Positions 1 to 32,000 of a stretch of DNA of 32,000 nucleotides are shown here, piece by piece. Source of the stretch: an uncultured bacterium. GTDB taxonomy: Bacteria; Oederibacteriota; Oederibacteriia; Oederibacteriales; Oederibacteriaceae. How positions within the stretch are numbered: the first letter of the stretch is position 1; every line of letters starts with the position of its first letter. The translations under genes were made by a program, and so were the position numbers. The stretch spans positions 730,258-762,257 of the forward strand of contig OZ218778.1 of assembly GCA_965112635.1 (NCBI GenBank), in the 5' to 3' direction. The notes under the pieces are model-generated. The model was not told the DNA's origin, ran no database searches, and saw nothing but the letters and a program-made list of their open reading frames with translations.

Positions 1-664
1 CCGCGATGTATAAAAAGTTAAAGATGGCGCTGTATTGGTCCTTGATCAGCGGCTGCCAGTCCAGGAAAAGCCAGGTGCCCGGCACCGGCCCCAGCAATTT
101 TTCCTCTCCGGCGTGCCGGCAGAACCAGTCCAAACACTTTTCCAGGGCCGGAAATACTTCTTCGATCACGTCTTTTTTGCCGGTAAAAAGGAAGTAATAC
201 TGCAGGGACATGACCCAGATGAGGTTGAAATCCGGCAGGATGCAGTCATAGGCCTGGCTGGGAAAAACGCCGAACAAGAGCCCCTCGGGCGTCTGGGACT
301 GGGCTGCCTGGCGGATGCCCCGCCGCAATAAATCAAATTTGCCGAAGGCGTAGGCCGTGACCCAGGCCTGGACCGTGGCGTCGCCCCACCACTGGCCCTG
401 TTCCCTCCACGGGCAGTCCACATAACTGTCCAGCATGCACACCCGCTGGGTATGCGCCGCCGTCTCCCATATTTTATTGAGGAGCGGGTCAGAGCAGGAA
501 AAACTGCCTCTTGCTTCCACCGGATAACTGGAGTGTGTCAAGCTCACTGAAAGGACAATAGGTTTTTTGATCCGGCGCACCGTGACCAGCATATAGCGGA
601 ACCCGCGGCTGCCAAAACCTTCCCACTCCTGCTTGCCCTGGCAACAGCGGTACCTGTCTGCCAT
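1..664 (-). CDS. GH78-like (alpha-L-rhamnosidase family) glycoside hydrolase, catalytic (alpha/alpha)6 portion. The 3' end runs off the window, and the frame differs from the upstream part of the same gene (possible pseudogene).
   Basis: My own minus-strand translation from ATG 664 gives MADRYRCCQGKQEWEGFGSRGFRYMLVTV...SFSCSDPLLNKIWETAAHTQRVCMLDSYVDCPWREQGQWWGDATVQAWVTAYAFG...FPSQAYDCILPDFNLIWVMSLQYYF..., with no stop before position 1. The GFRY and DCPxREQxxWxGD motifs are typical of GH78 six-hairpin domains. The ORF is missing from the track only because it is open at the window edge. Confidence 0.6.
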   Translation of the reverse strand, partial: MADRYRCCQGKQEWEGFGSRGFRYMLVTVRRIKKPIVLSVSLTHSSYPVEARGSFSCSDPLLNKIWETAAHTQRVCMLDSYVDCPWREQGQWWGDATVQAWVTAYAFGKFDLLRRGIRQAAQSQTPEGLLFGVFPSQAYDCILPDFNLIWVMSLQYYFLFTGKKDVIEEVFPALEKCLDWFCRHAGEEKLLGPVPGTWLFLDWQPLIKDQYSAIFNFLYIA

Positions 665-1703
665 GGCTGATCCTGCAGCTCTCCTCCGGGTCCAAGAGCA
701 CGATGGAGCCATCATGGTTCAGGTCCTCGGTGTAAAAAAGGTCCACCATTTCTCCGCCCAGGGCTTTTTGGATGGCCAGGCGGGGATGGCCCACCACTTC
801 CTTGCCAAAATCCAGCAAAAGCGCTTGGGGTTTTCGATCCTTGGCCGGTAATATCTCAAAGGTCATTGTGTTCTTGGGTCCAGCCTGGCCAAGCCGGAAA
901 GCCCCTTGTTTGGCTGGCTGCCTTTTTTCATGAAAGAGCAGTAATCCCAGGTTGTTATATTTTTCCCAGTTCTTGACTGTGGTCACGCTCCACTGGGACA
1001 GCACCTGGCTGGGAGCCATCTCCTTTTCTTCTAAAAAGGAAATGCCCCGTGGCTCCAGGCCCGGCCAGGGCATGCGCGGCACAGGCCCGCTGCGGGGCGA
1101 TTCGGTCCATTTCGAATCGTCAAAACCCGGCAGCATCCAATTAGGATCGAGCTGGCTGGCGTCAAAATCCTCCTGAAAACCCTGCTGGAATGAGATGCGG
1201 TCCGCCATCCGGTTCCACGCCCTGATGACATTGGACTTAGGGAAACGGGCCGGGATAAGGCCCGGGCACCAGCCCGCCTCAATAGTGCGCCAGGTGGAGT
1301 CGGTAGAGAGGGGCACGGTTTTGCCCGGCCCCAGCTCAGCTTCGCCGTCCAGCAAAAACCCTTCCCAGCCGGTCTCGATGTGGTGGAACATGGTGATTCC
1401 AAAATGATGCACCACGGCTGCCAGCACATTGCGGCCTGCCCGTAAAAACGGGGCGATATCCAGTTCGTCATAGGGCAGGCTGAAGGGATAACCCCGGGCC
1501 GGGCCGCGGCACACGAATTTGCCGTTGACGAACAGTTTATACCGGCTGTCCGCCGTCACCCTGATCCGGGCATGCCGGGGTTTGGAGGCCAGGGTCAGTT
1601 CTTTGCGGTATATCCTCCAGTAGTTCCACGGTTCTCCGAGATGGTCGTCCGCCAGCCAAGTGCACAGCCATTGCCCGGTCCATTTTTTCTGGGTCCCCAT
1701 CAT
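489..1703 (-). CDS. GH78-like (alpha-L-rhamnosidase family) glycoside hydrolase, N-terminal domains. The last ~60 codons before the stop at 489 look out of frame.
   Basis: This is track ORF 489..1736. ARIRVTADSRYKLFVNGKFVCRGPARGYPFSLPYDELDIAPFLRAGRNVLAAVVHHFG matches the bacterial rhamnosidase N-terminal domain pattern. A strong SD (AAGGAGG) sits just before ATGATG at 1703/1700, so the start is trimmed from 1736. The tail GRQVPLLPGQAGVGRFWQPRVPLYAGHGAPDQ is low-complexity, whereas the alternative frame continues the family signature. Confidence 0.7.
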   Translation of the reverse strand: MMGTQKKWTGQWLCTWLADDHLGEPWNYWRIYRKELTLASKPRHARIRVTADSRYKLFVNGKFVCRGPARGYPFSLPYDELDIAPFLRAGRNVLAAVVHHFGITMFHHIETGWEGFLLDGEAELGPGKTVPLSTDSTWRTIEAGWCPGLIPARFPKSNVIRAWNRMADRISFQQGFQEDFDASQLDPNWMLPGFDDSKWTESPRSGPVPRMPWPGLEPRGISFLEEKEMAPSQVLSQWSVTTVKNWEKYNNLGLLLFHEKRQPAKQGAFRLGQAGPKNTMTFEILPAKDRKPQALLLDFGKEVVGHPRLAIQKALGGEMVDLFYTEDLNHDGSIVLLDPEESCRISHGRQVPLLPGQAGVGRFWQPRVPLYAGHGAPDQKTYCPFSELDTLQLSGGSKRQFFLL

Positions 1704-1710
1704 TTCCTCC

Positions 1711-2685
1711 TTAATTCTTCCAGGAATACTTGCCATACTCTTGCACGGCCTGTTCCATGGCCGCCAGATGTTCGGGCGGGGTCGGCATCCCCTGATCAGG
1801 GCAGCAAAAATATCCGCCCTCCGCTCCCAGCAGTTTTATCTTTTCTTTAACATCCTGTTTGATCCGCTCTACCGGCCCTTCTATGAGCAGGGCCGTACTG
1901 ATTCCTCCCTCAAAGGCGATACGCTTGCCTCCGCTGGCGCGGAGTTTACCCAGGTCGTTGGCCGTGGCCTGGATGGGATTGAGGATATCCACGCCCAATT
2001 CCATAAAGATCGGCAGCATGGCCTCCACGTTGCCGCAGGAATGGAAATGCACCAAAACATTGTTCTTTTTGTAAAGTTCGAACAGCCTGCGGTATTCCTG
2101 CACCAGAAAATTTTTTACAATGGCCGGCCCGAGCAAGGGCCCGTTCTGCGTGCCCAGGTCGTCGCTCATGCCCACCATTTCACAGCCGAGCTTGAGGTAA
2201 TGCTTGGCCATGCCCAGCTGGAAATCCATGATGCGGTGCAGTACCTCCCTGGCAAACTCCGGCTCAGCGTAAAAATATGTCATCATGTTCTCCATGCCCA
2301 CGAGCAAATAGGATTTTTCCCACAAAGTATCGCGGTTGGACCCGCAGATAAAGGCATCCTCGGATCTTGGGGTTTCGGCGGCCATTTTGTAGATCTTCCC
2401 GCACAGGCGTTCATCGTTGGGGTCTGGCCATTGGTAGGTTTTAAGGGCGTTCATATTGGCTAATGGGTTGACGCGGGGAAAACCCATGACCTCGGGCTGT
2501 TCTTTGTGCCATTCCACGCCCCAGATATCGGTCCATTTGGACCCCACCGGGCAGTCGTGCCCGCCGCCGTCATAACCCTCGTGGTTGCAGCCCTGGTAAC
2601 ATAAAGTTTGACGGGGCACATAACTCATCACCCGTTCGGGCCGGTCAAAACGGATTATTCGGAGCGCGTTCTCTTTGTCAGTCAT
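1711..2685 (-). CDS. Uroporphyrinogen decarboxylase (URO-D / MtaA-like) family protein
   Basis: A 324-aa ORF with the URO-D-fold pattern: ...MSDDLGTQNGPLLGPAIVKNFLVQEYRRLFELYKK...VHFHSCGNVEAMLPIFMELGVDILNPIQ... Confidence 0.8.
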   Translation of the reverse strand: MTDKENALRIIRFDRPERVMSYVPRQTLCYQGCNHEGYDGGGHDCPVGSKWTDIWGVEWHKEQPEVMGFPRVNPLANMNALKTYQWPDPNDERLCGKIYKMAAETPRSEDAFICGSNRDTLWEKSYLLVGMENMMTYFYAEPEFAREVLHRIMDFQLGMAKHYLKLGCEMVGMSDDLGTQNGPLLGPAIVKNFLVQEYRRLFELYKKNNVLVHFHSCGNVEAMLPIFMELGVDILNPIQATANDLGKLRASGGKRIAFEGGISTALLIEGPVERIKQDVKEKIKLLGAEGGYFCCPDQGMPTPPEHLAAMEQAVQEYGKYSWKN

Positions 2686-2764
2686 TGGCCTTTCCTCAAC
2701 TGGAAACTATACGGAAAATCATATCACGTCCGGGTTTTTGTGGAATAGACATCCACGTAGGGAT

Positions 2765-2770
2765 TATAAT
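2765..2770 (+). promoter_or_regulatory. Candidate -10 box (TATAAT) for the 2808 gene
   Basis: A perfect TATAAT lies 38 nt upstream of the ATG in the 122-bp divergent intergenic region. The -35 is weak (TGGAAT/GGAATA). Confidence 0.3.
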
Positions 2771-2807
2771 AGGAAAGTTGTTCAAAAAAAGAGGAGGATA
2801 AAACTGT

Positions 2808-3851
2808 ATGAGCCAGACGCCCCGTGAAGTCTTTAAGCGTGCCATCACTTTCCAAAACCCTGACCGCATCCCCCGCGACCTCTGGACCCTTGGTTGGGCT
2901 ACCAGCCGCTTCCCGGCGGAAACCGAGGAGCTTCTGCGGCGTTTTCCACCGGACCTGGTCTCCGCGCCAGCCCCCTATCGTCCTTCTTCCTGTGCCAGAG
3001 GCAGCATCTACGACGCCGGCAGCGCGGTAGATGATTGGGGCTGCGTTTTTGAAAACCTGATGCCCGGCGTGCATGGAGAAGTGCGCAATCCTATCATCAA
3101 AACTCTCGATGACTGGAAATCCGTAAAACCGCCCTATGAGACTTTGCCTGAAAAAAACAGTTCGGCCCGCGACACAGTCAACCGCTTCTGCGGAAACGCG
3201 GATAAATTCGTCAGGCAGCCCACCAGCCCGCGTCCGTGGGAGCGCTACCAGTTCCTCCGCAGTACCGTGGAAGCCATGATGGACGTAGCGCTTATGGAAC
3301 CAGAGTTCCACTCCCTTCTACGTACCATCCATGAATTTTTCCTGAAAGAAATGGAGTTCTGGGCCTCGACCGACGTGGACGCGCTGTTTTTCATGGATGA
3401 CTGGGGTTCGCAGGAGCATCTGCTTATCCATCCTGAGTCCTGGCGCAAAGTTTTCAAGCCCCTTTACAAGGACTACTGCGACATCGCTCACGCGGCCGGT
3501 AAACGCATCATGATGCATTCGGACGGCCAGATACTGGATATCATCCCTGACCTTATCGAGATCGGCGTGGACGTGCTCAATTCCCAGCTCTTTTGCATGG
3601 ATATCGAGGGTTTGGGCCGGATGGCCCGGGGCAAGCTCGCTTTTTGGGGCGAGATCGACCGCCAGCACATCCTCATCTCACCCGATCCTGAAGTGGGACG
3701 GCAAGCAGTCCGCAGGGTGGCTAAAAATCTGCTCACCCCGGCTGGCGGGGTCATTGCCCTGCTGGAGTTCGGCGTGGGCGCCAATCCGAAAACTGTCCTG
3801 GCTATCTATGAAGAATGGGAAAAAGTCGGGAAAGAAGTTTGTAAGCGGTAA
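2808..3851 (+). CDS. Uroporphyrinogen decarboxylase (URO-D / MtaA-like) family protein, paralogue of 1711..2685
   Basis: A 347-aa ORF with SD AGAGGAGGA upstream. ...FFMDDWGSQEHLLIHPESWRKVFKPLYKDYCDIAHAAGKRIMMHSDGQILDIIPDLIEIGVDVLNSQ... parallels the HSCG/GVD..LNP block of the neighbouring gene. Confidence 0.8.
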   Translation: MSQTPREVFKRAITFQNPDRIPRDLWTLGWATSRFPAETEELLRRFPPDLVSAPAPYRPSSCARGSIYDAGSAVDDWGCVFENLMPGVHGEVRNPIIKTLDDWKSVKPPYETLPEKNSSARDTVNRFCGNADKFVRQPTSPRPWERYQFLRSTVEAMMDVALMEPEFHSLLRTIHEFFLKEMEFWASTDVDALFFMDDWGSQEHLLIHPESWRKVFKPLYKDYCDIAHAAGKRIMMHSDGQILDIIPDLIEIGVDVLNSQLFCMDIEGLGRMARGKLAFWGEIDRQHILISPDPEVGRQAVRRVAKNLLTPAGGVIALLEFGVGANPKTVLAIYEEWEKVGKEVCKR

Positions 3852-3873
3852 TGCTTCTGGAAAAATTGCGGGT

Positions 3874-4674
3874 TTAAAACTTCCTGGTCATACCGGCCAT
3901 GAATCCGCCGGGTAAAAAATTAAAAGAGAATTGCAGGTCCTGCTCTTGGTGTCCGGTCACTATATTGCGCTTTTCTTTTTTGGCCTGTTCCGTGAAAAGG
4001 TCCTGCAGCCGGTCTGAGATGATAAATCCCAGTAAAAGGCTTCCGCCTTTCCACCAGTCATGGTTGATGAACTGTCCCACTCCCGGGATCATGGAGGAGG
4101 CGCCTATCCACAAGGCCCGGTCATAGGTGGGGTCCGAGGCCATGGCCGTATAGCCCGCGTCCATGGTGGCAAAACTTTGCAGGGTCCATTTGCAAAAACC
4201 AAATGCTTCGCTGCAGCGGTCATAAACCGTGACCGGCCCTTCTTCCTCCCGGGGGGCCACCTCTCTCAAGGTCTGCCAGTTGAGCGCGGTCAGGAAAAGC
4301 ATGCTGTCGCCCTGAAAATAGCTTTTGTTGGCCAGTTCGCCCACTCCGGGCACCACCGAACACGAACCGATCCACAGGCTGCTGCCGTAATCCCGGCCTA
4401 ACTCCTCGGACACGAGTACCGTGTCGATCATGGAATACCGCTCCAGCACCATAAAAAGCCCCTCTTGAATGGCCCGGATGGAGTCGGCTTTTTCTTCCGG
4501 GAGCGACCGGTTAAAAATCTTTTCCCTTTCTTGGTCGAGCTGGGCCTGGTTGTCCGGCTGAGTGGCATTGGCGGTTGTGGTCTCCTGGGCCTGAAGAACG
4601 GCCTGCCATCCCGTCATCATGACCAAAAGGGAAAGGATAAGAGTGGTCTTCTTTATTTTTTCTCGGAACATCAT
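3874..4674 (-). CDS. Secreted or envelope hypothetical protein with two internal WIG-x5-PGVG(E/Q) repeats
   Basis: Start trimmed to ATGATG at 4674, preceded by GGGAGG. The longer track ORF (to 5016) overlaps serS and is P/G/R-rich. There is an N-terminal signal-peptide-like segment, MMFREKIKKTTLILSLLVMMTGWQAVLQA. The repeats are SLWIGSCSVVPGVGELANKSYFQG and ALWIGASSMIPGVGQFINHDWWKG, and the C-terminal residue is Phe. Confidence 0.7.
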   Translation of the reverse strand: MMFREKIKKTTLILSLLVMMTGWQAVLQAQETTTANATQPDNQAQLDQEREKIFNRSLPEEKADSIRAIQEGLFMVLERYSMIDTVLVSEELGRDYGSSLWIGSCSVVPGVGELANKSYFQGDSMLFLTALNWQTLREVAPREEEGPVTVYDRCSEAFGFCKWTLQSFATMDAGYTAMASDPTYDRALWIGASSMIPGVGQFINHDWWKGGSLLLGFIISDRLQDLFTEQAKKEKRNIVTGHQEQDLQFSFNFLPGGFMAGMTRKF

Positions 4675-4700
4675 TCCCGCCTCCCTATGTAATGAGTGTC

Positions 4701-5978
4701 CTAAGCTTTGCGTATCCTGTCCATGCCGTGCATATAGGGCCTGAGGGCGTCGGGGATGAGGATGCTTCCGTCGCGCTGCTGGTAGTTCTCCACGATGGCG
4801 ATCCAGGTCCTGCCCACGGCCAGGCCCGAACCGTTGAGCGTGTGCACGAACTCCGGCCTGGACTGCTTGTCGCGCCTGAACCTGATGCTGGAACGGCGCG
4901 CCTGGAAATCCAGGCAGTTGCTGCACGAGGATATTTCCCGGTAGGTCTTGGACCCGGCGAGCCACACTTCGAGGTCGTAGGTCTTGGCCGAAGCGAACCC
5001 CAGGCTGCCCGAGCACAGCTGCACCACGCGGTAGGGCAGTTTCAAAAGCTGGAGCACTTCCTCAGCGTCATGGGTGAGCTTTTCCAGTTCGCCCATGGAG
5101 TCCTCGGGCCGGCAGAACTTAAAAAGTTCCACTTTGTTGAACTGGTGCTGCCGGATGAGCCCGCGGGTGTCCTTGCCGTAAGACCCGGCTTCCCTGCGGA
5201 AGCAGGGGGTGTAGGCCGTGTAGTACAGGGGCAGGCGGCCGCCGTCCAAGATCTCGCCCTTGTGCAGGGAGTTCAAAGGCACCTCGGCCGTGGGGATGAG
5301 GTAATAATCGTCATCCCGGCATTTAAAAAGTTCCTGTTCGAATTTGGGCAGCTGTCCTGACCCCTGCATGGTGTCCGGGCTCACCAGGTAGGGCGGCAAA
5401 ACCTCCCGGTAGCCGTGTTTCTGGGTGTGCAGGTCCAGCATAAAGTTGAGGATGGCCCGTTCCAGCTGGGCTCCGGCACCCTTATATAGAGGAAACCTTG
5501 CCCCGGAGATTTGGGTGGCCTTGTCGAGATCTAAAATATCCAGTTTTTCACCCAGGTCCCAGTGGGCCAGGGCTTCAAAACCCAGGTCAGGGGGGGTACC
5601 CCACCGCCTCACCTCTTTATTATCATCATCGTCCTTGCCCTGGGGCACCGAGGCGTCCGGGATATTGGGGATAAGGAGCATCATAGCCTTGAGTTCTTCC
5701 TCGACTTTGGCCAGGTCAGTTTCCAAACCCTTTATTCTTTCGCCTTGCTCCTGAGTTTGCTTGATCAGGCTAGCGGCATCCTTTTTTTCCTTTTTATAAA
5801 TGGCAATTTCCTCGGAACCTTTGTTCTTTTCCGCCTTCAAGGTCTCAACGTGCTGCAAAAGTTCCCGCCTTTTAACCTCAGCCTGCTTTAAATTGGCTAA
5901 AGACAGCTGGGTATTGCGCAAACGCAGTGATTCCTCCACAATTCCTATATTTTCCCGCACAAATTTTAGATCTAGCAT
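4701..5978 (-). CDS. serS: Serine--tRNA ligase
   Basis: A 425-aa ORF. It has the N-terminal coiled-coil [22 protein letters not shown]... and a class II core with ...[25 protein letters not shown]... and ...[21 protein letters not shown]... Confidence 0.97.
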
Positions 5979-6108
5979 TAGGTTTGTCCTCTTTTCGTCA
6001 AAAACGACTAATTTTTGTTCAATTATGTGCTGTTTTTGTCAAATTTCATCTATTTTTGATATAAAATTGCTCAATTTTGTAACTATTGTACTGTTTCTAT
6101 AACTTCAA

Positions 6109-7578
6109 TTATTTCTTATCTTTTTTGTTCTTTTCCGGCCAGTCCAGCATAAACTTCTGGGCTATATTGACCTGGTCCTGGGTCAGCTTGGCCTCCAGCA
6201 CGCTCTTGCGGTCCCCTGCTTTTTCATGGCCGTTCCTGCTGGCCAGGGAGTACCAGATATAGGCCTTGACCAGATCCTGTTTCACCCCGATCCCATTTTC
6301 ATACATTATTCCCAGGTTGTTTTGGGCAACTGCGAAATCCAGGTCAGCGGCTTTTTGAAAAAGCCTGAAAGCCCGTTTGGGGTCCTTTTTGACCCCCTGG
6401 CCGTTGAGGTATAAAGAAGCCAGGTTGTTCTGGCCCACGCTATAGCCCTCATTGGCGGCCAAGCGGTACCACATGGCGGCCTTTTCATAGTCCTGGGTCA
6501 GGCCGTTGCCTCCCTGGGCATACAGCACTCCCAGGTTGTTCTGGGCCAGGGGGTCTTCTTTGGCCGAGGCCTTTTTGAACCAGAACTCGGCCTTGGCAAA
6601 GTCCTCGTCCACCCCGCGCCCGGCCATATAAAGGTTGCCCAGGTTGTCTTCAGCGGGGACATACTCCAGGTTGGCTGCCCGGCGGTACCACATGGCTGCT
6701 TTTTTCAGGTCCACGATGACGCCCCAACCGTTCTCGTACATCTGGCCCAAACTGTTCTGGGCCTGGACATTGTCCAGGTCCGCGGCCTTGAGGTACCACA
6801 GCAGGGCGTGCCCGTAATCCTGGGTGACCCCCTGCCCGTTAAAGAGCAGGTTAGCCAAGCTGTCTTGCCCTGGGCTGTAATTTTGGTCAGCCGCCTTTTG
6901 GTACCAGAGCAAAGCCTTTTGGTAGTCCTGGGGGACGCCCGTGCCTTTTTCATACGCGGTGCCCAGTTGATACTCCGCGACATCATATCCCTGGGCCACG
7001 GCCTTGTTCAGCCATTCTATCGCCTTGGACGCGTCGGCCTGGACCCCCACGCCGTTGAAATACATCTGGGCCAGGTTGGTTTGGGCCTGCGCTAAACCCT
7101 GGTCCGCGGCTTTTTGGTACCACTGCCGGGCCTGGTCCAGGTCCCTTTTGACCCCTTCGCCGTATTCATAGCGGACGCCCAGCCTGTTCTGCGCTTCGCT
7201 GTAACCCTGGTTGGCCGCCTTGGTGAACCACTCCACGGCCTTGGCGTAATTTTTTTTGACTCCCAGGCCCTGCAGGTCCATCAGGCCGAGGTTGCACTGG
7301 GCCGGCGCAAAATTTTGGCTGGCTGCTTTTTTGAACCAGGCTTCGGCCTTGCCAAAATCCTTTTTAACCCCTATCCCAAAAAGATAAATCTGCCCGAGCT
7401 CGTTCTGGGCCACGGCCTCGCCCTTGTCCCCGGCCTTTTTGAACCACTGGACCGCCTGCCCGCAATCTTTGTTTTCTAGAGCTGCCACTCCCTTGTCCAG
7501 CTCTTCACTGGCCCAACAGGGCACAATAAAACTTATGGCAATCCATATTAAAATGACGGTTTTAATTGTCCTTTTCAT
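6109..7578 (-). CDS. Sel1-repeat (TPR-like) protein, secreted
   Basis: A 489-aa ORF with a signal peptide (MKRTIKTVILIWIAISFIVPCWA). It has about 12 tandem ~36-aa Sel1 units of the form AQxNLGxMYxNGxGVxxDxxKAxxWYxKAA. Confidence 0.93.
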   Translation of the reverse strand: MKRTIKTVILIWIAISFIVPCWASEELDKGVAALENKDCGQAVQWFKKAGDKGEAVAQNELGQIYLFGIGVKKDFGKAEAWFKKAASQNFAPAQCNLGLMDLQGLGVKKNYAKAVEWFTKAANQGYSEAQNRLGVRYEYGEGVKRDLDQARQWYQKAADQGLAQAQTNLAQMYFNGVGVQADASKAIEWLNKAVAQGYDVAEYQLGTAYEKGTGVPQDYQKALLWYQKAADQNYSPGQDSLANLLFNGQGVTQDYGHALLWYLKAADLDNVQAQNSLGQMYENGWGVIVDLKKAAMWYRRAANLEYVPAEDNLGNLYMAGRGVDEDFAKAEFWFKKASAKEDPLAQNNLGVLYAQGGNGLTQDYEKAAMWYRLAANEGYSVGQNNLASLYLNGQGVKKDPKRAFRLFQKAADLDFAVAQNNLGIMYENGIGVKQDLVKAYIWYSLASRNGHEKAGDRKSVLEAKLTQDQVNIAQKFMLDWPEKNKKDKK

Positions 7579-7588
7579 GTTCTCCCCT

Positions 7589-8299
7589 TTATTCTTCGAG
7601 TTCTACGCGCGGTTTCCAGGCAGCGGCGCGCTGTACCGCTTCTTTTATCTCCGTCTCGCTCAACCTTTTTTTTACTTCTGTGATCACGGCGTCCACTTTT
7701 TTACTGTGGCTTTTACGCGCTAAAATAAGCCATTTCAGAGCCTCGACCAGGTCCTGCTTGGTCCCTCTTCCCAGGAGATACAGCCCGGCCAGGTCTTGCT
7801 GCGCCTGCAGGTTACCCTGTTCGCTGGCCCGCTGATCCCAAAAAAATGCTAAGCGGTCGTCCTGCTTAACGCCCTGTCCCTGAAAGTAAAGGGAACCCAG
7901 GTCCCTCTGGGCTGTGGCGTTGCCCTGTTTCGCGGCCTTGGTGAACCACTGGACCGCTTCAGGGTAATCCTGCCGCACGCCCCGGCCCTGGGCATACATC
8001 ATGCCCAGGTCTTTTTGTCCTTCGCTGCTGCCCTGGGCCGCCGCCTTCCGGAAAAGTTCTACGGCGGTCCCAACGTTCCTCTCTACCCCGTGTCCTTTGG
8101 CGTAGAGCAGGCCCAGACCGGCTTGTCCGTCGGCTTCGCCCTTTTGGGCGGACTGGGAAAAATAATAAAAAGCCTTTTGGGTGTCTCCGGCCTCGTAAGC
8201 GGCCTGTCCCAGGTCGGATAAGGCGCTCCCCCAAGCCGTACAGCACAGGGCCAAAAGGGCCAGCAGGCCGGCCCCGGCTTTAGCCAGGATGTTTTTCAT
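7589..8299 (-). CDS. Sel1-repeat protein, secreted
   Basis: A 236-aa ORF with a signal peptide (MKNILAKAGAGLLALLALCCTAWG) and repeated GQxxLGxLYxxGxGVxxDxxxAxxWFxKAA units. Its start overlaps the upstream gene's end by 20 nt. Confidence 0.9.
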   Translation of the reverse strand: MKNILAKAGAGLLALLALCCTAWGSALSDLGQAAYEAGDTQKAFYYFSQSAQKGEADGQAGLGLLYAKGHGVERNVGTAVELFRKAAAQGSSEGQKDLGMMYAQGRGVRQDYPEAVQWFTKAAKQGNATAQRDLGSLYFQGQGVKQDDRLAFFWDQRASEQGNLQAQQDLAGLYLLGRGTKQDLVEALKWLILARKSHSKKVDAVITEVKKRLSETEIKEAVQRAAAWKPRVELEE

Positions 8300-8744
8300 T
8301 GATCTTGTGCTTGGTGTCGTCCAGCCGTTCGCGGATCACTTTTTCGACCATCTGGTACAGCCTGTTGTTGTGCCTCACGATGGAGTTGAAATCGTCCCGG
8401 TAAAGGATGTAAAAATCGCAGGGCTCTTCTGCGACAACGGTCGCGGTACGGGGGATCTCCTCCAAAAGCGCGATCTCGCCAAAAAAGTTCCCCTCGGTCA
8501 TGGTGTTGATGTAAACTTTTTTGCCCGTCTTGTTCGTGGCCCAAATGGAAACCTTGCCCTTGAAGATCATATAAAAGGTGTCGCCTTTATCACCTTCCCT
8601 GATCACCACGTAATTCTGGGTGCAGGACATTTTTTTCAGGCATCCTATCAGCTTGTCCATCTCCTCCACCTTTAGGCTGCTTAAAAAATCCACCCCCCTC
8701 AAAGTTTCCAGGATCTGGCGGTACTCAGTGGATTGGTCGACCAT
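8280..8744 (-). CDS. Stand-alone cyclic-nucleotide-binding domain protein
   Basis: A 154-aa ORF with SD AAGGAGGG. The CNB signature is GDKGDTFYMIFKGKVSIW...GNFFGEIALLEEIPRTATVVAEEPCDFYIL. Confidence 0.9.
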   Translation of the reverse strand: MVDQSTEYRQILETLRGVDFLSSLKVEEMDKLIGCLKKMSCTQNYVVIREGDKGDTFYMIFKGKVSIWATNKTGKKVYINTMTEGNFFGEIALLEEIPRTATVVAEEPCDFYILYRDDFNSIVRHNNRLYQMVEKVIRERLDDTKHKINEKHPG

Positions 8745-8800
8745 ACGCCCTCCTTAATGATTTTGGTAATCCGTCCGCGTCCAGTAGGGATGCGAAAACT

Positions 8801-8806
8801 ATTATA
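8801..8806 (-). promoter_or_regulatory. Candidate -10 box (TATAAT on the minus strand) for the cNMP-binding/Sel1 operon
   Basis: The minus strand reads ...GTTGTGATTATAATAG... about 57 nt upstream of the ATG at 8744. The -35 is poor. Confidence 0.3.
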
Positions 8807-9012
8807 ATCACAACAACCCTAACTTAGCTATGCCTGAAAAGCACGGACTTTTCATTTAAAACCTTGTCTTTTGGAAGGCTTTTTGGCCCTAGGTCCGGGG
8901 GAGAACAAGGACGGGGCGGAAAAATTGCTAAAAATCCTTGGGGCGCCGTGCCATTGGTTCAAGTTTCAAGATCAGGCGCGCTTTTACTTTCCCGGGCGAT
9001 AAGAAAAGATTT

Positions 9013-9819
9013 TCAATCCCGTATTTCTTCCTGGAGGAGGGTAAAAAATCTCTCCCTGGCCTGTTTTTCCAGCCAGGGGATATGCCCGCATTTCTCCAGC
9101 AGGACAAAGCGGAAATTCTTGATGACATCGGTCAGCTGATTTTGCACGCTCTCGGCCGGATGGGGGTCATGGTCGCCTGAGATAGCGAGGACCGGGCAAT
9201 GGATGCGCCGGCCCAGCTCCAGGAGCTTGCCGTTTTGTCTCATGGCTTCGGCTTCTCCCCACACCATCTGGTGTATCTCCTGGTCAAATTCCACGGGCTC
9301 CCTCTCTCCTTGGACCGGATCATAGGCGTCTGCCTTGGCCAGCAACTCGCCCAGCCGCGGCCCGGCCATCTTGTTCTCGCCTGCTCCCGGTTGCTTCAGA
9401 AATTCCATCAGAGCCACGACCTCGGCCCTTTCTTTGATATCCAGGCGGCTCAGCCTGGTTTCCAGTGTTTTAACTCCGTCGCTTTCCTTGAACCCGGCGC
9501 AGGAAACCAGGATAAGTTTTTTCACATAGGAAGGATAATAGGCGGCGAACAAATATCCCAGCCACGCTCCCCAGGAATATCCTATCAGCGTGAAAGGCGG
9601 GTCGCTGCTCCTCCTGAGGACCGTTCTTAGCTCCTCCCTCTGGCCCAAGATAGTCTTGGCGGTCTGCAGGGGCTCCAGGATGCCGCGCACGGACGCCAGC
9701 TCCCGCGCCACGGGCGCCATCTCTCCCGCCACCCCCGGCCCGCCATGCAGGACCGCCACTTTATACGGCCTCTCGCCGTATTTTCTGATGACCTTCATTT
9801 GTCGCTCCCGTTTTTTCAC
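9013..9819 (-). CDS. Alpha/beta-fold hydrolase
   Basis: A 268-aa ORF. It has an HGGPG oxyanion-type motif, the nucleophile elbow GYSWG, and a C-terminal ...GDHDPH...EKCGHIPWLE acid/His region. The track start at 9819 is GTG; an alternative ATG at 9798 is preceded by GGGAG. Confidence 0.88.
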   Translation of the reverse strand: MKKRERQMKVIRKYGERPYKVAVLHGGPGVAGEMAPVARELASVRGILEPLQTAKTILGQREELRTVLRRSSDPPFTLIGYSWGAWLGYLFAAYYPSYVKKLILVSCAGFKESDGVKTLETRLSRLDIKERAEVVALMEFLKQPGAGENKMAGPRLGELLAKADAYDPVQGEREPVEFDQEIHQMVWGEAEAMRQNGKLLELGRRIHCPVLAISGDHDPHPAESVQNQLTDVIKNFRFVLLEKCGHIPWLEKQARERFFTLLQEEIRD

Positions 9820-9914
9820 TGTTAGGAACCTCTCCTTTACATGGGGGGATATTCATAAAACATTCGGGGTCACCTGATGATTTGTGACAAAGGTAAATCC
9901 TGTTTCTTTTATTT

Positions 9915-9940
9915 AGTATACCCAGGGACCCCGGGGATCA
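9915..9940. repeat. 26-nt repeat, copy 1 (AGTATACCCAGGGACCCCGGGGATCA)
   Basis: It matches 10911..10936 at 22 of 26 positions by hand alignment. It lies immediately downstream of the STAS stop codon. Confidence 0.5.
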
Positions 9941-9948
9941 GTGGAAGT

Positions 9949-10314
9949 TTATAACAGGTAGTGCAGCGCGCCGATTTCAGAAGTAAAAGACGGCAGGGTG
10001 GTTTCCAGGCTCAATAGTTGGTAAACGCGTTCGACATTGTGGGCCATGTTTATCAAAGCTATCCTGCCCCCGTTCCCGCTGACTTCTTTCCCAATATGCA
10101 CCAAAACATCCCAGCCGGCCCCGTCTATGAAGCTGATCCCCTTGAGGTCCACGATGATCCTGACAGAGGCCTGGCGGGCAAAGCTTAAGGCTGAGTATAT
10201 TAATTGGCATCCGGTATAGGCGTCGAGATATCCTTTGATGGTTATTTTCCAGCATTGGATGGTCTGGTAGGGGAGCTGCTCTATGGAAATATTGATTTCT
10301 TTTGTTGCATCCAT
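9949..10314 (-). CDS. STAS-domain protein (anti-sigma-factor-antagonist-like)
   Basis: A 121-aa ORF. ...VRIIVDLKGISFIDGAGWDVLVHIGKEVSGNGGRIALINMAHNVERVYQLLSLE... fits the SpoIIAA/STAS pattern. Confidence 0.85.
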   Translation of the reverse strand: MDATKEINISIEQLPYQTIQCWKITIKGYLDAYTGCQLIYSALSFARQASVRIIVDLKGISFIDGAGWDVLVHIGKEVSGNGGRIALINMAHNVERVYQLLSLETTLPSFTSEIGALHYLL

Positions 10315-10392
10315 TGGTTCACCCTTTTTCTATTTCGGGTACATGCACGCATGCAGGCTGGCTGGCAGCGCTCAACATCGTTGTTTGACATA

Positions 10393-10401
10393 ATTATACC
10401 A
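10393..10401 (-). promoter_or_regulatory. Candidate extended -10 promoter (TGGTATAAT on the minus strand) for the STAS gene
   Basis: The minus strand reads ...CCATGGTGGTATAATTATG..., which is TGnTATAAT, about 80 nt upstream of the ATG at 10314. Confidence 0.4.
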
Positions 10402-10553
10402 CCATGGCGGGAAACTGATTTTTCCATTCTGTCCTGTGCTTTTACTTCCTCCTATTGATCCTGTGGATCCGCCTTGTAGCTTTTCTCTTAGCCTTTTTTG
10501 TAGCTTTGCTCAGTGGCATAAATTCTCCCTCTTATTTGGCCTATTTTATTCCT

Positions 10554-10736
10554 CTATCTTGCCCCTCTTTGGGATGATCTTCCTGTCTGCCTTTTTTGCA
10601 CGGTGGATACATGGCTATGGATAGAAGGCAGGGCCGCATAAGAACTGTCATAAAAAGCATATTTTTCAGCTTTGTCTTTGTGATAGCCGGCGCGGATCGC
10701 AGCCCTTTCAATTTTTTCTGATTCTCTCTTTCCCAT
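10554..10736 (-). CDS. Small basic hypothetical protein (60 aa)
   Basis: An ATG at 10736 lies 3-4 nt after a strong SD (AAGGAGGG). The track ORF starts at an upstream TTG. No family was recognised. Confidence 0.35.
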   Translation of the reverse strand: MGKRESEKIERAAIRAGYHKDKAEKYAFYDSSYAALPSIHSHVSTVQKRQTGRSSQRGAR

Positions 10737-10865
10737 CTTCCCTCCTTTCAAGTTTGATACTCCCTATACTCTAACACTAATATGCTTTTTCATACTGATT
10801 ACTTGTCAGCAGGAAGCCCTGGACAAAATAGGTGTGATGAAATGGCTCGCCCCGGATAGGCGGGG

Positions 10866-10892
10866 GTTGAAGGATCTGAATGATCCTTCAAC
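10866..10892. other. Perfect 11-bp inverted repeat with a 5-nt loop (GTTGAAGGATC-TGAAT-GATCCTTCAAC)
   Basis: Read directly from the sequence. No U-tract follows on either strand. It lies in a ~250-nt non-coding gap. Confidence 0.6.
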
Positions 10893-10910
10893 GGGTCCCT
10901 TCCATAATTA

Positions 10911-10936
10911 AGTATGCAGAGGGACCCCGGAGATCA
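10911..10936. repeat. 26-nt repeat, copy 2 (AGTATGCAGAGGGACCCCGGAGATCA)
   Basis: It matches 9915..9940 at 22 of 26 positions. Confidence 0.5.
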
Positions 10937-10986
10937 ATAACATTACCCTAGGCTCTACTTCCCTTTTGCCGGAAACAATCACAGAC

Positions 10987-11001
10987 CCTTGTGGCACAAG
11001 G
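10987..11001 (-). terminator. Possible terminator hairpin after the small membrane-protein gene
   Basis: The minus strand reads CCTTGTGCCACAAGG, starting 5 nt after the stop codon. It is followed by the moderately U-rich GTCTGTGATTGTTTCC. Confidence 0.3.
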
Positions 11002-11006
11002 TTCGC

Positions 11007-11291
11007 CTACTTTGTATCTTGTCCCCTGCCCAGCCATCGACGGCATACATAAACAGCCGATATCCATGATCCAAAATCAGCTAGGAGCGCCCCCACCAAG
11101 ACCAGGCTGACCCAGTCACCCATAAATTTTGGGTAGGCGACCTGAACGCCCCCAATAATTAAAAAAGTGGCTATGATTGGGATGCCTGAATCCCTGTCTC
11201 CATATTTAATGTGGCGATATACCAGGCGAATATTCATGGGGATCAAGGCCAGGGCGCCTAAGAGAAAGATATTTCCGATAATGAACATCAT
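11007..11291 (-). CDS. Small integral membrane protein (about 3 TM segments)
   Basis: A 94-aa ORF with hydrophobic stretches FIIGNIFLLGALALIPM, IPIIATFLIIGGVQVAY and WVSLVLVGALLADFGSWISAVYV. It lies 22 nt downstream of the ArsR gene. Confidence 0.65.
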   Translation of the reverse strand: MMFIIGNIFLLGALALIPMNIRLVYRHIKYGDRDSGIPIIATFLIIGGVQVAYPKFMGDWVSLVLVGALLADFGSWISAVYVCRRWLGRGQDTK

Positions 11292-11313
11292 GGTTCATTC
11301 CCCCACGACAGGA

Positions 11314-11628
11314 TCATTCCTCAGTATCCTGGGTCTTGTGCTGGCTGGAAAGATGGATCAAACCTTTAAGCCCGTCAATAATTTCCAGGACTTCTTTTTG
11401 ATACTTTAACCGATACAGCACATACTGCCCCTTGCTTGTAAATCTGACTAGGTCAGCCATCCGCAGGCTCCGCAATTGATGCGAAACTGCGGGCATGGAT
11501 CGTCTGACCTTTTTAGCCAGCTCGGATGGCGCGCAGGGTTCCTTGGCTATGGCCTCCAGGATCTGAAAAGCCACAGGATTTCCCAGCACTTTGCATACTC
11601 TGGAACAACGGAATGAAGTCTCTTGCAT
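11314..11628 (-). CDS. ArsR/SmtB-family winged-helix transcriptional regulator (copy 1)
   Basis: The wHTH pattern is VLGNPVAFQILEAIAKEPCAPSELAKKVRRSMPAVSHQLRSLRMADLV. Start set to ATG 11628, behind SD GGAGAGGAG; the track start at 11643 is a GTG lying inside the SD region. Confidence 0.88.
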   Translation of the reverse strand: MQETSFRCSRVCKVLGNPVAFQILEAIAKEPCAPSELAKKVRRSMPAVSHQLRSLRMADLVRFTSKGQYVLYRLKYQKEVLEIIDGLKGLIHLSSQHKTQDTEE

Positions 11629-11674
11629 ATTTCTCCTCTCCACCGATCTAAATAATGGGGATCCACAAATACGG

Positions 11675-11711
11675 ATAATATCCTATTTTCGCATTTTCGC
11701 AATTGCGAAAA
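11675..11711 (-). promoter_or_regulatory. ArsR copy-1 promoter with an overlapping palindromic operator
   Basis: A perfect 18-bp palindrome, TTTTCGCAATTGCGAAAA, occupies 11694-11711. On the minus strand the -35 TTGCGA (11697-11702) lies inside the palindrome, followed by a 16-bp spacer and the -10 TATTAT (11675-11680). Confidence 0.55.
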
Positions 11712-11855
11712 CGTGGAAATGTCACATCTTGGGATTTAGATCAAGGACTTCAAAGCGCTACATGGGAATTAAAAAAACCCGCGGGGGAGGCGGGAGAATC
11801 CTATGCTTGCCTGGGGTCTAATTCCCTTTTGCAAGAAATAACTCCTGGCCCCGGT

Positions 11856-12299
11856 TCATTTCAGGTGAGAGCCATATCCTTCTAGGAGATCAGGAAACTC
11901 GGTAAGGAGAAATTCTTTGGCGTTCACTATCAGGGTTTTTCCCGTTTTTTTCAGCACCAGCAGGTCAAGGTCGCCCGTGACCAGATAATCAGCCCGGCTG
12001 GCTTTGGCCAGGTCCAGGACAAAAATATCCTTGGGATCTCTCAACTTTTGATGTATGCCTGGGCTTTTAATTTCAAAGGGAACAGTATAGGAAAGTATAT
12101 CTCCCAAAACCTTGTCCAATTCACTGTCTGAGAGCCCGAACTTCTTTCCCTGCAGAGTATGGGCCAGCTCTTTCAGTACCTCAGGAGAACAAACCAGCTC
12201 AATGAGCTCATGCCGGGCCAGTCCCAAAAACAGGCGGTTGACGCCCGGCCAGAAAGTGCCTGAAATGTAAACGTTGGTATCCGCAACCACTCTTACCAC
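11856..12299 (-). CDS. PIN-domain toxin (toxin-antitoxin system toxin component)
   Basis: A 147-aa ORF. It has the N-terminal VVADTNVYIS motif and the C-terminal ...ADYLVTGDLDLL... acidic motif typical of the PIN family. Its start lies 2 nt after the upstream antitoxin stop. Confidence 0.88.
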   Translation of the reverse strand: MVRVVADTNVYISGTFWPGVNRLFLGLARHELIELVCSPEVLKELAHTLQGKKFGLSDSELDKVLGDILSYTVPFEIKSPGIHQKLRDPKDIFVLDLAKASRADYLVTGDLDLLVLKKTGKTLIVNAKEFLLTEFPDLLEGYGSHLK

Positions 12300-12301
12300 T
12301 G

Positions 12302-12559
12302 CTACCGGCTCTCTTTGACCAGGCGGACAATGTCAGCTTCTTTTAAGTGAGCAAACCCTTTCTTTTTGGCCAGCGTTTCGGCCCATTGATAAAGATTCTT
12401 TGAACTTGGTTTGGAAACAACCCCTTTATTTTTTAGATAAAGCTCCAGGGATTCTTCAATAACCCCGCCGATGGTCTTATCTTCCTGCAGGGCTATCCTT
12501 TTGGTCATTTTTAGTAACTCCGGGTCCAGCCTCAGCGTGGTCTTCATGGATGTGATCAT
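12302..12559 (-). CDS. Putative antitoxin (ribbon-helix-helix-like), 85 aa
   Basis: Start trimmed to ATG 12559, behind SD AGAGGAGGG. The N-terminus MITSMKTTLRLDPELLKMTKRIALQEDKTIGGVIEESLELYL fits a beta-strand plus two-helix RHH layout. It is adjacent to the PIN gene. Confidence 0.7.
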   Translation of the reverse strand: MITSMKTTLRLDPELLKMTKRIALQEDKTIGGVIEESLELYLKNKGVVSKPSSKNLYQWAETLAKKKGFAHLKEADIVRLVKESR

Positions 12560-12579
12560 AGGTCCCTCCTCTCTTTGCT

Positions 12580-12612
12580 TGCCATATTGCCATATAGATG
12601 GCACGAAGTCAA
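12580..12612 (-). promoter_or_regulatory. Candidate TA-operon promoter and operator
   Basis: The minus strand reads TTGACT (12607-12612), 17 bp, then CAATAT (12584-12589). This overlaps a tandem ATATGGCA-ATATGGCA direct repeat and the near-palindrome GCCATCTATATGGC. Confidence 0.3.
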
Positions 12613-12661
12613 GTTGGAACAAGGTTTTCGTATAACATAATGTCCAGGTTGGTAAATTGCA

Positions 12662-12707
12662 AGGCGGGGATCGCTGAACCTTCATTTTTTGCATGTCGCA
12701 GGTCAAG
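12662..12707. repeat. 46-bp repeat, copy 1 (AGGCGGGGATCGCTGAACCTTCATTTTTTGCATGTCGCAGGTCAAG)
   Basis: It differs from 14400..14445 at 3 positions by hand alignment, in the same orientation. Confidence 0.75.
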
Positions 12708-12765
12708 CTCGTCCTAAAGCGTGCCCTGTAGGCACATGGACCTCCCCCGAAATAATGGGCACCTC

Positions 12766-13791
12766 TTACGGCCGGGTAACTTCTTGCACCATTTTTGGAA
12801 AAGCTCCCTGAACATTATTTAATTTAAATCTGGATATGCCTACTCTTTCAATGCCTGTTTCCCATCCGTCCCTGGCGTTATACCATATCCAAAGTTCATT
12901 CCCAACTTTTCTCATATCTAGCTGGTAGACCAAGGCGTCTTTCCAGCCTTTTTCCGGGGCTATGATCGGGTTAAAAGGCAGGTTGTACCACTCCATACCG
13001 TCTTTGGATAAAAGGAAATGAATGGCTGAACGGGAACTGCCTTCTTTGTCTTTATAAATGCCGTTGTTGAATCCCAAAAATATATTTTCTGTCCATTCAT
13101 AGTAAACCTTCAGGCCTCCGGCCCCCATATTTCTGTACGGATCATCCGGGTTTGGTCCTATGACGGGAAGAGGGTGTTTTTTATAAGGTCCCATGATGTT
13201 ATTGGAAAACGCAACGCCGTTATAAACCGGTTCCTCATAACCGCAGTCAGGAAGCAGGACTTCCCCGGAAGCATAGTACAACCTGTATCCTTCCGGGGTC
13301 TTTGTTATACAGGCGTTTCTGACCACTGGTCTTGACCTGAAGCTTTCTTTTTCCCAGGGAAGGCCGGGTCTTAATATGACCTCATCCTTTGTCCAGTTTT
13401 TCAGGTCTTTTGAGGATCTTACCGCTATGCAGCATTCACCTTCAATAAACCAGGGTCCGTGGTGGAACATATAAAAAGTGCCTTTGTCCTTGAAAACGAA
13501 CGGGTTCCATCCGGGTTTGAATCTGTCTAAAGCTTTCCAGTTTATACCGTCATTAGAAACCATATGGTTAATATAAGTATCCCCGCTTACCGCGTATAAA
13601 TGCCATTTCCCGTCCGGACTGGTTTCAGGCATGATAATGGTAGGTTCTCCGACAACCTGTGTGTTAAAGGGAGGATTGATAATGGGGTTTCCTGGATGAT
13701 CGGCCCATTTATCCCACTGAACCTTTTTTAGAAGCTCGGGTGAAAATACTTCTTCCGGGTTACTTTGGATTAAGCCGTTCTTGTTCTTCAT
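12766..13791 (-). CDS. Beta-propeller glycoside-hydrolase-like protein (GH43/GH130-type fold; family not resolved)
   Basis: A 341-aa ORF with SD AAGAGGAGGG. It has repeated SxDGxxW-type blade motifs (SNDGINW, SSKDLKNW, SKDGMEW) and W/Y-rich strands (FYMFHHGPW, YRLYYASG, LWIWYNARDGW). Confidence 0.75.
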   Translation of the reverse strand: MKNKNGLIQSNPEEVFSPELLKKVQWDKWADHPGNPIINPPFNTQVVGEPTIIMPETSPDGKWHLYAVSGDTYINHMVSNDGINWKALDRFKPGWNPFVFKDKGTFYMFHHGPWFIEGECCIAVRSSKDLKNWTKDEVILRPGLPWEKESFRSRPVVRNACITKTPEGYRLYYASGEVLLPDCGYEEPVYNGVAFSNNIMGPYKKHPLPVIGPNPDDPYRNMGAGGLKVYYEWTENIFLGFNNGIYKDKEGSSRSAIHFLLSKDGMEWYNLPFNPIIAPEKGWKDALVYQLDMRKVGNELWIWYNARDGWETGIERVGISRFKLNNVQGAFPKMVQEVTRP

Positions 13792-13806
13792 AGACCCTCC
13801 TCTTTA

Positions 13807-13861
13807 CGAAAACCCCGCCCCCGCCCTCAAGGTGCGCGTCCATGAGGACGTTAAGGCGGGG
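13807..13861 (-). terminator. Possible intrinsic terminator or attenuator between ArsR copy 2 and the glycosidase-like gene
   Basis: The minus strand reads CCCCGCC...(inner hairpin CGTCC-TCAT-GGACG)...GGCGGGG followed by TTTT. The loop is long, so this is only a candidate. Confidence 0.35.
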
Positions 13862-13865
13862 AAGT

Positions 13866-14180
13866 TTATTCCTCAGTATCCTGGGTCTTGTGCTGGCTGG
13901 TCAGATGAACCAAACCCTCCAGCCCGTCTATGATCTCCAGAATTTCCTTGGGGTATTTAATCCTGTAAAGAACATATTTATTTTTTGTCGTATATCGAAC
14001 TAAATCTGCCAAACGCAAGCCTTTCAACTGATGTGAAATGGCCGATATGGTTCTTTTGAACCTTTTGCTCAACTCAGATGGGGTGCACGGTTCCTTAGCA
14101 ATAGCCTCAAGAATTTGAAAAGTCAAAGGATTGCCCAATACCCGGCATAGCCTGGAACAACGATATGCTGTTTCTTTCAT
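13866..14180 (-). CDS. ArsR/SmtB-family winged-helix transcriptional regulator (copy 2)
   Basis: The wHTH pattern is VLGNPLTFQILEAIAKEPCTPSELSKRFKRTISAISHQLKGLRLADLV. It is about 72% identical to copy 1 (75/104 by hand count). Start set to ATG 14180, behind GGAGAGGAG. Confidence 0.88.
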   Translation of the reverse strand: MKETAYRCSRLCRVLGNPLTFQILEAIAKEPCTPSELSKRFKRTISAISHQLKGLRLADLVRYTTKNKYVLYRIKYPKEILEIIDGLEGLVHLTSQHKTQDTEE

Positions 14181-14229
14181 ATTTTCTCCTCTCCACACAA
14201 GCCATAAGATACAAACCCCACAATCCCTT

Positions 14230-14277
14230 ATTCTACCTCATTTGCACGTTTGTTCAATTGAGCAAATGTGCAAATGA
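14230..14277 (-). promoter_or_regulatory. ArsR copy-2 promoter with an overlapping palindromic operator
   Basis: A 40-bp imperfect palindrome, TCATTTGCACGTTTGTTCAATTGAGCAAATGTGCAAATGA, occupies 14238-14277 (15 of 17 arm positions pair). On the minus strand the -35 TTGAAC (14252-14257) sits at the palindrome centre, followed by a 16-bp spacer and the -10 TAGAAT (14230-14235). Confidence 0.55.
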
Positions 14278-14399
14278 CCAATCTGGGGATTTAGAATCTA
14301 AAGCATTTGATGTTTAGGATGGTGGGGCGAATGGTTTAAAAACCCGCCGGGGGAAAAATTGAGGAAAGAGGGCCTGAAAATTTTGAAAAGGGGTCGGGG

Positions 14400-14445
14400 A
14401 GGCGGGGATCACTGAACCTTCAATTTCTGCATGTCGCAGGTCAAG
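14400..14445. repeat. 46-bp repeat, copy 2 (AGGCGGGGATCACTGAACCTTCAATTTCTGCATGTCGCAGGTCAAG)
   Basis: It differs from 12662..12707 at 3 positions. Confidence 0.75.
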
Positions 14446-14623
14446 GTTTGCCCCGAATAATATTCGTTTTTTACAACCATTTTGAATTAAGACTTGAAAA
14501 TAGCACAATCTTAGTCCATACTACATACAGGCTTGAGTAGTAATCTGAGATGTCAACCCCAGAGTTGACCATCGATACCAGGATTACCAACTTGAGCCTT
14601 TTTTATTGATGACCCCTTTGGTT

Positions 14624-15412
14624 CTATTCCCTATCCTTCCTAACCTGCATAACATAGTGAATATTGAACTTTTTGAAAACATCGGTTTTCTCAATTCCAT
14701 CCGTTGTCCAGGTGTCCGGTAAAAAATTTGTTACGCCAAGTTTTGAGATTAAATATTCTCTTATTTTATTTTTGTAAAGCGACCCCTTCTTTTTTCCTTC
14801 CATAGGTTCTATTGGAAACAGATTATTTAAAATACAGCCCTGAAGCAAATCACAAACCCCCATTAATTCATACCCTTCAGCGCCAGATACAACATCTTGA
14901 ATATGGCGAATCTTAGGAAGTTTTGAATCCAGCGAGTAACCGGCCTCTATAGTGCTGAAATTACGCTTCAATACCTCCATAAAGGTTATCGGTTCACAGC
15001 GTGTCATTTTATCCAAAAAAAGGATCGCATTCGACATATGATCAAGATTTCTTTTAAGCAGTTCATCGGCCAGTGACCGATAGGCTCGTTCTCGTTTTAT
15101 CTTCGCTGGTTCATCTGGACGACCGTATATCTCCAGATCAAAGCTATTGTCTGTTTTTATAGCAATGCAACTAAAATGACTGTCGCTCAGCATGAAAGCA
15201 TCGATCGCTTCCTTATAAACCCTGAACGCTTTGGAATAATTACAGCGAGTATATTTAATTTCCTTGAAACTGCCATCAGGTAGAACATATGCATTGCGGG
15301 CCAATACTCCCTTTATTTGTTTGTGAAATTTATGATGCGTGGGATTAAACAAAGCCCCAAGAAGGAGCCACGTATGATTATGATCGTATGTTTCGTCTAA
15401 ATATATAATCAT
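14624..15412 (-). CDS. DUF3800-like protein
   Basis: A 262-aa ORF. The N-terminal MIIYLDETYD resembles the DUF3800 hallmark (hydrophobic-YxDES/T at the extreme N-terminus). The gene is AT-rich like the upstream operon. Confidence 0.75.
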   Translation of the reverse strand: MIIYLDETYDHNHTWLLLGALFNPTHHKFHKQIKGVLARNAYVLPDGSFKEIKYTRCNYSKAFRVYKEAIDAFMLSDSHFSCIAIKTDNSFDLEIYGRPDEPAKIKRERAYRSLADELLKRNLDHMSNAILFLDKMTRCEPITFMEVLKRNFSTIEAGYSLDSKLPKIRHIQDVVSGAEGYELMGVCDLLQGCILNNLFPIEPMEGKKKGSLYKNKIREYLISKLGVTNFLPDTWTTDGIEKTDVFKKFNIHYVMQVRKDRE

Positions 15413-15540
15413 TATTTATTTTTTCTCCTCTATTTATTTCTTTTTTCACCTTCATCCTGAGCCGGTTCATCCTTCTCCCCAAACGCGGGAGAGGGTGGAT
15501 TGGATTTTTTATTGAATAGTAATAACCATAACTTATTAGT

Positions 15541-17517
15541 TTATATTATTGCAAAACCAACATCTTTTAAATATTCAAAAGTCGGATCATAATAGTCTCG
15601 CTTACGCGTTTTATCCTCTGTGTCTCCCTGCGGTACTACCATCACCATACCTTGCCGAGCACGGGTTAACAAAACACGATATGCATTTTTCAAATAGTTT
15701 TGCCTTTCTTTCTTTTTAATATGATTCCAGCTCTCACCGCAAAAGGACCAATGCTCCCAACCTTTTTTTGAATATCTAAAATCAGCATCCCAGGCTACAC
15801 ATGACCAATCAAGCTCAAGCCCCTGGACTGCGAATTCAGTCGCAACATCTTCTAAATAATATGACGAGCGCACATCCTCCTTGCCATCAAGAAACCAATG
15901 AATCGGATCCATAGGAGTTTTCACATCTAGAGCATGAGGTTTTAACCGCTCAGCTTGAGAAGAAACCACAATGCCATATCGTTCTGAACCGCGGGCTTGG
16001 CTTCTTAACCATTTCTTTGCTTTAGTAAGATCCCGAGTAAGGACTATCGGATATTTTTCTTTTACATTGGCCAATGTTTTTCGTGCTTCATCAACATTAA
16101 GGTCTAATAGTTGCTTCACAAATAGCGAAACATTCTCCGCACGGAACGAACGCATAGAGACACCTAGATGTAATTCATTTTTGTAGGTAACATTTTCTCT
16201 AAGTTCAATTTTTTTCAAAACCTCACCAGCACCATATTCGCTATCTGTGAGCCGCGAGGAAATATAAATATCCCAATTGGGATATAAATGATTTAATGAT
16301 TCTATCCATTCGCTAATCCCAGCCTCGCCGGTGTTTATTTCCTGCCCTCCCCCCACAAGGCAAACAACAACGGCCCAATCCGTATGGCGATCTAAACAAG
16401 AAATTAAAAAATCCGGTTCCGATCGATTAAAATTAGCTACATGCTTTCTGCGGGTCATAAAATTGGTGGTTTGTTCCCTATTCCAAGCTCGTTGGGCCTC
16501 ATCAAACAATGCAACGTGTTCAATTGGTGGTTTTTTTGAATCAATCAGACATTCATCACGAAAATTATGAACATTCTGGATAAACATCTTAACCCCAGAC
16601 ATAACTTCGCCTTTTTTTACTTTGATCCCTTGCTCTTTCTCATGACGCACTTTATCTCTTGCAAGGGCCTCGCGTAGCACAGCAACAAGAGGCCCATTGC
16701 CAGATAAAAATACACTGTAAAGGTCATTCGATTTATCTATGTGCTGAGTAGCAATATTTAGACCAACCAAAGTTTTACCCGCACCAGGCACACCAGTGAC
16801 GAAACAGATAGATTTGCGCGAATTTTGTTTAGATAAACTAATGATTTTTGAAATAGCATCAGAGGTTTGACTCAGATTGATAGCGCTGGCATCCCTTCGA
16901 GAAATATCATGTACTGAATGGCCGTTATAAAGGGCCATAGCTGCCTCAATAATAGTCGGGGTGGGACAATAGCGTCCTTGTTCCCACTGACTTTGATTAA
17001 TGGCAATACCTTCTGTAAAGAGCAATACATTCTTTATCACTTGGCCAAGCAATGCCACAGTGCTTCTAATAGGAAAAAGAAGTTTGTCATTCTGCGGTGT
17101 CATTGCCACAACAGGAACGGCATGGTGAGCATTGGTAGCTACAAGGACTGGAGCAACAAATTGCTCATGACTCGATTCGTGGAAGTTTTTAAGGTCCAGA
17201 GCATAGTCACAGACCTGATCTAAAGCACCAGAATTAAATTCCTTTTCACCAATTTTAAATTCAAGCACAAAAATCGTAGAGCCTATTAGCAGCACCACAT
17301 CAATTCGCTTGCCCATACGAGGTATTGAATATTCAAAATAAATCGATCCCTGATTACCAATAAGGGCGTTTTGCAGAATATTGATTTCTTCTAACCATGC
17401 ATCACGTTGGCTTTGGACCAAATCAAAATCATTATTGCGTGCAAGTTGACCTAGAATTTCATCAGGATTTGTTTTAAGGAAAATAGCTATTGAACTAGAA
17501 TAATATTCTCGTTTCAT
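15541..17517 (-). CDS. DUF2075-type protein: N-terminal PD-(D/E)xK-like nuclease motif plus an SF1-like P-loop ATPase
   Basis: A 658-aa ORF. The nuclease-like motif is [30 protein letters not shown] (E...D...ExK). Walker A is [14 protein letters not shown] and Walker B is [12 protein letters not shown]. The C-terminal [16 protein letters not shown] is typical of DUF2075. Confidence 0.88.
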
Positions 17518-17545
17518 AGATTCCTTTTTATATCATCGTCAGGGT

Positions 17546-18502
17546 TTACCTTTTAAATCTTTCACTTGAATGCCATTCCAAAAGCTCTTTGTTTGGGCGG
17601 TAATTTTCTTGAACTGGAAGTCTAATCTTCTTGTGATCATAGGAAAAATAATACTCCCCGTTATGAAACTCTTCTCTAAGTTTATTACTAACTCTAATCT
17701 CGTAATCCGGAGTGACTGTGACATATCCCTGGTCAAAGAGAGAATGAAAATCCGAACGTAGACAGAGTCCATTATCAAGCCTATGATCTCCCTCTCTAGC
17801 AACTGGTCGGATATGGGCTGCTTCCAGGACAGGTACTACCTTTTCTGCTGTCATGGCGCATTTTCTATCATATAAATCTAAGATCATGACTCTGAAGGTT
17901 CCTTGTCCCAATCGCATTTTTACTAATCGGGGATCGCCATAAATTTTACCTGTAATCTCATGTATTTCTGGTTGTTTAATATCTATCGTCTCTGCTGCTA
18001 TGAGTTGTTTTTTATTATTAAGAGAACCTTTTATTCTCATCCAAATCTCCCGCATCGGAGAACTCTCTGAATCATACGTCTTGCCCTGTACAATATTTAA
18101 AGAAAAATCCTTAGGAACCGGAATCCAGTCTTTTTGTTCGAGATAAAATAGATCTCCTAAAATAATACATCCTATTGAGTAATCCTCCCTAGGATTTTCA
18201 TTAACTCTGCGGTATTTAGCTAATCGGTGTCTCATATCTTCTAGAGTAGCTACTCCGTTTTTTTCCTCAAATGCATTCCAGGCGATACTGATTGGTAACA
18301 ATGAGGAATGACGAAAAAAACCTCCCCCTACGATAAAATTATTAGGGGCATGAAGTTTAAAAAGAAAGGGTTCCCCAACTTGGAGAGTATGAAATTGCCT
18401 GTTTCCACCCGGTTGCCAAAAATTTACCTCGTCAATGTCTTGGCGTTGGCTAAGAAAATCAAACCAATCTTTATCAGTGATCCCAACATAAATATTCAAC
18501 AT
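17546..18502 (-). CDS. HNH endonuclease (HNH_2 type) with an N-terminal PUA/EVE-like domain; type IV restriction-like
   Basis: A 318-aa ORF. The C-terminal RLGQGTFRVMILDLYDRKCAMTAEKVVPVLEAAHIRPVAREGDHRLDNGLCLRSDFHSLFDQGYVTV is the HNH_2 signature. The N-terminal portion (WFDFLS...VNFWQPGG...GEPFLFKLHAPNNFIVGGGFF) is the conserved partner domain of this family. Confidence 0.9.
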   Translation of the reverse strand: MLNIYVGITDKDWFDFLSQRQDIDEVNFWQPGGNRQFHTLQVGEPFLFKLHAPNNFIVGGGFFRHSSLLPISIAWNAFEEKNGVATLEDMRHRLAKYRRVNENPREDYSIGCIILGDLFYLEQKDWIPVPKDFSLNIVQGKTYDSESSPMREIWMRIKGSLNNKKQLIAAETIDIKQPEIHEITGKIYGDPRLVKMRLGQGTFRVMILDLYDRKCAMTAEKVVPVLEAAHIRPVAREGDHRLDNGLCLRSDFHSLFDQGYVTVTPDYEIRVSNKLREEFHNGEYYFSYDHKKIRLPVQENYRPNKELLEWHSSERFKR

Positions 18503-18532
18503 CCACTCCCATATTTATCAACTTAAAACTAG

Positions 18533-20914
18533 CTATAAAATTGCAATGAATTCGCCCAGAATCTGGATGTCGTTTTCATTCTCGGGTTTGAGTTTTATAG
18601 GTTGATACTGCACATTTAATGGTAAAAGTGTTATTTCTTCGTGCTTCCAAGTCTCATCACTGCTGACAGTCTTTTTCGATGAATATAATTTAACTGTATA
18701 TGACCCGCCTGTGTCAGGGTCTGCCGGGCCGCGATACTGGGCTAAAACTATTTTACCCTGCCGCGAACCCTCTGGGTTGGCTCTGAAAACGCAATAGTCC
18801 CCATCCTTTATCTTCGGCTCCATGGACCTGCCTACCACCTGCGCCACGAACATTCTTTCATTCAACCTCCCCAAGCCCTTTGCCTCTACCCAGCCCTCAG
18901 GCTCGACTGCTTCGCCTTTCCCAAAATATCCGGCAGCCGCCTTAAGGGAATAAACAGGAAGTAAGGTTTTGAAAGCCTCATTCCCCGCTGTTTTCCTGAA
19001 TAAGGGAACAACCTTTTCCTGGACCTGCGCCTGGGATATTTCCATCCGGGACCTGAAGAAATTCTCTGTTTCTTTGTTAGTAAAATACACATAGCAACCC
19101 CGCATAGCTCGTGAAAGCAGGGTTCGATAAATATTCCTGACATAGGTTTCAAAACTTTCTTTTTTCATCTTCAATGTTCGGTCTTCAGTGGCCGAGATAT
19201 CCGCTTTTAAACTGTCCGATGGGGCATCGTAAACCAGGTCATTGCCGATAATTACCCCTATATAATCGAACTCAAATCCCTGGGCCGTATAGATGCATCC
19301 GACCTGCTTAAACCCTTCGGGCTTATACGCCCACTCATACCAGCGCACATATCCCTCTGGGGGCCTGGTGATGTCACCATGTGTTTCCCAGGGCATAGCA
19401 AAATTGCCTATCCTGACATCGTTTACCAGTTGGCCGTTCCCATCCAATTTCTTACTCCAAGGCCAACAATAACCGGCTACGATCCTGGCAGAATTCGGTT
19501 TTTCTTCTTCCCTCTTTTGCAACTCCTTATACATTTCCTGTGGAGTATCAAATATCCTGAATTCAAATTTGTCATCTTTCCTTAATAATCTTTTCTCGGA
19601 CTGGTAACCCAGAACAGATTCCAACCAAAGCAGATAATCATTTGAACCCATGCAACGGAACTGTGTCACTAATTCAACCGTATCAATAGAACACCCCTGT
19701 TTTTCGGCGGTTTCCCTGATCAATTCAGACCCGCCTATTTCCTGGGACCGGACATTTTGCTTATCATCTATAAAAAACACGACGGTTTTGGCGCAACGAA
19801 TGAGTTGGTCTATCTGGGGCATATCGGTCCTGTCCTCGGCCTTAGTGAATTGGAAGTTACTTTTATTGCCTATGCGGTGGGCTTCGTCGATCAATAACAG
19901 ATCCAGCTCGTTCGACTTTATTTTGGAAGGGACAAACCGGTATAAATTAGAAAAAAGGATTTCGCTTTCCGGTCCAACAAGGTTTTTTATGCCCTCAATG
20001 AAAGGTTTTGACTTACAGCCATAAAATACTTTGTATTTGGAATGAGCTGCCTCAGCCAGTAAATTGATAGCGATAAGAGATTTTCCTGTCCCCGGGCCCC
20101 CATGAACAATGATGACCGATTTTGTTTTAGTTTTTTTCGACCGTCTTATTTTGGAAAGAATAAGATTTTTCGCTACCAATTGCTCATTTAAAAGGGAGAA
20201 AACAGCCTTGTTTTGTATAACTGCGCTGACATGGTCCAGTAATTTTTGAGAGGGCTGGATTGGGCTTTGCATAAACCTGTTGAATATTTCAAAACCATTA
20301 CCGGATGCCAGCAAATTCTTTATCTTATCAGCCAGTAATTGGGCATCGTCTTTTGAATAAAGGGGATGGTTTTCGATAATTTTTTTAAATTTGGGGGCGA
20401 ATAAACCCTCCCCCTCCTGTTTTTTATAATTATGGCAATAAGAACAGCTGAAAAGTATAAGGGGAGGTTGCTTTTCGAACTCGCTGACAAAATATTTTAA
20501 AAAATTATGGTAGCCCTCGACCTGTTGGGATGGATGGGCCACTACTTTGCTGCTGCCGCCTGTATAGGTCTCGACAAAATTGCCCTCATCATTTAATGGC
20601 TCAACAGATTGCCATTGTTTCAATTCAATCAGGACAATATTTTCCTGCCTATCAAGACCTTTCCCGAACAACAGGCAATCAATGCGGTTCTGGTTATAGG
20701 GAACCTCATACTCAATGGCTATCTGATTATCTTTTAAACCAGCCAACTCGATCAGGTCACGGACCCTGGGTAGTGAATTTTGCCAGGAATTGACCTCCGC
20801 GAATCCAGGCTGCCTGCCGATCCTCTCCTTAAAAGTTCCGATCATGATGTCTGTAAGATGGTTTTCCCTGACATCCTGGATAAACTTTTCGGTCGTATTC
20901 TGATAGATCAGCAT
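18533..20914 (-). CDS. DUF2075-type nuclease/ATPase fused to a C-terminal LexA-like S24 peptidase domain
   Basis: A 793-aa ORF. The N-terminal nuclease-like motif is IEYEVPYNQNRIDCLLFG...IVLIELKQW. Walker A is VIIVHGGPGTGKSLIA and Walker B is LLLIDEAHRI. DUF2075-type motifs are AGYCWPWS, CIYTAQGFEFDYIGVIIGNDL and YRTLLSRAMRGCYVYF. The C-terminus has LKAAAGYFG (an Ala-Gly bond) followed by VVGRSMEPKIKDGDYCVF...GKIVLAQ...YTVKLY (S24 Ser/Lys dyad). Confidence 0.9.
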   Translation of the reverse strand: MLIYQNTTEKFIQDVRENHLTDIMIGTFKERIGRQPGFAEVNSWQNSLPRVRDLIELAGLKDNQIAIEYEVPYNQNRIDCLLFGKGLDRQENIVLIELKQWQSVEPLNDEGNFVETYTGGSSKVVAHPSQQVEGYHNFLKYFVSEFEKQPPLILFSCSYCHNYKKQEGEGLFAPKFKKIIENHPLYSKDDAQLLADKIKNLLASGNGFEIFNRFMQSPIQPSQKLLDHVSAVIQNKAVFSLLNEQLVAKNLILSKIRRSKKTKTKSVIIVHGGPGTGKSLIAINLLAEAAHSKYKVFYGCKSKPFIEGIKNLVGPESEILFSNLYRFVPSKIKSNELDLLLIDEAHRIGNKSNFQFTKAEDRTDMPQIDQLIRCAKTVVFFIDDKQNVRSQEIGGSELIRETAEKQGCSIDTVELVTQFRCMGSNDYLLWLESVLGYQSEKRLLRKDDKFEFRIFDTPQEMYKELQKREEEKPNSARIVAGYCWPWSKKLDGNGQLVNDVRIGNFAMPWETHGDITRPPEGYVRWYEWAYKPEGFKQVGCIYTAQGFEFDYIGVIIGNDLVYDAPSDSLKADISATEDRTLKMKKESFETYVRNIYRTLLSRAMRGCYVYFTNKETENFFRSRMEISQAQVQEKVVPLFRKTAGNEAFKTLLPVYSLKAAAGYFGKGEAVEPEGWVEAKGLGRLNERMFVAQVVGRSMEPKIKDGDYCVFRANPEGSRQGKIVLAQYRGPADPDTGGSYTVKLYSSKKTVSSDETWKHEEITLLPLNVQYQPIKLKPENENDIQILGEFIAIL

Positions 20915-20923
20915 TAAAGGCCC

Positions 20924-21286
20924 CTAAAGATCGGTATATTTTTTAGCGCTACCTTTGGCGAGTTTGACCGGATACTTGCGGGCGTTTTTCTTGATCTTGT
21001 CATGGGCACAGCGGATGGGGTCAACGCCCAGCATATCGCAAAGTTCCGTGAGATAGACCAATACATCGCCTATCTCATCTTTGACTTTTTTGAGGTCGGC
21101 TTTAGAAAGGTTTTTGCTTTGGTTCTCGGTCAGCCATTGAAAATGCTCCATAAGTTCTGAGGTCTCTACTGCAAGCGCCATAGAAAGGTTTTTAGGTGAA
21201 TGGTACTGTTCCCAATCACGGTCTTTTACAAATTTCTTTAATTTTCTGGAAATTTTTCTTAACCCACCTTGATTTCCCATTTTCAA
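20924..21286 (-). CDS. MazG-like nucleoside triphosphate pyrophosphohydrolase (DCTPP1/YpjD-like all-alpha NTP-PPase)
   Basis: A ~118-120-aa ORF. It has DWEQYHSPKNLSMALAVETSELMEHFQW (an ExxExxE metal site), DEIGDVLVYLTELCDMLGVD (ExxD), and KIKKNARKYP. The track start at 21286 is TTG, directly abutting the upstream stop. An ATG at 21280 with GGAG 9 nt upstream is an alternative. Confidence 0.88.
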   Translation of the reverse strand: MKMGNQGGLRKISRKLKKFVKDRDWEQYHSPKNLSMALAVETSELMEHFQWLTENQSKNLSKADLKKVKDEIGDVLVYLTELCDMLGVDPIRCAHDKIKKNARKYPVKLAKGSAKKYTDL

Positions 21287-21874
21287 CTACTCCACCCTAA
21301 ATATTTTAAGAAAATGTGACCTTGGTAACTCTGACTCATAGGACAGCCCGATATTGCACTTATCAAAATAACCGTCGCCCTCAGTCCATATTTTAAATGT
21401 CTTGGGATATTTACTCAGATATTTCTTTGTTATACGAAGACCTCTGCCACCAACCTTTAGTCTAAATAGATCATGTCTATTTTTTGGATTATTAAAATAA
21501 TTTCTCATATATGCATCTGTAAGATAAATGAGAAATTTATTTTCAGCTGTAAAATTTAGCAATTTTGAAATATCCCAAAATATTTGGCCCGCACCTTCGG
21601 TATAACCCGAATCTCCACCCCTGTGATATTTGAATTCAATAGCTACATTGTTATTTTTGTCATTCGAACATGCGTAAAAGTCCAGTTTATCTTTTTTGAA
21701 CAATTTATTTTTGAATGGATGTTCTAGGATAATATTCTCAGGTTTGTATTTTTCTTTTTTGGTAAGCGCGTAAAAAAAAGTGTAACGAATTGAATCTTCC
21801 GAATCATTAAAATCCCTGTCTTTCTCCAACCTTTTCTTAATTAATTCTGTAAAGTAACTAAATACTGGGAGCAT
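21287..21874 (-). CDS. Hypothetical protein with a PD-(D/E)xK-like nuclease motif
   Basis: A 195-aa ORF with SD AGGAGG 5 nt before the ATG. ...ILEHPFKNKLFKKDKLDFYACSNDKNNNVAIEFKYH... gives an E...D...ExK arrangement in a beta-strand context. No family was recognised. Confidence 0.7.
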   Translation of the reverse strand: MLPVFSYFTELIKKRLEKDRDFNDSEDSIRYTFFYALTKKEKYKPENIILEHPFKNKLFKKDKLDFYACSNDKNNNVAIEFKYHRGGDSGYTEGAGQIFWDISKLLNFTAENKFLIYLTDAYMRNYFNNPKNRHDLFRLKVGGRGLRITKKYLSKYPKTFKIWTEGDGYFDKCNIGLSYESELPRSHFLKIFRVE

Positions 21875-21914
21875 TACTTCCTCCTAAACAAACTCGTTTG
21901 ATAGCAATAATTTG

Positions 21915-21943
21915 ATTCTATCCCCCCCATCCCCTCTAATCAA
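21915..21943 (-). promoter_or_regulatory. Candidate sigma70-type promoter of the AT-rich operon
   Basis: The minus strand has -35 TTGATT (21938-21943), a 17-bp spacer and -10 TAGAAT (21915-21920), about 40 nt upstream of the ATG at 21874. Confidence 0.5.
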
Positions 21944-21976
21944 ACCTTTCACGGCTCTTTCATTCCAACTGGTTCC

Positions 21977-22663
21977 CTACCAAATAAAAGGAATCAGTTT
22001 GTACCGCACTTTTTGGGCGTAGCTACGATAACCCGGCAGTTCATCTCGCAGCATTTTGTCCTCCAGGACTGTCCTCAAAATTAAAAGGAGGAAAATGGCG
22101 ACTCCGGCCCACAAGGCCGGGAACGAACCCAGCACCAAGGGTGCGGCCAGGTTGAAAAAGATGGCGCCCGTATAGCCCGGATGCCGGACATAGGCATACG
22201 GCCCTGTGCTCACCACCTTTTGTCCCCGGTCAGCCTGGATGCGGGCATGGCTGGAAAAAAAGGGATTGGAGGCCATAGCCCACATGGACAGGCTGTTGGA
22301 AACAACCATGACGCCAAGGCACAGCAGGACCACATAGAGAGGAAAAGGAGCGGTCCAGCCGAACCTTTTGTCCAATCCTGCCAGGACCAGATAGGCCAGG
22401 GGAAGCACGACCGCGACCAGCATGACCAGCCACCTGTCCCAGGTTTTGGCTTTTTTTCCGGCGGTCCACCGTTCCTTGACCAGTTCCGGGGACCTGGTGA
22501 AAAACCCGGTCAAAGAAACGACCAGAGCAAAATAGGCGACCGTGAACAGCCAGCCATTGAGCCAGCTCAGGGACCCGGCAGTCCCGAACAGGACCAGGCC
22601 GGCCACGAGGCAAGTCGCCACGGCCTGGAAAATAGCTTTCCCGTAATTTGTTTTTTTATTCAT
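21977..22663 (-). CDS. Isoprenylcysteine carboxyl methyltransferase (ICMT/PEMT) family membrane protein
   Basis: A 228-aa polytopic ORF. The signature is VVSTGPYAYVRHPGYTGAIFFNLAAPLVLGS...LEDKMLRDELPGYRSYAQKVRYKLIPFIW. Confidence 0.88.
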   Translation of the reverse strand: MNKKTNYGKAIFQAVATCLVAGLVLFGTAGSLSWLNGWLFTVAYFALVVSLTGFFTRSPELVKERWTAGKKAKTWDRWLVMLVAVVLPLAYLVLAGLDKRFGWTAPFPLYVVLLCLGVMVVSNSLSMWAMASNPFFSSHARIQADRGQKVVSTGPYAYVRHPGYTGAIFFNLAAPLVLGSFPALWAGVAIFLLLILRTVLEDKMLRDELPGYRSYAQKVRYKLIPFIW

Positions 22664-22763
22664 TATATGTCTCCCCTGTTAAACCATTCTAAAAACAGTT
22701 CATGTCAAAACGCTTTTTGACACAATCGCCTTGGAGCGGGAACGCAGAACAGCTGGTTCTACA

Positions 22764-22805
22764 CAAACTCTCTTGAAGGGAATCGCATTACAACAAGAGA
22801 GTTTG
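22764..22805. other. Perfect 12-bp inverted repeat with an 18-nt loop (CAAACTCTCTTG...CAAGAGAGTTTG)
   Basis: Read directly from the sequence, in the 233-bp gap between the ICMT-family and DUF4143 ATPase genes. Confidence 0.6.
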
Positions 22806-22836
22806 ACGCATTTTTACAAAGGCGATCGAAGTTCCT

Positions 22837-22894
22837 CCCGTAAAGACCTGCGGTCCACGGGATAAAAGTCCCGTAGAAACCTCTGGTCCACGGG
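22837..22894 (-). repeat. Two tandem 25-nt hairpin units directly after the ATPase stop codon
   Basis: The plus strand has CCCGTAAAGACCTGCGGTCCACGGG (22837-22861) and CCCGTAGAAACCTCTGGTCCACGGG (22870-22894). Each folds as CCCGT/ACGGG with an inner GACC/GGTC (or GGTT) helix. On the minus strand the first unit is followed by ACTTTTAT. Confidence 0.6.
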
Positions 22895-22896
22895 TT

Positions 22897-24045
22897 TTAC
22901 CGCATTATCTTTCCCGACCAAAGTTCTTCCAGAAAAATATTCCAGGGCAGTATCCGGATGTTTCCCATCTTACGGGGTTTCGCGTCCCGTGATACCAGCA
23001 GCGCCTCTTTGACGCGGTATTCTTCCTGGAATGCTCTGAGCCCCCTGGCGTGGCGGTCGTCGGCGGTTTGGGCCGCTTTAACTTCCACCACCACTTCATG
23101 GTCCCCCAGGATAAAATCCACCTCCAGCTGTGAGGCGGTCCGCCAAAAGCACACCGGGTAATCCAAGCCGCTGTAACGGCTATGGGCCCAGATTTCCTGG
23201 AAAAGGAAGTGCTCAAAGGCCTTGCCAAAGGACTCGCCCCCCTCGGAGACTTTCCCGCGTTTCAAAAGATGGCCGGCCACCCCGACATCAAAAAAGTAGA
23301 ACTTGGGCGCCTGGATGACCCTGCGTTTGGGATTTTTCCTAAAGGAGGATATCTGGGTCGCCACCAGGGTATCCTCCAGGATCTGGAAATATTCCTTTAC
23401 CGTCGGCGGGCTGATGCCGCATTCCGTGGCGATATTTTGGTAGTTGAGGATCTCCCCATTGCTGAAGGCCGCGGCTTCCAGAAAACGGGCGAAGGCGGGG
23501 ATGTTGCGGGCCAAAGCCTCGGCGGCGATCTCTTCTTTTAGATAGTCCCCCAGGTAAGCAGCCATAAGTTTTTCGGCATCCTCGACCAGGTAATGCCGCG
23601 GCAGGAGGCCGTGGTTCAAGGCTCTGGTAAGGTCAAACCCGGGTATTTCCGCGCTGACCAGGGGGTGCAGCTCGTACCTCAAGGCCCGGCCTCCCAGCAG
23701 GTTGGCCCCGGAACGTTTCAGTTTCCGGGCGCTGGAGCCGCACAGGATAAAGGAGAGATGGTGGTTGACGATCAGCCATTGGATCTCATCCAGCAAAGCC
23801 GGGCACTTTTGGACTTCATCAATGATAATGGGGGTCCCGGGAGCCGGAAGCGCGGCCAGGATCTCCTCCCTCAAAAGAGCGGGATGCCGCGACAACCGGG
23901 CGTATTCGTCTGACAGGAGGAGATCGTAGTAGGGCGCTTGGGGGAAAAACTCCTTTAACAGCGTACTTTTCCCGGTCTGCCTGGCGCCCCAAAGAAAGGC
24001 GCTTTCGTTTTTTCGTCCCTGGAAGGTCTGCAGTCGTTTAAACAT
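22897..24045 (-). CDS. AAA+ ATPase with a DUF4143 domain (AAA_14/DUF4143 family)
   Basis: A 382-aa ORF. Walker A is WGARQTGKSTLL and Walker B is PIIIDEVQKCPALLDEIQ. It also has ILCGSSARKLKRSGANLLGGRA and a C-terminal PD-(D/E)xK-like EVDFILGDHEVVVEVK. Confidence 0.9.
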   Translation of the reverse strand: MFKRLQTFQGRKNESAFLWGARQTGKSTLLKEFFPQAPYYDLLLSDEYARLSRHPALLREEILAALPAPGTPIIIDEVQKCPALLDEIQWLIVNHHLSFILCGSSARKLKRSGANLLGGRALRYELHPLVSAEIPGFDLTRALNHGLLPRHYLVEDAEKLMAAYLGDYLKEEIAAEALARNIPAFARFLEAAAFSNGEILNYQNIATECGISPPTVKEYFQILEDTLVATQISSFRKNPKRRVIQAPKFYFFDVGVAGHLLKRGKVSEGGESFGKAFEHFLFQEIWAHSRYSGLDYPVCFWRTASQLEVDFILGDHEVVVEVKAAQTADDRHARGLRAFQEEYRVKEALLVSRDAKPRKMGNIRILPWNIFLEELWSGKIMR

Positions 24046-24064
24046 AGACTTAGTTTATCATGAT

Positions 24065-24092
24065 ATTATAAACAGTCAACTTAGAATGTCAT
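24065..24092 (-). promoter_or_regulatory. Candidate promoter of the DUF4143 ATPase gene
   Basis: The minus strand has ATGACA (24087-24092), a 16-bp spacer and TATAAT (24065-24070). The predicted leader is very short (under 20 nt) and no SD is visible. Confidence 0.4.
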
Positions 24093-24345
24093 AAAGCAAG
24101 GACACCACGGACAGAGCTCTCCTAGAGGGCCCTCGGCTTCGCCAGCCTCGACGGCTAGGCTCACAATGACAATTTGAGCAGGGAATCGCTTGTTTTGCTA
24201 TATTAAATAATGAAAAACATCAAAGTGTCCAAATATGTTAAAAATAGTCAAAATATTATCAATTTTTGATGATATTTATCACTTTTTGATAGTTTTTTGT
24301 CAGTTATTGACAATTTTGAACATGTTTTTAACATAAATGAAACCT

Positions 24346-25812
24346 TCAACCTTTTATGGTAGCTAAAGGCCTTAATTTTGCCACCTTTTTGGATATGCCC
24401 AACTGGTGTACCACCTCCACAACCTCATTGACATCTTTGTAGGCCTCCGGGCTTTCCTCAGCCACAGTCCCGCTATCCCGGGCTTTTAAAAATACCCCGT
24501 ATTTTTCCATCATTTCCCTGGGGATATTATGCCCCTGCCCCAGCTTGAGGGCCGCGGTCCGGCTCATCAGCCGGCCTGCGCCGTGGCAGGTGGAACCAAA
24601 AGTCTCCTTCATAGCCAGGTCCGTGCCTTTGAGCACATAGGAGGCCCTGCCCATATCCCCGGGGATGAAGACCGGCTGGCCGACGGGCCTGTATTTGGCC
24701 GGGATCTGGCTGTTTCCCGGCCCAAAAGCCCGGGTAGCCCCTTTGCGGTGCACGCAGACCTTGCGGAGCTTCCCCTGGACCAAATGTTCCTCGATCTTGG
24801 CGCTGTTGTGGGCCACGTCATAGACGAGTTCCAGCCCCAGGTCCCGGGCTTTTCTTCCCATTACCTGGCTGAAGGTGTCCCGGACCCAGCAGGTGATGAG
24901 CTGGCGGTTGGCAAAGGCGTAATTGACCGCACAGGCCATAGCGGCCAAATAGTGGCGGCCCTCCTTTGATCTAATGGGCGCGCAGGCCAGCTGGCGGTCA
25001 GGCAAGTCAAACCCAAAATCCCCTTTTTTGCTGTTGAGGAGTTTCAAATGGTCGTCGCAGACCTGGTAACCGAACCCCCTAGAGCCGGTGTGCAGGAGAA
25101 CGGCCGCCTGACCCAAAAAAAGCCCGAAGGTTGTCGCGGCTTCTGCGTCGTAAATTTCCTCCACCACCTGTATTTCCAAAAAATGGTTGCCCGAACCCAG
25201 AGTGCCCAGCTGTTTTTTGCCCCGCTCCCTGGCCCGAAGACTCACCAGCTCCGGGTCCGCGCCAATATAGGAACCTGTTTCCTCGATGTATTCCAGATCG
25301 TCAAAATCATCCTGGCTTTGGCCAAAACCCTGCTCCACCACCCAGCCCGCGCCTAAAGCGCAGACCTTGGCCGTGTCCTGGGGCGAAAGTTTGACCTTGC
25401 CCTCAGACCCCACGCCGGTGGGGATGTTGTCGTAAAGTTTCAGGATTAGTTTTTTCAGGACATCAGCAGGAAGGTCCTTTAGGCTGAGCTGGGTCCGGAG
25501 CAGTCTCACCCCGCAATTGATGTCATAGCCCACTCCGCCCGGCGACACCACGCCCTCGTCGCAGTCCATGGCCGCCACGCCTCCGATGGGAAACCCGTAG
25601 CCCCAGTGAATGTCCGGCATGGCGTAAGAGTAACGCAGGATGCCCGGCAGATGCGCCACATGGGCCACCTGCTCCAGAGCGTTATCATGCTGCATGGCCC
25701 GCATCATGGCCTCGCTGGCCAGGATGCGTCCCGCTACTCTCATGCCGGCCTCGCTGTCCTGGGGGATCTCCCAGCAGTAGTCGTTGATCTTTTTTATCTT
25801 AACTTCCATCAA
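24346..25812 (-). CDS. rtcB: RNA-splicing ligase RtcB
   Basis: A 488-aa ORF with MPDIHWGYGFPIGGVAA, GVGYDINCGVRL, GSGNHFLEIQ, HTGSRGFG and HGAGR motifs. The first track codon is TTG; the ATG at 25809 is an equally likely start. Confidence 0.95.
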   Translation of the reverse strand: MMEVKIKKINDYCWEIPQDSEAGMRVAGRILASEAMMRAMQHDNALEQVAHVAHLPGILRYSYAMPDIHWGYGFPIGGVAAMDCDEGVVSPGGVGYDINCGVRLLRTQLSLKDLPADVLKKLILKLYDNIPTGVGSEGKVKLSPQDTAKVCALGAGWVVEQGFGQSQDDFDDLEYIEETGSYIGADPELVSLRARERGKKQLGTLGSGNHFLEIQVVEEIYDAEAATTFGLFLGQAAVLLHTGSRGFGYQVCDDHLKLLNSKKGDFGFDLPDRQLACAPIRSKEGRHYLAAMACAVNYAFANRQLITCWVRDTFSQVMGRKARDLGLELVYDVAHNSAKIEEHLVQGKLRKVCVHRKGATRAFGPGNSQIPAKYRPVGQPVFIPGDMGRASYVLKGTDLAMKETFGSTCHGAGRLMSRTAALKLGQGHNIPREMMEKYGVFLKARDSGTVAEESPEAYKDVNEVVEVVHQLGISKKVAKLRPLATIKG

Positions 25813-25836
25813 AAGCCTTTCTCCTGGAATTATTAA

Positions 25837-25864
25837 TTGTATTACCCTCTTGGCCGAATATAAT
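25837..25864 (+). promoter_or_regulatory. Candidate promoter of the 25931 membrane-protein gene
   Basis: TTGTAT (25837-25842), a 16-bp spacer and TATAAT (25859-25864), in the divergent rtcB/membrane-protein intergenic region. Confidence 0.35.
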
Positions 25865-25930
25865 AGGTCTCACACAGGAAATATCCATCCTTCTTAGAAA
25901 ATATTTTGCCGGCCAAGGAGCAATGACCTG

Positions 25931-27835
25931 ATGGGTGATCTGAAAAAATGGAGTTTTAGTTCGTTCCTCCTTATCCTGCTCCTGGCCGCGACCTTTTTCT
26001 CCCTGAGCTTCACCCTGTTCTGCAGGATGGACGCCTGGATGGATTCGGACAACGCCTCGGACGCTTTTTTGGCCAGGGAAATGCTGCATGAGCACAGCCT
26101 TCTCCCCGCGACCTGGTTCTACAGCTCCGAAATAAAGGTCCTCTCCGCCCCGCTCTTGATAGCGCCCGTCCTGCAATGGACCCACGACCTGATGCTGTCG
26201 CGCTCTCTGGCCAGTATCCTGCTCGTCCTGTTCTTGTGCTTTGTCTGGGCCGCGTACCTGAGGTCGCTGCGGCAGACCTGGTTTGCCATCGGCCTGACGC
26301 TCCTGCTTTTGCTGAGTCCCCTGTCTTCGCCGGCTGTTTTGGACAGTTTTTTTATCACGGCCAACTACGACCCCTTCATCATCTGCATCCTGCTCGTCCT
26401 GATGGCGGTCAACCGCCTGGCGGACGCCAAAAAAACTCTCCTGAACAGCCTCACCCTGGGGCTGGTCCTCTTGCTGTCCTATCTGCTGGGCCTGTCCGGG
26501 CCGCGCTTCCTGGCCTGCCTGTTCCTTCCGCTTCTTATGACCGAACTGCTCCTGAACTTGTTTCGCCAAAAGCACCTGTTCTCCAAAAATATCGTCCTCA
26601 GCCTGGCCCTGGTCCTGCTGTGCGGCCTGGGCTACCTGCACACCAGATCTTTGGCGGCCTCAGGCGTCCTGCACTACTCGGATTATTCCTCCATCAGGAT
26701 GGCGGGCTGGGCAGACCTCCCGCTACGCCTCCTCCGGGCTTGCAGCGCCATGCTGGTCTTGGCCGGCGGGCTTCGCCCGGTCCCGTTGGCCAGCCTGGCC
26801 GGGCTGGCCACGCTTTATCAGGCCCTGTTCTTCTTTTTCCTTTGTTTTGCCGCTGTTTCCGCGGTGTTCCGGTGGAAAACCCGTTCAGAAAGGCAAAAGC
26901 GCCTGGTCCTGTTTTTCTGGACAGCCGCGGCCATCAACTTTGGCTATATCGTGCTTTCAGCCATCCGCATTTCCGAACGCTACCATCTCCTGACCCTGGT
27001 CTTTATGTTCCTCCTGTTGCCCCTGCTCCTGGACACGGCCCCCCAGCGTCCTTTCCCCAAGGCCGTTCTCTTCCTTTTGATCATCCTGGAGGTCCTCGCG
27101 GTCCAATACCAGGTCATGGTCAGGGAAAGTTATCTCAAACCAGCCCAGGTGGACCAGCGCCGGGTCGTCGATTATCTGGAGAAGAACGGCTACACCTTCG
27201 GCTATGCCACTTACTGGCACGCGGGCCTCTTGTCCCTGCTGTCCAACGGACAGGTGGAGATAGCCCACATCCACGGAGCGCTTTTTTCGGCGCCGGCGCT
27301 CTGGCTGACCCCCAGCCGCTATTACGACCGCAACTACCATCCCGGCCGGACTTTCCTCCTGCTCACCTCAGACGAGGCCGCCCGGGCTCCGGAAACTCTT
27401 TTATGGGGTTCGGTGAAGCAGGCTGAGGTGGCCGGCTATGTGATCTACGGCTGGGAGAACAATCCCTTTGATTTTTTGCTTTTTTTTCCCTGGGAACACA
27501 GGGACCTGGACTTGGCCCATCTGCCCCGGCAGGGAGGAAAAACGAACAAGGACGGCTCCCTACTGCTCCAGCCCGGAGAGCGTGTCTACGGGCCGTTCTG
27601 GACGCTGTCGCCTGGAAAATATTTGCTCAAGCTGGGGTTCAAGGCCGGCCAAAAGATCAAAGCAAGGGTTTTGGTCTGCTCCGGAGAAGATCTGATAACC
27701 CAGGCCGTGGTCTCCCGCGATACGGCGATCCCTTTCAGCCTGGCCCAAAGCACGCCCAGCCTGGACTTCCCGGTTTACAACCCTGGCCCCGGTCCCTTGA
27801 CCGTCCGAGCCATGTCCCTGGAAGCCGTGAAGTAA
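25931..27835 (+). CDS. Polytopic membrane protein, possibly a GT-C-fold glycosyltransferase, with a C-terminal soluble domain
   Basis: A 634-aa ORF with at least 10 hydrophobic segments. An acidic first loop (RMDAWMDSDNASDAF) follows TM1, as in GT-C enzymes. The last ~170 aa are hydrophilic. The family assignment is tentative. Confidence 0.75.
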   Translation: MGDLKKWSFSSFLLILLLAATFFSLSFTLFCRMDAWMDSDNASDAFLAREMLHEHSLLPATWFYSSEIKVLSAPLLIAPVLQWTHDLMLSRSLASILLVLFLCFVWAAYLRSLRQTWFAIGLTLLLLLSPLSSPAVLDSFFITANYDPFIICILLVLMAVNRLADAKKTLLNSLTLGLVLLLSYLLGLSGPRFLACLFLPLLMTELLLNLFRQKHLFSKNIVLSLALVLLCGLGYLHTRSLAASGVLHYSDYSSIRMAGWADLPLRLLRACSAMLVLAGGLRPVPLASLAGLATLYQALFFFFLCFAAVSAVFRWKTRSERQKRLVLFFWTAAAINFGYIVLSAIRISERYHLLTLVFMFLLLPLLLDTAPQRPFPKAVLFLLIILEVLAVQYQVMVRESYLKPAQVDQRRVVDYLEKNGYTFGYATYWHAGLLSLLSNGQVEIAHIHGALFSAPALWLTPSRYYDRNYHPGRTFLLLTSDEAARAPETLLWGSVKQAEVAGYVIYGWENNPFDFLLFFPWEHRDLDLAHLPRQGGKTNKDGSLLLQPGERVYGPFWTLSPGKYLLKLGFKAGQKIKARVLVCSGEDLITQAVVSRDTAIPFSLAQSTPSLDFPVYNPGPGPLTVRAMSLEAVK

Positions 27836-27846
27836 CCTTGGCCGGA

Positions 27847-30354
27847 TCAGCGCAGGTTTTTCAACAAATATTCGCCGCTCAGGCGGACATTCCAGTACGG
27901 ACTCGCCAGACAAAGCTTGATCTCCTGTTTCAGCGAGGCCAAAGGCGGATGTATCCTGGCCAGGGCTTTGGCCGCGGGCAGGCTCAGCGACCAGTTCAAC
28001 AGCAGAGGTTTTAGGGACGCTACAGCCGGCCCGGCCTCCGGCCCGATATTGCCCAGGGCCATGACGCAGCTGGACAGCAGCCGGCCGTCGCTCATGGCCT
28101 CTATAAGCACAGGCACAGCCGGTTTGGCCGCGGCCCCCATTTTGCCCACGCTATAAACCGCCATGTTTTTGAGGTCGTACGACCTTCCCGGCCTCTGGAT
28201 GATCTTTTCCAGCAGGCCCAGGCTGTTCCTGGCTCCGCCGGCCATCCGCGAGAGCGCGTAGACCGGCATGAGTGAACTTTCCTCGTCCGAATCCCTCAGC
28301 CCTTGCACGAGCCCGGGAATATTTTTTTCTCCCCCGCGGGCCAGAAGTGCCGCCGCGCCGCATTGCCGCCTCCAGTCCGCGTCGGTCAAATGAACGAGGG
28401 CTCCTGCCGCACCGGCCCCCTCTTTTTTGATCACGGCTTCGCTCTGGCTGAGCTCGCGGTCCAGCTCCAGGCTGGCGCTGCCCGGGACAGCCCTATGGCC
28501 CAGGTCAAAGCAAAGATAATCTTCTCCGCTCAAGACCCCGGCCTCCGGCACGATCCAGCGGCTGAAAAATTCCGCGGACTCCGGGCACAGGACGGTCCGG
28601 TGCAGGACGATGTACCTGACCTTGTTCCGGCTGAGGAACTCCCTCCATTGGCCGACCTCCGCCCTTTCCGGCGGGAAAGAGCCCGGCACCTTTTGGCGCT
28701 GATCGAGATCGTTGAGCACCCAGTCCGCGGCCAGGGCCTCTCCGGTCCGGCGCGGTATCCTGGACACATAACCGCTGATGATATTTTTCTGGTGCACGAT
28801 CTGGTAGGTCTGCCCTGAGACCTTCATGTATTTTCCGTAAAGAAGCATGCCGTCCTTGGCCATAAAGGGAATTTCCAGCACCGTGCACGGCTCCGGGTCG
28901 CGGGCCATGACCCTGTAAATATCGGGGATAGGGGGATATTGGTACAGCGGCAAAGGAAAGCACAAAAACTCGAACAAAAGGCCGGCCGCCGCCAGGGACC
29001 CGGCCAGCCAGGACCAGATACGCCGCCCTGCCAAAACCTCTTTCCAGCGGTCCCAGCAAAAACCCAGCGTCAGGCCCAGGCCGAGCATGGCCAGGACCAT
29101 GAGCCTGGCGGGAACATGGAAATTCTTTATCACCGGCAGGTACTGCGTCAGCAGGAAAGGTAGGGGCAGGGGCAGGCCGAGCACGGTCACCAGGCTGGCG
29201 TTGGCCCGGAGCGCCGGCCCTAAACTGAAGATGAGAAAAAATAAAAAAGCCGCCAGCCACATCCCGGCCTCTTTGCGCCTGAAAGCTTTTATAAAAAACC
29301 CGGAAACCAGCAGGGCCGCGCAGGTCCAGCCCAGGAAAACCGTGTTCTCGTAGGAGTAGAACGCAGAGTCCCCGGAAAAAAACCTGTGGAAAACCGGATG
29401 CAGGAACGAGGGAGTGAAGAGGGCGGTCAGGTCGGCAGAGTTGCGGCTGCAGACGGCGTAGTTGGATTGGAAATGCCGGACCAGGTCCTGCAGCGGCAAA
29501 CCGCCTCCCAGATAGCGGCCGAACTGACGCAGGTCCGTGGACAGGCTGGAGCCGTTGTAGCTATAGACATTGGAATCCATGGATAAAACCGCGGATAGGA
29601 ACGGAGCAAGCAAAACCAGGAATGGAAGGGACAAAGCCAGCGCCTGCGCCCAGCCAAAGGCAGGGACCTTGTCCCTGGGCCGGTCATGAAAAATGAAAAG
29701 GAGCAGGCCGAGGCCCAGGCACCAGAACACGCTGACTTGCTCCGCCCACGCCTGCAGGCCCAAAAAAACAGAGGCCCACAGGGCGTCTAGCCGCCTTCTT
29801 TTCCGGAAATACCTCGTCAGGAACAAAAGGAAGAACGGGACCGCTTCGGTGCTGACGATGGCCAGGTGCCCCGCGGAAATATATCCCATCCGCACCGGAG
29901 CGAACCCGAAAACAAAACCAGCCAGAAGGCCAGCTAGAAAACTCAGCCCGTATTCCCGGGCCAGCATGTACGCGCCCCAGGCTGAAAAACAGAACGAGAC
30001 CAGATACCCCGCGTTGAAAGCCCGCAAGAGCCCCAGCCAAGGCTGGAGCAGGGTCTGGTAAACGCCGTGCAAAGGAATGGAACCGTCATAGGCCAGGCTC
30101 GCGCCGTAGGGATAAAAGAGCATGCTGGTGTGGAACGGGTTGGTCCCGTGCCCCAGCGCATAAGCGAAGTGCCAGGCCTCCCAGACGATCAGCTCCGTGT
30201 CCCCGCCGAAATTCCATCCGCCGGGAACGCGGGTATCAAAATGCTGGAACCAGGGCCAGGTATAGAGAGCGGTCAGCAGGATGAACAGGCCCAGGGCCAG
30301 GAAAGACTCTCTGGTCCTGTGTCCTGTATCCCGGTTGATGGTCTTTTTTTTCAT
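27847..30354 (-). CDS. Polytopic membrane protein (GT-C/YfhO-like N-terminal region) fused to C-terminal HEAT-like repeats
   Basis: An 835-aa ORF. About 500 aa of TM-rich sequence begins ALYTWPWFQHFDTRVPGG...DTELIVWEAWHFAYAL. The C-terminus has HEAT/PBS-like units (IPGLVQGLRDSDEESSLMPVYALSRMAG, AVPVLIEAMSDGRLLSSCVMALGNIGPEAGPAV). Confidence 0.82.
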   Translation of the reverse strand: MKKKTINRDTGHRTRESFLALGLFILLTALYTWPWFQHFDTRVPGGWNFGGDTELIVWEAWHFAYALGHGTNPFHTSMLFYPYGASLAYDGSIPLHGVYQTLLQPWLGLLRAFNAGYLVSFCFSAWGAYMLAREYGLSFLAGLLAGFVFGFAPVRMGYISAGHLAIVSTEAVPFFLLFLTRYFRKRRRLDALWASVFLGLQAWAEQVSVFWCLGLGLLLFIFHDRPRDKVPAFGWAQALALSLPFLVLLAPFLSAVLSMDSNVYSYNGSSLSTDLRQFGRYLGGGLPLQDLVRHFQSNYAVCSRNSADLTALFTPSFLHPVFHRFFSGDSAFYSYENTVFLGWTCAALLVSGFFIKAFRRKEAGMWLAAFLFFLIFSLGPALRANASLVTVLGLPLPLPFLLTQYLPVIKNFHVPARLMVLAMLGLGLTLGFCWDRWKEVLAGRRIWSWLAGSLAAAGLLFEFLCFPLPLYQYPPIPDIYRVMARDPEPCTVLEIPFMAKDGMLLYGKYMKVSGQTYQIVHQKNIISGYVSRIPRRTGEALAADWVLNDLDQRQKVPGSFPPERAEVGQWREFLSRNKVRYIVLHRTVLCPESAEFFSRWIVPEAGVLSGEDYLCFDLGHRAVPGSASLELDRELSQSEAVIKKEGAGAAGALVHLTDADWRRQCGAAALLARGGEKNIPGLVQGLRDSDEESSLMPVYALSRMAGGARNSLGLLEKIIQRPGRSYDLKNMAVYSVGKMGAAAKPAVPVLIEAMSDGRLLSSCVMALGNIGPEAGPAVASLKPLLLNWSLSLPAAKALARIHPPLASLKQEIKLCLASPYWNVRLSGEYLLKNLR

Positions 30355-30408
30355 GTTTGTGTTTCCTTAAGAAAGAAATCTCCCCGTTAAAAAGGAAAAG
30401 GCAGCCGC

Positions 30409-31167
30409 TTAAAATCTCCACGCTTGGAGTTTTTCCATGAACCCGTGGTCCGTCAGGTCGTAGTGGAGAGGGGTGATGGACACAAAACCCTTTTGCAGGG
30501 CGTTCATGTCGCTCCCCTCGGGCTCCTGCAGGCTGAGCTGTTCGGCGGTCAGCCAGTAATAGACCCCGCCCTTGGGGTCCCGGCGTTTGAGGTAAGTATC
30601 GGTGTACTTGAATTTCCCCTGGCGGGTCACGCGGATGCCTTGGATACGGGAAAGGGGCTTGTCGGGCACGTTGACGTTCAAAAGGATATTGGAGGGCAAA
30701 CCGTATTTTTTGATCTTCTCGATGATCCGGCCGGCGATCACGCCGGCTGTCCCGTAATGCGCCGGTTTTTTGGTCTTGTTCCAGATCGAAACGGCCATGG
30801 CGGGAACACCCATGATATTGCCTTCGATGGCCGCGGAGACCGTGCCAGAATACAGGACATTGGTTCCAGTGTTGTGGCCCGGGTTGATGCCGGACACGAC
30901 CAGGTCCGGCTTGTGCCGGAGCAGGGCCTTGACCGAAAGTTTGACGCAGTCAGCCGGGGTGCCGTTGACGCTAAAACCGAAAAATCTTCCCTTTATCCTG
31001 ACCGGGGTCACCCGCAGAGGATCGAGCACGGTCAGGGAGTGGCCGGATGCGCTTTTTTCCGCTTCCGGCGCGACCACGTCGACCTGGGCCTTTTTCTGCA
31101 GGGCTTTTTTGAGGACCCTTAAACCTTCGCCTTGGATGCCGTCGTCGTTGGTCAGAAGGATCCTCAT
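30409..31167 (-). CDS. surE: 5'/3'-nucleotidase SurE
   Basis: A 252-aa ORF with the MRILLTNDDGIQGEGL N-terminal signature, GINPGHNTGTNVLYSGTVSAAIEG, and the rest of the SurE layout. Confidence 0.95.
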   Translation of the reverse strand: MRILLTNDDGIQGEGLRVLKKALQKKAQVDVVAPEAEKSASGHSLTVLDPLRVTPVRIKGRFFGFSVNGTPADCVKLSVKALLRHKPDLVVSGINPGHNTGTNVLYSGTVSAAIEGNIMGVPAMAVSIWNKTKKPAHYGTAGVIAGRIIEKIKKYGLPSNILLNVNVPDKPLSRIQGIRVTRQGKFKYTDTYLKRRDPKGGVYYWLTAEQLSLQEPEGSDMNALQKGFVSITPLHYDLTDHGFMEKLQAWRF

Positions 31168-31191
31168 TTTTTTTGTCCTATCTCCGCTTGG

Positions 31192-32000
31192 TCAAACATT
31201 GAACCGGAAATGCACCACGTCGCCGTCCTGCATGACGTAATCCTTGCCTTCGGAGCGCAGTAAACCCTTCTCCCGGACCGCCAGCTCCGAACCCAGTTTA
31301 TCCAGCTCATTAAAGGAAAAAACCTCGGCCCGGATGAATCCCCTTTCAAAATCAGTGTGGATGACGCCGGCGCACTGGGGCGCTTTCATGCCTTTCTCGA
31401 AGGTCCAGGCGCGCGTTTCGTCAGGCCCGCCGGTCAAAAAAGTCTGCAGTCCCAGAAGCTCGTAGCCGGCCCGGATGAGGGCATTAAGGCCAGGCTCTTT
31501 AAGGCCCAGAGAGGCCAAAAACTCGGCCTGCTCTTCTTGAGGGAGGGCCAGGAGCTCGGCTTCGAGCTGGCAGCACAGGACCACCACCGGGATATGCTGT
31601 TTGGCGGCCAAATCCTTGAGGGCTTGGGTATGGCCGGACTCCTGCTTGAGCCCGGCCTCGTCCACGTTGGCCACATACAAGAGGGGCTTGTGCGTCAAAA
31701 GCGCCAAAGAATTTAGAAACTTGGTTTCTTCCTCGTCCCAGGTGACGAACCGGAGCGACCGGCCCTGGTCTAAAGCATCTTTGGCTTTTTTCAGCACCGC
31801 TAACTGAAAGAGCACGGTTTTATCCTGCGACTTGGCTTGCTTGGCGGCTTTGTCCAAACTCTTGGTCACGGAATCCAGATCTTTGAGCAAAAGTTCGGTC
31901 TCGATGATCTCCACGTCACGCTGGGGGTCGATGCTGCCGGCCACGTGCACGACATCTTTTTTGTCAAAACAGCGGACCACTTCCACGATGGCCTGGCACT
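31192..32000 (-). CDS. ychF: Ribosome-binding ATPase YchF (C-terminal ~270 codons; the 5' end lies beyond the window)
   Basis: The frame stays open to the window edge (..AIVEVVRCFDKKDVVHVAGSIDPQRDVEIIETELLLKDLD...). The C-terminal TGS-like end is RAWTFEKGMKAPQCAGVIHTDFERGFIRAEV...GKDYVMQDGDVVHFRFNV. Confidence 0.93.
   Translation of the reverse strand, partial: CQAIVEVVRCFDKKDVVHVAGSIDPQRDVEIIETELLLKDLDSVTKSLDKAAKQAKSQDKTVLFQLAVLKKAKDALDQGRSLRFVTWDEEETKFLNSLALLTHKPLLYVANVDEAGLKQESGHTQALKDLAAKQHIPVVVLCCQLEAELLALPQEEQAEFLASLGLKEPGLNALIRAGYELLGLQTFLTGGPDETRAWTFEKGMKAPQCAGVIHTDFERGFIRAEVFSFNELDKLGSELAVREKGLLRSEGKDYVMQDGDVVHFRFNV

Follow-up and report, generated by a model that had tools for sequence, protein, structure and literature searches.

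The window, a 32,000-nucleotide stretch of a contig from an uncultured bacterium of the family Oederibacteriaceae, includes a block of six open reading frames on its minus strand, genes A to F (Table 1), all at the coordinates given in the initial annotation. The intergenic gaps reported there, 9 nt (B/C), 30 nt (C/D), 28 nt (D/E) and 128 nt (E/F), agree with the ORF coordinates, but the 0-nt gap between A and B holds only for a TTG start of gene B (120 aa). An ATG at 21280, which on direct reading has GGTGGAG ahead of it and yields a 118-aa protein as called in locus L001, is the more probable start and leaves a gap of 6 nt. The block had been described as AT-rich and lacking a methyltransferase. 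Its GC content is indeed 0.36–0.44, versus 0.53–0.60 in the flanks, which encode SerRS, SurE and RtcB, and no DNA methyltransferase is found among the window ORFs scanned. A low-GC stretch inserted in this way amid housekeeping genes supports a defence-type reading. The promoter that had been proposed upstream of gene A is present as a consensus-like site, but such sites are not enriched in the region (22 matches vs 18.9 ± 4.1 in shuffles), and it is therefore a weak indication. The gaps of 6–30 nt and the one upstream promoter-like site are compatible with co-transcription of genes A–E. Such co-transcription would be equally expected of a single system and counts against viewing the genes as separate modules.

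Table 1. Genes and sequence features of the six-gene block (positions in the window).
Feature	Position	Strand	Details
Promoter-like site	21915..21943	-	TTGATT-17-TAGAAT, upstream of gene A; consensus scan and direct reading
Gene A	21287-21874	-	195 aa
Gene B	20924-21286	-	118-120 aa (120 aa from TTG start)
Gene C	18533-20914	-	793 aa
C, nuclease domain	20225..20914	-	residues 1-230; E68/E70, D79, E97-x-K99, SCxYCHNY motif
C, helicase core	19079..20122	-	residues 265-612; Walker A GGPGTGKS 272-279, Walker B DEAH 343-346
C, S24 module	18533..18964	-	residues 651-793; Peptidase_S24 1e-10; Ser697 (GRSMEP), Lys742
Gene D	17546-18502	-	318 aa
Gene E	15541-17517	-	658 aa
Gene F	14624-15412	-	262 aa

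Gene C is predicted from its sequence to encode a fusion of three parts: a PD-(D/E)xK nuclease, an SF1 helicase of the DUF2075/Schlafen-group-3 kind and an S24 peptidase of the LexA/UmuD type. The nuclease columns, including D79, E97 and K99, are invariant across 18 homologues (alignment A1), and the N-terminal domain aligns with that of gene E and its family, PDC-S41. The helicase core matches SLFN-g3_helicase/DUF2075 (8e-84), with invariant Walker motifs. In addition to Peptidase_S24, the C-terminal module matches profiles of the LexA C-terminal domain (1.7e-5) and UmuD (6e-4), bearing out the LexA-type self-cleaving peptidase of the initial annotation. As in LexA and UmuD, an Ala/Cys-Gly site lies upstream of a Ser-Lys dyad and a G-x-S-M-E-P motif. 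All 18 homologues keep S697 and K742, and the putative cleavage site, A661-G662 (AAAG) in C, is (A/C)-G in 16 of them and A-T in two. The lysine aligns with a position that is alanine in the matched chain and that we take to be K156 of LexA. What sets C apart from LexA, UmuD and λ CI is the partner of the S24 domain, a 650-aa nuclease-helicase rather than a helix-turn-helix repressor or a polymerase subunit. The S24 module is carried by about one third of the C clade and is scattered over the helicase-core tree (at least 15 gains or losses among 120 sequences), and relatives lacking it are 65–72% identical to C; it is thus an add-on.

Gene B, directly upstream of C, is predicted to encode an all-α MazG-like NTP pyrophosphohydrolase, a homologue of DCTPP1 (RS21-C6). 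The MazG-type assignment made initially is confirmed by Pfam (MazG-like, 5e-16) and by PDB matches to 4qgp (1.2e-20) and to DCTPP1 6sqw and RS21-C6 2a3q (1.5e-20). The homology covers the full length of B, extending to the C-terminal KYTDL, and the catalytic residues are kept. The metal ligands ExxE...ExxD (E41, E44, E71, D74) show no substitution in any of 59 partner genes, which indicates that the enzymatic activity of B is under selection. Compared with DCTPP1 and with the dNTP-depleting defences (dCTP deaminase, dGTPase), B is short, has no sensor domain and is always a partner gene; no PADLOC model matches it. Conceptually, B could likewise target the nucleotide pool, but it shares no homology with the depletion enzymes known so far. 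The parallels that had been drawn with dNTP depletion and with Septu (PtuA/PtuB) find no homology support: the six proteins match no PADLOC model of either kind.

B and C are the sole strongly conserved unit of the six-gene block across 160 related loci. Where there is room upstream of the C homologue (71 loci), a MazG gene adjoins it in 60, irrespective of whether the S24 module is present (20/23) or absent (40/48), and the MazG stop lies −4 to +11 nt from the start of the C homologue in 46 of 56 loci. B-C loci are found in Bacteroidota, delta-proteobacterial MAGs, Planctomycetota, Omnitrophota, Patescibacteria and several archaeal phyla, at 40–69% identity, and the patchy distribution, which crosses domains of life at 55–70% identity, points to frequent horizontal transfer. 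Their neighbours are repeatedly of a defence type and include PDC-S41, PUA-HNH and Fic genes and, on a Hymenobacter plasmid, restriction-modification (R-M) and DUF4747 genes. More distant plasmid-borne relatives of C are found without MazG. Neither the MazG partner nor the LexA-like S24 fusion matched a PADLOC 2.0 model, and no published description of them was found; B-C is apparently a previously undescribed pair.

Gene E is a predicted PD-(D/E)xK nuclease and DUF2075 helicase that belongs to the PADLOC single-gene candidate PDC-S41 (7e-287, 951 bits, residues 1–656 against 1–651 of 657). The helicase matches SLFN-g3_helicase/DUF2075 (1e-84), so that the two SF1-like ATPases recognised at the outset are both accounted for, and D73, E86, K88 and GVPGAGKT are invariant in the family. 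The proposal of one unnamed system is contradicted in part by E, which already falls into a named candidate system. PDC-S41 is itself a bioinformatic candidate, and no publication naming it was found. Homologues of E are solitary in about 90% of 80 metagenome loci. C shares the N-terminal domain and helicase of PDC-S41 (partial match, 71.7 bits), and its homology with E spans 509 columns (hhalign probability 93.6%), but at about 23% identity and with its MazG partner, it represents a distinct paralogous family.

The plan common to C and E, an N-terminal PD-(D/E)xK nuclease followed by a DUF2075/Schlafen-group-3 SF1B helicase, is also that of Nhi from S. epidermidis (SERP2475), the Nhi-like proteins (Millman et al. 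2022) and lactococcal AbiO. Each of these is a single polypeptide and prevents phage DNA from accumulating; Nhi dimerises and has both nuclease and helicase activities, and AbiO is toxic at high copy number. C differs from them by its conserved, coupled MazG/DCTPP1-like partner and by the S24 module in part of its clade; the accounts of Nhi and AbiO consulted mention neither. The PADLOC matches of C are partial only (44.7 bits for Nhi and 41.1 for AbiO), and E matches the Nhi and AbiO HMMs weakly and partially at 18 and 23 bits. Human SLFN11 and the other group-3 Schlafens share the helicase family PF09848 with C, but C has a PD-(D/E)xK nuclease where Schlafens carry an N-terminal tRNA nuclease domain. 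According to Lutz et al., the human proteins of group 3 inhibit DNA replication and are lethal to cells whose DNA is extensively damaged or whose replication is defective, behaviour that, speculatively, bears a conceptual resemblance to an ssDNA/RecA-sensing S24 switch of C.

Gene D is built like a type IV, modification-dependent restriction enzyme. Its HNH_2 domain (Pfam, 1.7e-10, about residues 192–277) matches VcaM4I (6yex, 3e-7) at equivalent positions as well as the PADLOC HNH model PDLC04132 (6.5e-25). The N-terminal domain (about residues 1–165) has no Pfam match, and its fold matches ASCH (target TM 0.53–0.62), with lower matches to EVE, YTH and McrB-N. The PUA-like reader and HNH_2 nuclease of the initial annotation are thereby upheld, the former by fold and the latter by Pfam. 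PUA-HNH fusions cut 5mC/5hmC DNA (PMC6765204). D resembles the VcaM4I/TspA15I and ScoA3IV groups of these enzymes in its PUA-superfamily N-terminus, its C-terminal HNH and the absence of a DNA methyltransferase nearby, but its reader is closer in fold to ASCH than to EVE or SRA. The D family comprises more than 7,900 clusters of stand-alone proteins of about 306–311 aa.

Gene A is a member of a small, uncharacterised PD-(D/E)xK-like family of 256 representative clusters, in which E26, D27, R30, D65, E80 and K82 are invariant. Its match to HSDR_N_2 (22.1 bits) is below the cut-off, and the AF2 model (pLDDT 91.5) gives weak fold matches led by PD-(D/E)xK nucleases (Cas4 SSO0001, MGME1, HincII), with unrelated folds mixed in. 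The three nuclease-like D...ExK proteins pointed out initially stand, the motifs being invariant in the families of A, C and E. No homologue of A occurs in the 160 related loci, and A has no conserved association with the other block genes. Gene F, with its own ribosome-binding site at the correctly noted distance of 128 nt from E, had been called a DUF3800 gene, but no Pfam family, DUF3800 included, matches it directly. It matches phrog_3732 (6e-7), and only two of its 31 homologues, distant relatives with 40% identity, carry PF12686. The homologues of F occur singly beside toxin-antitoxin or type I R-M genes, and no synteny with other block genes was seen among their loci or the 160 related loci. 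F is a divergent DUF3800-related protein and probably an independent gene.

We consider it somewhat probable that the block is a chromosomal defence island gained by horizontal transfer, made up of separable nucleic-acid-targeting modules in one co-oriented array. The defence-type reading proposed initially is well supported by the low-GC insertion, the Nhi/AbiO architecture, the PDC-S41 match and the PUA-HNH architecture. B-C might instead be a DNA-damage or replication-stress module, an SOS-type regulated nuclease-helicase with a pool sanitiser that is found among defence genes by chance. In favour of this, S24 is a hallmark of SOS regulators and UmuD, DCTPP1, the homologue of B, has a house-cleaning role, and SF1B nuclease-helicases, DNA2 among them, function in repair. 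In addition, no C relatives were found in the IMG/VR viral contigs, and phage records gave only four matches, all weak. However, the frequent horizontal transfer of B-C, its repeated defence-type neighbours, the position of C in a low-GC island and the architecture that it shares with Nhi and AbiO, whose defence role has been validated by experiment, make this unlikely.

Alternatively, B-C could be a toxin/antitoxin-like abortive-infection pair, in which B restrains a self-damaging C, by direct binding or by destroying a C-activating nucleotide, and does not serve as a second effector directed at the dNTP pool. B, small, without a sensor domain and coupled directly upstream of C, is in the classic antitoxin position, the like architecture of AbiO is toxic at high copy number, and B is paired with an E-type paralogue rather than C in L092. 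Nevertheless, this is improbable given the invariant metal ligands of B, and the absence of MazG at 11 of 71 C loci and at most E loci indicates that the nuclease-helicase is tolerated without B.

The initial annotation envisaged an unnamed system of five or six genes. The order B-C-D-E is repeated once, in an unrelated metagenome contig (L090; C 54%, D 43% and E 76% identical), about 6 of 160 other loci, among them L067, L079, L092, L122 and L147, have D beside C or E, and E follows C in 10–12 of 80 loci. Lutz et al. likewise saw modification-dependent nucleases beside DUF2075 NTPases. One obligate multi-component machine would fit this co-location, the co-oriented genes, their short gaps and the promoter-like site ahead, but it is quite unlikely: synteny is conserved only for B-C, most B-C loci have neither D nor E, E is mostly solitary and a single-gene candidate, D belongs to a very large stand-alone family, and A and F lack syntenic homologues. 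Since D and E turn up repeatedly beside B-C, the modules may cooperate and not just share a location.

Certain observations count against the favoured defence island. C and E match the Nhi/AbiO HMMs weakly and partially, DCTPP1-like and LexA-like parts are commonly seen in housekeeping nucleotide sanitation and the SOS response as well, the more distant plasmid relatives of C come without a MazG gene, and PDC-S41 is a candidate only.

We infer an anti-phage role for the island, in which A and F would be unrelated passengers and E a second, paralogous nuclease-helicase, normally acting alone. D would act as a type IV-like PUA-HNH enzyme that cuts cytosine- or adenine-modified DNA. The core would be the two-gene unit of B and C. 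The most likely action of the Nhi/AbiO-type C is to unwind phage replication intermediates and degrade them, and its S24 domain would keep the enzyme in check until RecA-ssDNA filaments, arising from phage replication or DNA damage, promote self-cleavage. The released enzyme, of roughly 660 aa, would correspond to the homologues that naturally lack S24. The translationally coupled B, in turn, may hydrolyse dCTP or 5-modified dCTPs, so that phage DNA synthesis would run short of precursors or the phage would go without modified cytosines.

The six genes designated A to F, all on the minus strand, probably belong to a composite defence island with the gene pair B and C as its core. B encodes a MazG-like protein related to dCTP pyrophosphatase 1 (DCTPP1) and C a nuclease-helicase with a Peptidase_S24 (S24) domain. 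The six open reading frames (ORFs) were found at exactly the positions given in the initial annotation, and the gaps of 9, 30, 28 and 128 nt between successive genes from B to F were also right. The 0-nt junction between A and B holds if B starts with the TTG at 21286, but an ATG at 21280, which is preceded by a ribosome-binding site (GGTGGAG) and was also called as the start on an identical Logan contig, is likelier, making the gap 6 nt. The proposed promoter (TTGATT-17-TAGAAT) is present at 21943-21915, but such sites are no commoner in the region than in shuffled sequence (22 observed, 18.9 +/- 4.1 expected), so it is weak evidence.

Table. Coordinates of the six genes.
Gene	Position	Strand	Length	Product
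A	21287-21874	minus	195 aa	small PD-(D/E)xK-like protein
B	20924-21286	minus	120 aa	MazG-like (DCTPP1-like)
C	18533-20914	minus	793 aa	nuclease-helicase with S24
D	17546-18502	minus	318 aa	PUA-HNH
E	15541-17517	minus	658 aa	nuclease-helicase (PDC-S41)
F	14624-15412	minus	262 aa	DUF3800-related protein

The block has a GC content of 36-44%, against 53-60% in the flanks, with housekeeping genes (SerRS, SurE and RtcB) on either side. Immediately upstream is a gene for an ICMT-family membrane methyltransferase, the only methyltransferase among the window ORFs scanned; none of them encodes a DNA methyltransferase. Searches for mobile-element boundaries found no tRNA, Rfam RNA, integrase or transposase, and no convincing flanking direct repeats. 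GC is already lowered to 45-48% from about 10 kb, where the genes (window 10000-14600) encode a small STAS-domain protein, a GH43-like protein and ArsR and PIN proteins. The AT-rich island may therefore have been pieced together from several acquisitions and reach beyond the six genes. The stretch from 10 kb includes two paralogous ArsR-type HTH genes (11314-11643 and 13866-14198, both minus) that are 72% identical in nucleotide sequence over 300 nt, and their upstream regions are also repeated (11767-11794 plus 12662-12707 versus 14379-14445). In the first copy, the two repeat halves are separated by a PIN_3 toxin/antitoxin pair (11856-12706), which looks like an insertion that followed a segmental duplication. 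On the other side, a gene for a DUF4143/AAA_14 ATPase (22897-24045, minus) adjoins RtcB outside the low-GC block, with 58% GC.

The C protein starts with a domain that has no Pfam match but in which E68/E70, D79, E97-x-K99 and an SCxYCHNY motif are invariant in the family alignment. This is followed by a DUF2075/Schlafen-group-3 helicase (PF09848, 8e-84; Walker A GGPGTGKS, Walker B DEAH) and the C-terminal S24 domain (1e-10). Sequence searches of solved structures with C, E or the S24 tail of C as single sequences returned nothing useful, and a profile of the tail was needed to reach the C-terminal domain of LexA (1.7e-5); it also reached UmuD (6e-4). The Ser-Lys dyad, S697 and K742, is invariant; the region around S697 aligns with the catalytic Ser motif of LexA, and the GxSMEP serine is kept. 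K742 presumably corresponds to LexA K156, where the matched chain has Ala. Upstream of the S24 core, AAAG or AACG is kept, with a putative cleavage site, AAAG, at 659-662 of C; the site reads (A/C)-G in 16 of 18 homologues and A-T in the other two. With both the dyad and the Ala/Cys-Gly site present, C is predicted to carry the LexA-type self-cleaving module assigned to it earlier. A rival explanation next to this likeness to LexA and UmuD is that B and C serve repair or SOS housekeeping, which is considered unlikely.

The S24 domain is found in 48 of 120 close homologues of C, and its distribution over the nuclease-helicase core tree is scattered, requiring at least 15 changes by parsimony (120 sequences). 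Proteins lacking S24 are just as similar to C (65-72% identity) as those that have it (57-72%). S24 is thus a module added to an enzyme that works without it, as one would expect of a regulatory switch.

B matches the MazG-like family PF12643 (5e-16) and is homologous over its whole length to DCTPP1, also called RS21-C6 (1.5e-20). The ExxE...ExxD metal ligands (E41, E44, E71 and D74) are intact in B and invariant in 59 of 59 partner genes, which bears out its identification as a MazG-type NTP pyrophosphohydrolase. DCTPP1 prefers 5-modified dCTPs. A toxin/antitoxin-like role for B is about as improbable as the housekeeping one. The parallel drawn with dNTP-depletion defences (dCTP deaminase, dGTPase) does not amount to homology, as B has no PADLOC 2.0 match at E <= 0.01.

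E is a full-length match to the PADLOC model PDC-S41 (7e-287, 951 bits; residues 1-656 against 1-651 of 657), so that one of the six genes is an already listed candidate, while C matches this model only in part (residues 3-291, 71.7 bits). C and E are paralogues, with an hhalign probability of 93.6% over 509 columns at 23% identity. The helicase of E (PF09848, 1e-84) has Walker A and B motifs like that of C, giving the two SF1-like P-loop ATPases that had been proposed. The nuclease residues of E, D73 and E86-x-K88, are as invariant in its family as D79 and E97-x-K99 are in that of C, in keeping with the E...D...ExK nuclease-like motifs noted earlier in three of the proteins. This combination of an N-terminal PD-(D/E)xK nuclease (D...ExK) and a DUF2075 SF1 helicase is shared with Nhi and AbiO. 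Nhi is a dimeric nuclease and helicase that prevents phage DNA accumulation and is escaped via a phage SSB; AbiO has the same domain plan and is toxic at high copy. However, the PADLOC models for these two cover only some 160 residues surrounding the P-loop rather than the full length (Nhi/AbiO scores of 44.7/41.1 bits for C and 18.2/23.3 for E). Judged by sequence, E is an existing PADLOC candidate, and C is Nhi/AbiO-like in architecture only. A phage origin for C and E was rejected, since scans of viral contigs found no relatives of either and phage GenBank records gave four weak matches.

D has an HNH_2 domain (1.7e-10) with invariant H230, N244 and H253, which matches the EVE-HNH enzyme VcaM4I (6yex) at equivalent positions (3e-7). 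The N-terminal 165 residues have no Pfam match at the sequence level. In an AF2 model they have pLDDT values mostly of 70-90, falling to 60-65 for residues 21-40, and Foldseek ranks ASCH domains best (probability 1.0, target TM 0.53-0.62), with EVE, YTH and McrB-N lower. The model thus suggests a PUA-superfamily fold, consistent with the PUA-like reader previously proposed to accompany the HNH_2 nuclease. PUA-HNH fusions are modification-dependent endonucleases for 5mC/5hmC or 6mA DNA (PMC6765204). By its sequence and predicted fold, and with no DNA methyltransferase among the window ORFs scanned, D is a putative new member of these type IV restriction enzymes; its family is stand-alone and comprises more than 7,900 clusters. 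The suggested parallel with Septu (PtuA/PtuB) is conceptual only, as none of the six proteins matches a PADLOC Ptu model.

A had been annotated as PD-(D/E)xK-like. Its family of about 256 representative clusters has invariant E26, D27, R30, D65, E80 and K82, and longer fusion relatives carry only DUFs. The model of A (pLDDT 91.5) has weak fold matches, with PD-(D/E)xK nucleases on top and unrelated folds mixed in. F has no Pfam match even at E <= 10, and two relatives at 40-41% identity carry DUF3800 (PF12686). Homologues of F are single genes next to toxin-antitoxin or type I R-M genes.

The genetic neighbourhoods were compared in 160 loci, 80 from genomes anchored on C homologues and 80 from metagenomes anchored on E homologues, which were searched with all six proteins and had all neighbouring ORFs clustered. 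The only strongly conserved association is that of B with C. A MazG homologue directly adjoins the C homologue in 60 of the 71 loci with room upstream (20/23 with S24 and 40/48 without), and its stop lies -4 to +11 nt from the next start in 46 of 56 cases, a spacing that points to translational coupling. The loci are spread over bacteria (Bacteroidota, delta-proteobacterial MAGs, Planctomycetota, Omnitrophota, Nitrospira, Patescibacteria and Bacillota) and archaea (Woesearchaeota, Aenigmatarchaeota, Nanoarchaeota and Methanosarcinales) with 40-69% identity to C, a spread typical of horizontally mobile genes. E follows C in only 10-12 of the 80 C loci and is overwhelmingly alone, with variable neighbours, in its own, which fits the single-gene model of PDC-S41. 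Full-length homologues of D adjoin C or E in six loci (L067, L079, L090, L092, L122 and L147), and L090 repeats the order B-C-D-E (54% identity for C, 43% for D and 76% for E). No homologues of A or F were found in the 160 loci. The unnamed anti-phage system of the initial annotation thus stands as a defence island but not as one novel six-gene system, and a single obligate system is the least likely of the explanations considered.

Other arrangements were also seen. L092 (3117-6652) has the order PUA-HNH, MazG, PDC-S41 with no C homologue, so the MazG partner is able to pair with the other nuclease-helicase paralogue. Distant relatives of C on plasmids (34-37% identity) lack MazG and lie near R-M and DUF4747 genes or form tandem DUF2075 pairs. 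On a mobilizable plasmid of Hymenobacter canadensis (L171; NZ_CP114769.1, 21061-25047), two tandem DUF2075 genes with 33-37% identity to C lie beside a DNA methyltransferase, a DUF4747 gene and transposase fragments, again with no MazG. In 12 of 80 loci (L003, L006, L012, L038, L050, L059, L060, L071, L077, L078, L080 and L081), the gene directly upstream of MazG-C encodes X647, a protein about 650 aa long that begins with TPR repeats and has an HExxH motif (HELEH/HEMEH) in its C-terminal region. X647 has no meaningful PADLOC match and may be an optional third member of the module. It was rejected as an alternative to S24, since it occurs with both forms of C and the two are not mutually exclusive.

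In the composite island, C would, by analogy with Nhi, attack phage replication intermediates. The S24 module is predicted to keep C inactive or dimeric until phage replication or DNA damage gives rise to RecA-ssDNA filaments that promote cleavage at A661-G662. This would release a form equivalent to natural 626-aa enzymes. B is predicted to hydrolyse dCTP or 5-modified dCTPs, while D may add restriction of modified DNA and E a second, independent nuclease-helicase. A broader proposal, possible but doubtful, is that MazG-C is a widespread cross-domain immune module. It would consist of a Schlafen-type nuclease-helicase armed by LexA-like self-cleavage on RecA-ssDNA and a DCTPP1-like enzyme that destroys dCTP or 5-modified dCTPs, with the recurrent PUA-HNH and PDC-S41 neighbours adding further layers of defence against phages with modified cytosines.

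The pairing of MazG with a nuclease-helicase is a candidate system of two genes for which PADLOC 2.0 has no model, and it may be listed under another name elsewhere. Literature searches found nothing on PDC-S41, nothing relevant on a DUF2075-S24 fusion, and nothing linking MazG to DUF2075, Nhi or Schlafen in defence, papers on DUF2075 included. Lutz et al. described the modification-dependent DUF3427-type McaZI adjoining a DUF2075 NTPase and proposed joint testing of such pairs.

The part that merits follow-up is the MazG-C pair and its putative LexA-like switch. Although nuclease-helicases of the Nhi/AbiO type have been validated as single-gene defences, their activation and self/non-self discrimination are poorly understood. 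A clade with repeated gain of a LexA-type domain and a coupled dCTP-pyrophosphatase-like partner offers a testable hypothesis for both questions, with RecA-ssDNA as the trigger and the cytosine nucleotide pool as the means of discrimination or a second line of attack. MazG-C ranges from Bacteroidota to DPANN archaea, so its annotation would close gaps in maps of defence islands. If the hypothesis is true, cleavage of C on RecA-ssDNA would report phage replication or DNA damage directly at the protein level, much as human group-3 Schlafens respond to damaged DNA and defective replication, and bacterial DUF2075 proteins would be tied mechanistically to the eukaryotic group-3 Schlafens.

Follow-up and report, generated by a model that had tools for sequence, protein, structure and literature searches.

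A LexA/UmuD-type S24 domain on a Nhi-like nuclease-helicase and on other restriction and defence enzymes: a candidate link to DNA-damage signalling

A 793-aa protein encoded in a 32,000-nucleotide stretch of DNA from an uncultured bacterium (the window) is predicted to be a Nhi-like defence effector, a PD-(D/E)xK nuclease and DUF2075 SF1 helicase which is co-operonic with a MazG-like gene. It ends in a LexA/UmuD-type self-cleaving S24 domain which, judging from alignments and a structural model, should be catalytically competent. Because the same S24 tail occurs on many kinds of restriction enzyme, a link between the DNA-damage signal and the control of DNA-cutting defence enzymes is suggested, and this link is apparently undescribed. 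We see an even chance that a dedicated S24 clade is a portable, RecA-filament-sensing proteolytic switch, repeatedly added to the C-termini of restriction and defence nuclease-helicases. For the 793-aa protein, our tentative reading, held at somewhat short of even confidence, is that RecA*-stimulated self-cleavage turns the Nhi-like nuclease off during DNA damage.

The fusion protein and its S24 domain

The ORF list gives the 793-aa protein at 18533..20914 on the minus strand. The gene and its parts are:

18533..20914, minus: complete nuclease / DUF2075 helicase / S24 fusion gene (stop codon 18533-18535; Pfam domains)
20195..20914, minus: N-terminal region, residues 1-240, with a putative PD-(D/E)xK-type nuclease motif (from motif and context)
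20678-20680 and 20618-20626, minus: codons of D79 and of E97-L-K99, predicted nuclease motif residues
19079..20122, minus: DUF2075 / Schlafen group-3 SF1 helicase ATPase, residues 265-612 (PF09848)
20078-20101 and 19877-19888, minus: Walker A GGPGTGKS and Walker B DEAH motifs of the DUF2075 ATPase
18965..19078, minus: linker, residues 613-650, poorly conserved and variable in length (homologue comparison and model)
18536..18964, minus: LexA/UmuD-type Peptidase_S24 including the cleavage-site strand, residues 651-793 (PF00717, LexA profile match, AlphaFold2 and Foldseek)
18929..18934, minus: predicted scissile bond Ala661-Gly662, at the slash in LLPVYSLKAAA/GYFG (aligned to LexA A84-G85)
18824..18826, minus: Ser697, predicted nucleophile, in GRSMEP (aligned to LexA S119)
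18689..18691, minus: Lys742, predicted general base, in YTVK (aligned to LexA K156)

An initial annotation had read the C-terminus as a LexA/UmuD-type S24 domain in which both the scissile site and the Ser/Lys dyad are intact. Pfam, the profile alignment to PDB sequences and Foldseek agree with it, and its codon coordinates are exact (A661-G662 at 18934-18929, S697 at 18826-18824, K742 at 18691-18689). The Pfam match to Peptidase_S24 (PF00717) spans residues 659-789 and scores 41.7 bits (E 1e-10), where the gathering score is 23.3. A profile built on the C-terminal 160 aa of 27 sequences reaches the E. coli LexA C-terminal domain (CTD) at E 1.5e-6 and UmuD at 1e-5 among PDB sequences, and aligns AAAG over LexA VAAG, GRSM over GMSM (S119) and TVK over TVK (K156). 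The family profile was required: single-sequence phmmer searches of PDB sequences with the C-terminal 173 aa or the whole protein returned no match.

Structure prediction, which had been proposed as a check, places the S24 domain on the LexA CTD fold; in the profile alignment, Ser and Lys fall on S119 and K156. The AlphaFold2 model of the domain has a pLDDT of 85.9 and a pTM of 0.81. Its best Foldseek match is LexA CTD 1jhe_A, a 'cleavable-form' LexA structure (E 8.8e-7, target TM 0.80, rmsd 2.7 A), and the top 34 matches are all LexA, cI or UmuD', including the LexA-RecA complexes 8gms and 8trg and lambda cI. Signal peptidases score weakly.

The catalytic residues are conserved in two sets of homologues. 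Across 49 full-length DUF2075-S24 homologues, gathered independently of the S24 motifs, Ser and Lys are each found in 49/49; P1 is Ala in 30 and Cys in 19, and P1' is Gly in 43, Thr in 5 and Ser in 1. The genome-locus set keeps Ser and Lys in 81/81 and P1' Gly in 78/80. The search for that set was seeded by a 6-sequence subset and its two patterns contained AAA and GxSM, so that conservation of these motifs in it is partly ascertainment; Lys and P1' Gly lie outside the patterns. Nearly all members have a scissile strand, L-[KE]-A-A-[AC]-G, where LexA has its own. As aligned, the conservation of dyad and scissile site is far beyond chance. Since five DUF2075 homologues have Thr at P1', and the G85D form of LexA is non-cleavable, not all members need cleave.

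Six LexA residues make a pocket for RecA F203 (bioRxiv 10.1101/2023.10.30.564768). These residues, V79, V82, F111, L113, V146 and V153, map to Y655, A659, F689, A691, L724 and Y739. Each of these is a hydrophobic or an aromatic residue, with F689 invariant and L724 ~95% conserved. The two Tyr are bulkier than the Val of LexA, so the RecA-F203 pocket may differ, which counts against a RecA-triggered off-switch.

A LexA orthologue was ruled out. The N-terminus is nuclease plus DUF2075, Pfam finds no LexA_DNA_bind or HTH match anywhere in the 793-aa protein, and the protein does not reach the NCBIfam LexA and UmuD models (UmuD, 24 bits against a 110-bit cut-off).

Pfam, the LexA profile alignment, Foldseek and the family alignment also bear out that the S24 domain is genuinely fused to a DUF2075 nuclease-ATPase. 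PF09848 (SLFN-g3_helicase/DUF2075) covers residues 265-612 at E 8e-84 and 353/354 model positions, and the best PDB matches of the full-length model are SLFN11 (E 1.7e-12) and the SF1B helicases RecD2, RecD, Dda and Dna2. Residues 3-291 resemble the N-terminus of PADLOC PDC-S41, and NERD (PF08378) is precomputed on the homologues P0015 and P0028; from motif and context, we infer that the N-terminal part is a PD-(D/E)xK-type nuclease. D79, E97 and K99 do not vary across the 64 sequences of the family alignment, and GGPGTGKS and DEAH are likewise invariant. Because these nuclease and ATPase motifs are invariant, the partner of the S24 domain is expected to be a live enzyme.

The connection between the two halves is probably a flexible, non-conserved linker of ~38 aa. 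Its length and sequence differ among homologues, and S24-less homologues stop at about residue 625. The full-length model has a pTM of 0.57, with pLDDT below 50 at residues 627-636.

A portable domain on restriction and defence enzymes

The search for other DUF2075-S24 fusions that the initial annotation called for shows that the fusion recurs in many lineages and is not unique to the contig. The same architecture is present in 49 of the best 120 homologues, and ~70 of these 120 are without S24; the fused homologues number in the dozens and are 54-65% identical. A further 14 DUF2075-S24 loci lie in genomes of several phyla. The identical 793-aa product, with the same neighbours, was also found on an independently assembled Logan contig with an independent gene caller. 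The independent assembly, the 49 homologues and the 14 further loci rule out an artefact, whether a chimeric assembly or a wrongly called ORF that fuses a DUF2075 gene with a repressor gene; its probability is practically negligible. The description of the architecture as 'unusual' holds in part: no account of S24 fused to DUF2075, HsdR, DruE or other restriction enzymes was found in the literature searched, which held few subscription-journal papers, but the fusion is widespread rather than rare.

S24-less homologues interleave with fused members in the core-domain tree, and on this evidence S24 is an optional module on DUF2075 proteins. One DUF2075-S24 locus from the search lies in a Methanosarcinales MAG. 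Methanosarcinales are expected to have RadA instead of RecA, and this locus weighs against a RecA-dependent off-switch.

The S24 domain of the 793-aa protein belongs to a distinct, cellular clade by profile search and tree. An exhaustive profile search at E<=1e-30 gave 576 representatives (50%-identity clusters), with S24 nearly always C-terminal and with partner domains exclusively of restriction or defence type: DUF2075 (16), ResIII (13), Type_ISP_C (8), Eco57I (4) and DUF3427 (3), together with Methylase_S, RE_AlwI, RE_LlaJI, McrBC, GIY-YIG and others. Partners were taken from this search; a word-indexed S24-only search was uninformative on them, since it yielded nothing longer than 280 aa and many of its hits were fragments at contig ends. 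At the genome loci, the partners are HsdR-like, ResIII+RE_endonuc, DUF2075, DEAD+MZB, Eco57I/type IIG, type ISP and HIT-PLD-ResIII proteins, which PADLOC calls as type I, III-like and IV REases, IIG/DrmMI and DruE (Druantia). The HsdR-S24 genes are located within hsdM/hsdS operons.

Partner classes are intermixed in the S24 tree. The nearest neighbour is of the same class in 46/69 only, and the S24 of the 793-aa protein is itself nearest to the S24 of a ResIII-RE_endonuc protein. Altogether the clade is joined via non-conserved linkers to at least 10 unrelated restriction/defence enzymes; by these comparisons it is a portable C-terminal add-on for restriction/defence nuclease-helicases. Its nearest non-enzyme relatives are XRE-HTH-S24 regulators annotated as LexA family, with S24 domains 57-61% identical. 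One of four such loci lies directly upstream of recA, which is a lead. Free-standing S24-only proteins of the clade are also present in RM/defence loci.

Small S24 ORFs at two loci (L023 and L004) were considered as HTH or stand-alone proteins and rejected. They share 94-95% identity with the S24 of large genes from the same genomes, and the sequence upstream of them is nonsense-like; frameshifted or partial paralogues are the probable explanation, and the counts leave them out.

In the window, the neighbours of the fusion gene are:

20924..21286, minus: MazG-like nucleotide pyrophosphohydrolase gene, 9 nt upstream of the fusion gene (Pfam PF12643, E 5e-16)
17546..18502, minus: HNH_2 endonuclease gene, 318 aa, 30 nt downstream (Pfam HNH_2 E 1.7e-10; PADLOC HNH E 6.5e-25)
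15541..17517, minus: second DUF2075 gene without S24, 658 aa, full-length PADLOC PDC-S41 (E 7e-287 over residues 1-656)

Of the homologues examined, 4/4 with S24 and 2/2 without it have a MazG-like gene directly upstream, and the same holds for 10/11 DUF2075-S24 genome loci; by gene order the MazG-like gene is a conserved operon partner of the fusion gene. The MazG-like/DUF2075 pair is itself an uncharacterised candidate defence system. HNH_2 homologues (41-48% identity) are downstream in 4/11 loci and are recurrent, not obligatory, and a 72%-identical copy of the second DUF2075 (PDC-S41) gene is found within the same cluster at locus L033. The fusion gene sits in a low-GC island, and PDC-S41, HNH, SIR2-HerA and HEPN/MNT are among the neighbours across homologous loci. 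No tRNA or rRNA gene was found in the window.

Possible consequences of cleavage

In an undamaged cell, the S24 domain would keep the enzyme working, probably by dimerising it. On DNA damage or during recombinational repair, RecA-ssDNA filaments would form and stabilise the cleavable conformation, and Ser697/Lys742 would cleave Ala661-Gly662 in cis. The effector would then be without its dimerising domain, and its unstructured tail, ending in ...SLKAAA-COOH, would be a LexA/ssrA-like degron of the ClpXP type. The nuclease would be off and cleared while the chromosome has unprotected or single-stranded DNA, a form of cis-encoded restriction alleviation. We infer the cleavage, its RecA* stimulation (also proposed in the initial annotation), the S24 dimerisation, the use of the degron and the off direction.

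This order of events has precedents. In all characterised proteins with a C-terminal S24 and a functional N-domain (LexA, cI, IrvR and HdiR), cleavage inactivates, and an exposed C-terminal degron leads to degradation; in LexA-like proteins the ClpXP C-degron is embedded beside the cleavage site and the N-terminal part is degraded after autocleavage (PMC5742171). Restriction alleviation in E. coli is known to work by proteolytic removal of HsdR (PMC4231737, PMC11109961). The non-conserved linker and the low model confidence at residues 627-636 argue for a generic, partner-independent mechanism. The retained hydrophobic positions of the RecA-F203 pocket and the LexA-family relatives, one by recA, are hints of RecA* responsiveness. 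The proposed off-switch would carry a cost in single-chain type ISP/IIG enzymes, where degradation would lose the methyltransferase too, and this speaks against it.

Cleavage may instead turn the enzyme on, which seems possible but on balance unlikely. The S24 domain would hold the nuclease-helicase latent, and RecA* on phage intermediates or damaged DNA would bring about self-cleavage that frees an active effector; this would mean abortive-infection or late-acting defence. The structural evidence for a predicted competent S24 applies equally here. So does the nature of the product: the cleaved N-terminal fragment would scarcely differ from the homologues that naturally lack S24 and that presumably are active, and this fits activation equally well and counts against inactivation. 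UmuD is an S24 protein switched on by cleavage, although the piece it loses is an N-terminal arm and no functional partner domain. DNA-damage signals are also known to raise other defences, as in CapH/CapP-type regulation. Schlafen-family DUF2075 proteins act in response to DNA damage (PMC6765204), a parallel which, through SLFN11, favours activation over the off-switch.

Other observations are harder to fit to a latent enzyme. The same clade sits on type I HsdR (in hsdM/hsdS operons), ISP, IIG and IV enzymes, where self is told from non-self by modification and no activation is needed. It is hard to see how a non-conserved linker could support specific autoinhibition of more than 10 unrelated folds. 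S24-less homologues persist in genomes, and therefore the unmasked enzyme seems not so toxic that a zymogen would be required. The gathered evidence points, if anything, away from the suggestion in the initial annotation that cleavage 'releases or activates' the effector.

A link to SOS may also be absent: the S24 domain could mainly dimerise or tether, or self-process slowly or when cued by something else (a phage protein, pH or an antirepressor-like factor, for example). LexA, cI and UmuD have C-terminal domains that dimerise, and many nucleases on the partner list require two catalytic units for cutting duplex DNA. The domain is kept in the subclade with Thr at P1', an archaeal locus exists, and some LexA-like proteins cleave without SOS signals (IrvR and HdiR are discussed in PMC5742171). 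Unnatural bulk N-terminal to LexA hampers docking in the RecA groove (bioRxiv 10.1101/2023.10.30.564768). The bulky N-terminal partner here (650-1900 aa across the clade) may obstruct that docking in the same way, which also stands against the off-switch; the long linker could relieve it. Against a RecA-independent role, Ser, Lys and the scissile Ala/Cys-Gly are almost universal across hundreds of divergent sequences, and because of this conservation cleavage itself, and not the fold alone, appears to be selected. The hydrophobic RecA-F203-equivalent residues are kept, and the closest regulators are of the LexA family, one adjoining recA. We judge RecA independence clearly unlikely.

Very unlikely indeed is a tethered protease that cuts another protein, a repressor or a phage factor, and not its own linker. 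LexA can cleave in trans at low efficiency, and S24-only proteins of the clade are present in RM/defence loci. The canonical L-[KE]-A-A-[AC]-G strand is nevertheless conserved in cis in nearly all members, and no conserved candidate substrate gene for S24 was found in the examined neighbourhoods.

How cells spare their own chromosome from DNA-degrading defences during damage, repair and recombination is a long-standing question, and the mechanistic answer so far comes mainly from ClpXP restriction alleviation of E. coli type I enzymes. A nuclease subunit with its own self-cleaving LexA-type domain would solve this problem in a simple and general way that lends itself to direct testing. If the portable-switch reading is true, its hosts would be type I HsdR, type ISP, IIG, III-like and IV enzymes, Druantia DruE and Nhi-like DUF2075 proteins, and the SOS signal would act directly, at the post-translational level, on how active or how stable DNA-cutting immune enzymes are, as a built-in restriction-alleviation fuse or a damage-triggered activator. 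Should cleavage activate the enzyme, a new class of sensor for infection or damage would be the result. Druantia, type I/ISP/IIG/IV restriction and Nhi-like systems would be predicted to undergo SOS-dependent modulation, and RecA*-gated autoproteolysis (LexA/UmuD/cI) would be widened from transcription factors and a polymerase subunit to immunity enzymes. For engineering, the domain would supply a compact and portable tag by which a protein is degraded or activated in response to damage.

Comparison with known systems

LexA, UmuD and lambda cI (MEROPS S24, PF00717) have the fold of the S24 domain here (TM 0.80 to the LexA CTD), and their Ser-Lys dyad and Ala(Cys)-Gly bond are at the same positions as in the fusion family, which has both LexA-like Ala-Gly and UmuD-like Cys-Gly variants. 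The positions of the LexA pocket for RecA F203 stay hydrophobic or aromatic. The differences lie in the partner, which is a 650-aa nuclease-helicase in place of an HTH domain or short arm, in the non-conserved linker of ~38 aa as against the short linker of LexA, and in two insertions relative to LexA in the alignment, one before the Lys strand and one after it.

Nhi-like proteins consist of an N-terminal nuclease and DUF2075 (bioRxiv 10.1101/2022.05.11.491447). Nhi, Nhi-like and PDC-S41 proteins share the layout of the fusion core, a putative nuclease at the N-terminus plus a DUF2075 ATPase, and the fusion homologues lie in defence-island neighbourhoods as these do. PADLOC gives the fusion protein partial matches to PDC-S41, Nhi and AbiO. 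The PDC-S41 HMM scores it at 71.7 bits (residues 3-291) against 951 bits for the neighbouring true PDC-S41, and the Nhi HMM matches residues 240-405 only (E 1.8e-12). By these profile matches, which fall short of full-length Nhi or PDC-S41 membership, the fusion protein is a separate DUF2075 subfamily, set apart also by its MazG-like partner gene and C-terminal S24.

Human SLFN11 (Schlafen group 3) has the DUF2075 helicase domain in common with the fusion protein, and PMC6765204 describes it as active in cells that suffer DNA damage or replication stress. It is eukaryotic, has another N-terminal domain and is without S24; it is a conceptual lead and no case for homology of the sensing mechanism.

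Restriction alleviation of EcoKI HsdR by ClpXP (PMC4231737, PMC11109961) is a functional analogy only: a nuclease-helicase is controlled by proteolysis when the chromosome is vulnerable. The S24 clade touches type I systems directly through its fusions to HsdR in type I operons. The E. coli protease acts in trans and recognises translocating complexes, whereas the cut in the fusion protein would be intramolecular and filament-gated.

The fusion gene and its peptidase domain

The fusion gene lies in a close-packed, co-directional run of a 195-aa ORF, a MazG-like gene, the fusion gene itself, an HNH_2 gene, a PDC-S41 DUF2075 gene and a 262-aa ORF. The genes discussed here are:

20924-21286 (-): MazG-like pyrophosphohydrolase gene, whose stop is 9 nt before the fusion gene start
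18533-20914 (-): nuclease/DUF2075/S24 fusion gene, an ORF of 793 aa
17546-18502 (-): HNH_2 endonuclease gene, 318 aa, downstream of the fusion gene
15541-17517 (-): second DUF2075 gene, full-length PDC-S41 (PADLOC E 7e-287)

The initial annotation had proposed that this single protein joins DUF2075 to a LexA-type S24 peptidase with an intact scissile site and Ser/Lys dyad, and its codon coordinates for A661-G662, S697 and K742 were exact. Pfam matched both domains in the one protein: SLFN-g3_helicase (formerly DUF2075) at residues 265-612 (E 8e-84) and Peptidase_S24 at residues 659-789 (41.7 bits against a gathering score of 23.3, E 1e-10). An identical 793-aa product with the same neighbours is found on a 6.7-kb contig from an independent assembly.

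Querying PDB sequences with the single sequence gave no matches. A profile built from the C-terminal 160 residues of 27 homologues recovered the LexA C-terminal domain of E. coli (E 1.5e-6) and UmuD (1e-5), with lambda cI as a weak match. The family-profile HMM alignment to LexA bore out the proposed motifs by placing all three in register: LKAAA|G with LexA RVAA|G (A84-G85), GRSM with GMSM (S119), and YTVK with VTVK (K156). The AlphaFold2 model of the domain (pLDDT 85.9, pTM 0.81) matched the LexA C-terminal domain 1jhe_A best (E 8.8e-7, TM 0.80 on the target, rmsd 2.7 A), followed by LexA-RecA complexes, cI and UmuD', with signal peptidases appearing solely at E>0.05. The C-terminal domain is a Peptidase S24 member by sequence, fold, dyad and scissile site. 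The protein is not a LexA repressor, since it lacks a DNA-binding domain and falls below the cut-offs of the NCBIfam LexA/UmuD models.

The S24 partner was examined in an alignment of 64 family sequences. D79 and E97-x-K99, a PD-(D/E)xK signature on predicted strands, are invariant there, as are Walker A (G272-K278) and Walker B (D343-E344, DEAH), and some homologues carry a precomputed NERD match. The full-length model (pLDDT 82.3, pTM 0.57) is closest to human SLFN11 and then to the SF1B helicases RecD2, RecD, Dda and Dna2. The linker, residues 613-650, is variable in length and poorly conserved, with pLDDT <50 at 627-636. From sequence, the partner is predicted to be a live nuclease-helicase, joined to S24 by a non-conserved linker that is partly of low confidence in the model.

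The fusion is no one-off. Among the best 120 full-length homologues, 49 are 760-830 aa long, most with precomputed PF00717 beside PF09848, at 54-65% identity; the fused homologues come from MAGs of Deltaproteobacteria, Planctomycetota, Omnitrophota and others. About 70 of the 120 lack S24; these are ~626 aa long, with 65-71% identity across the core. In a core-only neighbour-joining tree without support values, the fused and unfused members are interspersed, which suggests that the S24 module was gained or lost repeatedly. The 49 fused homologues were gathered without reference to S24 motifs, and both Ser and Lys are present in 49/49. At the predicted scissile bond, P1 is Ala in 30 and Cys in 19 (the LexA and UmuD residues respectively), and P1' is Gly in 43, Thr in five and Ser in one. 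The S24 domain is structurally canonical, under purifying selection, and has its own scissile strand. The five Thr homologues (P0004, P0009, P0010, P0011 and P0019) have AAA-T in place of AAA-G and keep Ser and Lys; this subclade may consist of non-cleaving or slow-cleaving variants.

The S24 module on other restriction and defence enzymes

A 6-sequence S24 alignment was used to search one genome per species, and found 555 confirmed S24 loci in many phyla. The N-terminal parts of S24-containing ORFs from the best 80 loci cluster into at least eight unrelated classes.

Partner classes of S24 in the best 80 of 555 loci (Pfam)
Type I HsdR-like (HSDR_N + SWI2_SNF2 + T1R_D3): 25 loci
ResIII + RE_endonuc: 20 loci
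DUF2075: 14 loci
DEAD + Helicase_C + MZB: 5 loci
ResIII + Helicase_C, with HNH_repeat or HIT + PLD: present
Eco57I / N6_Mtase type IIG: present
Type ISP: present
XRE-HTH regulators, ~265 aa: few loci

PADLOC assigned the partners to type I REase, type III REase (weakly), type IIG/DrmMI, type IV methyl-directed REase (E 1e-83 to 1e-89) and Druantia DruE (E 2e-103). Each of the three HsdR-S24 genes examined directly follows hsdM and/or hsdS.

When 1.84 billion representative proteins were searched exhaustively with HMMER, 576 matched the S24 clade at E<=1e-30, a number that rose to 1658 at E<=1e-10. Nearly all of the top 150 carry S24 at their extreme C-terminus. P0271, P0332, P0318 and P0355 have it internally or near the N-terminus (P0271 is 1490 aa long, with S24 at 1163-1312). 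The 55 top matches of >=400 aa carry solely restriction/defence-type partner domains in Pfam: DUF2075 (16), ResIII (13), Type_ISP_C (8), Eco57I (4), DUF3427, DEAD and N6_Mtase (3 each), Methylase_S, RE_endonuc, MZB and GIY-YIG (2 each), and T1RH-like_C, RE_AlwI, RE_LlaJI, MmeI, McrBC, PLDc_2 and MTES_1575 (one each).

S24 domains of differing partner classes mix in a tree, with a nearest neighbour of the same class in only 46/69; the query S24 has its nearest relative (65%) on a ResIII-RE_endonuc protein. Viral contigs held a single close S24 relative, also an HsdR-S24. Ser and Lys are invariant in 81 sequences and P1' is Gly in 78/80, in a set whose search patterns contained AAA and GxSM, with Lys and Gly outside the patterns.

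Two loci have free-standing S24-only proteins of the clade (L088 7001-7462, 153 aa; L089 7001-7561, 186 aa). They lie within an RM locus and beside NACHT/NERD/UvrD-PDDEXK genes, and hint that trans-acting or split versions may exist. At L064 (2909-4360 and 1371-2069), a Peptidase_M78 (ImmA/IrrE-like) gene and an RNA ligase gene precede a DruE-like-S24 gene.

The full-text literature searched, which takes in few subscription-journal papers, yielded no account of S24 fused to DUF2075, HsdR, DruE or other restriction enzymes. We see here a self-cleaving switch of known type that would have a new role, on immune enzymes. It is of high interest because SOS control of restriction and defence becomes directly testable.

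A putative switch gated by RecA*

Because the same module serves many unrelated folds through a non-conserved linker, it likely acts generically and not by docking onto each active site. According to PMC5742171, which cites Neher 2003 and Niu 2010, LexA-like cleavage has two consequences: the dimerising C-terminal domain is lost, and a ClpXP C-degron is exposed at the new C-terminus, so that the N-terminal part is rapidly degraded. Here the cut would leave ...LPVYSLKAAA-COOH on an unstructured tail. In E. coli, restriction alleviation works through HsdR proteolysis once repair or replication leaves unmodified chromosomal sites (PMC4231737, PMC11109961). Based on these cleavage consequences and the HsdR analogy, we favour the reading that S24 would be a cis-encoded off-switch of the nuclease, gated by RecA* (the RecA-ssDNA filament).

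Two signs hint at RecA* responsiveness. Six LexA residues line a pocket for RecA F203 (bioRxiv 10.1101/2023.10.30.564768), and their predicted equivalents, Y655, A659, F689 (invariant), A691, L724 (~95%) and Y739, are all hydrophobic or aromatic. The closest non-enzyme S24 relatives are LexA-family XRE-HTH-S24 regulators, one of them directly upstream of recA. These regulators (L058 9689-10447 and 10569-11744; L015, L022) are orthologous across Bdellovibrionota-like MAGs; a divergent response-regulator gene is upstream in three loci, and in L058 recA is immediately downstream.

There are counter-points. N-terminal bulk impedes LexA docking in the RecA groove (bioRxiv 10.1101/2023.10.30.564768), and the P1' Thr subclade counts against a RecA*-gated off-switch. 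So does an archaeal locus, L035 8027-10441, from a Methanosarcinales MAG. There a DUF2075-S24 gene has a MazG-like gene upstream in a bin where RecA is not expected; possible explanations are horizontal transfer, contamination of the bin, or a trigger independent of RecA. Because of these counter-points, the direction proposed in the initial annotation, in which cleavage activates the effector, stays a serious rival: the cleaved product would resemble the natural S24-less enzymes, which are presumably active, and SLFN11 offers a precedent for activation by DNA damage. The module may also serve in RecA-independent dimerisation or processing.

Gene neighbourhood and relation to Nhi-like systems

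The fusion gene lies in a low-GC stretch at ~10-22 kb of the window (GC 0.36-0.47 against 0.53-0.62 in the flanks). This island, ~10000-22000, carries defence-type genes, and no tRNA genes were found across the whole window. Two ArsR-type HTH paralogues, 11314-11643 (-) and 13866-14198 (-), are 72% identical at the nucleotide level over 300 nt and end in identical C-terminal tails. Between them are a 341-aa ORF and two ORFs (147 aa and 134 aa) that may form a toxin-antitoxin pair. The two copies of a 46-nt direct repeat (93%) are at 12662-12707 and 14400-14445.

All the homologues looked up, 4/4 fused and 2/2 unfused (L082-L087), have a MazG-like gene directly before them, and 10/11 further DUF2075-S24 genome loci also have one upstream. 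What is conserved is therefore a MazG-like/DUF2075 gene pair that S24 optionally extends, and the pair looks like an uncharacterised two-gene defence candidate. HNH_2 homologues follow DUF2075-S24 genes in 4/11 loci, and neighbours elsewhere include SIR2-HerA, MrcB_N, HEPN/MNT and a second DUF2075 gene. An Elusimicrobiota MAG (L033) has the entire four-gene cluster, with a PDC-S41 copy that is 72% identical. The C-terminal half of the HNH_2 protein resembles phosphorothioate-DNA restriction endonucleases (76 bits to NF045808, whose cut-off is 180 bits), and its N-terminal ~190 aa gave no family matches.

An N-terminal nuclease with DUF2075 is the organisation of the anti-phage Nhi and Nhi-like proteins (bioRxiv 10.1101/2022.05.11.491447), and the fusion protein has this same layout. 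However, its matches to the PADLOC Nhi, AbiO and PDC-S41 HMMs are only partial, so by sequence it belongs to a separate DUF2075 subfamily: Nhi-like in architecture, and outside the Nhi and PDC-S41 HMM families.

Follow-up and report, generated by a model that had tools for sequence, protein, structure and literature searches.

Two anti-phage nuclease-helicases, the S. epidermidis protein Nhi (Bari et al. 2022) and the Nhi-like system of Millman et al. (2022), combine an N-terminal nuclease with a DUF2075 (PF09848) domain, and both are described as single-protein systems (Millman et al. 2022). DUF2075 NTPases have also been noted next to PUA/EVE-HNH modification-dependent enzymes, with no mention of a pyrophosphatase (Lutz et al. 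2019). The PUA/EVE-HNH enzymes VcaM4I (PDB 6yex) and TagI (6ghs) include an N-terminal PUA-superfamily reader and an HNH domain. Here, a 32,000-nt stretch of DNA from an uncultured bacterium of the phylum Oederibacteriota (hereafter the window) was analysed, in which a protein of the Nhi/Nhi-like architecture and a PUA-like-HNH protein are encoded together with a small MazG-like enzyme.

Phage-encoded dCTPases and MazG-type enzymes such as T4 gp56 belong to the all-alpha NTP-PPase superfamily and, in the conflict between phage and host over base composition, serve the phage by excluding canonical cytosine, whereas the clade that includes the window enzyme travels with host-type nucleases and is nearly absent from phages (15 of 50,697 records). 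The dCTP deaminases and dGTPases that reportedly act as dNTP-depletion defences also place a nucleotide-pool enzyme in a defence setting, though the window MazG is from another enzyme family, has other partners and lacks a fused or adjacent PUA-HAD module. In rare PUA-HAD variants of the PUA-Calcineurin-CE-HAD systems, a MazG-like domain replaces Calcineurin-CE and is predicted to be a dNTP-targeting effector (bioRxiv 2026.01.15.699771), which softens the claim, made in a preliminary description of this DNA, that a MazG-type enzyme would bring a new enzymology to dNTP depletion. We found neither a paper describing MazG paired with a DUF2075 partner or with defence islands nor a PADLOC model for such a pairing, and a search for DCTPP1 in the bacteriophage and restriction literature returned nothing relevant.

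The MazG-like gene lies in a tight cluster of minus-strand genes (Table 1) with intergenic gaps of 0, 9, 30 and 28 nt and, as was first proposed, is embedded among nuclease genes. The cluster lies within an island with a G+C content of 0.36-0.44, against about 0.55 in the flanking DNA. The window MazG shares 60-66% identity with homologues from other phyla and only 36-43% with those of its phylum-mates, and hence came with the island. A regional scan for promoters and terminators found numbers not above chance (21 vs 19.9 expected, and 10 vs 9.8 expected, respectively), and the limits of the operon were therefore set from gene spacing alone.

Table 1. Features of the gene cluster and adjacent DNA in the window
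Feature	Position	Strand	Remarks
Promoter-like TTGATT-17-TAGAAT	21915..21943	-	5' of first gene; consensus match only
195-aa orphan gene	21287..21874	-	Stop abuts MazG start region; weak sub-threshold HSDR_N_2 match
MazG-like NTP pyrophosphatase, very likely DCTPP1/RS21-C6-type, 118 aa	20924..21280	-	Pfam, PDB sequence, AlphaFold model
DUF2075a partner, 793 aa	18533..20914	-	Begins 9 nt past MazG stop
PUA-like (ASCH/EVE-like) N-domain + HNH_2 nuclease, 318 aa	17546..18502	-	Recurrent accessory; type IV restriction-like
DUF2075b, second nuclease-DUF2075 protein, 658 aa	15541..17517	-	PADLOC PDC-S41; fourth gene of block
262-aa gene, family unassigned	14624..15412	-	128 nt downstream of four-gene block

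The 195-aa gene was considered as a conserved partner and rejected, as none of about 170 related loci includes a homologue. Nine homologues were found in the databases, and in the two contexts inspected the gene follows a WYL regulator or lies beside an integrase, in neither case adjoining MazG. In the closest relatives of the cluster, MazG is preceded by a 152-aa gene with no similarity to the 195-aa gene. The 262-aa gene at the other end matches no family, is without homologues in all the related loci, and probably lies outside the unit.

The minus-strand ORF at 20924-21286 is intact and is a genuine gene. The ATG at 21280, with GGAG about 9 nt 5' of it, is the likely start and yields 118 aa, and an alternative TTG at 21286 would yield a 120-aa form; the ETSELME and EIGDVLVY motifs, reported earlier for a product of 118-120 aa, are both found in the translation. 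The protein belongs to the Pfam MazG-like family PF12643, scoring 59.1 bits against a gathering cut-off of 27 over residues 39-120 of the 120-aa form. Its AlphaFold model is all-helical (pLDDT 83.7), and the all-alpha bundle of the model and the ExxE...ExxD carboxylates, examined across 157 homologues, are those of the superfamily. The best solved relatives in a phmmer search of PDB sequences were archaeal AF1178 (4qgp, 1.2e-20) and mouse DCTPP1/RS21-C6 (6sqw/2a3q, 1.5e-20), in a match that includes the C-terminal GSAxKYTDL tail. Human and mouse DCTPP1 were also the top Foldseek matches (TM 0.75-0.83), and comparison of the model with human/mouse DCTPP1 and AF1178 gave TM values of 0.75-0.85 and an rmsd of about 1.9 Å at 36-40% identity, making DCTPP1-type enzymes the closest relatives by both sequence and structure.

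Canonical MazG of the E. coli type was rejected, as the protein falls just below the cut-off for PF03819 (21.7 vs 22 bits) and far below that for NCBIfam NF007113 (18 vs 208 bits), and its fold matches 3cra with a TM of only about 0.56. Membership of the YpjD group was also rejected (E 0.009, TM about 0.54), and no useful match for the gene was obtained from PADLOC or NCBIfam. The preliminary description had named the DCTPP1/RS21-C6 branch together with YpjD; the Pfam, PDB sequence and fold matches agree with the first, while the likeness to the second is weak. The window protein is thus very likely a DCTPP1-type dNTP pyrophosphatase, predicted to convert dNTPs to dNMPs and PPi. Enzymes of the DCTPP1 class are homotetramers that split dCTP and 5-modified dCTP into the monophosphate and PPi. 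It shares the catalytic core fold and size of DCTPP1 and AF1178 (6sqw, 2a3q, 7mu5 and 4qgp) but, unlike DCTPP1, does not have the eukaryotic N- and C-terminal extensions and is encoded in a nuclease operon on a mobile island.

All four metal ligands (E39, E42, E69 and D72, alongside E45) are present in the window enzyme and the four are invariant in 85/85 nuclease-linked and 72/72 unlinked homologues. In DCTPP1, the base is held in a Trp47/Trp73 sandwich in a pocket lined by Phe41, Phe50, Ile101, Tyr102 and Tyr129, Asp98 contacts the sugar, and His38 and His51 form a cytosine 'selectivity filter' that hydrogen bonds to O2 and N3, with His38 contacting O2 (PMC13291643). When the residue list from that source was mapped onto the window enzyme via the phmmer alignment to DCTPP1, nine of the ten pocket residues were found to be kept or conservatively replaced. 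The equivalents are W23 and W49, which form the Trp sandwich, F17, Y26, V75, Y76, Y103 and D72, together with H27, which corresponds to His51 and is invariant in the family. Hence, the window enzyme shares with DCTPP1 the Trp47/Trp73 sandwich, His51, Asp98, Tyr102 and Tyr129, in addition to ExxE...ExxD and the GSAxKYTDL tail. However, only one histidine of the two-His filter is retained, the equivalent of His38 being L14 in the window enzyme and L, I or V in 153 of 157 family members. As this position is hydrophobic, dCTP specificity should not be assumed and the base preference may differ from dCTP or 5-modified dCTP. Accordingly, we have filed the enzyme as DCTPP1-like and not as a proven dCTPase. 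The catalytic residues of the enzyme class first proposed are in place.

The protein encoded next, DUF2075a, includes an N-terminal PD-(D/E)xK-like nuclease (E68, D79 and E97-x-K99), a central DUF2075/SLFN-g3 SF1-type ATPase (GGPGTGKS and DEAHR; PF09848, E 8e-84) and a C-terminal S24 LexA/UmuD-like domain. The E...D...ExK block and the Walker A and B motifs are conserved in 21 aligned partners. The N-terminal nuclease and PF09848 domain reproduce the architecture of Nhi and Nhi-like, and in PADLOC the Nhi and AbiO models are matched in part, across the ATPase region. The module differs from Nhi as described in its DCTPP1-like upstream gene and its frequent S24 tail, and sequence similarity to the Nhi model is confined to the ATPase core.

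Among 80 species-level MazG homologues, a DUF2075 gene lies immediately downstream in 22 and is the sole recurrent neighbour (binomial p 1e-40 assuming a chance adjacency of 0.002; genomes include 0-3 DUF2075 genes). In the reverse direction, a MazG-like gene adjoins 59 of the 71 relatives of the partner that have enough upstream sequence, and in 54 of 63 loci possessing one it is no more than 25 nt from the partner. The three closest homologue contexts are all MazG followed by DUF2075, and four of six phylum-mates possessing the enzyme have the same neighbour. MazG always comes first, and the stop and start codons of the pair often overlap. Homologues without linkage to nuclease genes had been named beforehand as grounds for refutation, and this ground was decisively contradicted by the linkage. 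It had been presented as linkage to the HNH gene, and though association with nucleases holds, the fixed partner is the DUF2075 gene and the PUA-HNH gene is a minority accessory with orthologues in 7 loci.

MazG and DUF2075 almost certainly constitute a conserved, horizontally mobile two-gene module. This cassette of about 2.8 kb is widespread, spanning many phyla and found in gut metagenomes, Bacillus plasmids and a Vibrio prophage, and it looks like an anti-phage cassette. MazG is kept by 38 of 49 partners that are without the S24 tail, and in two loci the nuclease domain of the partner is replaced by GIY-YIG. The phylogenies of MazG and the partner are only weakly correlated in a mirror-tree analysis (Mantel r 0.22), possibly due to saturation in a protein of 118 aa. 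Hence, no co-evolving interface is claimed, and the weak correlation fits action on a diffusible pool better than a co-evolving protein interface.

Other nucleases also keep company with the enzyme. The order MazG, DUF2075a, PUA-like-HNH, DUF2075b recurs in three further loci. The 318-aa PUA-like-HNH protein has the same length as VcaM4I and TagI, and likewise an N-terminal PUA-superfamily domain and an HNH domain. Its whole-protein model is poor (pLDDT 59.7) and the N-domain was used alone; at moderate model confidence this domain is PUA-like, as first suggested, though in contrast to the VcaM4I and TagI readers it is nearest to ASCH folds. DUF2075b matches PDC-S41, a candidate single-gene system in PADLOC, over its full length (E 7e-287, residues 1-656 of 658), while DUF2075a matches only the N-terminal third of this model. 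Elsewhere, a McrB-like (AAA_5) protein with PUA-like domains is encoded directly 3' of MazG in one locus, HsdR-type neighbours lie beside some MazG homologues, and a B. thuringiensis plasmid has the arrangement HNH..MazG-DUF2075. In the Vibrio prophage, HNH-HNH-MazG is found between integrase and cI-like repressor genes; these HNH proteins were rejected as homologues of the window HNH protein, and it is the domain class that recurs, not the gene. C5-cytosine methyltransferases are neighbours of 3 of 61 linked pairs, a hint and not a trend.

The majority of the MazG homologues, about 58 of 80 (approximately 70%), are not beside a nuclease gene. Housekeeping genes predominate around these homologues, and the clades that they form agree with taxonomy; enzymes of the same clade as the window enzyme, whose metal ligands are identical, occur unaccompanied in such surroundings. 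Hence, the family also serves as an ordinary house-cleaning gene.

The explanation that best accommodates the whole, and to which we give an about even chance, is that a DCTPP1-type sanitiser supports the nucleases. The enzyme would be constitutive and would act in trans, clearing the nucleotide pool of non-canonical dNTPs, most likely C5-modified pyrimidines, and base-modifying phages would thereby be denied their precursors and their DNA would stay cleavable. It may also, or instead, keep modified nucleotides released by restriction out of the host chromosome, which would otherwise be cut by the putative modification-reading nuclease. The modified-dNTP role itself is a reasonable but somewhat doubtful proposal. 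DCTPP1 is described as hydrolysing base-modified dCTPs (PMC13291643) and this, together with the clade-mates found solo among housekeeping genes, argues for a selective rather than a bulk activity. A stronger version, which we consider unlikely, casts the DCTPP1-like enzyme as an anti-autoimmunity factor for modification-reading restriction. The nucleases would shred modified phage DNA or methylated host DNA, the enzyme would destroy the re-phosphorylated modified dNTPs, and the host chromosome would stay free of the marks that would make it a target of the cell's PUA-HNH, McrB-like or DUF2075 nucleases.

The abundance of solo homologues in housekeeping contexts, in clades that track taxonomy, raises the question of whether the window gene is simply a hitch-hiking house-cleaning gene that contributes nothing to its defence neighbours. 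However, the adjacency statistics, with MazG retained by most relatives of the partner and usually at very short distance, bring this possibility close to refutation, and the pairing moreover survives across many phyla through swaps of the nuclease and reshuffling of the subclades, while the window copy, more similar to those of other phyla, came with the island. The same solo clade-mates bear on general dNTP depletion, raised in the preliminary description as an alternative, and here taken as bulk depletion of the abortive-infection type. By analogy with the dCTP deaminase, dGTPase and PUA-Calcineurin-CE-HAD defences, infection would unleash the enzyme, the pools of dCTP or of every dNTP would collapse and phage replication would halt. 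Canonical dCTP is a substrate of the DCTPP1 class, and the S24 tail of the partner could provide a damage-triggered switch. The preprint prediction of MazG-like, NTP-targeting effectors in place of Calcineurin-CE points the same way. Nevertheless, the solo clade-mates, with their identical metal ligands, cannot be strongly toxic, and the window protein consists solely of a catalytic domain of 118 aa and has neither sensor nor inhibitor. In addition, neither it nor its B. thuringiensis homologue matches a dNTP-depletion model in PADLOC-DB v2, the weak co-evolution with the partner argues against tight allosteric control, and most partners without the S24 tail retain MazG. Bulk depletion is, thus, improbable.

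It is similarly unlikely that MazG is a regulator or brake that hydrolyses a nucleotide cofactor or signal (a dNTP, an NTP or an alarmone) by which the DUF2075 motor is activated or inhibited, and thus a safety device of the antitoxin kind with no part in phage metabolism. In favour of this reading, the first position of MazG in the pair and the overlapping codons imply coupled, roughly stoichiometric expression, every recurrent partner (DUF2075, McrB-like AAA_5 or HsdR) is a nuclease or a DNA motor driven by NTP, and the catalytic residues are invariant. Set against it are the DCTPP1-like pocket with its pyrimidine-type Trp sandwich, the free reshuffling of partners and MazG subclades, the lack of any signalling-nucleotide synthase linked to the pair, and the description of Nhi and Nhi-like as brake-free.

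Should the pair prove to act in defence, a nucleotide-pool enzyme would be an obligate partner of Nhi-type nuclease-helicases, and annotation pipelines such as PADLOC, in which the Nhi type is treated as a single protein, would miss half of the unit. The module may also provide a bacterial model for the purpose of DCTPP1-type enzymes, which is still debated in mammals, where protection against stray modified cytosine and tuning of dCTP have both been considered. Hosts that fight base-modifying phages via the precursor pool would present the mirror image of the phage dCTPases. The anti-autoimmunity role, if true, would define a new class of defence component, a pool sanitiser that is neither sensor nor effector, and would be a bacterial counterpart of the epigenome protection proposed for mammalian DCTPP1.

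The minus-strand ORF at 20924-21286 is intact in the window. A GGAG lies about 9 nt ahead of an ATG at 21280 and the likely MazG product is therefore 118 aa; an alternative TTG at 21286 abuts the stop codon of the upstream gene. Both metal motifs named in the preliminary description (ETSELME and EIGDVLVY) are present, and the protein belongs to the MazG-like family PF12643 of Pfam (59.1 bits, cut-off 27). It falls slightly under the Pfam cut-offs for canonical MazG (PF03819) and dUTPase_2, and its sole NCBIfam match is well below threshold. No other PF12643 gene is found in the source genome (one 2.88-Mb contig), and at 100 % identity the protein stands alone, the next relatives being 66 % identical.

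The nearest solved structures by sequence are archaeal AF1178 (4qgp, 1.2e-20) and mouse DCTPP1/RS21-C6 (1.5e-20), with the alignment extending through the C-terminal GSAxKYTDL tail. An AlphaFold model (25 homologues in the input, pLDDT 83.7) superimposes on human and mouse DCTPP1 and on AF1178 with TM 0.75-0.85 and rmsd of approximately 1.9 Å, but on YpjD, Escherichia coli MazG and DR2231 with TM of only about 0.5. Hence, of the resemblance to DCTPP1/RS21-C6 and YpjD claimed earlier, the DCTPP1 part holds and the YpjD part is weak, Bacillus subtilis YpjD also matching with an E value of just 0.009. PMC13291643 gives a list of DCTPP1 pocket residues. When these were transferred via a sequence alignment, Trp47/Trp73 (W23/W49), Phe41 (F17), His51 (H27), Asp98 (D72), Tyr102 (Y76) and Tyr129 (Y103) were found to be retained, with conservative replacements of Phe50 (Y26) and Ile101 (V75). 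The metal ligands E39, E42, E69 and D72 are unchanged in 157/157 homologues examined. The structure, the pocket and the invariant ligands thus identify the window MazG as a DCTPP1-type pyrophosphatase with an intact predicted catalytic centre. One close homologue, P0050 in alignment A1, departs from this at the first metal motif (ETAKLME), where Lys replaces the second Glu; all 157 locus-derived homologues keep this Glu. The position of DCTPP1 His38, one of two histidines proposed as cytosine selectors (PMC13291643), is Leu14 in the window protein and L, I or V in 153 of 157 family members; the base preference of DCTPP1 cannot simply be carried over.

The gene lies in an island with a G+C content of 0.36-0.44, bordered by DNA of about 0.55, that also contains both full DUF2075 genes of the source genome. 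The neighbourhood may hold more defence-type genes, because an ATPase resembling a PADLOC candidate and an RtcB RNA ligase adjoin the island.

Genes in and beside the island, in minus-strand order, and related loci (L-numbers)
Feature	Location	Strand	Content
Gene 1	21287-21874	-	195-aa orphan; sub-threshold HSDR_N_2 match
Gene 2, MazG	20924-21280	-	PF12643
Gene 3, DUF2075a (partner)	18533-20914	-	793 aa; N-terminal PD-(D/E)xK-like block, DUF2075/SLFN-g3 ATPase, C-terminal S24 peptidase domain
Gene 4, HNH	17546-18502	-	318-aa HNH_2 protein
Gene 5, DUF2075b	15541-17517	-	658-aa DUF2075 protein; full-length match to PADLOC candidate PDC-S41 (E 7e-287)
Gene 6			262 aa; no family match
Just past island	22897-25812		AAA_14/DUF4143 ATPase resembling PADLOC candidate PDC-S01 (E 2e-55); RtcB RNA ligase
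Four-gene block, window	15541-21280	-	Genes 2-5
Four-gene block, L101			Metagenome
Four-gene block, L191	G057:C12		Phylum-mate genome
Four-gene block, L192	G062:C47		Phylum-mate genome
L001	5770-10927		TPR protein, 152-aa protein, MazG, DUF2075
L006	5774-10948		As L001
L034	6727-7788		Methyltransferase case (alignment A5)
L046	8380-9951		MazG and partner separated
L099	2426-4001		MazG and partner separated
L052	8375-10573		GIY-YIG-like partner (Oceanospirillaceae)
L061	1335-3533		GIY-YIG-like partner (Oceanospirillaceae)
L073	1474-3900		MazG, 809-aa McrB-like protein
L178 (PQ189364.1)	1885-6636		Vibrio prophage; HNH, HmuI-like HNH, MazG

Three distinct genomic contexts were read for the closest homologues. 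In each, the gene right after MazG encodes a DUF2075 protein (570-846 aa; an S24 match in some), and one context has two HNH_2 genes ahead of MazG. Scanning a single genome for each species yielded 80 loci, and a partner-type DUF2075 gene was immediately downstream on the same strand in 22 of them. Genomes carry 0-3 DUF2075 genes each; the binomial p for this count is 1e-40 if chance adjacency is taken as 0.002, and still 1e-25 at 0.01. All-against-all clustering of the neighbours in these 80 loci revealed no second recurrent neighbour at a fixed position. Unlinked MazG genes lie mostly among housekeeping genes (RlmJ, CheZ, dehydrogenases), a few having restriction-type neighbours (HsdR, AAA_5/McrB-like, PIN), and their clades tend to track taxonomy. 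Linkage is clustered on a maximum-likelihood tree, requiring 12 changes compared to 22 in shuffles (0/500 as low), and the clade of the window MazG is linked in 6/6 cases. In two of the closest relatives (L001 and L006), the cassette is flanked by short ORFs matching MmeI_N and MmeI_C and looks like an insertion into an MmeI-type restriction-modification gene or a replacement of its central part.

For the reverse search, metagenomes were scanned with a profile built from 21 partners; it covered the 80 closest relatives (33-68 % identity), and 71 had at least 450 nt of upstream sequence. A MazG-like gene was carried by 59 of these 71 (21/22 with the S24 tail and 38/49 without), so that linkage of homologues to nuclease genes, whose absence would have counted against the original proposal, shows up in both directions. 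Among 63 loci with a MazG-like gene, the two are within 25 nt on the same strand in 54, often overlapping; in a few loci, such as L046 and L099, they are apart by an inserted gene or >1.2 kb. Only 6 of 40 phylum-mates have the enzyme (36-43 % identity), four of them beside DUF2075, and the best matches of the window MazG (60-66 %) belong to other phyla. Given this and the adjacency in relatives, the window MazG came with the island as part of a mobile two-gene unit.

The aligned partners have in common E68, D79, E97-x-K99 ('IELKQW'), the Walker A GGPGTGKS and DEAHR, and 16 of the 21 end in an S24 domain. L052 and L061 have a GIY-YIG-like N-domain in place of PD-(D/E)xK with MazG still directly upstream; these two partners also carry an insert of approximately 20 residues after Walker A. 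Pairwise identities of MazG and partner are weakly correlated (Mantel r 0.22; 0/999 permutations as high). The nearest relatives of the window MazG (64 %) have partners just 34-38 % identical to the window partner, and those of the window partner (68 %) have MazGs just 38-47 % identical, a mismatch indicating that the pairing has been re-made repeatedly. Such re-pairing favours the view that the combination itself is under selection and, with less confidence, that MazG acts via the nucleotide pool rather than a co-evolving interface.

By profile, the closest solved relatives of the window HNH protein are VcaM4I (6yex) and TagI (6ghs), both modification-dependent PUA/EVE-HNH enzymes. Because its modelled N-domain (pLDDT ~70-87) matches ASCH domains, VcaM4I, an McrB N-domain, an EVE protein and YTH domains, the PUA-like reader label given to it earlier can be retained with moderate confidence. 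Full-length orthologues lie beside MazG/DUF2075 in seven other loci. In L073, the McrB-like protein directly after MazG has an N-domain homologous to that of the window HNH protein, a Pfam Pua-like domain and an AAA_5 GTPase-type domain, which suggests a MazG plus McrBC-type pairing. The order MazG, DUF2075a, PUA-HNH, DUF2075b recurs in L101, G057 and G062, at very unequal identities to the window: 35-39 % for MazG and 64-65 % or higher for DUF2075b overall, and in G057/G062 35-38 % (MazG), 29-31 % (DUF2075a), 45-47 % (HNH) and 64-65 % (DUF2075b). The MazG-DUF2075a half seems to have been exchanged independently of the HNH-DUF2075b half. Two other phylum-mates have the PDC-S41 gene with none of the other three in the fetched flanks.

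Homologues of the 195-aa and 262-aa genes are absent from all related loci compared. Among 5.8 billion proteins the 195-aa protein has nine homologues, and neither of the two whose contexts were read is near a MazG gene: one directly follows an HTH-WYL-WCX regulator in the vicinity of Fic and AAA genes, and the other is beside a phage-type integrase. The 195-aa gene is probably a small gene of its own, of mobile or defence type.

The MazG clade is all but missing from phage genomes (15 of 50,697 records). In L178, whose annotations match P2/186-type phage proteins and point to a P2/186-like phage, the trio HNH, HmuI-like HNH and MazG (overlapping by 29 nt) lies between the integrase and a cI-like repressor, beside a RiboL-PSP-HEPN protein and a type II REase. 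In P2-like phages, this stretch between integrase and repressor is a documented hotspot for defence genes. Plasmids carry the clade too: of 100 such plasmids 74 are from Bacillus, and B. thuringiensis pIS56-233 has the order HNH_2 .. 'nucleotide pyrophosphohydrolase' - 'DUF2075 domain-containing protein'. Genes neighbouring linked pairs include MvaI/BcnI, Mrr, HsdR, AbiEi and antitoxins as well as ordinary genes. The most frequent single Pfam family, C5-cytosine DNA methyltransferases (3/61; L034 and two other linked loci), intriguingly fits a mammalian relative that hydrolyses 5-methyl-dCTP, though the cases are too few to count.

The preliminary observation is thus confirmed, and its interpretation, which offered hydrolysis of modified dNTPs or general dNTP depletion, is supported in part. 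Bulk depletion by MazG is less preferred because it lacks a regulatory domain, because enzymes of its clade whose metal ligands are identical sit harmlessly among housekeeping genes, and because DCTPP1 is known for action on modified dCTPs (PMC13291643). Under the preferred selective removal, MazG would work constitutively on the nucleotide pool to remove non-canonical dNTPs, probably those with C5-modified pyrimidines, and either base-modifying phages would be starved of precursors or modified nucleotides would be kept from recycling into host DNA. Since the His38 equivalent is missing, this step is proposed tentatively and has somewhat less than an even chance of being correct.

Among the papers searched, none treats MazG with DUF2075, Schlafen/helicase defence or nuclease-helicase defence islands. 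MazG, pyrophosphatase and dCTP all go unmentioned in a 2025 survey of nuclease-NTPase systems including Nhi-like, and Lutz et al. (2019) described DUF2075 NTPases adjoining modification-dependent nucleases without noting a pyrophosphatase. MazG-like domains were predicted as dNTP-targeting effectors in rare PUA-HAD systems in a 2026 preprint (bioRxiv 2026.01.15.699771). By the definition of Millman et al., Nhi-like consists of one protein combining an N-terminal nuclease with DUF2075, whereas the window unit adds a DCTPP1-like MazG. The pairing of MazG with a nuclease-helicase of Nhi-like architecture is conserved and mobile, and is recurrently associated with modification-reader nucleases. 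The most fitting description of the unit is a previously undescribed form of Nhi-like nuclease-helicase defence, made up of two genes (here four), in which a DCTPP1-like pool enzyme is the conserved partner.
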